Source: Mustelus asterias (taxonomy: Eukaryota). From it: a DNA stretch of 64,000 nucleotides. Numbering within the stretch: position 1 is the stretch's first letter; each line of letters opens with the position of its first letter. Below, piece by piece: positions 1 through 64,000 of the stretch. The stretch lies in contig NW_027590175.1 in the NCBI RefSeq assembly GCF_964213995.1, positions 496,001-560,000 on the forward strand. The letters are read 5' to 3'. The position numbers were made by a program, and so were the translations under genes. Under the pieces are notes generated by a model. The model was given only the letters and a program-made list of their open reading frames with translations, did no database searches and had not been told where the DNA came from.

Positions 1-615
1 CTACCAGCATCTGTCCCAGAGCCCTGAGCGCCAAGAAGTGCTAGGTGCTCACCCAGATATATATATATTTAAAGGATATGAGGCAACCTGCATCTACCAC
101 CCTCAGAGGCAGAGCATTCCAGACCGTCAACACCGTCTGGGTGAAAATTCCCTAAACCTCCTGCCCCTCATCTTGAACTTATGTCTGCTGGCGACTGACT
201 CTTCAACTAAGCAAAACAGCTGCATCTTATCCACTCTCTCCATGTCCCTTCTAACTATAAGGGCCATAGCGAGAGCAGACAGGAATGAGCGTTCCCCGTT
301 GGCGGAGGGATCAATGGTTCCGCGTTAAGAATGTCAGGTAAGCGGCAGGAGGTTTAGGGGCGATATGAGGAAAAATCGTTTCACTCAGGAGGTGGTGGGA
401 ATCTGGAACTCACTTCCTGAAAGGGTGGGGGAGGCAGAGACCCACTTAACATTGAGGAAGTATTTAGATGTGTAGTCGTGATGTCACGGCATGCAAGGTT
501 ATGGGCCCAGAGCTGAAAACTGGGAGTATAATAGAGAGGTGGTTGCTTGAGCAGTGCAGATGCGATGAGTCAAAGGGACGGTTCTGTGCTCGAGCCCTCT
601 GTGACTCTATAACGA
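1..615. mobile_element. Two degenerate CR1 LINE 3' fragments (minus ~1-250, plus ~255-615)
   Basis: CR1 C-terminal and 3'UTR motifs (ttcactcaggaggtggtgggaatctggaactcacttcc; tail ctctgtgactctat). Confidence 0.7.
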
Positions 616-1178
616 GGCGCTTGTCCCTGTGAAACATGACTATTTCTGTTGATATCTCCCAATACGGCTTGAGATGCACTGATTTGATGTACATTTAGGG
701 GCATTTTCATGCGAGTTTTTCGCGTATCAATGGTAGCCGCATAACGACACATCTTTGCCGCAATTGTTTTTGCTGCCACAGTGAACGAAAGATGTCAGAT
801 GCAGTTAGTGACCATTTGCAGCGGACGGCCACGTTCGGCGTTCCAATGATGAGGAGAGTGGACTCTGCATCCAGCGATCGGAGTTCGCTTTGCTTTTCTT
901 TGCCACAGCAAATGACTGATTTGCTGAAGGAAATTATATTTAAATTTCTCATGAAGTGTTACTTTAAAGACAGAAAAATTCAGCTTATTCCACCGCACTC
1001 ACATTGCAGACGATGAAGCGATTGACTCGCCTGGCATCATCGCATCAGCCCCTGATTGTGATTGCGAAAGAACACAATTCGCTGAGAGTCAGAGAAGCAA
1101 CACGAACAGAGGGACCACCAATAGGTGCCATTCTCTCCCGCACCTGTCCCAATTGATAGGCGAGTTCGTAGAGGAATA

Positions 1179-1250
1179 GTGTCTCCCCCAGATCCGAACC
1201 AGGTATACTGGATTCAATGTCCAGAGTACTAACCGTTACACCATGGAAGC
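1179..1250 (-). pseudogene. tRNA-Gln(TTG) pseudogene
   Basis: rc gcttccatggtgtaacggttagtactctggacattgaatccag...ggttcggatctggggg; Gln body with U33>A and broken stems. Confidence 0.75.
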
Positions 1251-1572
1251 CACCCCAGCCGTAGTTAAGGCACGAAGCCGAAAGAAAAACACACACTCAC
1301 ACGCACTCACACACACACACACTTGCTCAATATTTGCCAGAGTCCACTCGAATGGTTGCTGTTTTTGGACACCAATTGCTCCTTTCTTTCATCAGATGAC
1401 TTAAAGAGTCGCGAAATAATGAAAAGAAACATTGACGTTGCAGACATCTGGCGCCAGAAGCTCATCAATGTGCATTCCAATAGGAGTTGAACTGGCTGAC
1501 AAATTGTCCTCTCCTTTCGCAAGCAATTTATGAGCAATTTAAATTAAATGTCAGTCAGCAAACAAAAAATAA

Positions 1573-1636
1573 TTTTCGGCCGAGATTTGAACTCGGATCG
1601 CTGGATACAGAGTGGGCACTATTGCACCACAGAACC
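1573..1636 (-). pseudogene. tRNA-Gln pseudogene with anticodon-arm deletion (another remnant on + at ~838-890)
   Basis: rc ...atccagcgatccgagttcaaatctcggc retains the Gln T arm. Confidence 0.65.
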
Positions 1637-1789
1637 CAGAACACACGAACAAGCGTCAAATGGTCACTCAAAACATTTGACCTCTTTCATTCAATGTGGC
1701 AGCAACAGCAAGTGTGACAACAGTGTGTCGGTTTGCGCCACATTGATGGGATCAAAGGAAATTTGTCAAATTGGATGCACTCTCCACTC

Positions 1790-2018
1790 TCACTGTCTGC
1801 ATCTGTTTACTTGATTGCTTGATTACATGTGAAGACTCGCATTCCAACCATTAACTTGCAATTGAGTCTTTGTCAATATATCCCGTGTTTGTGAACCCAA
1901 CTCTCCACTCATCTGACGACAGCTCGTGATACCCAATAACACTTTTGGAATTTACCCTGGTGTTATGAGACTTCTTACTGTGCCCACCCCAGTCCAACGT
2001 CGGCATCTCCACATCATA
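1790..2018 (+). mobile_element. Penelope-like element terminal fragment
   Basis: Ends in accccagtccaacgtcggcatctccacatcat, the same tail as the GIY-YIG element at 17508-18315. Confidence 0.7.
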
Positions 2019-2280
2019 ATTTTAATAAGCAAAGGACAGCGATAAGCTGCAAAGCGCTGATGGTAGATATGCTGTTGCAAGGTAAATCTGTCTGGTAATG
2101 GGTCACATTTTACCTTTTACACTGACACAGTTATCGCCCAGATCTAGGTCCAAATCTCGGAATAAGTGACAAAGAATCTTCGTGCAGAATTTACTCATTC
2201 CCACGAGGTCACAGGCATTGCACACAAGTGAAGAGGGTGGACTGTGCTGTCATGGGTTGTAAGGTGATAGAATTACCGTG

Positions 2281-2590
2281 AGGGTGGCATGGTGGCGCAG
2301 GGGTTAGTACTGCAGTCTCACAGAACCAGGGACCCGGGTTTGATTCCCAGCTTGGGTCTCTGTCAGTGTGGAGTCGGCACATTTTCCCCGGGTCTGTGTG
2401 GGTTTCCTTCGGGTGCTCGGGCTTTCTCCCACACTGCGAAAGACGTGCTGGCGAGGTGGATTGGCCATGCTAAATTCTCCATCAGTGCACCCGAACATGC
2501 GCCAGAGTGAGGCAACTAGGGGGTTTTGACAGTAGCTTCTATGCAGTATTAATGCAAGCCTAATTGCGACTATAATAAAATAAACTCCTA
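2281..2590 (+). mobile_element. tRNA-derived shark SINE (V-SINE core, taataaa tail)
   Basis: A/B-box head ggtggcgcagggttag...gggtttgattcc; V core ttttccccgggtctgtgtgggtttcc. Confidence 0.8.
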
Positions 2591-4169
2591 AACTTTAAAG
2601 GCAGCAGTGTGAATGAAATGGAAACAATTATAGAAAGTTACAGCACAGGAAAAGGTTATTAGTCCTGGCGTGCTGCTTTGAAACAACAGTTGTGTTTAGT
2701 TTATCAGGAATGAGAAAGAGACATACCAAATTCTATTTTCACCTTGGCCGTGAAAGACTTGACTCTGAACCACTAGACCACCGGCCTCCAGCATAACATG
2801 TTCAATATTGTGGTCATTATTTGTGGTCATTTCCCTGTGGTCGTTAATCCATCCTGCCTTGCTTTCTACCACAGACCTTCACTTTTGTTGTTTTTGCCGA
2901 GTGACTCCTGACTTTGCAATCAGAAAATTCTGGAAATACTCACATATCATTTAATATTTGGGAAAAACATGAATTATGAAACTTTTCCCTCACTCTGTTG
3001 AACGGTATTCGGAAATATTGCTGTCTGGTTTCAAACCGTCGGAGAGAAAGTGATAAGTCTGGTGGCGCGTTTGTTGTATGTTGTCAATGGCTGAACACAT
3101 CACTGATGTTGAAGCAGATTATGTCATTTTTCAGATGAAAGCTTTTGGGGTGAATGTGCTTTGGAGTGAAAATAAAAATAACAAAAGGAGCGTGGATAAA
3201 ACAAATTGTAAAACAAGCTGTAACCTGTTGGACTGGTGGACAGTGTTTAACTCTTTCACTGATATTTTGATTACTGGTCAAGAAATGAAGATTTACTGCT
3301 CTTGCCCAAACCTTGTAACAAATATCAGTAATTTCACTGTAGAACACATAAATCTTGCCCTCGCCTCGTGTCCTGCCCTTACTGAAGTGAAGAACCTGAG
3401 CAAATACAACAGTAAGTTTTCTTGTCATTTCTGGCGGGAAATTCGGAACCAGACGAGGTTGAGGACAGTTTAAATCCTGCTGGTTCTTCATTGCATCTCA
3501 TTGTCTTTCTGACTGGAGAAGATTTCTGTTTGCTCCAACGTTCAGACTTATCTGATTAACAGACAGACCGGACTCGAGGTACCCAATGGCCCATCCCAAG
3601 TTCTTTGCCTCTGAGCTATTTCAGTAGCAATACCGGTAAAATAAATGATTAGCATTTGCATTTCTGGCGGTAGCGGGGCCGAACGGTCTAAAATGTTAGA
3701 TTTAGGTTCCAAGAGCTGGGGAGGCTGTTCCAATCCCAGCGCTGCGACAAGTGGTTTTAGTTCCGGACACGGCATTGGAGAGTTTCACCTGCGAAGAGGG
3801 ACTGGATAGACTGCGGCTGATTTCCCCTGAGCAGAGAATGCAGACGGCAGATTTGACTGAGTGTACAAAATTTTGAGTGGCATTGATATGAATAGACGTT
3901 TCCCCATAGTAGAGGGGAACATAGATTTCAGGTAGGGAAAAAGAGATTAAGAGAAAATCAGAGAGAGATGACAATTTGGAACACACTGCCTGAAAGGTTG
4001 TTAGACACGGGAACTCGAACTCTAAAAACAGTTAAGAACCATTTATTAGAGCACTTTGAACGCCATAATATCACGGGCAATCACACTCGCCGCACCACTG
4101 CAGTACAGATCTTTTGCCCATGTGTGAAAAAATGATATAATTAGTTGAGCAGATTGCTGCAAAATTAAT

Positions 4170-4400
4170 GCTTCTTGACATCATGGTTGTTGTCCCCTTT
4201 TGTCACATTCCTGATGATCGAGAGCAAACTGGTAGTAATTGTCTTGGTTTGATTTGTCATTTGCCAGGTAGATGCCAGTGATGTAGTTATACTGAAACAC
4301 CTTGGCTCGAAGCGCATCATGTTCGAGAGCACATCTCTTCTGTAGAATTGCAGGAATATTGCCAGTGCCAAGAGCTTTGCTAGTTTTCAATGCCTTCATA
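4170..4400 (-). mobile_element. CR1-group LINE RT fragment (same family as 5400-6110 and 19790-20585)
   Basis: Degenerate KALGTGNIPA..L motif on minus strand. Confidence 0.55.
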
Positions 4401-4942
4401 TGCATCTCTGTCTTCTAATCAACGCTGCTAGTGCAAATGATTGTGCAATAGCGGGCGCCGCTGTAGTTTCACAGCACCAGGGACCCGGATTCAATTCCAG
4501 CCTCAGGTCATTGCACGTTTTCCCCGTGTGCATAAGTTTCTCGCTGGTGTTCCAGTTTCCTCTCACAGTGTGAAGAGGTACAGGCAAGGTGGTTTGGTCA
4601 CGTATTTGCTGGAATTGCTTATGAGATGATAGAGTGACTGTGTGACTATCTGGCAAAGTTTAGACAATGACCTGAAATGAAAAAATGGGAGAAGAGATAA
4701 TTAGGGATTAATTGCAAATCCTTCTTTTCAGCTTTTCCGGAGGCCGAACGGTACGGATTCGGCTTTGTGCCCGGGATTGATTCCCAGTCAGGGGGTGAAT
4801 AACTTTTTGTTTAATTCTTCATTAAATTAAACCTCAACTCACATCTTCTGTAAAGGGAGAAAGAGGGTCAATCTCCAAGCTTAATGAATTATATCGGAGA
4901 TGGAAAAGTCAGAGATCTAACAACAATAATAATCTCAGAAGA

Positions 4943-5244
4943 AGAATCACACTGCAGGCACACGGTAAGCATTGGTCACTTCAAGTAACTGGCACATGTC
5001 AAATTTTGTCCATTTCAATCCACACATTTTAACTCCCTGCTCTCCCGCTCAGACATTTCCACTTCCATCAAATATCACTCAGCTAAAAATATAGTCAGTT
5101 TTAGCCGAGTGATATTTGATGGAAGTGGAACTGTCTGAGCGGGAGAGCAGGGAGTTAACATGTGTGGATTGAAATGGACAGAATTTGACATTTGCCAGTT
5201 ACTTGAAGTGACCAATGCTGACCGTGTACCTGCAGTGTGATTCT
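4943..5244. repeat. Long imperfect palindrome: 146-bp arms (4943-5088 / 5099-5244), 10-nt spacer
   Basis: agaatcacactgcagg...atatcactcagctaaaa is mirrored by ttttagccgagtgatat...cctgcagtgtgattct. Confidence 0.95.
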
Positions 5245-5283
5245 GATTAGTATGCATTTATTGTAGGGGAACTGCTAACGATT

Positions 5284-5356
5284 GGCTCCATAGCTCAGTG
5301 GTTAGAGCACTGGTTTAGTAAACCAGGGGTCGTGAGTTCAATTCTCACTGGAGCCT
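5284..5356 (+). tRNA. tRNA-Thr(AGT), intact cloverleaf
   Basis: GGCTCCA/TGGAGCC acceptor, CTGGT-TTAGTAA-ACCAG anticodon arm, GTGAG-TTCAATT-CTCAC T arm, TTTT at 5360-5363. Confidence 0.9.
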
Positions 5357-5399
5357 ACGTTTTCGTTCAGTTAATGGCCGCAAGTTACACATGGGAAGT

Positions 5400-6110
5400 T
5401 CAACCCTCAGTCCAATGCCGCATTGATGTCCAGGGCTGTCACTCTCAACTCACCTCTGGAATTCAGCTCCTTTGTTTGAACCAAGGCTTGGAGTGACGAC
5501 AGGAGCTGAATGATCCTGGTAAAACGAAAACAGAGTTTTGCTGACGAGGTGTTGCTTGTTAGCAATACTGATGATCCGTTCATCACTTTACTGATGAGTG
5601 AGAGAAGATTGATTGGGCAGTAATTGGCTGGGGTGGATTTGTCTTGCTTTTTATATACAGGACATACCTGGGCAATTTTCCACATTGTTGGGGAGATGCC
5701 ACTGTTGTAACTGTACGGTAAAAGCTTGGCTAGGGGAGCGGCAAACTCTGGAGCACTATTGCCGAAATGTTATCAGGGCTCATTCCCTTTGCAGTAGCCA
5801 ATGCCTCCAACCGTGGAGTGAATTGAATTGGTTGGAGACTGGCATCTGAGATGCTGGGGACCACTGGAGGAGGCCGAGGTGGATCTTCCACTCGGCACTT
5901 CTGGCTGAAGATTTCTGCAAATAGTTCAGCCTTATTTTTTCCACTGATGTGCTGGGCTCCACCATCATTGAGGATGGGGATATTTGCGGAGCCTGCTCCT
6001 CCAGTGAGTTGTTTAATTGTCCACCACCATTCTCGATCGATGTGGAATGGCTGCAGAGCTTAGGTCTCAACTGTTGGTCGTGGGAGCGCTTAGCTCTGTC
6101 TATCATTTGC
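5400..6110 (-). mobile_element. CR1-group LINE RT fragment
   Basis: WKIAQVCPVYKKQDKSTPANYCPINLLS..ALDI RT N-terminal motifs, frameshifted. Confidence 0.8.
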
Positions 6111-6356
6111 ACGTATAATCCCATGAAATTCTGTTGCAGAATGAACGAGATGCGAATATGTGTACGGTATCAAAATCGAAACGTTCCTTCCCTGTCAGTG
6201 CGTCAAGAAATTATCAGCATTTCTTTTTTTAAAGTTGAACATTTGATGACGAAGTCAGAGCAAAGATAACATGGCTGTAACAACAAGGTTCTGTAATGTT
6301 GAGCAACGAATTGAAATCATACAGATTTTCCCCACTCGCGGAAAAGTTAACGGAAC

Positions 6357-6429
6357 GTTTCTGCCCAGCTTCGAGCCGTGGAACTTCTCGCACGTGAGAC
6401 GAATGTGATAACCACTACACTACAGTAAC
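6357..6429 (-). pseudogene. tRNA-Val(CAC) pseudogene, unit 1
   Basis: rc gttactgtagtgtagtggttatcacattcgtctcacgtgcgag... Confidence 0.8.
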
Positions 6430-7603
6430 ACCTGACAGCACCTGGCCACAAATCGGCCGTCTGCAATGTTCAACTGCGCTGTGTTGCTGCAGGTTCCAAT
6501 GGTTGGACTGAGAGACCATGTCGCTTAATTCGGGAACATAACCGTTACTTTCAATCTCATTGCTCAACTTATCTTGAACTTCAAAATTTAAAAGCATTCG
6601 TCTGGCAGATATCTAAGGGAGCAATGATTTCTACCCATTCATTATTTCAACATTCTCATCTTCCTTCGAATAATCTCAACCTATTGTACTCAGTAATCGA
6701 AGCGAATTCCTGCAGATGCTGGAATCTGAAACCAAAAGAGGAAATGCTGGAAAACCTCACAAGCCCCGGCAGCATCTGTAAGGAGAGAAAAGAGCGGGCG
6801 TTTCGTGTCCAGGTGACACTTTATCAAAGCTCATTGTACAATTCTACTCAACATTTGTTTCAATATTTAAAATCAATGTAATATTTAACAGATATGTCTT
6901 CATTATGAATTGAATATTTCTGAAATTGAATATCACATAATTGCAAACATAACTGACCAACTGAAGGAATCGAGTCACCGGGTAATGCAGATCACAATTT
7001 TGAGATTGACCAGTCAGCTTTTAAACAAAGTCAACTACATTTAAATGGAAGGGATTAAAACATTATCTCTGAGTTACACTTGAGCCTTTTTTATTATGGG
7101 CGAGAAAATTCAGGTGCATGAATTCCGGCCATCTATAGGAAAGTCCAGTAGACTGGCGCTGAGTCCCGATTCCCTCATCTGCCTGACTGTTTTTTTCGCC
7201 CTATTTCTTTGTTGTGAAGAACGATTTTAAAAACGAATCTTCTGGGAAATGAGCGCCATTTCCTATAGATCACTTACAATATCACTTGTGTCAGTCTTCT
7301 GGAGCACACTCCACGATTAGATATGTTTCAGATGGTGATTAACCATGTTAGTCTGCACCTAAAACCTATTAAATTCTGTTGTAGAATGCAGGAGTTGCGA
7401 ATATGTGCACGGTGTCAAAATCGAAATGTTTCTTTCCTGTCAGTGCGTCATAAAAAGGAATAGCATCTCTTATTTCACAGAAAACTTTTGAGGTCGATGT
7501 CAGAGCAATGATATCATGGCTGTAATATCGAAGTTCGGAAAATGTTGAGCAACGAATGAAATCATGCAATTTTCCCTCGCACGCCAAGAGAAAGCTTAAT
7601 GAA

Positions 7604-7676
7604 TATTCCTGCTCGGTTTCAAACCGGGGACTTTTCCCGTGTTAGGCAAACGTGATAACCACTACACTATAGAAAC
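7604..7676 (-). pseudogene. tRNA-Val(AAC) pseudogene, unit 2
   Basis: rc gtttctatagtgtagtggttatcacgtttgcctaacacggg...ggtttgaaacc; B box C56>T. Confidence 0.8.
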
Positions 7677-8371
7677 AGCTGGAAGCACACTGCAGCCAAT
7701 CTGCTTGTTTGCAATGTTCAACTGCGCTGTGCTGCTGCAGGCTCCAATGGTGAGACGGAGAGCCCATGCCACTTTATTCAGGAAGATAACCGTTACTTTC
7801 AATCTGATTGCTCAACGTATCTTGAACATCAAAATTTAAAAGCCTTCTTCAGGCAAATATCTAAGGGAGCAATGATTTCTGGCCATTCATTAATGCATCA
7901 TTTTCATCTTCCTTCGAATAATCTCACCCAATTGTACTCAATAATAAAAAAATACATTACTGTGGATGCCGGAATCGGAAACAAGAAGAGAAAATGCTGG
8001 AAAATCTTGCAATGTCTGAAAGCACCTGTAAGGAATGAAAAGGGCTGACGTTTTGAGTCCAGATGACACTGTGTCAACGCTCATTGAGCAATTGTACTCA
8101 GTATTAGTCTCATTATTCAAAATTTAGTACCAATGCATTATTTAACACATATGACTTTATTATGAATTGAATATTTCTGGAATTGAATACCACAGTATTG
8201 CAAAAATAACTAGCCGACAGAAGGAATCGAGTGAACGGATAATCCAGATCGCAATTTTGAGATTGACCGTAGCCAGCTTTTAAACAAAGTCAACTACATT
8301 TAAATGGAAGAGATTCAAGAATTATCTGTCCGTGACACTTGGGCCTTTTTTAACATGGGCGTGAAACATTG

Positions 8372-8845
8372 AGGGATGAGGGATGTTGATTATGAGCAGA
8401 GACTGAGCAGATTGGATTTGTATTCGTTTGAATTTAGAAGGCTGAGGGGGGATCTTATAGAGATCTATAAGATAATGAAGGGGCTGGATAGGGTAGAGGT
8501 GGAGAGATTCTTTCCACTGAGAAAGCAAACTAGAACTAGAGGGCACAGCCTCAAAATAAAGGGGGGTCAGTTAAGGACAGAGTTGAGGAGGAACTTCTTC
8601 TCTCAGAGGGTGGTGAATCTCTGGAATTTACTGCCCACTGAAGTGGTGTAGGCTACCTCGTTGAATACGTTTAAATCACGGATAGATGGATTCCTGATCG
8701 GTAATCGAATTAGTGGTTATAGGGATCAGGCGAGTAAGTGGAACTCATCCACTTCAGATCAGCCATGATCTTATTGCATGGCGGGGCAGGCTCGAGGGGC
8801 TAGATGGCCTACTCCTGCTCCTATTTCTTATGTTCTTATGTTCTG
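8372..8845 (+). mobile_element. 5'-truncated CR1 LINE
   Basis: YEQRLSRLDLYSFEFRRLRGDLIE..RRNFFSQRVVNLWN; tail (ttcttatg)n. Confidence 0.9.
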
Positions 8846-9204
8846 TGAAATGTGCGCTATTTCCTCCAGTTCACTTACAGTATATATTGTATCTGTCTTT
8901 TTGAGCACGCACTGCTGTCAGATATTTCAGATGGTGATTAACCATATTAGTCTGCACCTATAAACCCATTAAATTCTGTTGTAGACTGAACGAGATGCAG
9001 ATATGTGCTCGGTGTCAAAATCAGAACGTTTCTTTCCTGTCAGTGCATCGAAAAAAAGCGCAGCATCTCTTATTTTACAGAAAACATTTGAGGCTGATGT
9101 CAGACGAATGATAACGTGACTGCAATATCAAGGTTCGGATAATGTTGAGCAACAAACTGAAAACAAGCAATTTTCCCTTTCCCGACTTGGGAAAGCTTAA
9201 CGAA

Positions 9205-9276
9205 CGTTTCTGCCCCGTTTCGAACCGGAAACCTTTTGCATGTTAGGTGAATGTGATGACCACTACATTCAGAAAC
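9205..9276 (-). pseudogene. tRNA-Val(AAC) pseudogene, unit 3
   Basis: rc gtttctgaatgtagtggtcatcacattcacctaacatgc...ggttcgaaacggggcagaaac. Confidence 0.75.
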
Positions 9277-10397
9277 AGCTGCAAATACGCGTCAGCAAAA
9301 CTGCTTGTCTGCAATGTTCAACTGCGCTGTGTTGCTGCAGGTTCCGATGGTCAGACTGTGAGCCAATGTCACTTAACTCAGGAAGATGACCGTTACTTTC
9401 AATCTGATTGCAAGCCTTATCTTGAACATCAAAATTTAAAAGCGTTCGTCTCGCAAATATCTCAGGCAGCAATGATTTCTGCCCATTCATTAATGCATCA
9501 TTTTCAACTTTCTTTGAATAATCGCAACTAATTGTATTCAGTCATAAAAGCCAATCACTGCGGATGAGGAAAGAGAAGATGCTGGAAAGTCTCACAATGT
9601 CTGTAAGGAGTGAAACGGGCTGACGTTTCGAGTCCAGATGACACTTTGCCAAGGTTCATTCAGCTTTTATACGCAGTATTTGTTTCAATATTTAGCATCA
9701 ATGCAATATCTAACACACATGTCTTCATTATGAATTGAATATCGCTGGAATTGTATATCACAGAATTACAAACATAACTGACCAACAAAAGGAATCGAGT
9801 CACTAGGTAATACAGATCGCAATTTTGAGATTGATCGTAGTCAGCTTTTAAACAAAATCAACTACATTTCAGTGGAAGTGTTTCACTTGAGCCTTTTTTA
9901 TTATGGGCGTGAAACATCAAGCGCATAAATTCCGGCCGTTTATAGGAATGTCCAGTAGATCTGCACTGAGTCTCGATTCCCTCATCTGTCTGAGTGTTTT
10001 TTTTTCCTATTTCTTTGTTGTGAAGACGGATTTTAAAAAAAAGAATCCTCTGGGAAATGAGCGCCATTTCCTATAGATCACTTACAATATCACTTGTGTC
10101 AGTCTTCTATTAGAAACGTTTCACATGGTGATTAACTATGTCAGTCTGCACCTATAATTCCATTAAAATCGGTTGTGGACTGAACGAGATGCGAATATGT
10201 GCATGGTATCAAAATCGAAACGTCCCTTTTCTGTCAGTGCGTCAAGAAACTATCAGCATTTATTTTTTTAAATTAAACATTTGGCGACTAAGTCAGAGCA
10301 AAGATAATATGGCTGCAACATCCAGATGCGACAATGTTGAGCAACGAATTGAAATCATATAGATTTTCCCCACTCTACATGAAAATTTTTTACGGAA

Positions 10398-10470
10398 TGT
10401 TTTTGCCCGCTTTTAAACACGGGTCCTTTCACATATGAGGCAAACGTGACAACCACTACACTACAGAAAC
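10398..10470 (-). pseudogene. tRNA-Val pseudogene, unit 4 (CAC decayed to CAT)
   Basis: rc gtttctgtagtgtagtggttgtcacgtttgcctcatatgtgaaagg; T arm destroyed. Confidence 0.75.
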
Positions 10471-10539
10471 AGCTGACAGCGCAGCACAACCAATCGACCT
10501 GTCTGCAGGTTCCAATGGTTGGACTGAGAGCCCATGTCA

Positions 10540-11905
10540 TATAGCCATAGAGTCATCGAAGTTTACAGCATGGAAACAGACCCTTCGGCCCAAATTGTCC
10601 ATGCCGCCCTTTTTTTTTTAAACCCCGAAGCTAATCCCAATTGCCCGCATGTGGCCCATATCCGTCTATACCCATCTTACCCATGTAACTATTTAAATGC
10701 TTTTTAAAAGAAACAGTTGTACCCGCCTCTACAATTACCTCTGGCAGCTTGTTCCAGACACTCACCACCTTCTGTGTGAAGAAAATGCCCCTCTGGACAC
10801 TTTTGTATCTCTCCCCTCTCACCTTAAATCTATGCCGTCTAGTTTTAGACTCCCATATATTGGGAAAATATATTGACTATCTACCTTGTCTATGCCCCTC
10901 ATTATTTTATAGATCTCGATAAGCCTCCTACGCTCCAGAGAAAAATGCCCCAGTCTATTCAGCCTCTCCTTATAACTCAATCCATCAAGTCCCGGTAGCA
11001 TTCTAGTAATTTTTTTCTGCACTCTTTCTAGTTTAGTAATATTCTGTCTACAACGCCGGCATCTCCACATTACAATAGGGTGACCAGAATTGCACACAGT
11101 ATTCCAAGTGTGGCCATACCAATGTCTTGTACAACATTAACAAGACGTCCCAACTCCTGTATTCAATGTTCTGACCGATGAAATCAAGCTTGCCGAATGC
11201 CTTCTTCACCACTCTGTCCACCTGTGACTCCACTTTCAAGGAGCTATGAACATGTACCCCGAGATCTGTTTGTTCTGTAACTCTCCCCAACGCCCGACCA
11301 TTAACTGAGTAAGTCCTGCCCTGGTACAATCTACCAAAATGCATCGCTGGTCACAGGCCTCCAGTTTGAAAAACAACTCTCCAGGACAACCTTCTGTCAA
11401 GAAGCCAATTTTGTATCCATTTAGACCAGATTTAACTTTTTGCAACAACCTACCATGCGGTACCTTGTCAAAGGTCTTGCTGAAGTCCATGTAGACAACA
11501 TCAACTGCACTGCCCTCATGTACCTTCTTGGTTACCCCTTCAAAAAACTCAATTAAATTGGTGAGACATGATTTTCCAATCACAAAGCCATGCTGAATGT
11601 CCCTATGCAATCCTTGCATCTCTAAATGCCTGTAGATCCTATCTCTCGAAATACCTTCCAACAATTTACCCACCACAGATATGAGGCTCACTGGCCTGTA
11701 GTTCCCAGGCTTTTCCCTGCAGTCCTTCTTAAACAAAGGCACAACATTTGCCACTCTCCAATGTTCAGGCACCTCACCCGTGACTATCCATGATTCAAAT
11801 GTATCGGCTCGGAGACCCGCAATTTCCTCCCTAAACTCCCAGAACCTCCTGGTATATACCTCATCAGGTCCCGCAGATTTATCTACCTCGATGCGCTTTA
11901 AGACT
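10540..11905 (-). mobile_element. CR1 LINE fragment with internal deletion
   Basis: WRVANVVPLFKK..NYRPVSL..QHGF..YMDFSKTFD and C-terminal CR1 motifs. Confidence 0.9.
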
Positions 11906-11950
11906 TAATTCGGGAAGATAACCGTTACTTTTAATCTGATTGCTCAACTT

Positions 11951-12930
11951 ACATAGAACATAGAACATAGAAAGCCACAGCACAAACAGGCCCTTCGGCC
12001 CACAGGTTGCGCCGATCACATCCCCACCTCTAGGCCTATCTATAGCCCTCAATCACATTAAATCCCATGTACTCATCCAGAAGTCTCTTAAAAGACCCCA
12101 ACGAGTTTGCCTCCACCACCACCGACGTCAGCCGATTCCACTCACCCACCACCCTCTGAGTGAAAAACCTACACCTGACATCTCCTCTGTACCTACCCCC
12201 CAGCACCTTAAACCTGTGTCCTCTCGTAGCAACCATTTCAGCCCTTGGAAATAGCCTCTGAGAGTCTACCCTATCCAGACCTCTCAACATCTTGTAAACC
12301 TCTATCAGGTCACCTCTCATCCTTCGTCTCTCCAGGGAGAAGAGACCAAGCTCCCTCAACCTATCCTCATAAGGCATGCCCCCCAATCCAGGCAACATCC
12401 TTGTAAATCTCCTCTGCACCCTTTCAATGGCTTCAACATCTTTCCTGTAATGAGGTGACCAGAACTGCGCGCAGTACTCCAAGTGGGGTCTAACCAGGGT
12501 CCTATAAAGCTGCAGCATTATCTCCCGACTCCTAAACTCAATCCCTCGATTAATGAAGGCCAGTACGCCGTACGCCTTCTTGACCGCATCCTCCACCTGC
12601 GAGGCCGATTTAAGAGTCCTATGGACCCGGACCCCAAGGTCCTTCTGATCCTCTACACTGCTAAGAATGGTACCCTTCATACTATATTGCTGCTTCATCC
12701 CATTGGATCTGCCAAAATGGATCACCACACACTTATCCGGGTTGAAGTCCATCTGCCACTTCTCCGCCCAGTCTTGCATTCTATCTATGTCTCGCTGCAA
12801 CTTCTGACATCCCTCCAAACTATCCACAACACCACCTACCTTGGTGTCGTCAGCAAACTTACCAACCCATCCCTCCACTTCCTCATCCAGGTCATTTATG
12901 AAAATGACAAACAGCAAGGGTCCCAGAACA
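11951..12930 (-). mobile_element. 5'-truncated CR1 LINE, open RT C-terminal half
   Basis: VLGPLLFVIFINDL..FADD; (catagaa)n tail at 11951. Confidence 0.95.
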
Positions 12931-13949
12931 ACCTTCAACTTCAAAAGTTAAAAGCGTTCGTCTGGCAAATAGCTAAGTGAGCATTTCTGCCCATTCATTA
13001 TTTCATCATTCTCATCTTCCTTCGAATAATCTCAACCAATTGTACTCAGTAATAACAGCAAATTACTGCGGATGCTGGAATCAGAAACTAAAAGGGAAAA
13101 ATCTGGCAAATCTCACAAGGACGGCAGAATCTATAAGGAGTGAAAAGAGCTGACGTTTCGAGTCAAGATGGCATTTTGTCAAAGCTCATTGTACAATTTT
13201 ACTCAGTATTTGTTTCAATATTTAGTATCAATGCATTATTTAACACATATATCTTCATTATGAATTGAATATCTTTGGAATTGAACATCACTGAACTGCA
13301 AACAGAACTGACCAAGAAAATGAATCGAGTCACCGGGTTAAACAGATCACAATTTTAAGATTGAACATAGACAGCTTTTTAAAAAAGTCAACTGGATCTA
13401 AATGGAAGAGATTTAAGAATTATCTGCGAGTGACCTGAGCCTTTTTTTATTATGGGCGTGAAACATTCAGGTGCATAAATTCCGTCCCTTTACAGGAAAG
13501 GCCAGTTGATCCGCACTGTGTCTCGATCTCCTCAAGTGTCTGAGTGTGTTCTTCCTGTTTCTTTGTGATGTAAAACGATTTTAAAAAAGATTTTCTGTGA
13601 AATATGGGCCCTTTTCTCGAGTTCACTTACAGTATCACTTGTGTCTGTCTTTTGGAGCACACACTGCTATCAGATATTTCAGACAGTGATTAACCATATT
13701 AGTCTGCACCTATAAACCCATTAAATTTTGTTGTCGACTGAACGAGATGCCAATCTGTGCTCGGTGTCGAACTCGAACTTTCCTGTCAGTGCGTGAAAAA
13801 GCAATAGCATTTCTTATTTCACAGAAAGCATTTGAGGGTGATGCCAGAGCAATATTCACATGCCTTTAACATCGAGGCTCGGATAACTTTGAGCAACAAA
13901 CTGAAATCAAGCAAATTTCCTTTACCCGACATGAGAAATGAATAAATCA

Positions 13950-14010
13950 GTTTCGAACCGGGCAACTTTCGCGTGTTAGGCAAACACGAAAACCACTACA
14001 CTATAGAGAC
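13950..14010 (-). pseudogene. tRNA-Val(AAC) pseudogene, unit 5 (3'-truncated)
   Basis: rc gtctctatagtgtagtggttttcgtgtttgcctaacacgcgaaag...ggttcgaaac. Confidence 0.75.
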
Positions 14011-14354
14011 AGCTGGGAGCAAGCTACACCAGATCTGCCTGTCTGCAATGTTCAACTGTGCTTTGTTTCTGCAGGTTGCAATGTTTGGACTGAGAGCCCA
14101 TGTGACTTAATTCAGGAAGATAACCGTTGCTTTCAAACTGACTACTCAACTTATCTTGAACATCAAAGTTTAAAAGCTTTCGTCTGGCAAATATTTAATG
14201 GAGCATTGATTTCTGCTCATTCATTAATGCATCATTCTCATCTTCCTTCGAATAGTCTCAACCAATTGTACTCAGCAACAAAGCAAGTTACTGCGGATAC
14301 CGGAATGGCAAACCAAACAAAAAAATGCTGGAAAATCTCACGTCCTGTGGATTA

Positions 14355-15098
14355 CAGGATCCACCCTGTGGATTACAGGGGCAAAGGTAGGGTTCTGAAG
14401 ACTGTGGAGGAACAGAGAGATCTTGGGGCCCATATCCATAGATCTCTAAAGGTTGCCACTCAAGTGGAGAGAGCTGTGAAGAAGGCCTATAGTGTGTTAG
14501 CTTTTATTCACAGGGGGTTGGAGTTTAAGAGCCGTGGGGTTATGCTGCAACTGTACAGGACCTTGGTGAGACCACATTTGAAATATTGTGTGCAGTTCTG
14601 GTCACCTCACTATAAGAAGGATGTGGAAGCGCTGGAAAGAGTGCAGAGGAGATTTACCAGGATGCTGCCTGGTTTGGAGGGTAGGTCTTATGAGGAAAGG
14701 TTGAGGGAGCTAGGGCTGTTCTCTCTGGAGCGGAGGAGGCTGAGGGGAGACTTAATCGAGGTTTATAAAATGATGAAGGGGATAGATAGAGTGAATGTTC
14801 AAAGACTATTACAAGTTTATTACAAGTGGGCATAACTATAGGGTTCGTGGTGGGAGATATAGGAAGGATATCAGAGATAGGTACTTTACGCAGATAGTGG
14901 TTGGGGTGTGGAATGGACTGCCTGCAGTGATAGTGGAGTCAGACACTTTAGGAACATTCAAGCGGTTATTGGATAGGCACATGGAGCACACCAGGATGAT
15001 GGGGAGTGGGATAGCTTGATCTTGGTTTCAGATAAAGCTCGGCACAACATCGTGGGCCGAAGGGCCTGTTCTGTGCTGTACTGATCTATGTTCTATGT
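14355..15098 (+). mobile_element. 5'-truncated CR1 LINE (same young subfamily as 38788 and 60973)
   Basis: LYRTLVRPHL.YCVQFWSP..ERVQRRFTRM; 3'UTR cttggtttcagataaagctcggcacaacatcg. Confidence 0.95.
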
Positions 15099-15884
15099 CT
15101 GACAGCACCTGTAAGGAGAGAAAGGAGCTGACGTTTCGAGTCCAGATGACACTTTAACAGCGTTCATTGTGCAATTGTACTCAGTATTTGTTTCAATATT
15201 TAGTCTCAATGCATGATTTAACACATATGTATTCATTGAATTGAATGTCCCTGAAATTGAATATCATAGAATTGCAAATATAACGGACCAACAAGAATCG
15301 CGTCACCGGGTAATATAGATCACAATTTTGAGATTGACCACAGCGAACTACATTTAAACAAAGTGAACTACATTTAAATGGACGAGATTGAAGAATTATC
15401 TGTTATTGACACTTGAGTCATTTTAATTCTGGGCGTGAAACTTTCAGGCGGATAAATTCCGGTCATTTAAATGAAAGTCCAGTAGATCCGCACTGAGTCT
15501 CGATTTCCTCATCTGAGTGTTTTTCCCCCCTATTTCTTTGTTTTGAAGAACAATTTAATAAATATTCTTCTGGGAAATGTGCGCCATTCACTTGCCGTTC
15601 ACTTTCAGTATCACTTGTGTCAGTCCCCTGGAGCACATACTACCATTCGAAAAGTTCCAGATGGTGATTAGCTACGTTAATCTGCACCTATAAACTCTTT
15701 ACATTCTGTTGCAGACTGAACGTGATGCGAATATGTGCACAGTTCAAAATCGAAATGTTTCTTTCCTGTCAGTTCGTCAAAAAGCAATCAACATTCTTAT
15801 TTTACAGGAATCATTTGAGGCCGAGGTCAGAGCAAAGATCATATGGCTGCAATATCAAGATTCGGATAATGTTCAGCAACGAAG

Positions 15885-17378
15885 GTCTAATACAGATAGG
15901 AAATATACAGGAAATGGCAGAACCCTTAAGAGTATTGATAGGCAAAGGGATCTTGGTGTACAGGTACATAGGTCACTGAAAGTGGCAATGTAAGTGGAGA
16001 AGGTTGTCAAGAATGCATACGGCATGCTTGCCTTCATCGGCCGGGGCATTGAGTTTAAAAAATGGCAAGTCATATTGCAGCTTTATAGAACCTTAGTTAG
16101 AACATAGAACATTACAGCGCAGTACAGGCTCTTCGGCCCTCGATGTTGCGCCGACCAGTGGAACCAATCTAAAGCCCCTCTAATCTACAATATTCCAATA
16201 TCATCCATATGTTTATCCAATAACCATTTGAATGCTCTTAATGTTGACGAGTCCACTACTGCTGCAGGCAGGGCATTCCACGCCATTACCACTCTCTGAG
16301 TAAAGAACCTACCTCTAACATCTGTCCTATATCTCTCACCCTTCAATTTAAAGCTATGTCCCCTCGTGCAAGCCATCGTGGTCCGAGGAAAAAGGCTCTC
16401 ACTATCCACCCTACCTAATCCTCTGATCATCTATTATGCCTCTATTAAGTCACCTCTTAACCTTCTCTCGAACGAAAACAACCTCAAGCCCCTCAGCCTT
16501 TCCTCATACGATTTTCCAACCATACCAGGCAACATCCTGGTAAATCTCCTCTGCACCCTTTCCAACACTTCCACATCTTTCCTATAATACGGCGACCAAA
16601 ACTGTACGCAATACTCCAAATGCGGCCACACCAGAGTTTTGAACAGTTGCAGCATGACCTCCTGGCTCCGAAACTCAATCCCTCTACCAATAAAAGCTGA
16701 CACACCGTACGCCTTCTTAACAACCCTATCAACCTGGGTGCCAACTTTCAGGGATCTATGCACATGGACACCTCTGTTCATCCACACTACCAAGTATCTA
16801 ACCATTAGCCCAGTACTCTGTGTTACTGTTGGGCCACACTTGGAATGTAGTGTTCAATTCTGGTCGCCACACTACCAGAAGGATGTGGAGGCTTTGGCGA
16901 GGGTACAGAAAAGATTTCCCAGGATGTTGCCTGGTATGGAGGACAGTAGCTATGAGGAGAGGTTGGAGAAACTTGGTTTGTTCTCACTGGAGTTTGAGGG
17001 GAGACCTGATAGAAGTCGACATGATTGTGAGAGGCATGGAGAGAGTGGATAGTCAGAAGCTTTTTCCCATGGTGGAAGAGTCAATTACTAGGGGACATCT
17101 GTTTAAGGTGCGAGGGGCAATGTTTAAATGAGATGTACGAGGCAGATCTTTTACACAGAGAGTAGTGGGTGCCTGGAACTCGTGGCCGGGGGAGGTAATG
17201 GAAGCGGATATAGTCGTGACTTCTAAGGGGCGTCTTGACAAGTACATGAATAGGATGGGAATAGTGGGATATGATCCCCGGAAGGGTAGGGTGTTTTAAT
17301 GAACTCGGGCAGGATGGTCGGTGCAGGCTTGGAGGGCCGAAGGGCTGTTCCTGTGCTGTAATTTTCTTAGTTCTTTGT
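15885..17378. mobile_element. Nested CR1s: plus-strand CR1 (15885-16100, 16828-17378) split by a minus-strand CR1 (16101-16827)
   Basis: Host reads ...ccttagttag | ...gttgggccacacttgg across the insert. Confidence 0.9.
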
Positions 17379-17426
17379 ACTGAAATCATACAGATTTCCA
17401 CACCCTGAATTAGAAAACTTAATGAA

Positions 17427-17499
17427 TATTTCTGCCCGGTTTTGAACTGGGAACTTTGCGCGTGTGAGGTGAACGTGATAACCACTACACTACAGAAAC
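17427..17499 (-). pseudogene. tRNA-Val(CAC) pseudogene, unit 6
   Basis: rc gtttctgtagtgtagtggttatcacgttcacctcacacgcgcaaag... Confidence 0.8.
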
Positions 17500-17507
17500 G
17501 GGTGACA

Positions 17508-18315
17508 GCATGGTTTCCCCAATGTACCATGCCTCGGGACATCCTTTCTTGCAGCGTATCAGGTAGACAACGTTGGCCGAGTTGCAAGAGTAGGTACCAT
17601 GTACCTGGTAGATGGTGTTCTCACGTGAGATGATGGCATCCGTGTTGATGATCCGGCACGTCTTGCAGAGGTTGCTGTGGCAGGGTTGTGTGGTGTCGTG
17701 GTCACTGTTCTCCTGAAGGTTGGGGAAACCATGCAGACGCTACGACAACGGATGAATGAACACCGCTCGACAATCACCAGGCAAGACTGTTCTCTTCCTG
17801 TGGGGGAGCACTTCAGCAGTCACGGGCATTCAGCCTTGGATCTTCAGGTAAGCGTTCTCCAAGGCGGCCTTCACAACACACGACAGCGCAGAGTCACTGA
17901 GCAGAAACTGATAGCCAAGTTCCGCACACATGAGGACGGTCTAAACCGGGATGTTGGATTTATGTCACATTATCAGTAACCCCCACAGCTTGACTCCTGG
18001 ACTTGCACAATTTCACAAGCTGTACTGTCTGGAGACAATACACATCTCTTTAACCTGTGTTGAATGCTCCCTCCACCCACATTGTCTGTGCATTTAAGAC
18101 CTGGCTAGCTGTAGAGATTTGCATTCTAATCAGTGTTCTGTAATTTGATTTCTGTGTCTGTGCACTGTTTGAGAACAGAGACCACTCCATCTGACGAAGG
18201 AGCATTGCTCCGAAAGCTTATGGTATTTGCTACCAAATAAACCTGTTGGACTTTAACCTGGTGTTGTGAGACTTCTTACTGTGCTTACCCCAGTCCAACG
18301 CCGGCATCTCCACAT
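17508..18315 (+). mobile_element. Penelope-like retroelement: GIY-YIG endonuclease end with inverted 5' part, plus pLTR and tail
   Basis: Minus 17508-17718 encodes CHSNLCKTC..NVVYLIRC..WYIGETM; plus 17720 onward continues GETMQTLRQRMNEH..HF..H..EQKLI..GLN. Confidence 0.9.
18187..18223 (+). ncRNA. Minimal type I hammerhead ribozyme in Penelope pLTR
   Basis: CCAT-CTGACGA-A-GGAGC/att/GCTCC-GAAAGCTT-ATGG. Confidence 0.7.
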
Positions 18316-18459
18316 ATTGTCCTGATAACAGGTCTATCATTTTGAACTTCTGCGTGAAATCCGCCAGTCACCATATTCATTCCCCATTTCCATCTCGAGG
18401 TGATTATTCCGTTATTGTTACTCCTTCTAACCCGCTGCGTGTCTGTTGTCTATTTTCAG

Positions 18460-18762
18460 ACATGAGTAACGGTGACTTAGTGTCCCAGTCAGAAATAGCA
18501 GTTGAAGCAGCAGAGGGTGAAGATTCAGCAATATCCTGCATTTGTTCGGTACCCAGTTCAACTACGCAACATTACCTGTTCTGGTATCGCCAGTATACAC
18601 ACCGAGCTCCTCATTAATTGCTCAGAGCCGCTAATTTACCGATACGGCTCCAAGTTTTGAACACTTCAACGGGAATCTCAACCTGAAACAAAGCACTTTT
18701 CACTTGCCCATGAAAGATTTGAAGGTGACACTCAGCGCCGAGTATTACTGTGCACTGAGAGC
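18460..18762 (+). pseudogene. TCR alpha/delta-type V segment pseudogene (V1)
   Basis: Acceptor ttttcag; DLVSQ..ISC..YLFWYRQY..; in-frame TAA at 18615-18617 and a frameshift; second frame ends HFNGNL..STFHL..LKV..SAEYYCALR. Confidence 0.9.
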
Positions 18763-18801
18763 CACAGTGAATGAGGCTCCCGCGGGCCTCATACAGAATC
18801 T
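18763..18801 (+). promoter_or_regulatory. 23-RSS of V1
   Basis: CACAGTG + 23 nt + ACAGAATCT. Confidence 0.9.
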
Positions 18802-19371
18802 GGCACAGGTCGATAATCAATGATTCATTGTCAGGACAACACATGGGGTTAAACATCAGAGAATAATTACTCATAGTGAGCGTGACAATACAGCCCCGTC
18901 TGAGTGTTTTCCCTCACTGAGGTTAATGATTGTCACTGTTGGAAATTTGACATATGTTTACTCATATTACTATCAGATCAGGTCCAATCGTTCCCCGATC
19001 CCATTGACACAAACCCGCAGATCTCCCAGGTGAACAATGTCATCAATCTGTACTTTAAATGTTCCAGAGCAGTTAACTGTGTGACAGACCACACCTTTCA
19101 AAAGTGATCAAATATCAAAGGCAGACTCAGAGTTGTCACATGTTGAAGTCGCTGGGTTAAAATTATTGACTGTAACATGTGTACTTTATAAACAAAAGCC
19201 CCCAGTTGCAAACAGTCGAGGTAACAATATTGGACGGATATTTTGCTGGTGCTTAAAGTCCACAAATGCTGATGCGGTGAGTTATTTGAACAATTTCGGC
19301 TTTCACTCGAGGTGTCAGAACTGCTTTGTACAAAGTTAAACAATTTTTATTCTGCTGATTGCTCCCGTGCA

Positions 19372-19460
19372 GGCTCGTTGGTCTAGGGGTATGATTCTCG
19401 CTTAGGGTATCTAGCCCATTAGCATGCGAGAGGTCCGGGGTTCAAATCCCGGACGAGCCC
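19372..19460 (+). tRNA. tRNA-Pro(AGG) with 17-nt intron at 37/38 (19408-19424)
   Basis: Exons match the vertebrate Pro body (GGCTCGTTGGTCTAGGGGTATGATTCTCGCTTAGGG / TGCGAGAGGTC..TTCAAATCCCGGACGAGCCC); one G-G mismatch in T stem; T-run downstream. Confidence 0.85.
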
Positions 19461-19789
19461 CTCATTTGTTTCTTTTTGACCAAGTCAGATATTGTGATTT
19501 GTTTCAGGTTCAAAGGTGGGATGGCTTTCTGCTGACTGGCTACGAAAACGAATCAAAGAGGCACAGAGTTTTACAGCACGGAAAGAGTCCACTCGGTCAC
19601 CCACATGGCAGGCGCGGACACCCATCATGTCCGCGCCTGCCATGTGACATCTGGACGGGAAACGTTAGTTCTGATTCTCGCTCCACAGATAGTGCCAGAA
19701 ATACTGACATAACCCAGTATTTTCTGTTTTTATTTCAGATTTCGAAAGTCCGCTGTGTGCTGCATTATATAAGACTTTATGTTTTGGGT

Positions 19790-20585
19790 TGACAAGTGGC
19801 AAGTAACATTCGCGCCGCACAAATACGAGACAATGTCCATCTCCAATAAGAGAAAATCTAATCTAACCACCGCCTCTTGACAGTCAATAGTTTTTCCATC
19901 ACTGAATCCCCCATTGTTAACATCCTTACGGTTACCATTGGCCAGAAACTCAATTGGACTCGCCACATAAACACAGTGGCTACAAGAGCAGGTCAGAGGC
20001 CAGGAATACTGCGGCGAATACCTCACCTCCTGATTCCCCAGAGTCTGTCCACCATCTACAAGTCAGGAGCGTGATGGAATCTTCCCACCTCGCCTGGATG
20101 GGTGCAGCGCCAACAACACTCAAGAAGATTGACATCATCCAGGACGAAGCAGCTCGCTTGATTGGCACCAGATCCACAAGCATTCAATCCCACCACAACC
20201 GATACTCAGTAGCAGCGATGTGTATCTAAAAGATACACAGCAGCAATTCACCAAAGCTCCTTAGACAGCACCTCCGAAACCCACGACCACTTCCATCCAG
20301 AAGGAAAAGGGTAGTAGACACATGGGAACATCACCCCCTGAAAGTTCTCCTCCAAGTCACTCAACATCCTGACTTGGAATTATATTAAGAAGTTTAACAA
20401 CACCAGGTTAAAGTCCAACAGGTTTATTTGGTAGCAAAAGCCACACAAGCTTTCGGAGCTGCAAGCCCCTTCTTCAGGTGAGTGGGAACTGTGTTTACAC
20501 AGTTAAACACAGTAAGTTACTGTGTTTACCCCAGTCCAACGCCGGCATCTCCACATCATGACTTGGAATTATATTGCCATTCCTT
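19790..20585 (+). mobile_element. CR1-group LINE 3' fragment containing a Penelope terminal insert (20387-20558)
   Basis: LGVTI.QKLNW..HIN-like and IYK.QVRS motifs; insert flanked by duplicated tgacttggaattatatt. Confidence 0.8.
20444..20480 (-). ncRNA. Minimal hammerhead ribozyme, second copy
   Basis: rc CAC-CTGAAGA-A-GGGGC/ttgca/GCTCC-GAAAGCTT-GTG. Confidence 0.7.
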
Positions 20586-20684
20586 CGCAGGGTCTTATTC
20601 TGTGGTGTACTCATTTTCTGATTTAGTGCGTACCTCACCCTGAGGCCGTGAACCGCAAAGTATTTTCTCATTTCTCATTTCTGT

Positions 20685-21430
20685 CATCTCTCCCTCAATG
20701 TCAACAAAACGGAGATTGTCATTGACTTCAGAAAGCGTAGAGGAGAACATGCCCCTCTCTCCATCAAAGGGGACGAAGTAGAAAGGGTCGAGAGCTTCAG
20801 GTTTTTAGGTCTCCAGATCACCAACAACCTGTCCTGGCCTCCCATGCCGACACTATAGTGAAGAAAGCCCATCAACGCCTCTACTTTCTCAGAAGGCTTA
20901 GGAAATTTGACATGTCAGCTACGACTGTCACCAAGGTTTACAGGTGCACTATCGAAAATATCCTTTCTAGTTGTATCACAGCTTGGTGTGTCTCCTGCTC
21001 TGCCCAAGACCGCAATAAACTACAAAGGGTCGTGAATGTAGCCCAATCCATCACTCAAACCAGCCTCCCATCCATTGATTCTGTCTACACTTCCTGCTGC
21101 CTCGGCAAAGCAGCCAGCATAGTTAAAGACCCCGCGCACCCCGGACATTCTCTCTCCCACCTTCTTCCTTCGAGAGAAAGATACAGAAGTCTGAGGTCAC
21201 GTACTAGCCGACTCAAGAACAGCTTCTTCCCTGCTGCCATCATACTTTTGAATGGACATTACCTTGCATTAAGTTGATCATCCTCTACACCCTGATAATG
21301 ACTGTAATACCACATTCTGCACTCTCCCGTTTCCTTCTCTATGAACAATACGCGTTGTCTGTATAGCGCGCAAGAAAAAATGCTTTTCACTGTATACTAA
21401 TACATGTGACAATAATAAATAATACCAAAT
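20685..21430 (+). mobile_element. Rex1/Babar-type LINE 3' fragment
   Basis: KKAHQRLYFLRRLRKF..YRCTIE..L..CITAW..RLKNSFFP. Confidence 0.8.
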
Positions 21431-21699
21431 CATATCGTTTCATTTCTCCTGACTTCCAGACTATTCCTGTTGTTACATTTCCTCCCTCCTGAGTTTCAGT
21501 CGTTTCAAATTCCCACATTTTTCACCTTTTCCTGTTGTAATGAAAGGCCATGGATGTAAAAGATGAGCGTTGTTTCCCTGTCCACAAATTCTGCCTGAAT
21601 TCCTAAGTTTCTGCAGCATCTTCCGCCTTCGCTGCAGTTATCTGATCGGCTTTGAATGGCCAAGAGAGCATATTTTCTTTCAATCAGTGGCTGCTTATA

Positions 21700-21780
21700 G
21701 GCTCCTTGGTGTAGGGGTATGAATCGCATTTTGGTATGCCTTAACCACCGAGATCCCGAGTTGAAATCCGAGACTAGCCC
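21700..21780 (+). pseudogene. Decayed tRNA-Pro with over-long anticodon region (probable intron remnant)
   Basis: ggctccttggtgtaggggtatgaatc...gttgaaatccgagactagccc, 81 nt. Confidence 0.6.
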
Positions 21781-22129
21781 TACTGTTTCTTCTTTTCCTT
21801 GTTACGTCAAAACATCGGAAGCAGGAGTAGGTCATTGGAACATGATCTCCCTTTCATTATCGTCATGCCTGATAATCAAATTCAATACCCTGATCCGCCC
21901 TTTAGCCCCAAGAGCTATATTAAACTTCTCTTGAAATCATAGTGTTTGGCCTCAACTACTTTCTGTGGGAGTGAACTCTGCAGATTCACCACGCTCTGGC
22001 TGAAGGAATTCTCATCATCTCAGCTGTTATCCTGAAACTATAATCCCTAGTTCTGGACTCCCCACTAACGAGAACATTCTTTCTGAATCTACCCTGTTTC
22101 ATCCGGTCAGAATGTTATAAGGTTCCATT

Positions 22130-22450
22130 AGAATCATAGAATCCCTGCGGTACAAAACGAGTCCAATTCGGCCCATCAAGTCTGTACGGACCGCAATCCC
22201 ATCCAGGCCCCACTCCTGTAACGCCATGCATTCACCCTGCTAATCCCCCTGACACTAGGGCCAATTTAACACGGCCAATCAACATTAGCCGCACGTCTTT
22301 GGACAATGGGAGGAAACCGGAACACCCGGAGGAAACCCATGCAGATACGGGGAGAATGTGCAAACTCCACACAGACAGTGACCCGATGCCAGATTTGAAC
22401 CTCGGACCCTGGCGTTTTGAGGCAGCAGTGCTAACCAATGTGCCACCCAA
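22130..22450 (-). mobile_element. HE1-like SINE
   Basis: V core and CR1-type tail (tagaatcatagaatccc). Confidence 0.85.
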
Positions 22451-22534
22451 AACATATCTGCCCAGAAATAGCCAGGATTAGTTGGCAAGAAATGCATTTG
22501 CCAATCTTGGACACCTAAGTGTTAAAATAAGCCG

Positions 22535-22608
22535 CATCCCAGAAGGGACTCGAATACACACTCCCTGGTTTAGGAAGCCAGTGGCCTTACGCATTAGGTC
22601 ACTGGAAC
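22535..22608 (-). pseudogene. tRNA-Arg(CCT) pseudogene
   Basis: rc gttccagtgacctaatgcgtaaggccactggcttcctaaaccaggga...ttcgagtcccttctggg. Confidence 0.75.
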
Positions 22609-23349
22609 TATAGGTGAGCTACTGCTGCAGCTTGAAAAAGCTGTATATCTCCATCCACATAGACAGTGACTTACCCCAGAATCGAAACCAGGTCCCTGGT
22701 ATTGTGAGACAGCAGAACTAACCACTGTGTCGCCCTCTCCCACGAATATTTTATCAGATTTCATGAGCTGCAGATGTTGTTTCTTTCTTTGCATTGCAGA
22801 CTTTGGGATTGGTTCGCATGGGGTTTCGTTTGAGAATCTGAGCACAAACTGTGAGAAATATATCAACACAACACAATCGGTCGAAAATAAATATATGATC
22901 AACAGGGTTGGCTATGTAACTTGACGTTCCATTTTATCTACATTCACCTCTTCAGCTGGCCCCATCATTATGGTTTCAGTGAGCTGCCTGGATGTTTCTT
23001 TTTGTTCATGTGGGTGTCGCTGGCTAGATCAGCATGCACTGCCCATCAGTATTTATCCTTGAGAAAGTAATGGTGAGCTGCATTCTTGAAACGTTGCAAT
23101 CCATTTGTACAGGTACTCTTACAGTGCTGTTGGGGAGGGAATTCCACGAATTTGTCCCAATGACAGTGAAGGAACGGCGATATATTTCCAAATCAGAATG
23201 CTGAGGGACTTGAGGGTGGTGTTGGCTGTGTGGCGTTGGAGTGGGGGGAGAGGGGGGGGTTGGCGGGGGAGCTGCTAGGTGGAAGCGGTCATGGGTTTGG
23301 AAGATGCTGTCTAAAGTGCCTTTGGTGGATTCCTGCATCATGCAGACAA

Positions 23350-25085
23350 GTGGAGAGATACTCAATGTTTTTTTTTGCATCCGTATTTACTGAGGAAACG
23401 GGCATGGAGTCTACAGAAATAGGGCAAACAGGTAGGGAGGTCATGGAACCTTTACAGATTAAAGGGGAGGAGGTGCTCGCTGTCTTGAGGCAAATCAGAG
23501 TGGATAAATCCCCAGGACCGGACAGGGTATTCCCACGGACCTTGAGGGAAGCTAGTGTTGAACTTGCAGGGGCCCTGGCAGACATATTTAAAATGTCAGT
23601 ATTCACGGGGGAGGTGCCGGATGATTGGAGGGTGGCTCATGTTGTTCCGTTGTTTAAATAATGTTTCAAAAGAAATCCGGGAAATTAGAGGCCAGTAAGT
23701 TGACGTCGGTGGTGGGTAAGCGATTGGAAGGTGTGATAGGGGATAGGATCTACAAATATTTGGATACACAGGGACTTATTAGGGAGAGTCAACATGGCTT
23801 TGTGCGTGGTAGGTCATGTTTGACCAATCTGTTAGAGTTTTTCGAGGAGGTTACCAGGAAAGTGGATGAAGGGAAGGCGGTGGATGTTGTCCACCTGGAT
23901 TTCAGCAAGGCCTTTGACAAGGTCCCTCATGGGAGGTTAGTTAGGAAGGTTCAGTCGCTAGGTATACATGGGGAGGTAGTAAATTGGATTCGACACTGGC
24001 TCAATGGAAGAAGCCAGAGAGTGGTTGTGGAGGATTGCTTCTCTGAGTGGAGGCCTGTGACTTGTGGTGTGCCACAGGGATCGGTGTTGGGTCCATTGTT
24101 GTTTGTCATCTATATCAATGATCTGGATGATAATGTGGTAAATTGGATCAGCAAGTTTGCTGATGATACAAAGATTGGGGGTGTAGTGGACAGTGAGGAA
24201 GGTTTTCAAAGCTTGCAGAGGGATTTGGACCAACTAGAAAAATGGGCCGAAAAATGGCAAATGGAATTTAACGCAGACAAGTGTGAGATATTGCACATTG
24301 GAAGGACAAACCAAAGTAGAACGTACAGAGTAAATGGTAGGACTCTGAAGAGTGCAGTTGAACAGAGGGATCTGGGAATACAGGTACAGAATTCCCTAAA
24401 AGCGACGTCACAGGTGGATAGGGTCGTAAAGAATGCCTTTGGTACATTGGCCTTTATAAATCGGAGTATCGAGTATAAAAGTTGGAGTGTTATGGTAAGG
24501 TTATATAAGGCATTGGTGAGGCTGAATTTGGAGTATTGTGTACAGTTTTGGTCACCTAGTTACAGGAAGGATGTAAATAACGTTGAAAGAGTGCAGAGAA
24601 GGTTCACAAGGATGTTGCCGGGACTTGAGAAGCTGAGTTACAGAGAGAGATTGAATAGGTTGGGACTTTATTCCCTGGAGCGTAGAAGATTGAGGGGAGA
24701 TTTGATAGAGGTGTATAAGATTTTGATGGGTATAGATAGAGTGAATGCAAGCAGGCTTTTTCCGCTGAGGCTAGGGGAGAAAAAACCAGAGGGCATGGGT
24801 TAAGGGTGAAAGGAGAAAAGTTTAAAGGGAATATTAGGGGGAGCTTCTTCGCGCAGAGTGGTGGGAGTGTGGAATGAGCTGCCGGATAAAGTGGTAAATG
24901 TGGGGTCACTTTTAACATTTAAGAAAAACTTGGACGGGTTCATGGATGAGAGGGGTGTGGAGGGATTTGGTACAAGTGCAGGTCAGTGGGACTAGGCAAA
25001 AAATGCTTCGGCACAGACAAGAAGGGCCAAAAGGCCTGTTTCTGAGCTGTAATTTTCTATGGTTTTCTATGGTTTTCTATGGTTC
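23350..25085 (+). mobile_element. CR1 LINE RT region
   Basis: KSPGPD..QHGF..DFSKAFD..GVPQGSVLGP..FADD; tail (ggttttctat)n. Confidence 0.95.
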
Positions 25086-25142
25086 AGACTCACTCTGGTC
25101 ACAATGTTGGCCTAACGCTCTGCTATTTTGTGAGGCTCTGAC

Positions 25143-25181
25143 AGTTTTTGTACAGGTTCAGCCCAGCTCTGTTTCTCTATG
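25143..25181 (-). promoter_or_regulatory. Defective 23-RSS of V2
   Basis: Heptamer CATAGAG (critical CAC broken) + 23 nt + ACAAAAACT. Confidence 0.85.
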
Positions 25182-25485
25182 GGTCTCAATGCGCAGTAAC
25201 ACACGCCAGAGTCTGCCAGCTCCGTTTTAGACACTTTCAGCGGGACGGTGCGGGTTGTATAATTGAGCTCCGCTAAAAAACGGTCCTCTGGGAATCTCTC
25301 TGTGTTCTCGCTGACTCTATGTCTCGTCAGCAGGAACTCCATGGTCCCGCTGGGATATTGACGGTACCAGAATAAGTAAGGGGTGTTGCTTGTAGCTGTA
25401 TAATCACAGAGCAACTGAACATCATCTTCTTCAGTGACGGTGACTGCAGCCGCTGTTTGTGAAACAGAATCTCCTCCACAGTGTC
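25182..25485 (-). CDS. TCR alpha/delta-type V exon (V2), open frame but probably non-rearranging
   Basis: Acceptor ttccag; GHCGGDSVSQT..VQLLCDY..PYLFWYRQYP..RF..VPLKVSKTELADSGVCYCALR; candidate leader MLLFCCVIYL at 25660-25631 runs into TGA with no clean donor. Confidence 0.9.
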
Positions 25486-25834
25486 CTGGAAGAACGCAAA
25501 GAAATATCAAGCTAAACAGTGCGGCTTCGCATTAAACATCACATCCCCCCCTTCCCCCCCCACCCCCCCCCTCTCCCCCACCCCCTCCCCCACTCCCCAG
25601 AATCTGCTGTCATCTTGAGCAATAATCTCAGAGATAAATCACACAGCAGAACAGAAGCATATATTTTTCACAGTTCAGTGGCTGGAAGGGGAAGGTGCTT
25701 GTGGTGATTAAATAACATTTCCACCATAAACACCGTACGTTCTAACGAGATCAGTTCCATGTCTTCAGTTCCTGTAACTGGAAACTGCTCACGGTCTGTC
25801 TATTTGAAGTTTGATGTTTGCCAAAGTTATTCGC

Positions 25835-25842
25835 TGATGTCA
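25835..25842. promoter_or_regulatory. CRE-like TGATGTCA upstream of V2
   Basis: Matches the core of the CRE-like decamer known from TCR V promoters; ~175 bp upstream of the candidate ATG. Confidence 0.4.
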
Positions 25843-27589
25843 GAAGAGCTTGAATCCCAGTCCAAACTATTCTCCCTCGTTCCCTTGGGGAAATGTGTCG
25901 AATCCCAACAGTGTTCAGCGTTGAGGCCAGCGAGAACGGGATAACTTTTCCATGTTGAGATCAATACATTCCCTGATCATCTACCCCTACCCCTTTGTAT
26001 TGAGCGAACCGCCTGACTGAATATGGTATGTGGCAATGATGTATCACACAGAATTGAGCAACTTGTGAACCTACCGGTTAAAAGAGTCGCCGCTGTGAGG
26101 AATAAATACAGAGTAACAGGAGATATGTTTGCAGAGAGCTCGCGGCAGATTTGGCCAGAAGGGGTTGAAGCTGAAATTGTTTCCGTCAACAGTTGGGAAG
26201 AAGTTGAGTCATATCCGGGCCCCTGTTGATTGGTTCGCTGCTGAAAACATCATCAGATAACATCCAATCGGCTTCAAGCTCCCTTGTTCTCCAATTCAAG
26301 CAATGATCTCACAGCTCTTTTATCTCCAATTCAACCCATCGGTGAAGAGACGAAAGAAACAAAGTAAATTTGGTCAACCCACGACAGGGGATTACTTTTC
26401 CCTTGAGGCGTCATTTCAGGCACTGACAGGTCACCTGAGTTTTGATGGCTCCGTTAAGGCTGCAGAGTGATAATATTCAACATTGCAGCAACATGACAAG
26501 CAGTTTGTGATCAATCAAATTTGGGATAGCCGCTATGGTGCGGGGAGGATGAATGTTGAGCTGAAATATCTACTTCATAAGAAGTGACAAAACAATGAAT
26601 GGTCTGAGATATTTCCATATGATGTTCCCTCAATTTGTAAATTTGCAGTGTGTGAAATCTTCTTTCAGAGTGGAGGAAAACTTGCCTCCCCATTGGACTG
26701 CTGATCCAAACAGTGCCAAACAGAAAATAGCAGCAAAGATGAATATCTAAATGAAATCTCTGCTAAAACAGCACAGGTGAGATTGATCAGAGTTAGAACA
26801 GCACAGGAAAGCTGTGGGCAGAAGCTGCCATCGGCAGCGTGGTCACGGGTAGGATTTATCTGCAAAGAGCTGAACTCAATAACAATGTTACTTTGGAAAT
26901 TCTATAACTTTGCTTCTCTGTAAGAGCGGTAGCTGAATTTTCATTCCAGACTGCGGCCACCAGGCTCGCACCAAGAGTGTGAGGGTTAGTAAACGATTCA
27001 ATACAAAGCGAAATCTTTATCAGTCATGTGGATGGAAAGTGGGACCAAATAGCTGAGTAGCAGATTGGAGAGTTTCTGAATTAATGTACAAGGTGACAGA
27101 AAAAGCACTAAATGTTTACGTTTAAGTCTGAGAAATGGAAATGGGCATAGTTTTCAAAAATCAGTAAAGCCAAGAGCAGTCAGGAACAAATAGGCAGAGA
27201 AAGGTGTGGAAAACCACTTAATGTATCTCAGATCGATTGAGCAATCCTTTATCAATTAGGTTGATTTGCCATGTTAAATTAACCCGACTGTAAGGGGGAT
27301 TAGCAGGGTAAATATGTGGGGTTGCGGCAAGAGGGCCTGTGTTGGATTGTGGTCGACGCAGACTCGATGGGCTGAATGGCCTCCGTCTGCACTGTAGGGA
27401 TTCTATGATTCTACAACTGTAAGTTAAGATTATCAATTAATATAACTGTGCAACTGGACCACACCAGTTGCTGTTTTTTGAGTGTTTTTGTGTTGCAATG
27501 TTAAGAATCTCCGTCACTCTGTGGAAACTGAATTTGCCGTGTGTGTGTGAGCGCACCCTGCTGGGCACTAACTGGAACTGCCAGTGTCG

Positions 27590-28132
27590 GGTTTTTGTAC
27601 CGCATTCGATATATCTCTGCAGCAGTGTGGACTCCATGGCACAGAAATACTGTCGCAAATCAGTGCGTTCATGATCGTTAGCTCGCTAGTATTGTTATTT
27701 TAAAATCAAATTGAGTAGAAAACCGATCATTGATGTCGGTGTTCCTTTGCACATTCTCTCCAATAAGCTGAAACATGTCCACTGGCGCTTTCACAGAGTG
27801 CTGACTGTGCCAATACACAAAAAGATTAGGATAGCTAGTTTCTAAGGCACAGGTTAGTGTCACAGTACTTTCCGCTTTAACGGATATTTCAGGACCCAGT
27901 TGACCCACTTTGTCCTGGTGGCTCCATTCTAACAGGAATAACAACAATAATGACAATCAGAGTCAGCCTCATATTGAGCAATACAATTATCATCTTCACC
28001 ATCACTGTTGTTTTAGCAACAATAACATCTGGGTTGCAGCAGTCAGGAGGAGCATGTAGTTTTACTGGGAAGGAAAAAAACCTGACTGAGGAGTGAGATA
28101 AAGATGAGGGTCTGAGCGAGCCAGTTCTCCAT
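27590..28132 (-). pseudogene. TCR V segment pseudogene (V3) with leader exon and RSS
   Basis: Leader MENWLAQTLIFISLL from 28132; V exon from 27928 WSHQDKVGQ..VTLTC..VYW..DRFS; frameshifts before YFCAME; RSS CACACTG (27623-27629) + 24 nt + ACAAAAACC. Confidence 0.88.
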
Positions 28133-28219
28133 GATCCTCCCTGAGTCTGTAACTCAGCAGTGAGAGAAATCCTCTGTCAGAGACAGAAATACAGATCCCC
28201 GTCCCATTGCACAGCTCAT

Positions 28220-28300
28220 CGAACCAATGAGAGGAATGGCGCAACGTCAGCAATCTGTCCAATCACACAATCGGGTCAGAGTGAGAGCACCAATCGGACG
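28220..28300. promoter_or_regulatory. Candidate V3 promoter: clustered CCAAT boxes and TGACGT half-CRE
   Basis: accaatga, caacgtca, tccaatca and accaatcg within 80 bp upstream of the leader. Confidence 0.45.
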
Positions 28301-29449
28301 CTGTGGGTGGGAATACTGCAGACTCAATATTGAGTGAAGTGTGCGGTGATTCTCAGCTGCACTCAGAACTGTTCGGGCGGAAATAGCGCCAGTTCAATTT
28401 ACAGAAGTCTCTGATCATCCTGCGCCTGCTCATTGTTCAGGTGTCTAACAATAAATAAAGCGACTGCGACATGAAGCAACAAGAATCATAGAATCTTTGA
28501 TTAGCGAATGAGGTCATTCCGCATATCTATGTCTCCTTGGAGGAGTTCTCCAAATCATCCAATTCTCCCTGCAGCTCCATGAAATCTCTATCTCACTAAC
28601 GTTGCTCTAAAGAGTACAGTCCCGGTCTCTATAACCTCACCACAAAACTGAATTTCCTCATCCCTGGACATGATGCTAGGCGAATGATTGAGCGGAGATT
28701 TTAGAAAATATTGTCATTTGGCAGGTGGGGAAAATGGAGATGGAATCAAACCAGAAAACACTGTCAAGCTTTGCGAATCTTTAGAAACTCTTTGGGAACC
28801 AGAACCAGAGGAGATTGAAGGGTGAACTGTCTGACAGTTGGAGGAGAGTTGGATCCCGGTGAATGGATGTGTCTGCAATGGATGGGCTCTGACTGTTAGA
28901 CTTAACTAACCCATTAGAAATCCATTCAATAATTCCATTCTCACAAACTCATTAATTATTCTCTCACACAGTGAGAGAGACAGGGAAAAGCAGCAATCTT
29001 CCAGCCCCCACTCTCCAAAGATCCCCTGCCAGCAAAAAGGACTGGCGACTAAGCTGTTTCTGTTTTCTATGAAATGGTGAAGAGTAAATATTAAATATTT
29101 CGATTGATACCCAATTCAGTTCACATTTAACAATAAACTTGAATTCGGAAACTTCAGAGCAGTGAGTTTTGACAACATTTCTGCCCCGTTTAGCGCCTGA
29201 GACCTGCGCAAATATGAATAGAATGTGATTATCCCTTCAATACACAAAGTCCGCTCAGGGTAAAAGCGACTAGATGGTCAAACAGTGCAGTCTGATTTAA
29301 CTTTATAACCTGATTTGTGGCAGTACATTTCGGCTAAAAAACCTTTTTCATGCGGCAGCGAAATTCATCTTACATTAGAATCAGTAAATGACATTTGTGC
29401 CATTTTTTCTCTTTTACCATGTCTGGGTGGCGAGGGAGGGGGGAGGGTG

Positions 29450-29720
29450 GTTGCACTGTGGAACAGTAGTTAACACTGCCATCTCACAGTGCTAATGATC
29501 GATTCCTGGATTGGGTCTCTGTCTATTTGACGTTTGCACTTTCTCCCCGTGTTTGCATGAGTTTCCTTTGAATCGTCCGGTTTCTTCTCACAGCCGGAAA
29601 GACGTGCTGGTTCGGTGCATTGACCCGAACAACCGCCGGAGTTTGGCGACCAGAGAATTTGACAGTGTCTTCGTTACAGTGTTAATGTAAGCCTTACATG
29701 TGACTAATAAATAAACTTTA
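29450..29720 (+). mobile_element. tRNA-derived SINE (taataaataaac tail type)
   Basis: Same layout as 2281-2590. Confidence 0.75.
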
Positions 29721-29993
29721 TTTTAACTGAGCATTTTGCAGAATATCATTTCACACTTGGGAAGTGCAACTGCAGTTAGACTGAGAGATAATGTTTTCTT
29801 TCAATATTTAATAACAAAAGAAAATGAGGTAACGTTTCCTCACACTGAGAGATGAGTTAGTTAGTTTCCTATTTCACACAGGAAACCTTTCATATGTTAG
29901 GTGAATGTATAAAACACCACACTTCAGAAATTCTGAAGTACAATCAAACTGCACGGTTCGACACTCCAGTCTCTGGCAGAGTTGTAGAGCATC

Positions 29994-30065
29994 GTTTCTG
30001 TCTGTAATAAGTATCACATTCACCTAAACACACGAAAGATTCCCGATTCGGAAACGGGAGGAAAC
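29994..30065 (+). pseudogene. tRNA-Val pseudogene (further minus-strand remnants ~29177-29245 and ~29865-29930)
   Basis: gtttctgtctgtaataagtatcacattcacctaaacacacgaaagattcccgattcggaaacgggaggaaac. Confidence 0.6.
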
Positions 30066-30575
30066 ATTTGTAGATACGTTTCACCTCGGAGTGAGGAAAA
30101 TAGAAATAATTCACGTTTATTGCTGAATATTAGCTGAATACAGTAACTTACACGATGTTACATTTCGCCTTCCCCTCCACATTTCTGTACACACTCAAAC
30201 CCGACAGAATATCTTTAACTGGCTCCCGTTTCCAGCTCTGTCAGTTCAGAAAGCTTCTCTCAAACTTCCACATTCGGGCTTTTTCTTTTGGTCATTCGTG
30301 AAACATTGGCGTCGCTGGCCAACATTTAATGCCCATCCCGAGTTGAGTTGCAAGCATATTGCTGTGGCTCTGGATTCACAAGTAGGCCAGACAAGAACAG
30401 CAGATTTCCTTCCTAAAATACATGAGTGAACCATATGGGTTCCTCCAACAGTCGGAAATTGTTTCATGGTCATCAATGCGAGGTTTTATTTATTGAATTC
30501 AAATTCCACTACCGACCGTAACCGTCCCCAAAATGGTAGCTGGTCAAGCGATAGTAGCACCAACAGCATCTCACG

Positions 30576-30670
30576 TGCTGCAGGTGAGGCTCGAACTCAC
30601 AACCCCGGCATGGCCCGCTGGCTGTACTGCTCTATAAGTACCGCGCGCTAACCGATTGCGCCACTGGAGC
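30576..30670 (-). tRNA. tRNA-Ile(TAT) with 21-nt intron (30612-30632)
   Basis: rc GCTCCAGTGGCGCAATCGGTTAGCGCGCGGTACTTATA[intron]ATGCCGGGGTTGTGAGTTCGAGCCTCACCTGCAGCA; C4-C69 mismatch. Confidence 0.85.
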
Positions 30671-31610
30671 ACTGCGTCAGGCTGATTTTTGTCAGATTAT
30701 TAAAGACTTCTACAGCGTCACCTCCGTTAACAACAGTCATTCGAGGCAACATAGACGGGGAACAAACGCATCAATTATTCTCTCTTCACCAGCTCCACAG
30801 TAAGTGAGACAGGGACAAGCAGCAGCATTTTACCCCGCATTCTCCAATCATCCATCCGCTGCCAGCAGAAAAGCGGCGACTGCCGCTTCAATTAGTGGGT
30901 TACCGCCCATCCCTGGGACAGAAGATTCAACCCCGTTCAAACCTCGCAATACACAGAACACAAGCTCAGCAAAACGTTTATGGATTATATCCCGCTCACT
31001 GAACCTTCGAGTATCATTTAAACAGTATCCGAGTGAGTCACAAACAATATTCAAACCAACTTTCCAAAACGTTTCAGTAGTAGATTCCTCCATTTGATTG
31101 AAAAGCTGAGTGTTGTGAATCTGGAAATGAACACCATGGGGTTTATGTTACCCAAATAATATTAGTCCGTCAGGTTTCCAATTCCATTTGAGTTGTATAT
31201 TGAAGCGAATCTCATTTCAAAATGAGGAGAAAACAAGGAAAATATTAAATCTTGGAACAAATCCTGAGAGAAATGGGTTACAATATTTGGATGCAGGTGC
31301 AGCTGTGAATGGTGTTATTGATGATTGAGTGGAAACTATTGGATCCTTGGGCTTCTGGTGGTCAGTTCCCTTCCCTCCCGTTGAATTCCCCCCTGTGATA
31401 AGAGACATGGATTCATTTTACCTACACGTTCATAGGAAAAAGAGAATAACCAACACACTACAGAAATGCTGCGGGATCAACGTCACCAAAGAGACTTATA
31501 TAGAATTCTAAACGGTGCGGTCATGCTGCAGTTCTGGAACAGGTTTTGTAGAAAGAGAATTGTGCTTATTGACACCTTAGCTTAGAATATCGTTAGCAGT
31601 TGCTGTCTGA

Positions 31611-31684
31611 GTCTCTGTGGCGCAATCGGTCAGCGCGTTCAGCTGTTAACCGGAAGGTTGGTGGTTCGAGACCACCCAGGGACG
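31611..31684 (+). tRNA. tRNA-Asn(GTT), weakened anticodon stem
   Basis: gtctctgtggcgcaatcggtcagcgcgttcagctgttaaccggaaggttggtggttcgagaccacccagggacg; A30-C40 mismatch. Confidence 0.75.
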
Positions 31685-33049
31685 GGTGATTTTACTGTTT
31701 TCTCACCATCTGCATTCATAGGCAAACAGTTGTGTGTTGGCAATGGGTCCGTGGTGGTTCATAAAAAATAGCTCTCAAGTGTTACCGGCTGTACTGTTAT
31801 CTGTTATCACCAACATTATTGAATGACAATTGACTTCAGACATATTACATATAATATTATATACATGCTTCCATTATACCATTAAGCTTAAAAATTAGAA
31901 TGGAAACATTAATTTGTGGCTGAGCATTTGTTCCAATTCCATATCCCTGCTTCCATTCATTCCTGAATAGATCATAAATCTATCCAACCCGAACTGAAAT
32001 GTGTTCAATGATGGAACATCTACAACCCTCTGGCATAGAGAATTCCCCAAATTCACTATCCTTTGAGTGAAGAAATGTCTGCTCCTCGCAGTCTTAAATC
32101 ATCAGCGCCTTATCCTGAGATTGTACCCCCGTGCTTTAGATTCCCGGACCAGGGAAAATAATGTCTCAGCATCCACCCTATCAAACTCATAGAATGATAG
32201 AATCCCTGCAGTTTTTCAATGTTATCTATTCTTTCTCGTTAAAGCTGTTGAGATTTTCCAGCTTTTTCTGTTCTTGATTCAGATTCCAAGATCCTCAGAT
32301 TTTGCTTTTATTTTGTCTAAAATGGGGAGATGCAAACTGAACACACTATTCCAAATGTGGTCTCAACAAAACCCTGAATAACTGTAGCAAGACTTCAAAC
32401 ACTTCAAAACTTAACTCCGTGCTCATGGCTGGAAGGAGAGCGTGACAGTCGATAATTGGCACTGTGTACGTTCCTGCAATCAGGAACTGGATCAGGATGA
32501 TGAGATATCTGTGTCTCCTTATACTGTTATCTCTAAACTCCATCTCCTCTCAATGCCGTGTGTCATACATTCGCTTACCTTGCTTTCCAGGTAAAGATCG
32601 GGTTCACCAACTCTCTGTGTCTGTATCGAGCAGCTAACTGACCCTGGGAAATGGACAATCAGAGGGAGCTGGATGAGAGGCAGCGACAGAAACAGGAAGA
32701 GAAGCGACAGGATAATGTTTCATAAATGAGTTCTGCCAGTTGCTCTCCGTGGTGAATGTCTGCCGTGTGTTACCTTGCAAGTTTCACAGATGCCACAGTG
32801 ATGAGTTTGGTGGGTTTTGGAAATTGAAAGTGCCACATGACCAGCTGCGGGACTATTTCACCTCACGGTCGATTTCATGTTGCAGCTAACAGGTTTCGCT
32901 GTTTTCATTGGCTGAACAGTCCCTTGGGTTCGATCTAAACATGACAATTTAAAGGAGAAACTTGTTTTTTGTGAATAAAGAATCTGAAATAAAAATAAAA
33001 GACAGAAGGCTCATGGATAAATCAATCTTTGAAAGAGTTTAGTCTAGCT

Positions 33050-33121
33050 TCCCTGGTGGTCTAGTGGTTAGGATTCGGCGCTCTCACCGCCGCGGCCCGG
33101 GTTCGATTCCCGGTCAAGGAA
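33050..33121 (+). tRNA. tRNA-Glu(CTC)
   Basis: Matches the vertebrate Glu-CTC consensus except G69>A (C4-A69 mismatch). Confidence 0.85.
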
Positions 33122-33299
33122 AGTAGATTTATTGCTGCGTAAAAATCCTGCGTGACTTCCAGGTTTGTACCAGTTCTGTGAGAATCAGTAGCAGGCAGAT
33201 TTCCTCTTTTGTGTCTGAATTGGAAATGTCACATGTCAAGAAAAAAAAGAGAGAAATAGGATACAAAGCGCTGACGATATAGATGGTGATATACAGGGA

Positions 33300-35392
33300 C
33301 TGGGAACGTCCGACATGTGGAGTTTTTTCAAGGAGCAGCTACTGCGAGTCTGTGATAGGTATGTCCCTGTCAGGCAAGGAGGAATTGGTAGGGAACCGTG
33401 GTGCACCAAAAAAGTTTCTTTGTTGGTTAAAAAGAAAAAGGAGGCTTATGTTCGGATGAGACGTGAGCACTCGGGTAGTGCACTAGAAAGCTTTAGATTG
33501 GCTAGGAGGGAGTTGAAGAGCGAGCTTAGAAGGGCTAAAAGGGGACATGAGAAGACTTTGGCGGATAGGGTTAAAGAGAATCCTAAGGCGTTCTATAGGT
33601 ATGTCAAGAACAGAAGGTTGGTTAGGGCAAGTTTAGGGCCAGTTATAGATGGCAGAGGGAAGTTATGTGTGGAACCGGAGGAGATTGGTGAAGCATTGAA
33701 CCAATATTTCTCTTCGGTGTTCACGCAAGGGGACAAGAATATAGCTGAGGAGGACACTGGGTTGCAGGGGAGTAGAATTGACAGTATTACAGTTGATAAG
33801 GAGGATGTGCAGGATATTCTGGAGGGTCTGAAAATAGATAAATCCCCTGGTCCGGATGGGATTTATCCAAGGATTCTCTGGGAGGCAAGAGAAGTGATTG
33901 CAGAGCCTCTGGCTCTGATCTTCAGGTCGTCGTTGGCCTCTGGTATAGTACCAGAAGATTGGAGGTTAGCGAATGTTGTCCCATTGTTTAAGAAGGGGAA
34001 CAGAGACTTCCCCGGGAATTATAGACCGGTGAGTCTCACTTCTGTTGTCGGCAAGATGTTGGAAAAAATTATAAGGGATAGGATTTATAGTTATTTGGAG
34101 AGTAATGAATTGATAGGTGATAGTCAGCATGGTTTTGTGGCAGGTAGGTCGTGCCTTACTAACCTTATTGAGTTTTTTGAGAAAGTGACCAAGGAGGTGG
34201 ATGGGGGCAAGGCAGTGGACGTGGTATATATGGATTTTAGCAAGGCGTTTGATAAGGTTCACCATGGTAGGCTTCTGCAGAAAATGCAGATGTATGGGAT
34301 TGGGGGTGATCTAGGAAATTGGATCAGGAATTGGCTAGCGGATAGGAAACAGAGGGTGGTGGTTGATAGTAAATATTCATCATGGAGTGCGGTTACAAGT
34401 GGTGTACCTCAGGGATCTGTTTTGGGGCCACTGCTGTTTGTAATATTTATTAATGACCTGGATGAGGGTATAGTTGGGTGGATTAGCAAATTTGCTGATG
34501 ACACCAAAGTCGGTGGTGTGGTAGACAGTGAGGAAGGGTGTCGTAGTTTGCAGGAAGACTTAGACAGGTTGCAATGTTGGGCCGAGAGGTGGCGGATGGA
34601 GTTTAATGCGGAGAAGTGTGAGGTAATTCACTTTGGTAGGAATAACAGATGTGTTGAGTATAGGGCTAACGGGAGGACTTTGAATAGTGTGGAGGAGCAG
34701 AGGGATCTAGGTGTATGTGTACATAGATCCCTGAAAGTTGGGAATCAAGTAGATAAGGTTGTTAAGAAGGCATATGGTGTCTTGGCGTTTATTGGTAGGG
34801 GGATTGAATTTAGGAGTCGTAGCGTTATGTTGCAACTGTACACAACTCTGGTGCGAGCGCACTTGGAGTACTGTGTGCAGTTCTGGTCCCCACATTACAG
34901 GAAGGATGTGGAGGCTTTGGAGAGGGTGCAGAGGAGGTTTACCAGGATGTTGCCTGGTATGGAGGGGAGATCCTATGAGGAGAGGCTGAGGGATTTGGGA
35001 TTGTTTTCGCTGGAAAGGCGGCGGCTAAGAGGGGATCTTATTGAAACATATAAGATGATTAGAGGTTTAGATAGGGTGGATAGTGATAGCCTTTTTCCTC
35101 TGATGGAGAAATCCAGCACGAGGGGGCATGGCTTTAAATTGAGGGGGGTAGTTATAGGACCGATGTCAGGGGTAGGTTCTTTACCCAGAGAGTGGTGAGG
35201 GATTGGAATGCCCTGCCAGCATCAGTTGTAAATGCGCCTAGTTTGGGGGCGTTTAAGAGAGCCGTAGATAGATTCATGGACGAAAAGAAATTGGTTTAGG
35301 TTGGAGGTCACAGTGTTTTTTTTTGTAACTGGTCGGTGCAACATCGTGGGCCGAAGGGCCTGTTCTGCGCTGTAATGTTCTATGTTCTATGT
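33300..35392 (+). mobile_element. Young CR1 LINE, ~2.1 kb, uninterrupted RT domain, 5'-truncated
   Basis: 627-aa ORF with all RT motifs; frameshift only near the C-terminus; (ctatgtt)n tail. Confidence 0.97.
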
Positions 35393-35819
35393 GGGCTAAG
35401 ATCTGGTTGTTGATGGAGTAGATTTTATTGTTTCCACTGACACAAATACCTCGCAGGTCTGGGTCCAAATCTCGGACTCAGTGACAAGAAGACCTTTAAT
35501 TGTAACTCTCCGACCTCCAGTGAAGTGGAGGCAGTTTTCACTCAGAAAGCAGTAACTGTGAGATTAACAGCGCGGGATGGAGAAAGACTCAGTTTGAGCG
35601 GTGACGCTGCTGGAGGAATGGAGAGCTGGAGTTCACCCAGAAAAGTAGCAAAGTTGCTTCTTCTGTACAAACCTCCTTCTGTACAAACAGTGGCCCCCAA
35701 CTTGGGGCTGGAACCCACCGTCCATTAACGCTGATAAGTTAATGTTGATCAGCAGAATTACCACAACATGGTATATCACAGGTTGGTACTAACACTGCAG
35801 TAAAATTAAATGCAGTAGA

Positions 35820-36130
35820 ATAGGACGGCATGGTTTCACAGTGGTTCGCAATGATGCCTCACAGCGCCAGTGGCTCAGGTTAAATTTCTCGGATCACTCT
35901 TTCCGGAGTTTGAACGTTTTCCCCGTGTCTGCGTGGGATTCCTCTGTGTGCTCCGGTTTCCTTTCCAAACATGTGTGAGTTCGGTTGCTTGGCCATGCTA
36001 AATTGACCCGCCTGTCAGCGGGATTATCTGGGTAAATATGTGGGTTTCCGGGAATAGGGCGTGGGTGGGATCGTTGTCGGTGCGCACTCGATGGGCCGAC
36101 CGACCTCCTTCTCTACAATAGGAATTCTCC
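35820..36130 (+). mobile_element. HE1-like SINE
   Basis: ggacggcatggtttcacagtgg head, V core, gatgggccga tail. Confidence 0.8.
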
Positions 36131-36336
36131 GAGAATATCTCATTATTCATTTTGACTTGAGGAACCAAAAGAGGCAATGCAAATACAAATTGTTGTGGGT
36201 AATTGACGGGTTTGTGGAATGGGACGGATTTTTCTCTGTACTGTTGAAACTGGCACCAATATCACTCCTGTTTTCGACCAGGAAGTAATTCCAATTCCAC
36301 TTAAATCATGTGCTGCAAGAAAACAATAAATCTTGA

Positions 36337-36402
36337 TTTCCTGACCAGGAATCGAACCGCTGCGGTGAAAGCGCCACATCCTCACCACGAGATCACCAAG
36401 GA
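36337..36402 (-). pseudogene. tRNA-Glu(TTC) pseudogene (other Glu remnants ~2741-2790, 4735-4795, 38155-38215, 39792-39840, 48910-48957, 49627-49697, 50986-51058)
   Basis: rc tccttggtgatctcgtggtgaggatgtggcgctttcaccgcagcggttcgattcctggtcagg. Confidence 0.75.
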
Positions 36403-36514
36403 AACTGCCTGCAAGTATTTTAATCTATCCGATCCATGCTAACTTGGCGCTTTGTTTCGATTTCAGCATTTTTCTGTATACCAGGGACAAGTCTGTCTGA
36501 CAAGTGCCTCCTGA

Positions 36515-37135
36515 AAAACCAAATTTACTGTGGATGCTGGAATCTAAAACAAGAATAGAAAATGCTGGAAAACCTCAACAGGTCTGAAAGCACCTGTGAA
36601 GGGAGAAGAGAGCGAACGTTCAAAATCTGGATGACCCATCGTCAGAGCTGAAGACAAAGAAATTTGGACGAGATTTATACTGTAATGGTGAGGGATATGG
36701 GTGTGGGGTGGGTGACAAAGGTGTTACATGTAAATTAAGAAAAAGGGAATTTTAATGGTGGTGATCATGGCTGAGAAGGGAGCTGCTGGCTGCCCATTAA
36801 GAGATCAGAATGTGTTAATGGCAGAACAAAGGAAATGTAAGAGTTGGCCCGAGTGGGGTGGAGGGAGAGGGGGCAACAAAATGGAAAGTGAGATTTTAAA
36901 TAAACAGTGCAAAACATGGAAATTAAAAAAAGTAAATACATATGTAAAAGAAGATATAAAATAATAAAAATAAAGAAATAAGATCAAACGAAATAAAACA
37001 AAATAAATGGAAATGGGGAGAAGATGGAGGAAAGGAGATGCTCTGAAGTTGTTGAATTCAGTGTTAAGTCTGGAACGCAGTAAGTGCCGAATCGGGAGAT
37101 CGGGCGATGTTCCTCCAGTTTGCATTGGAGTTCCT
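36515..37135 (-). mobile_element. Penelope-like terminal region with decayed hammerhead
   Basis: gatgctggaatctaaaacaag...; rc gctctgacgatgggtcatcc. Confidence 0.6.
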
Positions 37136-37741
37136 CCTGATACCATTGTTTATTGCCCCTTCCGTCACGTTACTGATGATCAGGAGTAGACTGATGGTAA
37201 TTTGCGGCGTTGGCTTTGACCTGATATTTGTAAACCGGGCAATCTTGGGCAAATTGTAGCATTGGCGGTTAGATGGCAGTGTTGTAGCGTAGGAACAGCT
37301 TAGCTCGGATTGCGGTAAGATCTGAATCTGAATTCTTCAGCACCATTGCCAGAATATATTTTTACGGCCATAGCATTTGCTGTTTTCAATGCTTTCAACT
37401 TTCTTTTTCTTTAATTCAAATCAAATGGAATTGGCATTTTTTCCGTTCAGTGTCTTCCCGACTCTGTCTCTATCTTTCTCTTTGTAGATCTGCGTCGGTT
37501 ATTCCCTCGCTCAGTCTCTCCATCCAATTCCCCTCTTTTGTTCTTTTTTATTCATTATATTCTCTCCATGTCTGGGTGGAATCAAGCTTCATTGAATTGA
37601 TTCCTGAGATGAGGTGGTTGTTGAGCTGGGCACACGTCTTGATCTTCAGTGGCGGAGGAGACTCAACGGGACATGTGATCCAATCCCACCTCATTGGTTC
37701 TGTTCACTGCCAATAACAGCTCTGGTAGCAATCACTTCTGA

Positions 37742-38100
37742 TGGTGTCACTGATGAGAATTCGAGGACACTAAATTGAGGATAGCGCTATTTGTGGAGGA
37801 GTGGGTTCAAATTCCCCCACCGTCAGATGTTCACTTAATTTGCTTTAAACGTTAAGAATAACGTTGGTCAAACATGTGATCGCCAAAATGTTTCGCAGTG
37901 GAATGTATCATCATTCATTTTGATGAGAGGAACCAGAAGAGGCAATGTAAAATGAGAAACTAACGGGATTGTGGAAGCAGTTTTGTTGCTTCTCCAGTAA
38001 ACCCAATCTTCTTCAGCTGTACGGACTGCTGTGTTTCTGGAGTGTAGTGGTTATCACGTTCATTTCACACGCGAAACGTTCCTGGTTCAAGACCGCGTTA
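37742..38100 (+). pseudogene. Decayed tRNA-Leu (~37742-37825) and tRNA-Val(CAC) (38033-38100)
   Basis: ggaggagtgggttcaaattccc; gtttctggagtgtagtggttatcacgttcatttcacacgcgaa. Confidence 0.6.
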
Positions 38101-38468
38101 GATTAACTGACACAAGGAATGATGGACAAGTGCAACATTGAGCTGGTGATGGTGGGGTCCGGGTGATCTATTGCTGCCGAATCAGTGTTTTCACCGCCAG
38201 GGCCCGGGGTTTACAACAATCGATAACTAAGGAGAACATTTTGAATTTGCTCCGTTTGTGAGGATAATTGGACCTGAACACAAGGAAAGAGGTGCATTTT
38301 ACTGGCATCATAAAGTGATATCATGATTGAGTGAATGTGTCGCAGGCGAAAGTGGCCTGAAATGAAACAATGACTAAAGCGATGATGATCAACTGATTGC
38401 AAATCTCTGAAATCAGCTTCACTGGACGTTTCGTGGTCAAAATTCAGTACGGTGGTTCGGGTTTGATT

Positions 38469-40965
38469 ATTTTAAATTGTCAGAAAGTGTAAATCTAAAC
38501 ACTGACGAAATCTCAGTAAATTCCAGGGCAATCAAATTGCAGACGCTGCAGCGAATGCCTCTCCTGGCGTCATTGCATCAACCCCAGAGGATGATTGCTC
38601 AGGAATACAATGCGCTGAGAGGCAGGGAAGCCACTGTAGACAGCGGAGTCCATCTTCATGTGTCGTGTCATTCACTCACTCATCTGTCCCAATTTAAAGA
38701 GTTCGGAAGCGAGAGGCCAGAGTGCGATCCGTTACACCATGGAATCGACAGCTCTGTGACCGAAGACACTGGACTTTTCTCCCAAAAAGGGAGCTGGGGC
38801 TGTTCTCTCTGGAGCGGAGGAGGTTGAGGGGAGACTTAATAGAGGTTTATAAAATGATGAAGGGGATAGATAGAGTGAACGTTCAAAGACTATTTCCTCG
38901 GGTGGATGGAGCTATTACAAGGGGGCATAACTATAGGGTTCATGGTGGGAGATACAGGAAGGATATCAGAGGTAGGTTCTTTACGCAGAGAGTGGGTGGG
39001 GTGTGGAATGGACTGCCTGCAGTGATAGTGGAGTCAGACACTTTAGGAACATTTAAGCGGTTATTGGATAGGCACATGGAGCACACCAGGATGATAGGGA
39101 GTGGGATAGCTTGATCTTGGTTTCAGATAAAGCTCGGCACAACATCGTGGGCCGAAGGGCCTGTTCTGGGCTGTACTGTTCTATGTTCTATGTTCTAAAT
39201 CACACACACGTACCAACACTCGCTCTCTCACGCTCACGCGCACGCACACACACACGCACTTGCTCAATAATTGCTGCACTTAGTCGGACCATATCAGATG
39301 TAATTTCAGAATCCTTGATTGCAGCCCCACGTTAGACTCAATCGTGTTTAACCTTTGCTGCTTTCCTGGGTGAACCCCAGCTCTCCATCCCTCGGGCAGC
39401 GTCACCATTCAAACTGAATCTTTTCCCATCCCGCTTTGTTGATCTCAGTGTCTGAATGAAAACTAATGTTCGTTCGGTGAGAAGTTTTCTTCTTACCCTG
39501 GGAATCTTTATCCAGAAATGCGTGATATTTTTGTCAGTGTAAACGGTTAAATCTGGCCCATTAGCACCCAGACGTTACCTTGTTTCACGATCTCTATCGG
39601 CAGAACCTTCCACCCTATCACTGTCCTTCACTCTCTGTGTTTGTTCTTGACCAGTTGCACATGTGACATTTCCAGCTCGCAAGCAAAACTACAAATCTCA
39701 CTCCACTGATTCTGACAGAGCTGTTTTCGATCAGGAAGTACTTCAAGTTTTAAAAAAAATCAAAAACATTAAATCTGAGTACATGGAAGCCAGTCTGCGA
39801 CCCTGAAAGCGCCGACCACTCACGACTAGATGACCAGGATCCCACCTGCCCGATTCTCCCAGATACTGATTACAGCAATGTGCGCAGTGCCAATTATCCA
39901 CAGACACACTCTCCTTCCTGTCTGTTAAGGTTAGCAATTGTTCACATTTTCACACTGGCTTCCAATGCGACGAAAATAGAGGGTGAACAGCTGATGCTGT
40001 TCAGTAGATTTACCACAATAAAGTTTATAACAGGTCGATGCTAACATTGCTCTTTGAATGTGGTGAGCTGCAGTGAAATTCAATGCAGTTGAAGATAGCG
40101 TACTCATTATTTTAGGAGGAAACAACAAGGGCATTGTCAAAATGAATTGCTGCGGGTAATTGACGGGATTGTGGAATGGGAATGATTTTTCTCACTGCTG
40201 TTCAAACTGGCACAGGTATTGCATGATTATTTGCAGGCGGCGACTGCGTGTTGGGTTCCGTGGTGTAATGGTGAGCACTCTGGACTTTAAATCCAGCAAT
40301 CCGAGTTCAAATCTCGGCGGAACCTTGCTTTAATTAGTCAACACTGATGGTTGATTTGCCGAAGGGAGTTTTGTTCAATATTTTCACAAAGTCCGAATCG
40401 AGAGGACAATTTGTCAGCCAGTTCAACTGCTATTACAATGCGTATTGCTGAGCCTCTGGCGCCAGATGCCTGCCGCATCAATGTCTTTTCATATTTTTTC
40501 TTCTCTTCAAATACTCTGTTGAAGGAAAGGAGCAGCTGGTGCCGGAGCAACAGCCATTCGAATGGAGTCCAGCAATTATTGAGCAAGTGTGTGTATGTGT
40601 GCGCGCGCGCGTGAGAGAGAGCGAGTGTAGGTGCGTGTGTGTGTTTTGGGAGAAAAGTCTAGTGTCTTCGGTCACTGTGCTGTCGATTCCATGGTGTAAC
40701 GGATCGCACTCTGGCCTCTCGCTTCCAAACTCTTTAAATTGGGACAGATGAGTGAGTGAATGACACGACACATGAAGATGGGCCCCACTGTCTACAGTGG
40801 CTTCCCTGCCTCTAAGCGCATTGTATTCCTGAGCAATCATCCTCTGGGGCTGATGCAATGACACCAGGAGAGGCATCCGCTGCAGCGTCTGCAATTTGAT
40901 TGCCGTGGAATTTGCTGAGATTTCGTCAATGTTTAGATTTCCACTTTCTGACTATTTAAAATAAA
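38469..40965. repeat. Inverted duplication, arms ~38469-39280 (with CR1 insert 38788-39198) and ~40566-40965
   Basis: ORF track gives near-identical peptides on opposite strands (QTLQRMPLL.SLHQPQRMIAQEYNALRG...). Confidence 0.92.
40254..40325 (+). tRNA. tRNA-Gln body with TTA anticodon (candidate ochre suppressor)
   Basis: GGTTCCG/CGGAACC, CTGGA-CTTTAAA-TCCAG and CCGAG-TTCAAAT-CTCGG all paired. Confidence 0.8.
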
Positions 40966-41009
40966 ATGCCCTCCTGCAAACCCATCATCGGCTTTAGCAA
41001 AAAAAAGCA

Positions 41010-41769
41010 AGGCTCCGCCACGATGCAAACTCGGGCTGTTGGATTCAGATTCCAGAGCGCTCACTGGTACACCACATATCCCAGAACGCGCCCACCGCTG
41101 GCAAATGGTCACTCGAAGAATTTGATCTCTTTCATTCGGTGTGACAGCAACAGCAAGTGTGACAACAACGTATCGTTATGCGCCACCGTTGAAAGCAGAA
41201 AAGCTCAGAAGACAGAGTGCCCCAAATCTACAGCAAATCAATTCACCGCAAGAGCTTTCGGGAGATATCTCCAGAAATAGTCAGGTTTCGCAGGTCATTT
41301 GCAGTTCCTTGACGTGTTCTGTGTTCCGTGGTGTAATGGTGAGCTCTCTGTCCTTTGAATCCAGCGATCTGAGTGCAAATCTCGGCGGAACCTTCCTTTC
41401 CTTCGCCAATGCTGATAATTGATTTTCTCAAGAACATTTCGTTTACATTTTTCACCAAGTACGAATCGAGAGGACAATTTGTCAATGCACTTTGCTGAGA
41501 CTCTGGCGCCAGATGCTTGCAGCATCAGTGTTTTTCTTTTTTCATCTTTCGCCACTCTTTGACGCTCTGTCGAATCAAAGGAGCAGTTGGTGTCAAACAA
41601 CAACAACCCTTCGACAGGAGCCTGGCAATAATTGAGCAAGAGTGTGTATGTGTGAGATCGGGGTGAAAGACCTCCTGCTTTCAGCTGGCGCCCTGTTGGT
41701 TCCATGGTTTAACGGTGAGCACTCTGGACTTTGAATCCAACAATCCGAGTTCGAATCTCAGTGGAACCA
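41010..41769. pseudogene. Three tRNA-Gln pseudogenes: CTG (41010-41081, -), TTG (41322-41393, +), TTG (41698-41769, +)
   Basis: Gln bodies with several stem or B-box substitutions. Confidence 0.8.
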
Positions 41770-41839
41770 CTGTTCTCAACACCCCAACTCTTGCTGAACT
41801 GCGGACAGATAACTCAGTGAATGATATCGGACAACTGTG

Positions 41840-42140
41840 CGTTTTGTGGTTAGCACTGCTGCCTCGCAGTACCAGGGCCCGGCATTCAGTTCTGGCTTCG
41901 GGTGACTGAGTGCAGTTTGCACATTCTCCCCGTGTCTGCGTGTGTGGAAGAAAACCGAGCACCCGGCGCACAATCCAAAGATGTGCGTGTTAGGTTGATT
42001 GGTCATGTTACGTTGCCCTTAGAATCAGGGGACGAACAGGGTAAATATGTGGGATTACGGGGATAGAGCCTGGGTGGAATTACTGCTGGTGCAGGATAGA
42101 TGGGCCGAATGGCTTCCTTCTGCACGATAAAGGTTCTATC
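41840..42140 (+). mobile_element. HE1-like SINE
   Basis: gtggttagcactgctgcctc head; gatgggccgaatggcttcc tail. Confidence 0.8.
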
Positions 42141-42207
42141 ATTCTGCCTCCGAGCTCTTTACATTCTTGAGCAATCGTCCTCTGGGGCTGAAGTCGTTTC
42201 GCGAGGA

Positions 42208-45200
42208 CAGTGGCTCCCAAACCTTTATCACGGGGCCGCACTTTCGGAATAAAAATTTGCTCGCGCCACACCAAAATCTTTATTGATAAGAAATACATTC
42301 AAAAACAAAAAAAAAAACAACTCCTCGCAGTGCTTCATTCATAACATAGAACACAACTACTTTCTAATATGATCATGGAACATCCAGAAAGTATAAAACA
42401 ATGCAGCGACATAAAAACATGATTCATTCCCAAAATATACTTATAGACGAGCCCCTTGCATATGTAACCTTAAGTAAGTATGCAAACTCCATGAGAGGTG
42501 TGGGCTTGTTTTTGTCGGGTAATCTCATTTACATTTGGTCTAATTTGAGACAAACAAACTCTCATCTCCTCATCAACACAAAGAAGCCTTTCTCTTTTCT
42601 GGTCTTTGATATTTGTCAGAGCTAAAAATCCCTGTTCACAACAATATGTCGTGGAGAACTGTAGAAGAATAGCTCATGCTCTTGAAGAGATGTGTGGATA
42701 CTGTTTCTGGTTGTATATCCAAAAAGAGTCCAGTGGCATACTCCCGTGTTTCATTTTCAAGGTGCGATCACTCGAAATGCAGGCCATTTCCTCCTCCTCA
42801 TCCAATGTCAGACCTGAACAGCTGGAATTCGCAAAGCGGTCTCTAACACAGTCGAATTTTTTCTGTCGACAACGATGGGAAGTAATGATCAATCTTTTCT
42901 ACCAGTGTTGCAAGATGTTCCTGTCTGAGGCCGTACGATTCATTGCTTGTTTGAAAACTTTTTAAGAGTGGGAACATTTCGAGATTATGTTGCATTGCTC
43001 TTCCGAGCCAGAGCTGAAGCTTTTTTTTCAGTGCAGCTGGTTTGTCTGTCGATGTGAGGATATTGTCATCGCAGCCTTGCATACTGGCATTGAGCACATT
43101 CAACCGGGAAGAGATATCGGCCAAATATGCCAGCTTTGCACACCAGTCATTGTCATCCAGTTGGTGGTACAATGGGTTCCCTTCTTGTTCCAAAAATTCT
43201 ATGTCTTTACAGAGTTGAGCAAATAACTGCCCCTTTAGTGGTTTTGCCTTGATGAAGTTCACAATGCGCACAGTCTGATCTAGAACCAACTTCAAATCAG
43301 CTACAAGCGTCTTGGTGATTAATGCCTCTCTGTGTAAAAAACAGTGAGTTGATATTACATCTGGATTTTTCTGTTTGATGAATGCCACCAAGCCTCTCAC
43401 ATTCCCTATCACAAATGGCGCTCCATCCGTACAAATTCCAATACAAGAATCCCATGAAATCTCAACTTTTTCCAAATACTCAAGCAAGGTTTGGAAAATA
43501 TCTTGCCTCTGATATGTTTTTCAAGTTCCTTGCAAATTAGGAACTGTGTGATTATTTCGTCATTGTGAATGAATCTGATATAGGCAAGCAACTGTGCTTT
43601 TCCACAAATGTCGGTCGATTCATCAACTTGAATGGCAAATTTAGAATTCTTCATACTTTCGGAAACACGCTTCTCATTATTAGCTGACATATCAACTATT
43701 CTTGTGTGAATTGTATTATCAGACAAAGGAATTTCCATAACTTCTCGCTCAGCATCATCATCAAACCAAGTTTTCACAATCAAGCTGCAGGCAGGCTGAA
43801 TCACTTTTTCAGCTACAGTATGTGGTTTTGTCTGTTGAGCAATCAATTCAGCCACTTGGTAAGATACAATCTGCATCTTATCTGAGACTGTCATTCGTTT
43901 TGCGAAATATGATAAAGAACAAAGAACAGTACAGCACAGGAAACAGGCCCTTCGGCCCTCCAAGCCTGTGCCGCTCCTTGGTCCAACTAGACCAATCGTT
44001 TGTATCCCTCCATTCCCAGGCTGCTCATGTGACCATCCAGGTAAGTCTTAAACGATGTCAGCGTGCCTGCCTCCACCACTTTACTTGGCAGCGCATTCCA
44101 GGCCCCCACCACCCTCTGTGTAAAAAACGTCCCTCTGATGTCTGAGTTATACTTCGCCCCTCTCAGCTTGAGCCCGTGACCCCTCATGATCGTCACCTCC
44201 GACCTGGGAAAAAGCTTCCCACTGTTCACGCTATCTATACCCTTCAGAATCTTGTATAACTCTATTAGGTCTCCCCTCATTCTCCGTCTTTCCAAGGAGA
44301 ACAACCCCAGTCTACCCAATCTCTCCTCCTAGCTAAGACCCTCCATACCAGGTAACATCCTGGTAAACCTTCTCTGCACTCTCTCCAATGCCTCCACGTC
44401 CTTCTGGTAGTGCGGCGACCAGAACTGGACGCAGTACTCCAAATGTGGCCTAACCAGCGTTCGATACAGCTGCATCATCAGACTCCAGCTTTTATACTCT
44501 ATACCCCATCCTATAAAGGCAAGCATACCATATGCCTTCTTCACCACCTTCTCCGCCTGTGTTGCCACCTTCAAGGATTTGTGGACTTGCACACCTAGGT
44601 CTCTCTGTGTTTCTATACTCCTGATGACTCTGCCATTTATTGTATAACTCCTCCCTACATTATTTCTTCCAAAATGCATCACTTCGCATTTATCCGGATT
44701 AAACTCCATCTGCCATCTCTCCGCCCAATTTTCCAGCCTATCTATATCCTGCTGTATTGCCCGACAATGCTCTTCGCTATCCGCAACTCCAGCCATCTTC
44801 ATGTCATCCGCAAACTTGCTGATTACACCAGTTACACCTTCTTCCAAATCATTTATATATATCACAAATAGCAGAGGTCCCAGTACAGAGCCCTGCGGAA
44901 CACCACTGGTCACAGACCTCCAGCCGGAAAAAGACCCTTCGACCACTACCCTCTGTCTCCTATGGCCAAGCCAGTTCTCCACCCATCTAGCCACTTCCCC
45001 TTGTATCCCATGAGCCTTAACCTTCTTAACCAACCTGCCTTGTGGGACTTTGTCAAATGCCTTACTGAAATCCATATGGACGACATCCACGGCCCTTCCT
45101 TCATCAACCGTTTTTGTCACTTCCTCAAAAAACTCCACCAAATTTGTAAGGCACGATCTCCCTCTTACAAAACCATGCTCTCTGTCACTAATGAGATTGT

Positions 45201-45905
45201 TCCGTTCTAAATGCACATACATCCTGTCTCTAAGAATCCTCTCCAACAACTTCCCTACCACGGACGTCAAGCTCACCGGCCTATAATTTTCTGGGTTATC
45301 CCTGCTACCCTTCTTAAACAACGGGACCACATTCACTATCCTCCAATCCTCAGGGACTTCACCCGTGTCCAAAGAAGCGACAAAGATTTCCGTCAGAGGC
45401 CCATGATCGTTGGCATTTCTGCTGTTCCAAAAGCCTTTCAAAATATTGAACATCCTTGTTTGCCAGATTTCCATGTTTTGACAACAGATGTCTTTTCATC
45501 TTGCTTGGGACCATATTGGAATTGGAAAGCTTCTCACCACAGATCAAACAAATAGGCCGAGGTACGTTTTCATCTCCAGTCCATTTGAAACTGAGACTCA
45601 GATAGCTATCCATATATTGTCGACAAACTTTCTTTTTTGGAGGTTTGCTTGGGCCTGCCACTGGTGTAGAATTAAAGGACTCTTCTTCAGCACCCTGTTC
45701 GAATGGCGATTCTGGATCACAACGTGTACTCGGATCGTCCTCAGCATCACTTGATGCTCTGGTTCTCACTTTGGAAAAATATCTATCCATGTTTAAAAGT
45801 TTCTTTGATTGCCCAGTAGGCCTCAAGGCCGGATCAGATCCGACGGGTCCCGGATTTGCAGCTGCGCGGATTTTATCTGAGATCAGGCCCAGTGCCGTGG
45901 CCGCC
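42208..45905 (-). mobile_element. hAT (Buster/Charlie, ZBED5/SCAND3-like) DNA transposon, defective, one TIR visible
   Basis: TIR cagtggctcccaaacctt at 42208; ATG 45790; BED finger CLIC..H..H; IQVDESTD, CTDGAP, HCFLHRE, CEQGF; frameshifts and internal deletion. Confidence 0.92.
43914..45402 (-). mobile_element. CR1 LINE inserted in the hAT transposase, 5-bp TSD ATGAT
   Basis: ATGAT at 43909-43913 and 45403-45407; RT ORF 44329-45400; (aaagaac)n tail. Confidence 0.95.
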
Positions 45906-45914
45906 ATGTGTAGG

Positions 45915-46780
45915 TTAGGAGATTAGAGGGGTCAGTATTTCAGGGTGTGGGGATAGGGCCTGGTGCAAGCTGCTCTGTTGATTAGTGGGGTCAGTATGTC
46001 AGGGAACAGGGAAAGCGCCTCGGTAAAGGTGCTATGATTAGTGGGGTCAGTATGTCAGGATACAGGGATAGAGCCTGGGGAAAGGTGCTCTGTTGATTAG
46101 TGGGGTCAGTATGTCAGAGCACAGGGATCGGGCCTGGGTCAAGTTGTTCTGTTGATCAGTGAGGTCAGTGTGTCAGGGATAGGGCCTGGAGAAAGGCGCT
46201 CTGTTGATTATTGAGGTCAGTGTATCCAGGTACATGGATAGGGCCTGGGGAAAGGTGCTCTGTTGATTAGGGGGGTCAGTGTGTCAGGGTTCAGGAATCG
46301 GACCTGGGTAAAGGTGCTGTGTTGATTAGTGGGGTCAGCATGTCAGGGGGCATGGATAGGGCCTGGAGAAAGGTGCTCTGTTGATTAGTGAGGTCAGTGT
46401 ATCCGTGTACAGGATAGGGCCCGGGGAAAGGCCCTCTGTTGATTAGTGGGGTCAGTATGTCAGGGCACAGGGATCGGGCTTGGGGAAAGGTGCTCTGTTG
46501 ATTCATGTGGTCAGTATGTCAGGGCACAGGGATAGGGCCTGGGTAACAGTGCTCTGTTGATTAGTTGGGTCAGTATGTCAGCGTACAGGACTAGGGCCTG
46601 GGGAATGTTGCTCTGATTAGTGGGGTCAGTATGTCAGGGTGCAGGGATAGAGCCTGGGTAAAGGTGCTCTGTTGATTAGTGGGGTCAGTATGTCAGGGTA
46701 CCGGGATAAGACCTGGGTAAATGTGCTCTGTTGATTAGTGGGGTCTGGAGTCAGTATGTCAGGGGATTAGTGGGATCTGG
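45915..46780 (+). repeat. Minisatellite, ~59-bp unit, ~15 copies, derived from SINE interior
   Basis: ctgttgattagtggggtcagtatgtcagggtacagggatagggcctgggtaaaggtgct repeated. Confidence 0.92.
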
Positions 46781-47246
46781 AACGAAAGTGATCTGAAATG
46801 ACGCAACAGAAACAGAGAGGGTGACCAGCGAATTAAAAATCCCTGATATTATCTATTGTGGAAGTCGCATTGTGAGGATTCGACGCCACGGAGTGAATAA
46901 CGTCTTTTCTAATTCTTCATTAAATCAAAATACTCCTCACAGTGTCTGTTAAGGGAGAAACAACGTTGATCTTTCAGCTGGTTGAACTTGTATCAGACTG
47001 GGAAAGTCAGAGATGAAACATCAGCAATGAACTCTGAAGAAGAATCACACAGCAGACACACGGCAGACATTTATCACAAAAGGAGCTGACACATGTTAAA
47101 TTCTGCCTCTTTCAAGTCGCATTGATCTAGTCCTTCTTCTCCATTCAGACATTTCCACATCCATCAGATATCACCCACCTGAAAATCCAGCCTGTTCCTC
47201 GTTCCGCTGATGATGATACACTAACTCCGTGCTGAACCCAGCCATT

Positions 47247-47270
47247 GGCTCCATAGCTCAGTGGGTAGAG
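47247..47270 (+). pseudogene. 5' stub of tRNA-Thr paralog, truncated by an old CR1 (~47270-47740)
   Basis: attggctccatagctcagtgggtagag; upstream 46790-47185 is homologous to 4670-5090. Confidence 0.75.
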
Positions 47271-48005
47271 GAGATTGGGTGTAATGTTGGAAAGTGACAA
47301 GATGTTCTCTCGTTCGTAAACGAGGGAAGAGCAAAGCATGTTTGAAAATGGGAGCTGATTTATCAGTGTTGATGTTCAGAATGACTTGGGTGCTTTTGTA
47401 AAAGGAACACTTGACATTCGCGTGCAGGTGCAGCCGATAATTAGAAAGGCAAATGCAAGCAGATTGGAATACAAGAATAAGAACAAAACTTGCTACAGTT
47501 TTATGGGGTTTCGCTGGGACCACATGTGGCACAGTGTGTGCAATTTTGATATCCACATTTACAAAAGAATAGCATTGCACTGGAAACAGTCTCTGGGATG
47601 AGAGAGTTCTCCTGGGATGAGAGGTTGTGTAAACTGCGCTGAAATTACCTGAAGCTAAAAAAAAGTGAGAGGATATCTCATTGAATCCTGCTGAATACCG
47701 AGACATTGTTTGCACTGGTCGGGAAATCTAAACCAGTCTCAAGATGAGCACACCTCGGCGAACTGACACAAAAGCACTTACAGACATGACTCTTATTAGA
47801 TTCTAATTCTTAACTTTCATAACATATTTGAAATAAATATATTGATGCATGTATTATGTATGGAATTAATATTTATTACAGAAATAATGTTGGTGACACC
47901 GGTTAACAGTAGAGACCACAACACTTGAGAAATATTTTTCGTTTTGCCCAAGGTCCCAGGCACTCTGTGACAATGAGTGCTGATGGAGAAAAAATAGAAA
48001 ACTCT

Positions 48006-48528
48006 GTCAGGGGATTGGTGTCGAACCACCAACCGATCTGTTAATAGTCGAATGCGCTGATCAATTGCGCTTAACAGACTGGCATATACTGAGCCGACAC
48101 TATATTAGAGTGTCAGCGAGTGCTGGATATAATCTAAAGTAATTTTATTTTGTATAAAACCAAATCCAGAACTTTCGCATTACCACACCATTTACAATTC
48201 TATTCAGTCAATTTGACTATTTCATCCACACAGTGTTGCTGTGAGTTAGTGGTTTACCCGTTCTCCTAACATGGGAAGGGACCGTTTGAAATGGCAGACA
48301 GGGAGAAACTGTTTCCACTGAATGGGATCAGTAGCCAGAGGACTGGCACTGAAGATTCTCAAAGGCAGACTTGCATTTATATAGCGCCATTCCCGATTAT
48401 TGGACGCCAAACGCGCTCATCAGCCAATGATAGGCAGTTATAATTGAAAATGCAAACTTGCCAACCAAACATTGAAGATGGCATTGATTTATCTGCAGTC
48501 AAATGCTCAACCACTGAGCTGTACCCCT
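48006..48528 (-). pseudogene. Decayed tRNA-Asn (~48006-48079) and 5' half of tRNA-Cys(GCA) (48487-48528)
   Basis: rc ggttggtggttcgac; rc ggggtacagctcagtggttgagcatttgactgcagat. Confidence 0.7.
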
Positions 48529-50104
48529 CAGTTATCAGTTAAGGCTCCGGATCCAGCATGATACTGTTTTCTGCGTGAAGTGCAAGAGTCTAGTGTTTAA
48601 TTCAGCGAGACATTTCATTTTAATTTGACCAAAATTTGGATCCAGATCTTGGAGATACCTGTGTCAGTGGAAATAACAAAACCTACTCCATTGCCACCCA
48701 GATTTCATCTTGTGTCGCAATCTTTACGATCAGCTCTTTGCAGCCTATTGCTCAACTTCACTATCTGTGTTTGTTGTTGGCCTATTGCCCATGCGACATT
48801 TCCAATACGGACACAAATCTCGAAAACTCATTCCACTGATTCTGACAGCGCTGTTTTCGATTAGGTCTGTTAAACGGATTCTCAAAAAGATTACATTTTA
48901 GTACATCGAAGCCGTGACCCTGAAAACTCAGAATTCTAACCACTTGACCATCAGGATCTCATCTTCCTGATTCTTCCAGATACTCATTACAGGAATGAGC
49001 ACAGTGTCAATTACCCACAGTGACACCTCATTTCAGTCCTATGCACGCGATTAAGCTTTAAAATTAATTATATTTCCACATGAGCTTCCAGCGTGACGAA
49101 CGCAGAGCTGTGATCAGCTGATGTTGTTCAACAAATTTACAGCATTAAGGTTTATAATAGGTCGATGCTAACACTGTTCTTTGAATGTAGTGAGTTACAG
49201 TGACATTTAATGCAAGAGAAGATAGCTTACTCATTTTGACAGGAGAAACCAGCCGGGCAATGCAAATGTGAATTGCTGTGGGCAATGGATGGGATTGTAG
49301 AATGGGTCTGGTTATTCTCCCTGATGTTTAAACTGGCACAAGTACCAGTACCGTTGGAGGAAATAATTTCAGCTTCTCTTAATTCCAGCGCTGCACGAGA
49401 GCAAACAACGATCATTACCTGACAGGGAATCGATCCCTCGTCAACCTGCGATAATTATTTCACCTCAGTGTCGAATTCATGTTGCAGCTGAGACCAATCA
49501 GTGCTCTCCTTAGCTGAAGGAGGGTTGGTGTTCCAGCTCAACATGGCATTTTGTCCGACAAACATGTCTTAGATACTTTAAACATGTTGACGTTGATAGA
49601 TGAGGTTAAAATCCTTGCAAGTATGTTCCTTGGTAGTCCAGTGGTTAGGTCTCAGCGCTTTTACCGCCGCAGCCCGGGTTCTTTTCCAATCAGAGAATTA
49701 AAATTGATTTCTCTGGCACGGGGCATGAATTAAGAGGAGGTGAAATAACTTCCTGATAGGACACGGGAGATTTTCAAAAACACGAAGAAAATATCCGTCT
49801 CTTAGCACAACCACGCCAATTTCCTGCATCAATTTATATTAACCTTGCCTCTGCTGGTCCCTCCTGTCAAATTGGACAACCATACATTCTATTGCATTAA
49901 GTTTGAACCCAAAAAAAGTGTTCGATCGAAAGTATTTCATGAAGTTTAAATTAAATCAAAAGTTTTAACAAACGAACCCACGTCCTCCAAAAATCTGCCA
50001 GCTTGCATGCAGTGCCTTAGGCCAGTGATCAACCTTACTGACATAATAATTTGTTGACAGATCTGGATTGCCAGTCAACAGAATCAATGGAGTAGGATTG
50101 CATC

Positions 50105-50450
50105 ACATCATAGAAATCATAGAAATCATAGAAACCCTACAGTGCAGAAGGAGGCCATTCGGCCCATCGAGTCTGCACCGACCACAATCCCACCCAGGCC
50201 CTACCCCTACATATTTTACCCGCTAATCCCACTAACCTACGCATCACAGGACTCTAAGGGGCAATTTTTAACCTGGCCAATCAACCTAACCCGCACATCT
50301 TTGGACTGTGGGAGGAAACCGGAGCACCCGGAGGAAACCCACGCAGACACGAGGAGAATGTGCAAACTCCACACAGACAGTGACCCGAGCTGGGAATCGA
50401 ACCCGGGACCCTGGAGCAGTGCTAACCACTGTGCTACCGTGCCGCCCCAT
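50105..50450 (-). mobile_element. Young HE1-like SINE
   Basis: Well-conserved head and core; (catagaaat)n tail. Confidence 0.9.
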
Positions 50451-52627
50451 GTCCCATTGAGCCTCCTCTACCACTGAACAAGTTCAAGGTGGGTCTATAG
50501 ACTAAGTACCGATTTCCAACCCGACCCAATAGCCTTCATTCTCTCAGAGTCTCGAGATCTCTCCATCTCATCCGTCAAATATCTCCATCGACTGAGAATC
50601 CATAGACATCTGGCTTATGGAGTTACATGGATTCACAAGCCTTTGAGTGAAGAAATGTCTCCTCACCTCAGTCCTAAATGGCTGACGTTATCCGGAGAAT
50701 GCGACCCGAGTTCCAGACGCTTCAGCCAGGGAACAAACAGCCTCCAGTATGTAGATAAAAACACATTACTCTTGGTGCTGAAACCTGAAACAAAAACGGA
50801 AACTGCTGGATAAAGGCCGCAGGTCTGACAGCAACGGTGGAGCGAGAAGGGAACTACGGTTTCGCGTCTGGATGTATCGAACAATGACACTTGTCCATGA
50901 AAAACAGGTCTATTGTGTTTGTGAACTGAAGTGAGGCAGTGTGAAACTCAGGATAGTCAGCTAATTGCAGCAGCGAATGTCAGCTACCTTGGTCGTCGAG
51001 TGGTTATGATTAAGTGTTTTCGCCGTTGCGGCCCGGAATCGATTTTCGGGCAGTTGTATCACTGGTTTGCACACCATCACAATGAGCTTTTTCAGCGTCT
51101 GTGGCGTGAGAGACAAAGTTAATCTTCGAACTAATTGATCTTTCAGCAGAGCTCGAAAATCGGAGATAAAACAGGTGGAAAACAAACCCTTGGCTATGAT
51201 CACGAGTGATTCCAGAATAAATGTGCTTTTTGTCACGTTCTAACTCGGTCCCAATACCACTCAGGACAATAGTTCCCGCACGTTTTTAAGAGGAAGCGGG
51301 GCCGATCGCTTATATCACCCATGTCAATGATTCCTGCTGTTACTGAATACTCTCAGGTTAGGGCGGTCTCTATAAATATAAAGACTCTGTGTTCAAGCCG
51401 TAAACCATGTCCCCTCCCCATGTTACCTTTAGATCATTTAGTTCTCCAAGCAGCTTCACATTGGTTTACAATCTGTGAGGATTGACATCTATGATGTTTC
51501 TGCCTGAGAACTAGCAGCCAGTTTTGTGCCCTTGAGTACTGTCCCGCAGCTAGCAGTGTACAGGACTTTTTTGCTGAACTACGTCTTTTAACACTTTTAC
51601 TGTAGATGGTTATTAGTGTGGCTACTAACCCCCTTTACGCTGCATCACTGTAACCTTTTCTCTTCTTTTCTCGTCAAGCACGGACACAATGTGTATAAAG
51701 ACGGCAAAGATTAAGAAAAAATAAACTCTCTGCCATAATAGGTTTGTGTTTTCAATATTCATAGAATCAGAGTGAAATTTGGTCAATTGTTTTGGGCAAT
51801 TTAAATTTTTTTTTAGCATGTTCCAGTATGTAAGATTAATGTCTGGCAGAGGAATTACGGAGTGCAAAAAAGTTTACACACTCCCATTCTGAATGGGGTT
51901 AGTGTCTGATAACTGCACCAGAGGTACAAAATTACAGTTTGATAGAACACCAATTTCAATCTCCATGTGGTATCCCGCGTGCTGAATGAGGAACAAAGTT
52001 CCCGTAAAGTATTTGCTAATAAAACGGGCGAATGCACCAGCCGAACTCCTGTTGCAAGCTTGAAATGCTGGTAATATTCTTCAGTAGTCACACCTCAGCA
52101 ACCGGTTCCCAAGCGCAGGCATTGAGTTACTGAGACTCACGACGTCCAACGCATGCAGTAGCTGTGGGTCGCCAAAAGCTGGGGATATTGTATCACTTCA
52201 ACAGTACGACAGTGAAACAGACCTGAGGAGACTTTTTAGGGGAAATGAAAGCACTGACATCCATATCTATGAAAGTGGAATTCAAAGGGAAATATTGTCC
52301 GAGGGTTGTGAATTCATCACTTTCATTGATAGTTGCATTCCTACTAATGGAATTGAATGTTTGCAAGTAATGATTTCATTACATTCCATTCTCGTTGCTT
52401 TTATGAATTCACTGTTTTTATCACCAAGACTTTGGTAAATATTATTAATCATAGTTGTACAGATATGAAACTGTCCCTCAGATTTCCGCACTTCAGCCAT
52501 TTTTGTTCGAGGTCCCATCTCAAATCCAGTCCAGTTCTGCCTCGATTCTGGTCGGCGTATGTTAAAAATGTGTTTCCTTATTTGAAATTTCCACCCTCGG
52601 ACATTTAGTGCCCGAACTCATTCTGAC

Positions 52628-53330
52628 ACATAGAACAAAGAAAAGAACAAAGAAAATTACAGCACAGGAACAGGCCCTCCAAGCCTGCACCGACCATGCT
52701 GCCTAACTTAAGTAAAGCCCCTCACCTTTCCGGGGACCATATCCCTCGCTTCCCATTCTATTCATGTATTTGTCAAGACTGCCCTTAAAAGCCACTACAG
52801 TATCCACTTCCACTACCTCCCCGGCAGCGAGTTCCAGGCACCCACCACCCTCTCTGTGAAAAAATCTGCCTCGTACATCTTCTTTAAATCTTGCCCCTTG
52901 CACCTTAAACCTATGCCCCCTAGTAATCGACTCTCCCACACTGGGAAAAATGCTTCTGACTATCCACTCTGTCCATGCCTTTCATAATCTTATAGACTTC
53001 TAACGGGACGCCCCTCAACCTCCGTCGCTCCAGTGAGAACAAACCAAGTTTCTCCCAACTCTCTTCATAGCTAATGCCCTCCATAGCAGGCAACATCCTG
53101 GTAAATCTTTTCTGTACCCTCTCCAAAGACTCCATATTCTTCTGGCAGACTGGCGACCAGAATTCAACACTATGTTCCAACTGCGGCCTAACTAAGGTTA
53201 TATAAAGCTGCAACATTACTTGCCAATTGTTAAACTCAATGCTTAGGCCGATGAAGGCAAGCAAGCCATATGCCTTCTTGACTACCTTCTCCACCTGCGT
53301 TGCCACTTTCAGTGACCTGTGCACCCACAT
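52628..53330 (-). mobile_element. 5'-truncated CR1 LINE
   Basis: VHRSLKVATQV..ERVQKRFTRM; (aaagaac) tail. Confidence 0.9.
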
Positions 53331-53619
53331 CCCATTGCCTCCCAATGCACGGAAGGGTTCTGCCATTTACTGTATAATGCTAGAAATTCCATGGGAGTTT
53401 TCGAATGATTTACTGGCCACTTCTTTGCATTGTTAGCAAATTGTACCAACTGCATTGTCGAAAAGAAGAGAACAATATTTCCATTCTGAAAACCCTGCCT
53501 TCAAATCGCATTTGCTGAATTATAATCGGACACAAACGTTCAATTGGAAAACCTTATCGGCATAATATTAGAGGCAGAAATAATCAACTTAAATTTTCCA
53601 AGTGTAAAGTCATCAGGAG

Positions 53620-55010
53620 TCTGTGTTGGGATGGGGCGGCGGTGGAGGGTTCGGGTTGGGTGGATGGTAAAGAGTGGGATGTTGGAGTGGATGGTGGAGG
53701 TTTGTTGTTGATTAGAATGGTGGGAGTTTGGGGAAGGAGTTGCCTGAATGGTGGGGAGATGCAGTGGATGGTGGGAGGGGCGGTGTTGAGTGGGATGGTG
53801 GGGGTTTGTGGGAGGAGTTGGAGAGGATGGTGAATGTTGGGGATTTGGAGCGGATGGTGGGGGTGTGATTTGGGTTTGAATGGTGGGTGATTCCGGGAGG
53901 TGTTAAGGTGGATAGTGAAGGGTGGGAAGATGGAATGCATGGTGGGACTTGCGGGGTTGTCTTGGATGGTGGGAGTTTCATGGAGGAGTTGGAGTGGATC
54001 GTGATGGATGGGGAGTTCGAGTGAATGATGGGAGTTGTGGGGTTGGGTGGGATGGTGGGGGTTTGCGGGAGCAGTTGTGATGAATGGTGAAGTGTGGGAA
54101 TGTGGAGTGGATGTTGGGAGGTGTGGGGTCCGGTTGGATGTTGGGAGTTTGGGGGATGAATTTGGGTGGATGGTGAATTGTGGGGAGTTGGAGTGGATGG
54201 TGTGTGGTTGGGTTGGATGGTACTAGTTTGGTGACGGGTTCGGCTGGATGGTGAAGGATGTGGAGGTGGAGGCGATGGTTGAAGGTGTGGTGTTAGGTTG
54301 GATGATGGGGACTTGGTGGAGCATTTGGGGTGGATGGTGAATGGTGAGGATTTGGAGTGGATGATGGAAGGTGTGGGGTTGTGTTTGATGGTGGGAGTTT
54401 GGTGTAAGAGTTGGTGTGGATGGTGGAGAGTGTCGAGTTGGAGTAGATGGCGTGAGGTGTGCGTTGGGTTGGATTGTGGCTTTTGAGTGGAGGAGTTGAG
54501 GTGGAAAGTGCAGGGTAGAGAGGTGGACTGGGTAGTGTGGAGGGTGTGGAGTTGGAGTGCAAGGTTGGATTTGTGCGATTGGGTTGGATGATGGCTGTTG
54601 AGTGGAGGAGTTGGGGGTGATAGAGAAGGGTGGGGAGTTAGAGTGAATGGTAGGAGGCCGTGGGGTTGCATTGGATGGTGGGCGTTTGGGGGATGAGTTG
54701 GGCTGGGTGGTGAAGGGTGGAGAGTTGGGTTCGATGGAGGAGGGCGTGGATATGGCATGAATGGTGGATGGTGTCTGGATGGGTTGGATGGTAGGAGTTT
54801 TTGGCAGGAGTTGGGGTGGATGGTGAAGGGTGGGGAGCTCGAGTGGATGGTAGGAGGTGCGAGGTTGGGTTGGATTGGAGGAGGTTAGGGGATGTGTTGG
54901 GGTGCATGGTGAATAGCGAGGATTTTGTGTGGATGTTGGGGGGTGTGGTATTGTTTGGATGGTAGTTGTTTGGGGGAGGAGTTGGGCTGGATGATGAAGC
55001 GTTGATGGGA
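53620..55010 (+). repeat. Degenerate G/T-rich tandem repeat (ggagttggagtggatggtg-type subunits)
   Basis: 1.4 kb very poor in C on the + strand; Pro/His/Thr-rich ORFs are compositional artefacts. Confidence 0.9.
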
Positions 55011-55306
55011 CTGAGGCCAAAACAGAGTTCTCTTTCTTTTGGAGCATGGAGGTAGGTTGGAGCTGATGTAAAATGCTGCATCCAGTGTCCCCCTCCCAAA
55101 CGAAGAGGGGAATCGATTCTAGAAATCAATGTGTCCAGTCCGTGCTGAATGCGAGGGTCGACCTGACTGAAATCCAGATTAAAATGTTTGGACATTCTTT
55201 TTCAAATTTTAAATTCGTCTCCATCGCTAAGTCTGGTTGATGAATGGAAAAGTGACCCCACTGCGAGATGGCTTTATTCAGGTAAGTGAGTTATAATGAC
55301 TGACTA

Positions 55307-56214
55307 TCAGATCACTGTTTTAATGAACTGCACAATTCCAGTAAATGGAAGTTTCACCACATTCTTCAGATCCTCTCTGAATTGTGCCTGGGTCACGGCA
55401 TAAATGCATGTGTTGGTGCAGCAACTCAGGAGTTGCAGCATAAATCCCAGTTCCTGCACAAATTCGGGCAAAATTGTACTAATTAATCTGATACGCTCCA
55501 ATCGGCTACAAAACGAATAGATGAGGAACACTGACCATAACAAGATGAAATTTCCCGATATTGCAAACAGTAAGATAATGGATTTCCTTCTCTTTTCTAT
55601 CTCTGGGTCACTTTGACTTCCCCCACTCTTGTGGCTCCGAAGTCTCCTGCGGACTTTGCTCGACACTAAAATGTGTTTAACGGTTATAACATTGAGCAGC
55701 AGAATCAACAAGAATGGAACAAATGGAGTTAAAATATAGTGTACAGTTTCAACTGCTGCCCACACACCTGATTCTGTAACATCAGAATGTACAAAACAAA
55801 ACCAAGGATTATTTGCGAAATAATATGTATCCCCACACATGAAGTACCAGAAAGTGTTCTTTACACTGAACACCACACTCACTGTTCCGAGAACCACAGC
55901 TGCCGTTTTCTCGGTGCAGTGTTTTATTTTCAGTTTCTGACAAGCAATGGCCACGAAACGATCAAAGGTGAAAGCGACAGTGAACCAGACAGAACAATCA
56001 GTGATTGCGTAAAGTAGGACAGCATGGATATTACACACTCTAATGTGAGCCATGAACAGAAATTGATGAAGAAAACGGATAGGAATGTGTCTCAATATGA
56101 GATCCATTATAACGACCAGTAGATCTGCCGCTGACATGGAAGTTAGGTAACGTGTGACACATTTGGAAAGCCCACACCTTCCTCGTGATAGGATAAGAAT
56201 CGTCAGTAAGTTAA
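55307..56214 (-). CDS. Class A GPCR, GPR139/GPR142-like (shark-expanded family), main coding exon
   Basis: Acceptor cttccttacag then VNLLTILILSRGRCGLS..AADLL..FTFDRFVAI..TPFVPF..SCCTNTCIY; open to TGA; first exon (N-terminus and start of TM1) not found. Confidence 0.88.
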
Positions 56215-56748
56215 CTGTAAGGAAGAGAGGCACAATTAACTCATATTTCAGACTGAGAACAGGGGCAGCGATCTATCAGGGTCCTGTGGAACATTTGCTG
56301 CTTTTTCTTACAGAGGCCAGCCTCAGAACAGAATGACTTCACCTGTAACCTCTCTTTCAGCTGGAGACAGAGGTTAAAGGAATAAAACACCGCATTGATG
56401 TAACAAGAAATACAATTGACCAACAGATGTAATCTATCTGCTGCCTTGTGCAGAAGCTCCCTTTGGGAGACATAATATTTTTGGCTGAAATGCTACACAA
56501 ACGTGTTTCTGGTGCTAGGCACTGCTGTGTCTGTGCTAAAAACTGTCCATTTGTTCATCTTGGATCAGTTGCTTTGGACTTGCTTGTGAATCGCGAAGCT
56601 GGGCTTTGTCACTTCGACGGGAAGTGTCAAAGTGACAGTCGGGGATGGGGGGTGGGGGGAGTAGCTGGCTGCTTGGTGTCTGGAGAAGAATGGGGGGTTC
56701 TTCGGGGCAGGTGCGGAGGGCGGACGTTACTGGAGCAGCTAACGTTGC

Positions 56749-56772
56749 TTTTATAGTGGGTGGATTACGTGA
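56749..56772 (-). promoter_or_regulatory. Candidate Pol II core promoter: TATAAAA with adjacent ATF/CRE-like site
   Basis: rc gtcacgtaatccacccactataaaag, oriented toward the GPCR exon. Confidence 0.4.
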
Positions 56773-56814
56773 CGGAGCTGCAATAGAGCCTGACTATTCT
56801 TGCGAGTTTGTCCA

Positions 56815-56890
56815 TGTGTGTGTCTGTGTGTGTATTTGTGTGTGTGTGTGTGTGTATGTGTGTGTGTGTGCGCGCGCGCGCGCGCGTGCG
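56815..56890. repeat. (TG)n(CG)n microsatellite, Z-DNA-prone
   Basis: Alternating purine-pyrimidine tract. Confidence 0.9.
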
Positions 56891-56914
56891 TCCGTGTGCA
56901 CCTGTGTGTATGTC

Positions 56915-58920
56915 ATAGAGTAATAGAGTCAAAGTGTTTTGCAGCACGGCCATTTGGCCGAATTTGTCCACGCTGCCCAGTTTTTAACCATTAACCTGGT
57001 ACCAACTGCCTGCATTTGGCCCATATACCTGGACACCATTCTGACCCAGGTAACTTTCTAAATGGTTTTTCAAAAACAAAATTGTACCCGCCTCTACAAC
57101 TACCTCTGGCAGTTCGTTCCAGACACTCACCGCCCTCTATGAGAAAAATCGACCCTCTGGACCCTTTTGTATCTCTCCCCTCTCATCGTAATCTTATGCC
57201 CTCTCCTTTCAGACTCCCCTACATTTGGGAAAAGATGTTCACTATCGACACCATCTATGCCCCTCATTATTTTAGAGAATTCTATTAGATCACCCCTGGG
57301 CGGCACAGTGGCACAGTGGTTGGCATTGCTGCCTCATAGCGCCATGGACCTGGGTTGGATTCCCAGCTTGTGTCTGTGTGGAATTTGCACATTCTCCCTG
57401 TGCCTGTGTGTGTTTCCTCTGGGTGCTCAGGTTTCCTCACACAGTTCAAAGATGTGCAGGTTAGGTTGATTGGACACAGTAAATTGCCACGTAGCGTCAG
57501 GGGGACTAGCATTGTCAATGCTTGGGTCACAGGGATAGGGGCTGGGTAGGATTGTGTTGGGTACAGACTCGATGGGCAAAATGGCCTCCTCCTGCACTGT
57601 AGGGATGCTTTGATATAAGACTCCACTGCTCCAGGGAAGGAAAGTCTATCCACCCTCTGTTAATAACTCAAACCATCAATTCCCGTTAGCAACAGACTAT
57701 ATTTGCTTCGCATTCTTTCCAACTTAATAGTATTTTTTGTATAATAGGGTGACTATAATTGGACATCATATTACATGTGCGGCGTTACCAATGTTTCGTG
57801 CAACTTCAATGAGACGTCCCAACTTCTGCATTCAATTTTCTGACCAACGAAACCAAGAATGCCTAGTGCCTTCTTCATCACTCTGTCCACCTGTGACTCC
57901 ACTTTCAAGGAGATATATGGCATGAGATATATTTGTTCTATAACTCTCTCAACGCCCTTCAATTTTCTGGGTACATGTTGCTCAGGTTCGATCTGCGAAA
58001 ATGCATCACCTCATATTTATCTAAATTAAACTCAATCTGCCATTCATCATCCCATTGGCCCAGCTATTCAAGAGCACGTGGCAATCCTAAATAACCTTTA
58101 CATTGTCAACTGTGCTACCAATTTTACTGCCTTCTGCAAACGTACTAACCATGCCTTCTAAATTCTCATCCAAATCATTAATTTAAATGACATATGCCAG
58201 TGGACCCAGCACAGATCCAGGAAGCACAGCGCTGGTCACAGGCGTCCAGTTTGAAAAGCAATCTTGTACAATCACCCACTGCCTTCTGTCATCGAGTTCG
58301 TTTTGTATCCAATTGGCTACCTCACCGTGCATCCATTGAGATTAAATTTTATGCAACAACCTTCCATGCGGTACCCTGCCAATTGCCTTGTTAAAATCCA
58401 TATCGACGTCATCGACTACACTGCCTCCTTCTCTATAATATCTGCACTCCGCAAGACATCCTATTTATTTCCCCAAGTTTCCTAACATCCATGCCTTTCT
58501 CAGCAGCAAATACTGATGAGAAATATTCATTTAGGATCTCACCCATCTCTTGTGGATCCGCACATAGATGATCTTGTTTATTCCTAAGAGGCCCTATTAA
58601 CTCCTCAGTCACTCTTTTGCACTTTGTGTGTTTGTAGAAGCTCCATGGATTCCCCTTGACGTTATCTGCCAAAGCAATCTCGTGTCCCTTTTTTGTTCTC
58701 CTGATTTCTCTCTTAAGTTTACCCCAACACCCTCTATACAATTCAAGGGATCCAGTTGATCCCAGTTGCCTATGCTTTTTGCTTCATGACCAGAGCCTCA
58801 ATATCCCAAGTCATCCAGGGTTCCCTATTTCTACCAGCCTTGCTCTTCACCCTAAAAGGAATGTGTTTACCCTGAACATTTGTTCACACACTGTTTAAAG
58901 ACTTCCACTTACCAGACGTC
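56915..58920 (-). mobile_element. Old CR1 LINE interrupted by HE1-like SINE (57295-57610, +)
   Basis: Frameshifted CR1 peptides; SINE head gggcggcacagtggcacagtgg. Confidence 0.85.
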
Positions 58921-60859
58921 AATTTGCCTGCCAATAGACTCCCCCAATCTCGAGATTGATTGTGCATTTGTGGGAGACGTTGTGCGTGAACGCGAGAGTA
59001 TGTGCCAGATTGTTTTTAAGAATTGTGCGTGTGCGAGAGATTGTTTGTGAGAGAGAGTGATTGCGTGGGAGATATGGAAACGTATCATGTTAGAGGAATA
59101 GAGTGGGGTTGTGTATGAGAGAGAGTTGTTGTGTGTATTTTTGTGGTGGGAAGTGGTTTCACTTCCAGCATCAGATTTCATACAGCCTCACTGCCACGCA
59201 CCAATACGCTCACATTTCAGTGTTTCTTCCCACAATCCGAAAGACATGTTGATTCGGTGCATTGGCCATGCTAACTTCTCCCTCAGTGTACACAAACAGG
59301 CGCCGGAATGTGGTGACTCGGGGACTTACACAGTAACTTCATTGTAATGTTAATATAAGTCTACTTGTGACACTAATAAATAAACTTAAAACTTAAATAA
59401 ACTATTCCTCCTGAGACCTGAGCCATCACAGCGAACGTTGTACAGCTAACCCATTTCCCTTCGCATGATGCTTAGGCGAATTTGAACGAATTGGGAACAG
59501 GGAAAGTTGCTGACCCTGACAATTGGCCAGTTTGAGAGCTGTCGACCTGCACAGCAGATCAAGTCGCTCCTTAAGACTACCTGTTAAGTTGCTGTGAAAT
59601 GAAAGTGATGAAACCTGACATAAAGTCAACCATCAACATGTATTAAGGATAAATGGAAAATTGTATCCGTGGGACATTGAGAGAAGCCGAAATTACATCT
59701 CAAATATTATACAGCCGTTAGAAGGTAATGCAAAAATAGAACTTTTGCATTAAAGAGCGACACAGAAATGGCGTTACGAACGATCATTAAATAAAACAGT
59801 ATCATATTTCACAGACTTATAATACCGTTTCAAATCTGTCTCCTTTGAAACAGCGCGAACAGAAATTTCCACAATAAATTCACCCTGAGAGGACATAGCT
59901 TGAATTATATTTTGATTCATTGTTTAGCACTGAGATGGTACATTTGATAAGAACATTACTTTGATTCTCAGAGTTCACAGACATCACTTGTTGGAACGTC
60001 ATAATAATAACGGGACATCGAAATGCACTATCCAATCAGCAGTAGGATATCTATTGAATTTCGGATGCCCTGTGAACTCATGGGTAAATCAGACCGATTA
60101 TCTCGTATGAACACAGTGGATTGTTTACAGGCCTAGTAACAGTTCAAACTTTGATCACTACTTCTAATCCACAGCTAATGTGGAATCACAATACATCTCA
60201 ACAGCCATAAATGAGAGATCAGAATAATACAATCGATCACATTTCCATATTCGCTTTTCATTGTCCTGACATGTTACATTGTTCGCTTAAGCTCTTTCAG
60301 TCCCTTTATTGCTACACAGACGGTGGACAAGACAAGCCAAAACTATCGCCTGGTGAGTTGCTGCATTCACACAGTCCTCCCGTTACTCACTTATGCCCTC
60401 GACCTGAGTAATCACATTCCTCTCTGCTCCCAAATAAGTGTGGAATTTGCAGATAGTCGAACCATATATTGTTAAAAATATATTTCTGAGCTAATTAAAT
60501 TATTGCTGGCATGGCAGAGGAACAACAGGTAATTAGAAATATAAATTAAATTCGTTCTTTCTCAACTGGACATTTAAAATAATACGAATCGGGTAATCAA
60601 GGTGAGTCAGAAAATTGCAGGCGATTTTCACATGCAGTGCGAATGGTGAGAAGCGAATAGGCCTGAAGTTTGATCCAGACGTCAATAATTCACAAGTCAA
60701 ATTATGAATTTAGCAACTTATCTTTGAGAGGTAGCAACACAATGAAGGTCCGAATTGATGTTGTTGTCATGGGAACAGCCTAGAAGAAGGATAACCCAGA
60801 GTCAAAACGTTTCCTCTATTCTTTCTCAACAGATGCTGGCAGACCAGACCAGTTGAGTT

Positions 60860-63800
60860 AGAACATAGAACATAGAACATTAGAGCGCAGTACAGGCTCT
60901 TCGGCCCTCGATGTTGCGCCGACCAGTGGAACCAATCTAAAGCCTATCTAATCTATACGCTTCCAATATCATTTGCCACTCAAGTGGATAGAGCGGTGAA
61001 GAATGCCTATAGTGTGTTAGCTTTTATTAACGGGGGTTGGAGTTTAAGAGCCGTGGGGTTATGCTGCAACTGTACAGGACCTTGGTGAGGCCACATTTGG
61101 AATATTGTGTGCAGTTCTCGTCACCTCACTATAAGAAGGATGTGGAAGCGCTGGAAAGAGTGCAGAGGAGATTTACCAGGATGCTGCCTGGTTTGGAGGG
61201 TAGGTCTTATGAGGAAAGGTTGAGGGAGCTAGGGCTGTTCTCTCTGGAGCGGAGGAGGTTGAGGGGAAACTTAATAGAGGTTTATAAAATGATGAAGGGG
61301 ATAGATAGAGTGAACGTTCAAAGACTATTTCCTCGGGTGGATGGAGCTATTACAAGGGGGCATAACTATAGGGTTCCTGGTGGGAGATATAGGAAGGATA
61401 TCAGAGGTAGGTGTTTTACGCAGAGAGTGGTTGGGTGTGGAATGGACTGCCTGCAGTGATAGTGGAGTCAGACACTTTAGGAACATTTAAGTGGTATTGG
61501 ATAGGCACATGGAGCACACCAGGATGATAGGGAGTGGGATAGCTTGATCTTGGTTTCAGATAAAGCTCGGCACAACATCGTGGGCCAAAGGGCCTGTTCT
61601 GTGCTGTACTGTTCTATGTTCTATGTTCTATCCATATGTTTATCCAATAACCGTTTGAATGCTCTTAATGTTGACGAGTTCAGTACTGCTGCAGGCAATG
61701 CATTCCACGCCCTTACTACTCTCTGAGTAAAGAACCTACCTCTAATATCTGTCCTATTTCTCTCACCCCTCAATTTAAGGCTATGTCCTTTCTTGCTAGC
61801 TAACACCATCCGAGGAAAAAGGCTCTCACTATCCACCCTATCTAACCCTCTGATCATCTTGTATGCCTCTATTAAGTCACCTCTTAACCTTCTTCTCTCT
61901 AACGAAAACAACCTCAAGCCCGTCAGCCTTTCTTCATACGATTTTCCCACCATACCAGGCAACATCCTGGTAATTCTCCTCTGCACCCTTTCCAACACTT
62001 CCCCATCTTTCCTATAATATGGATATCAGAACTGTATGCAATACTCCAGATGCGGCCGCACCAAAGTTTTGTACAGTTGCAGCATGACCTCCTGGCTCCG
62101 AAACTCAATCCCTCTACCAATAAAAGCTAACACACCATACACCTCCTTAACAACCCTATCAACCTGGGTGCCAACTTTCAGGGATCTATGCACATGGACA
62201 CCCAGATCTCTCTGTTCATCCACACTACCAAGTATCTCACCATTATCCCAGTACTCTGTATTCCTGTTACTCCTTCCAAAGTGAATCACCTCACACCTTT
62301 CCGCATTAAACTCCATTTGCCACCTGTCAGCCCAGCCCTGCAGCTTATCTATGTCCCTCTGTACCCTGCCACTTCCCTCCGCACTGTCTACAACTCCACC
62401 GACTTTAGTGTCATCCGCAAATTTACTAATCCATCCTTCAACGCCCTCATCCAGGTCATTAAGAAAAATGACAAACAGCAGTGGCCCCAAAACAGATCCT
62501 TGTGGTACACCACTAGTAACTGAACTCCAGGATGAAAATTTCCCACCCTCTGTTTTCTTACAGCTAGCCAATTCCTGATCCAAACCACTAAATCACCCTC
62601 AATCCCATGTGTCCGTATTTTCTGCAAAAGCTTACCATGGGGAACCTTATCAAACGCTTTGCTGAAATCCATATACACCACATCAACCGCTTTATCCTCA
62701 TCCACCTCTTTGGTCACCTTCTCAAAGAACTCAACAAGGTTTGTGAGGCACGACCTACCCTTCACAAAACCAAAATCAAAATCAAATTATTCCTTTCCAG
62801 GTAATTATAAATCCTTTCTCTTGTATTCCTTTCCAATACTTTCCCCACAACAGAAGTAAGGCTCACCGGTCTATAATTACCAGGGTTGTCCCTACTCCCC
62901 TTCTTGAACAAGGATACAACATTTGCTATCCTCCAGTCTTCTGGAACTGTTCCTGTAGACAATGACGATGCAAAGATCAAAGCCAAAGGCTCTGCAATCT
63001 CCTCTCTAGCATCCCAGAGAATTCTAGGATAAATCCCATCCGGCAGAGGGGACTTATCTATTTTTACCCTTTCCAGAATTGCTAACACCTCCTCCTTATG
63101 AACATCAATCCCATTCAGTCCAACAGCCTGCATCTCAGTACTCCCCTCGACAACACTGTCCCTCTCCAGTGTGAACACCGGCGAAAAATATTCTTTTAGT
63201 GCCTCTCCTATCTCTTCAGACTCCGCGTACAACTTCCCACTGCTGTCCTTGACTGGCCCTAATCTTCCCCTTGTCATTCTTTTACTCCTGACATACCTAT
63301 AGAAAGCTTGAGGGTTTTCCTTGATCCTACCTGCCAAGGACTTCTCATGTCCCCTCCTGGCTCATCTTAACTCTTCCTGTACGTCCTTCCTGGCTAACCT
63401 GTAACCCTCAAGTGCCCTAACTGAGCCTTCACGTCTCATCTGAACATAAGTCTCCTTCTTCCTCTTGACAAGAGATTCAACCTCCTTAGTAAACCAAGGT
63501 TCCCTCACACGTCTGCTTCCTCCCTGCCTGACAGGTACATATTTATCAAGGACGTGTAGTAGCTGTTCCTTGAACAAGTTCCACATGACAATTGTGCCCA
63601 TCCCCTGCAGTTTCCTTCCCCAACCTATGCCAGCTGAATCTCGCCTAATCGCATCATAATTTCCTTACCCCCCTGCTCTAACTCTTGCCCTTTGGTATAT
63701 ACCTATCCTTTTCCATTGCTAAGGTAAACGTAATCGAATTGTGTTCACTGTCACCAAAGTGCGTACTTACCTCCAAATCTAACACCTGGCCTGGTTCATT

Positions 63801-64000
63801 ACCCAGTACCAAATCCAATGTGGCCTCGCCTCTTGTTGGTCTATCTACATACTGCGTCAGGAAGCCTTCCTGCTCACATTGGACAAAAACCGACCCCTCT
63901 AAAGTACTCGAACTATAGTTTTCCAGTCAATATTTGTAAAGTTAAAGTCCCCCAGTACAACAACCTGTTACTTTCGCTCCGATCCAGAATCATCTTTGCA
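60860..64000 (-). mobile_element. Long CR1 LINE running off the window, with a plus-strand CR1 (60973-61628) nested in its 3' end
   Basis: Host reads ttccaatatcat | atccatatgttt as in the 16101 copy; RT motifs in several frames. Confidence 0.95.

Follow-up and report, generated by a model that had tools for sequence, protein, structure and literature searches.

Broken T-cell-receptor V segments as probable duplication passengers in a tRNA island of Mustelus asterias

A stretch of 64 kb from Mustelus asterias, referred to as the window in the following, hosts three V exons belonging to the TCR alpha/delta family interspersed with tRNA genes (window positions 18316-33121). The block comprising these segments, V1, V2, and V3, is duplicated and its V segments are broken. 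We consider it likely that the dense tRNA island harboring the three dead V segments forms part of the elasmobranch antigen-receptor complex (AgRC) and that the V segments were carried along as passengers of duplication, not being regulatory pairs with the tRNA genes.

V segments and tRNA genes of the window

V1 (18460..18762, plus strand) is a V pseudogene of the TCR alpha/delta family with an in-frame stop and a frameshift, and no leader was found upstream of the exon. It is followed by a 23-RSS, CACAGTG-23-ACAGAATCT (18763..18801, plus strand), combining a consensus heptamer with three nonamer mismatches. The V2 exon (25182..25485, minus strand) is open and TCR-alpha-like but carries a Tyr to Cys exchange immediately before the second conserved Cys. 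Its RSS (25143..25181, minus strand) has a 23-bp spacer and a nonamer near the consensus, the heptamer starting with CAT instead of CAC (CATAGAG, compared with CACAGAG in 15/17 intact family members), and the leader exon (26075..26126, minus strand) has lost its start codon (ATA). V3 (27630..27928, minus strand) is a pseudogene with a frameshift and stops in FR3. Its RSS (27590..27629, minus strand) has a 24-bp spacer typical of the family, being present in 8/8 intact V3-family members. The original prediction had named three TCR-like V exons on exactly these strands, each with a 23-type RSS; the latter applies to V1 and, apart from the mutated heptamer, to V2, the V3 spacer being one bp longer, as usual in its family.

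By sequence, V1, V2, and V3 can be assigned to the TCR alpha/delta family. The 60 top-ranking PDB matches of V2 are almost exclusively TCR alpha chains (E 1e-13 to 1e-9), and V2 and V3 share 85% and 80% DNA identity, respectively, with intact V segments on contig C546. For V1, the best match among 86 intact V segments reaches 53-56% amino-acid identity, no intact close relative being present in this set. All three are non-functional, none of them combining a leader ATG, an open frame that retains the two Cys and the Trp, and an RSS starting with CAC; an array of functional V segments in the window was rejected. In agreement with the prediction, the 64 kb yielded no J, D, or C exon flanked by an RSS.

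The lesions recur in the copies of the block. The V3 lesion is identical in 4/4 copies, and the V2 start codon is missing in three of the four block copies in which the leader motif was found, the copy on contig C128 retaining its ATG; in five further copies the alignment breaks off before the leader. The changes in V2 (12 non-synonymous, 8 synonymous; p=0.12) would be compatible with residual selection. A protein search with V2 returned no full-length chains, a result of weak evidential value.

The tRNA genes within the segment are tRNA-Pro(AGG) (19372..19460, plus strand), whose 17-nt intron (19409-19425) occupies the canonical position, and, recognized by both ARAGORN and Rfam, tRNA-Ile(TAT) (30576..30670, minus strand), with a 21-nt intron and an acceptor-stem change in the window copy, tRNA-Asn(GTT) (31611..31684, plus strand), and tRNA-Glu(CTC) (33050..33121, plus strand). 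Private changes occur in each of these four window copies. Two further genes of the predicted mix did not hold up in the same way: the degenerate tRNA-Val(CAC) (17427..17499, minus strand; ARAGORN and Rfam, Rfam 42.6 bits) lies just outside 18316-33121, and tRNA-Arg(CCT) is a relic (22535..22608, minus strand), called by ARAGORN only at -ps90. A degenerate tRNA-Pro-like relic (21700..21780, plus strand) was recognized by ARAGORN at low threshold, a setting whose 129 calls are mostly noise. A long-intron tRNA-Met call of ARAGORN (9204-10471) was disregarded. RNA folding of the genes gave no discrimination.

Duplication of V-tRNA units

The start of tRNA-Pro at 19372 lies 570 bp past the V1 nonamer, as predicted. 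V-family relatives without a tRNA align to the V1 region only up to 19063-19172, and the alignment of a tRNA-Pro locus without V begins at 19278; these alignment ends of relatives with only one partner define a junction interval between the V1 and tRNA-Pro modules at 19172..19278. The V1-tRNA-Pro unit is present in at least 40 copies of 92-100% identity (40/40 scored places; 235 candidates), a number that may be inflated by small contigs possibly representing haplotype duplicates. The proposal of TCR alpha/delta V duplication units carrying Pol III genes was borne out. Because V1 remnants adjoin 6/8 Pro(AGG)-centered tiles on contig C71 and 0/13 of its Pro(TGG/CGG) tiles, the V1-tRNA-Pro contact goes back to a single ancestral junction. 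V1 is broken in 15/15 aligned copies, with the identical stop and frameshift in 11 and additional deletions in the other 4.

Within the V1 copies, two regions deviate from the expected number of changes. In the 40 bp past the V1 nonamer, one bin out of 24, no change was seen although 6 were expected (p=0.0025), and the CDR1 zone shows 26 changes in 36 bp compared with 5.4 expected, arranged in clustered multi-base patches. The latter pattern could speak for dead V copies being kept as gene-conversion templates or as partners exchanging sequence with working V segments, which we nevertheless regard as highly improbable given the distance of V1 to its best intact match, and given that germline conversion among the copies or CpG decay (6/17 variable sites) could explain the CDR1 pattern as well. 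Templated diversification of shark TCR is not known.

The proximity of V and tRNA genes had also been read as a possible influence on locus accessibility. In such a reading, tRNA genes or TFIIIC sites past the V segments would serve V(D)J recombination as barriers or accessibility elements, and the V-tRNA units would have been retained for this reason. In favor of such a role are two independent junctions at which tRNA genes follow downstream of an RSS, at 570 bp in the V1-tRNA-Pro unit and at 240 bp in a second unit at C143:816,800 on the contig of the window. The second unit comprises two intact V segments with a tRNA pair 240-410 bp past the RSS and occurs in 12 long copies, several of them on intact-V contigs. 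However, each unit has one dead partner, namely V in the V1-tRNA-Pro unit and the tRNAs, being decayed Gln copies, in the second one.

Sampling of V segments beyond the window showed no general enrichment of tRNA genes around V genes, within the limits of small tile samples in which many tiles are copies of one unit. A tRNA was present in 4/22 V-centered tiles (20 tiles and two block paralogues) compared with 5/27 systematic tiles of C71 (p=1.0), and Rfam, applied to 15 tiles per class, yielded 0 matches in V-centered, 2 in intact-V field, and 9 in systematic tiles. When relics are counted, V-centered tiles lean toward tRNA (8/20 or 10/22 compared with 6/27 systematic tiles; p=0.21 and 0.13). 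The intact-V fields, with 59 intact V segments counted in 260 kb of their 320 kb, gave 1 ARAGORN call in 320 kb compared with 10 in 270 kb (p=0.004). They do contain tRNA relics, which could be taken in support of barriers, but even with these included the ratio was 8 to 20 tRNA loci (p=0.007). An ARAGORN tRNA within 3 kb was found for 1/84 intact V segments (3/86 if the two of the C143:816,800-type unit are included) compared with 7/60 broken ones. In 120 kb of C546, ten intact V segments upstream of J segments are without any tRNA call. No tRNA-like locus is present in 140 kb surrounding the J cluster on C71; a tRNA-Ala call inside this cluster, considered as a regulatory tRNA, was rejected, its sequence being a SINE-type head.

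Since working V segments mostly lack tRNA neighbors, a regulatory V-tRNA pairing is unlikely, and retention of the units as barrier or accessibility elements is, in our assessment, very unlikely. The original prediction had itself named an opposite outcome, in which functional V genes elsewhere show no tRNA association and the three segments are isolated orphons. Its first part largely applies because the intact-V fields are tRNA-poor and V-centered tiles show no enrichment; its second part does not, V1-V3 not being isolated.

tRNA gene families and the tRNA island

The part of the tRNA island within the window (1187..51060, without strand assignment) comprises 24 tRNA-like loci according to BLAST, mostly relics. 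In total, the island covers 126 kb with 54 tRNA-like loci (G000:C143, about 460,000-586,000), extending past both window ends. After removal of calls with unknown anticodon, 18 tRNA calls in 264 kb of C143 compare with none in 180 kb of genomic background (18 tiles), and with 10 in 270 kb of tRNA-rich parts of C71 (p=0.13). The tRNA density of C143 is above chance in relation to the genome, yet not in relation to the tRNA-rich parts of C71.

Analysis of the copies revealed different constraints on gene and flank. Across 10 non-redundant tRNA-Pro copies, one copy with a decayed tRNA being excluded, the exons show 5 changes (10.8 expected), the intron 17 (2.6 expected), and the inner 5' flank 20 (3.0 expected). 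The tRNA-Glu body shows 3 changes (8.8 expected) and its 5' flank 16 (4.9 expected). Active tRNA genes are marked by just such a conserved body next to a hypervariable flank (PMC6130373), and by this measure the tRNA-Pro and tRNA-Glu families, which also have the cloverleaf with A and B boxes, bear the mutation signature of transcribed genes. For tRNA-Ile and tRNA-Asn the flank signal is present, the bodies being no more conserved than the flanks.

This flank hypermutation points to germline transcription of the tRNA genes. Together with a Pro junction 100-200 bp or less from the tRNA, it would fit a scenario in which selection on tRNA dosage, or breakage and recombination linked to Pol III transcription, seeds the duplications spreading V segments and IgM clusters. 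C71 alone (20.4 Mb) hosts 29 matches to intron-bearing tRNA-Pro, 7 to Ile(TAT), and 7 to Glu(CTC), the corresponding numbers for the large chromosomes taken together being 13, 4, and 10. However, the island consists mostly of relics, with 18 ARAGORN calls among 56 tRNA-like loci, many duplicated V units are without a tRNA call (18/20 V-centered tiles), and none of three IgM C-exon tiles read contained a tRNA; we judge this scenario to be improbable. In a wider form, the AgRC would be the main histone-free tRNA reservoir, holding the majority of copies of several isoacceptors, intron-bearing tRNA-Pro among them, and germline transcription of tRNA genes and dosage selection would seed duplications scattering V segments and multiplying IgM miniclusters. 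The arrangement may be ancestral, with the human tRNA cluster near TRA/TRD at 14q11 as its homologue. This extension is tentative and, in our view, rather doubtful. The literature searched, mostly open-access, contained no report of a vertebrate intron-bearing tRNA-Pro.

Antigen-receptor context and known systems

On C143, C exons of the IgM type, labeled as such from reading their translations, lie at 273-275, 714, and 796 kb, and a V-set exon lies at 781 kb. On C71, C1-set exons span 1.6 to 13.5 Mb, and a unit located via its 12-RSS pattern at 18.37-18.42 Mb consists of a C1-set exon and 33 J-like segments that carry a 12-RSS. From its position we infer a J-alpha-type cluster; Pfam DUF1968 detected no TCR alpha C. 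C71 and C143 are separate contigs. Both contigs have duplication units in common, and close copies of the V units lie on C71, 2-14 Mb from the J cluster. IgH miniclusters linked with TCR alpha/delta-type V segments, a feature of the AgRC, were found on both. Isolated orphons are ruled out by the IgM-type exons on C143 and the recurrence of V units along C71, and of the predicted orphon V graveyard only the graveyard remains, V1-V3 being broken across copies. C546 hosts intact V together with J segments. The AgRC also comprises IgW, IgNAR, UrIg2, and TCR delta D-J-C; with regard to the latter, a motif search of the 30-150 kb region of C546 found no D or delta C. As to the linkage of the AgRC to PSMB5, none of 28 proteasome matches lies on C71 or C143; a large-exon proteasome gene is present on C185 alongside C1-set and V-set exons.

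In the reading we prefer, duplication passengers, IgM miniclusters, V arrays, zinc-finger arrays, and tRNA islands would together make up the AgRC as a mosaic, in which occasional rearrangements may have fused a V module to a tRNA module. The V segment would have been dead at fusion or soon after, the fused unit then being duplicated tens of times. The Pro and Glu tRNA genes would have been kept transcribed under purifying selection, V drifting meanwhile. Against this reading stand the second unit with its two intact V segments, the lean of V-centered tiles toward tRNA when relics are counted, the unchanged 40 bp past the V1 nonamer, the V2 changes together with the ATG of the C128 copy, and the tRNA-Ile and tRNA-Asn bodies.

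[quoted passage not shown] 2025, PMC12227049). IgM miniclusters, scattered V segments, and, probably, the J-C unit are shared with M. asterias. Unlike in that account, whose main text has 0 occurrences of the word tRNA, tRNA islands and zinc-finger arrays are interspersed through the M. asterias complex, and blocks of V and tRNA genes act as units of duplication. The Squalomix preprint, as far as its available text goes, describes sharks with very many tRNA loci, many intron-bearing, on few chromosomes (10.1101/2025.06.08.657570), and has 0 occurrences of "TCR" and "immunoglobulin" in that text. Many clustered, partly intron-bearing tRNA loci are common to both data sets; however, the Squalomix clusters accompany histone genes, and the C71/C143 islands do not. 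Histone-tRNA contigs of M. asterias (C85, C102, C103, C130, and others) are separate from C71 and C143, and a histone-type tRNA cluster was ruled out by 0 matches on C71 or C143 among the 150 scored of 730 histone candidates.

Other duplication-prone regions offer parallels, as described in the available parts of the sources. The human extended MHC tRNA supercluster lies with immune multigene families, hitch-hiking having been proposed (PMC2776167), and the long arm of zebrafish chromosome 4 combines tRNA clusters, multi-zinc-finger genes, and immune families (10.1101/022061). Here, in contrast, the immune family is made up of IgM clusters and rearranging V segments, intermixing occurring at kilobase scale. 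TCR V pseudogenes and orphons have broken V exons and decaying RSS, remote from J and C, and V1-V3 share these features. Unlike orphons, V1-V3 are apparently still on their home chromosome, with close copies on the J-cluster scaffold.

Regarding the significance of these data, the V-tRNA mixing as such, being a by-product, has little to tell about V(D)J control, and annotators should be warned that V exons adjoining tRNA genes in the AgRC are mostly dead. The AgRC as a duplication mosaic with tRNA islands is a chromosome-level fact that may matter. The extended MHC of human and chromosome 4 of zebrafish are known to have such a layout; the literature searched, mostly open-access and in part seen as excerpts, held no report of tRNA genes inside Ig/TCR loci, and relative to it the AgRC as a major, apparently histone-free tRNA reservoir is apparently new. 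For the region in which all shark antigen receptors are thought to originate, the tRNA-mosaic layout provides a testable handle on the scatter and variable number of shark IgH clusters and V segments.

Decayed V exons in a probable antigen-receptor setting

Re-examination of the window bore out the originally predicted positions of the three TCR alpha/delta-family V exons (V1, +; V2 and V3, -), their RSSs and the tRNA genes, with tRNA-Pro(AGG) (window 19372-19460, +; 17-nt intron) starting 570 bp past the V1 nonamer. A search for J, D and C segments in the window found none. The tRNA list needed correction in two places, Arg being a relic and the Val call sitting just left of the predicted range; the other genes are in place.

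All three V exons are dead. V1 carries a frameshift and an in-frame stop, with no leader found within 2 kb, and V3 carries stops and a frameshift. V2, whose best solved-structure relatives are TCR alpha chains, has an open frame; its leader starts with ATA, its heptamer with CAT, and Cys replaces Tyr ahead of the second conserved Cys. Heptamer and spacer length are family-specific among 86 intact V collected elsewhere: CACAGAG is found in 15/17 V2-family members, a 24-bp RSS spacer in 8/8 V3-family members, and mostly 22 bp (4/7) in another family. V1 is broken in 15/15 copies and V3 in 4/4, with lesions in common, suggesting that both died before, or early in, amplification of the copies. Change counts over copies revealed no clear conservation of the V exons. 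In the dead V1 family, the CDR1 zone (window 18541-18576) is ~5x as variable as the spacer, in multi-base patches that may reflect conversion, CpG decay or older diversification. The 40 bp just behind the V1 nonamer (window 18802-18841) hold 0 changes vs 6 expected (10 non-redundant copies; best of 24 bins), with no CTCF motif obvious by eye.

The window spans positions 496,001-560,000 of a 941-kb contig (C143). At least 150 V2 relatives (1594 candidates) are spread, in both orientations, over scaffold C71 (20.4 Mb) and dozens of small contigs, together with many C1-set exons; from their sequence, those of C143 read as IgM-type. At C71:18,374,550-18,419,700 (18.37-18.42 Mb), a C1-set exon comes after 33 J-like segments that carry 12-RSS; together these probably represent a TCR alpha J-C unit, and the 54 kb upstream of it on C71 are free of V. 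In 120 kb of contig C546, 10 intact V precede 12 J-like segments, lying ~75 kb upstream of J similar to those on C71. Zinc-finger arrays occur in 10/40 systematic C71 tiles. A large-exon gene for a proteasome subunit (C185:264,814-267,781) shares its contig with C1-set and V-set exons and may correspond to PSMB5, a marker of the antigen-receptor complex outlined in PMC12227049. The setting as a whole agrees with that complex, in which V of TCR alpha/delta type are reported to lie between the IgH clusters, and we infer that C143 belongs to it.

Relation of tRNA genes to V segments

The tRNA genes are not tied to V. Twenty V-centred C71 tiles, covering 21 of the 23 C71 matches to V2 (the other two being copies of the window's V1-to-Glu block), contain 54 V and two decayed tRNA calls by ARAGORN. 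With both block copies included, 4/22 V-centred tiles carry tRNA vs 5/27 systematic tiles (C71, 4-17 Mb; p=1.0), and Rfam matches in 15 tiles per class number 0 (V-centred), 2 (intact-V) and 9 (systematic). Fields of intact V yield 1 tRNA call in 320 kb, the first 260 kb holding 59 intact V. Including relics detected by BLAST, the V-centred rate equals the regional one (13/200 kb vs 20/270 kb, p=0.86). Intact-V fields still remain low (8/320 kb, p=0.007); counted by tiles, a non-significant lean of tRNA towards V appears. A tRNA call lies within 3 kb of 1/84 intact and 7/60 broken V (repeated units included). The proposal that tRNA genes shape V accessibility is not supported, given V-centred tiles without tRNA enrichment and tRNA-poor intact-V fields.

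The V1-to-Glu block is present in 8/8 paralogues retrieved, as a mosaic with 88-98% identity, and the piece joining V1 to tRNA-Pro has at least 40 copies. Alignments of V1 relatives without tRNA end at 19063-19172 and that of a Pro locus without V begins at 19278; the V1-Pro contact is therefore one junction. It recurs in 6/8 Pro(AGG) tiles and 0/13 Pro(TGG/CGG) tiles. The best evidence against the absence of a V-tRNA tie is a second junction at C143:816,900, independent of the first, involving intact V and a tRNA-Gln pair (12 long copies); its V and tRNA-Gln modules are each also found alone, and here the tRNAs, not the V, are the dead partner. At C143:816,537-818,230, the RSSs of two intact convergent V are separated by this decayed tRNA-Gln pair together with a SINE.

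A tRNA reservoir and its probably active members

The region forms a reservoir of tRNA genes. Along 264 kb of C143 we counted 18 ARAGORN calls and 56 tRNA-like loci (the BLAST library was built from C143 tiles and favours their families), 54 of the latter in one 126-kb island enclosing the window's V; 18 background tiles gave 0 calls and 3 relics. Exact patterns matched Ile(TAT) 38 and Glu(CTC) 53 times genome-wide, 31 each being on C71 or contigs with V/C1-set matches, as were 61 of the first 100 of 196 intron-bearing Pro matches. C71 alone (Pro/Ile/Glu 29/7/7) and all large chromosomes together (13/4/10) are about equal. The small contigs may represent haplotype duplicates. A second, separate tRNA compartment is marked by histone genes (C85, C102, C103, C130).

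A canonical intron of 13-18 nt occurs in tRNA-Pro of all three anticodons (196 pattern matches vs 10 intronless); human tRNAs with introns are Tyr, Ile, Leu and Arg. A Gln-type gene (window 40254-40325, +) folds into a clean cloverleaf, scores 69 bits with Rfam and carries the ochre-reading anticodon TTA. This anticodon variant occurs nowhere else in the genome (1 match), hence it is probably a private mutation. Window 6108-15883 shows a local tandem expansion of tRNA-Val: it holds several diverged tandem units of 0.7-1.6 kb, and every unit contains a tRNA-Val gene or the relic of one. At 40 bp upstream, tRNA-Thr(AGT) is preceded by a near-perfect palindrome of 300 bp (window 4943-5244, 93% self-complementary).

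For Pro, a tree of 10 non-redundant copies (14 aligned; one further copy with decayed tRNA excluded) gave 5 changes in exons vs 10.8 expected from spacer, 17 vs 2.6 in the intron and 20 vs 3.0 in the 20 bp upstream. Glu shows 3 body changes vs 8.8 expected and 16 vs 4.9 in the 5' flank; in Ile and Asn, change is raised in flanks and bodies are unconserved. According to PMC6130373, transcribed tRNA genes are marked by conservation of the body together with hypervariability of the inner flank and the intron. Pro and Glu bear this mark, which conversion between tRNA copies could mimic. A degenerate Pro-like relic with damaged B box (window 21700-21780, +) has 1 change in 81 bp vs 7.9 expected (4 non-redundant copies). 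Dispersed Pro copies on C4, C11, C12 and C17 share only gene, intron and a few flanking bases, as expected of retroposed pre-tRNAs, which they likely are; the intron of the C4 copy is that of the window's Pro gene. A SINE head directly follows 3/4 of these lone copies.

Shark tRNA loci are described as numerous, clustered, often intron-bearing and linked to histones (10.1101/2025.06.08.657570). In the way it works, the C143/C71 layout resembles the human extended MHC as presented in PMC2776167 and zebrafish chromosome 4 as presented in 10.1101/022061. In the literature searched we found no account of tRNA genes lying within Ig/TCR loci, and the main text of PMC12227049 lacks the word "tRNA". 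The antigen-receptor complex's tRNA content seems so far undescribed.

Follow-up and report, generated by a model that had tools for sequence, protein, structure and literature searches.

Results

A tRNA-Gln-bodied gene with a stop anticodon

The window analysed here is a stretch of 64,000 nucleotides (G000:C143:496001-560000) from a 3.68 Gb assembly, located on a 0.94 Mb contig and covering part of a repetitive tRNA mega-cluster. The features relevant to the present analysis, in window coordinates, are as follows.

37702-50108 (+): duplicated block of 12.4 kb, 98.8% identical to G000:C71:17810298-17822692 (123 substitutions, 4 gaps)
40234-40253 (+): inner 5' flank, a hypermutable stretch; among the 25 nearest copies it ranks first of 119 windows of 20 nt (25 changes vs 6.6 expected)
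40254-40325 (+): intronless tRNA gene of 72 nt with a Gln body and the anticodon TTA, nominally an ochre suppressor; ARAGORN, Rfam, pairing check and fold
40261-40272 (+): A box, intact, tRNA positions 8-19; 7 changes at 12 sites on the 100-copy tree vs about 3.6 per site in the flanks
40287-40289 (+): anticodon TTA; 40289 is tRNA position 36, A here and G in the twin and in 23/23 other near copies
40305-40313 (+): B box in the T arm, intact; sequence and fold
40329-40335 (+): T-rich stretch (TTTAATT) just 3' of the gene; sequence
40369-40372 (+): first canonical T4 terminator, 43 nt past the discriminator base
41010-41081 (-): decayed tRNA-Gln(CTG) of the same cassette, 53/72 identical
41322-41393 (+): damaged tRNA-Gln(TTG) of the same cassette, 4 broken pairs (via the identical body of its twin), 31.6 bits
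41698-41769 (+): damaged tRNA-Gln(TTG) of the same cassette, 3 broken pairs (counted by eye), 51.1 bits

ARAGORN called a tRNA-Stop(tta) at 40253-40326, and Rfam model RF00005 gave 69.4 bits for 40254-40325, which ranks second among the 11 tRNA matches in the window and first among its Gln copies, as compared with 68.3-70.0 bits for four Gln genes located on large contigs. All 21 of 21 stem pairs are standard, and the minimum free energy structure is a cloverleaf (−25.8 kcal/mol, z −3.5) that none of 200 shuffled sequences equalled. The anticodon loop at 40285-40291 reads C-T-TTA-A-A. The description given in the original prediction, namely that all stems pair around this loop with intact A and B boxes, that this is the best-preserved Gln copy in the window while the others have several broken pairs, and that the nearest T4 lies some 45 nt downstream, was thus confirmed. 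Its wording ‘structurally perfect’ is correct as far as the pairing is concerned but does not single out this copy, as 72 of the 100 family copies in the sample are likewise paired at all 21 positions of the stems; since, in addition, the body of a TTG twin (see below) is almost the same, the perfect structure must have been inherited.

The anticodon departs from the YTG expected of tRNA-Gln and is complementary to the stop codon UAA, yet no marks of a pseudogene or of a tRNA-derived SINE were found, the pairing being complete and the covariance score normal. Descent from tRNA-Gln is indicated by 68/72 identity to a CTG gene on contig C10, whose terminator sits at +4. Unrelated flanks, as in a retroposed context, were not seen; homology between the copies extends for kilobases into the flanks, the pattern of segmental duplication. 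The first 10 trailer bases are common to 59/100 family copies, and the T-rich stretch immediately 3' of the gene is possibly a weak non-canonical terminator. As the first T4 lies at +30 to +60 in 78/100 family copies, its position at +43 is typical of the family. Human tRNA genes with a distant T4 are reported to be transcribed (PMC3141230), and by analogy this position would be compatible with expression of the TTA copy.

Other tRNA genes in the window

A tRNA-Pro(AGG) at 19372-19461 (+) has 17 additional nt following position 37, which ARAGORN in its intron mode treats as an intron. All 12 homologues fetched (12/12) possess a variable insert of 17-18 nt between conserved exons, and all 40 matches scored were at least 91% identical; judged from these sequences, the gene belongs to a multi-copy family of intron-containing tRNA-Pro genes, which fits the excess of intron-containing tRNAs described for sharks (bioRxiv 10.1101/2025.06.08.657570). 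At 30575-30670 (-), ARAGORN called a tRNA-Tyr(ata), although its sequence points to a TAT anticodon and to the presence of an intron. This element is likely a tRNA-Ile(TAT) with some broken pairs. Furthermore, a 302 bp near-palindrome at 4943-5244 (92.7% self-complementary) ends 40 bp upstream of an intact tRNA-Thr(AGT) at 5284-5356, and tRNA-Val copies, in part decayed, form an array at 6100-17500 whose duplicated units are 76-81% identical.

A single, likely recent G36A change in a duplicated cassette

The exact TTA anticodon arm occurs once in the whole 3.68 Gb, and when the search was relaxed to two half-patterns, with 6 and 8 matches, no second TTA came up. The assembly-wide count of TTA-Gln copies, which the original prediction had proposed as a check, thus gave one with these patterns. 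In a DNA search that included the flanks, the 40 scored out of 739 candidates showed 82-100% identity. The gene occupies one slot of a four-Gln cassette of at least 2.6 kb that is repeated across contig C71 and many small contigs. The C71 counterpart of the 12.4 kb block contains a TTG twin of the TTA gene that is identical at 71/72 bases, whereas the blocks adjoining 37702-50108 are only 91-96% identical to C71. A block of 98.8% identity flanked by such blocks implies that, at the level of sequence, the TTA locus is a paralogue or a recombinant with respect to C71 and not plainly the second haplotype. A plain allelic haplotig of C71 was rejected on the same grounds, as identity forms a mosaic of 91-98.8%, whereas another contig pair of this assembly reaches 99.92%.

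Because a TTG twin with otherwise the same body lies in this 98.8% identical block, the TTA anticodon most likely stems from a single recent change of G36 to A. A36 is one of six substitutions private to the TTA copy in ∼2.4 kb. Private alleles in its flanks lie at 39506, 40125, 40513 and 40814. As A36 is private and G was found in 23 compared copies, we infer that the change is younger than ∼1% divergence. Gene conversion from an amber (CTA) donor is an unlikely source, as only a tract confined between positions 34 and 45, where the donors differ, could account for it. Cassette DNA was also found as a 321 bp inverted duplicate (95%), at 38467-38787 and 40644-40964, which contains a 5' tRNA-Gln fragment and adjoins a young repeat fragment at 38788-39197 (97% identical to 61223-61630).

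Stop-anticodon copies have arisen repeatedly in the Gln family

When the anticodon was left free, the strict arm pattern matched 91 sites in the assembly, which by hand count comprised 47 CTG, 41 TTG, 1 TTA, 1 CTA and 1 CCG. The two half-patterns detected, besides the single TTA, eight distinct CTA Gln loci. The 3' half-pattern alone matched 151 YTG and 8 YTA anticodons, one altered at position 35 and none with a pyrimidine at position 36. The sole position-35 change found lies at G000:C71:19217708, where a Gln body in decay, with four broken pairs, has the Arg anticodon CCG.

An intact amber Gln gene (21/21 pairs, 65 bits) is present at both C71:7380811 and C159:285961, within a 19.8 kb block in which the two contigs are 99.92% identical, differing by 9 substitutions and 4 gaps. 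Such a block suggests that the pair represents both haplotypes or a very recent duplicate; an error is unlikely here and, on sequence grounds, this pair is a better-supported suppressor candidate than the TTA copy of the window. In one further CTA copy (55.3 bits) several changes to G-U have left the stems paired. Another four have lost two pairs each, and the CTA copy on contig C13 is heavily decayed.

Flanking sequences of 100 copies (57 CTG, 35 TTG, 7 CTA and 1 TTA) were used to build a tree. Of 119 input rows, 9 duplicates and 10 belonging to small flank clusters had been left out; sampling was complete for the A36 copies (all 8) but not for the G36 copies, of which 92 were included. On this tree G36A occurred in five separate events, giving clades of 1, 1, 1, 2 and 3 copies, and the decayed C13 copy makes a sixth, so that TTA and amber copies together represent at least six events. 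The only clade of three has two broken pairs. All events are shallow and independent, and no old or expanded clade of intact suppressor genes is present on the 100-copy flank tree.

Conserved bodies and hypermutable 5' flanks suggest a transcribed family

Active tRNA genes have been described as having conserved bodies together with a 20-base 5' flank diverging at ∼4 times the reference rate, most strongly 10-15 bases upstream (Thornlow et al., PMC6130373). The same contrast was examined on the 100-copy tree using body positions 1-20, a segment that none of the search patterns covers. These positions had undergone 15 changes and the 5' flank 138, each against 72.9 expected; after removal of 16 long-branch rows of the 100, the figures were 12 and 117 against 43.8. 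In both sets of rows, therefore, the body is conserved 3.6- to 4.9-fold and the 5' flank hypermutable 1.9- to 2.7-fold. Changes in the 5' flank are likewise raised on terminal branches (68 vs 36), and the most raised class is C>T (7.75 vs 2.11 per site, from only 4 C sites). In the acceptor and D stems, pair-breaking changes were depleted (16 vs 58.3 expected), whereas pair-keeping changes were not (24 vs 23.2).

These patterns resemble the signature of transcription-associated mutagenesis, and the family is thus likely to be transcribed. The sequence evidence for activity applies, however, to the family and not to the TTA copy today. Among its 25 nearest copies (25 of 30 kept, five with partial or distant flanks being dropped), 17 of the 25 changes in the −1 to −20 window fall at −11 to −20. 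Body changes in this set occur at the background rate (21 vs 23.8), so that this sub-clade may be relaxed or silent. The damaged Gln slots similarly show raised 5' flanks (11-17 vs 6.6), and the patterns by which copies were selected favour intact genes.

G36A appears tolerated rather than favoured

The five G36A events compare with 1.57 predicted from the non-CpG G>A rate of the flanks (P 0.022), or with 0.96 after removal of the 16 long-branch rows (P 0.003), whereas G>A changes at the G sites of body positions 1-20 are depleted (2 vs 12.6 expected). The test was post hoc, and the excess weakens to P 0.057 with a 1.3x correction for sampling and disappears (P 0.21) if transcription is allowed to raise the rate 2x. 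The silent isoacceptor switch C34T provides a second yardstick, with 9 events vs 1.64 predicted (6 vs 0.92 in the cleaned set). CTG-to-TTG switching has accordingly taken place 6-9 times on a CTG-type body in this family, at more than five times the flank rate, and gene conversion could add to this count. G36A, with five events, is nearly as frequent as this silent change and therefore looks weakly purged. Taken together, the counts read as a mutable anticodon combined with weak purging of suppressor alleles and not as positive selection, which is disfavoured because the tree lacks an old or expanded clade of intact suppressor genes; the excess would nevertheless be compatible with mild positive retention.

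Discussion

The TTA gene as a probable tolerated by-product of a large gene family

The explanation that we favour, with a probability of roughly 0.6, is that the TTA gene arose by recent point mutation in one copy of a family that is likely transcribed, and that it is tolerated as a by-product, without having been selected for suppression. One member of the large Gln family would have acquired G36A and, if transcribed by Pol III into a long trailer, would yield a tRNA after trailer removal and CCA addition. By analogy with engineered human Gln-UAA tRNAs, GlnRS would be expected to charge it despite A36, and the product would then compete with eRF1 at UAA, mostly losing at normal stop codons. 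Eukaryotic ochre suppressors with a modified U34 read mainly UAA and not UAG. Being one of at least 160 matching copies, it would supply less than 1% of all Gln tRNA, provided that expression is equal among copies, so Gln would be inserted at UAA only rarely and the allele would be near-neutral; with such a small expected effect, alleles of this kind would be able to persist. The same change in at least five other lineages further suggests that TTA is likely tolerated mutational noise and not a new genetic code. As human Gln-UAA is a strong suppressor, a highly expressed TTA copy might not be harmless.

The label ‘candidate ochre suppressor’ given in the original prediction is fair at the level of the gene, whose family shows the flank signature of active genes, so that transcription is more plausible than that prediction supposed; it has to be read, however, against the finding that the variant is private and would be diluted 1 in at least 150. 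Private status, seen in both the comparison of near copies and the assembly search, had been named beforehand, jointly with a lack of Pol III occupancy or of mature tRNA, as telling against the prediction, and its own caveat that G36A resembles early decay comes nearer the truth, the change being private to a terminal branch and 5/8 amber copies having broken pairs. We would describe the TTA copy as a candidate natural suppressor allele that is probably transcribed, strongly diluted and near-neutral.

Taken a step further, the early-decay caveat would make the copy silent or unprocessed, so that no mature tRNA is produced and A36 is the first step of pseudogene decay. We consider this possible though on balance unlikely. 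It accords with the decay of the remaining three Gln slots of the cassette, with the lack of body conservation among the 25 nearest copies, with the damaged amber copies and with a terminator at +43 compared with +3 to +12 in six large-contig genes; moreover, the authors of tRNAscan-SE point out that conflicts between anticodon and isotype often mark slowly decaying elements (PMC8450103). However, the 5' flank is hypermutable even among those 25 copies, and also on terminal branches, the TTA gene body has no other defect, and distant terminators are compatible with transcription (PMC3141230).

In the opposite direction, the cluster might keep a standing pool of expressed and charged ochre and amber Gln suppressors that cause measurable natural read-through in healthy animals of a vertebrate species over evolutionary time. 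This follows if G36A, being about as frequent as C34T and barely purged, is taken to mean that the intact suppressor genes, namely the TTA copy and the amber copy on two contigs, are transcribed and charged, a step that we regard as quite doubtful.

An assembly or consensus error at 40289 is very unlikely. It is true that TTA is represented only once, in a repetitive cluster and on a contig of 0.94 Mb. The two independently assembled contigs that carry the intact amber gene, however, with no more than 9 substitutions plus 4 gaps along 19.8 kb, cap the substitution error rate at ∼2e-4 per base if rates are alike, whereas private substitutions on the TTA branch amount to 2.5e-3 per base, which makes an artefact at most ∼1 in 10. 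Furthermore, the differences between the TTA block and its twin are poor in indels, and amber G36A recurs on two contigs in one case and on three in another. Contigs from four sequencing runs over 39300-39950 consisted of short unitigs of many paralogues; one run contig (depth 3.6) matched exactly across the private allele at 39506 but is unlinked to the anticodon and possibly derives from the source sample, and it was given no weight. Finally, a selectively retained endogenous suppressor system for regulated Gln read-through of UAA/UAG in this lineage is highly improbable, since the features that it would explain, namely G36A at 3-5x the flank rate while other body G>A changes are depleted, the near absence of position-35 changes and of pyrimidines at 36, and an intact amber copy on two contigs, are outweighed by events that are all shallow and independent, by a three-copy clade with two broken pairs in place of an old or expanded suppressor clade, and by an excess that was tested post hoc and fades under the corrections given above.

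A single TTA gene of the favoured kind, a tolerated point mutant, is ordinary, and the added value lies in the view of the family. In an expanded vertebrate tRNA cluster, one and the same suppressor mutation has appeared on six or more occasions and is seemingly purged far more weakly than changes that break stems. If the copies are expressed, they would amount to a natural long-term test of the harmlessness of low-dose suppressor tRNAs, which is the central safety assumption of suppressor-tRNA therapy, and would illustrate how a genome with a large gene family can retain an initial move in the direction of a UAR = Gln code.

Comparison with known systems

Predicted tRNAs with stop anticodons are common among assembled eukaryotic genomes, and Gln G36A is already known as a rare human allele. 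For sharks, unusually many and clustered tRNA loci have been described (bioRxiv 10.1101/2025.06.08.657570); the word ‘suppressor’ is absent from the main text of that preprint, although its figure or supplements may list such a category. No report of suppressor tRNAs in sharks was found in the titles and opening lines of abstracts of the best-ranked literature matches, and a keyword search of PMC6779403 and PMC13010820 found no passage on suppressor alleles.

The closest parallel is provided by the human genes tRNA-Gln-CTG-1-5 and -1-2, whose G36A alleles occur at 0.002-0.007% (PMC11212642, Table 1) and represent the same base change in the same isotype in redundant multi-copy genes; such alleles have been attributed to redundancy and transcription-induced mutagenesis (PMC12675287). 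The human alleles are amber and very rare, whereas a single shark assembly contains nine such copies, one of them ochre and eight amber, which trace back to six or more events. Sup-TTA genes have been predicted in 21.65% of sampled eukaryotes (PMC9858662), and GtRNAdb 2.0 contains 263 CTA/TTA predictions in 155 eukaryotes (PMC4702915). Like the shark TTA copy, these tRNAscan-SE predictions combine a stop-reading anticodon with an otherwise normal body in a many-copy genome; in the shark, however, the parent gene, the relative age and the recurrence of the change are resolved on a tree, and the zebrafish Sup-TTA clusters with Lys-TTT and is thus Lys-derived (PMC11417395).

Engineered human Gln suppressors likewise carry an anticodon-only G36A change on a vertebrate Gln body and are chargeable there. 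The Gln-UAA ACE-tRNA gave suppression more than 2000-fold over background, with 3' UTR ribosome density rising only ∼2-fold upon overexpression (PMC6379413), and when a single endogenous Gln gene of human cells was turned into a suppressor by prime editing, a reporter present in one copy showed no significant read-through (PMC12675287). These tRNAs were either overexpressed or present as one copy in a far smaller family than that of the shark gene, which is a putative suppressor.

In ciliates, tRNA-Gln(UUA) is a dedicated, fixed gene that serves a reassigned code in which UAR = Gln. The example from Tetrahymena (PMC9858662) shares with the shark copy a Gln body and a UUA anticodon. The original prediction had drawn this parallel, which is not supported, as the ciliate gene reflects a selected code change, and what was found in the shark, in place of a dedicated, old and conserved lineage, is one TTA copy among independent and shallow events, a private allele on a terminal branch.
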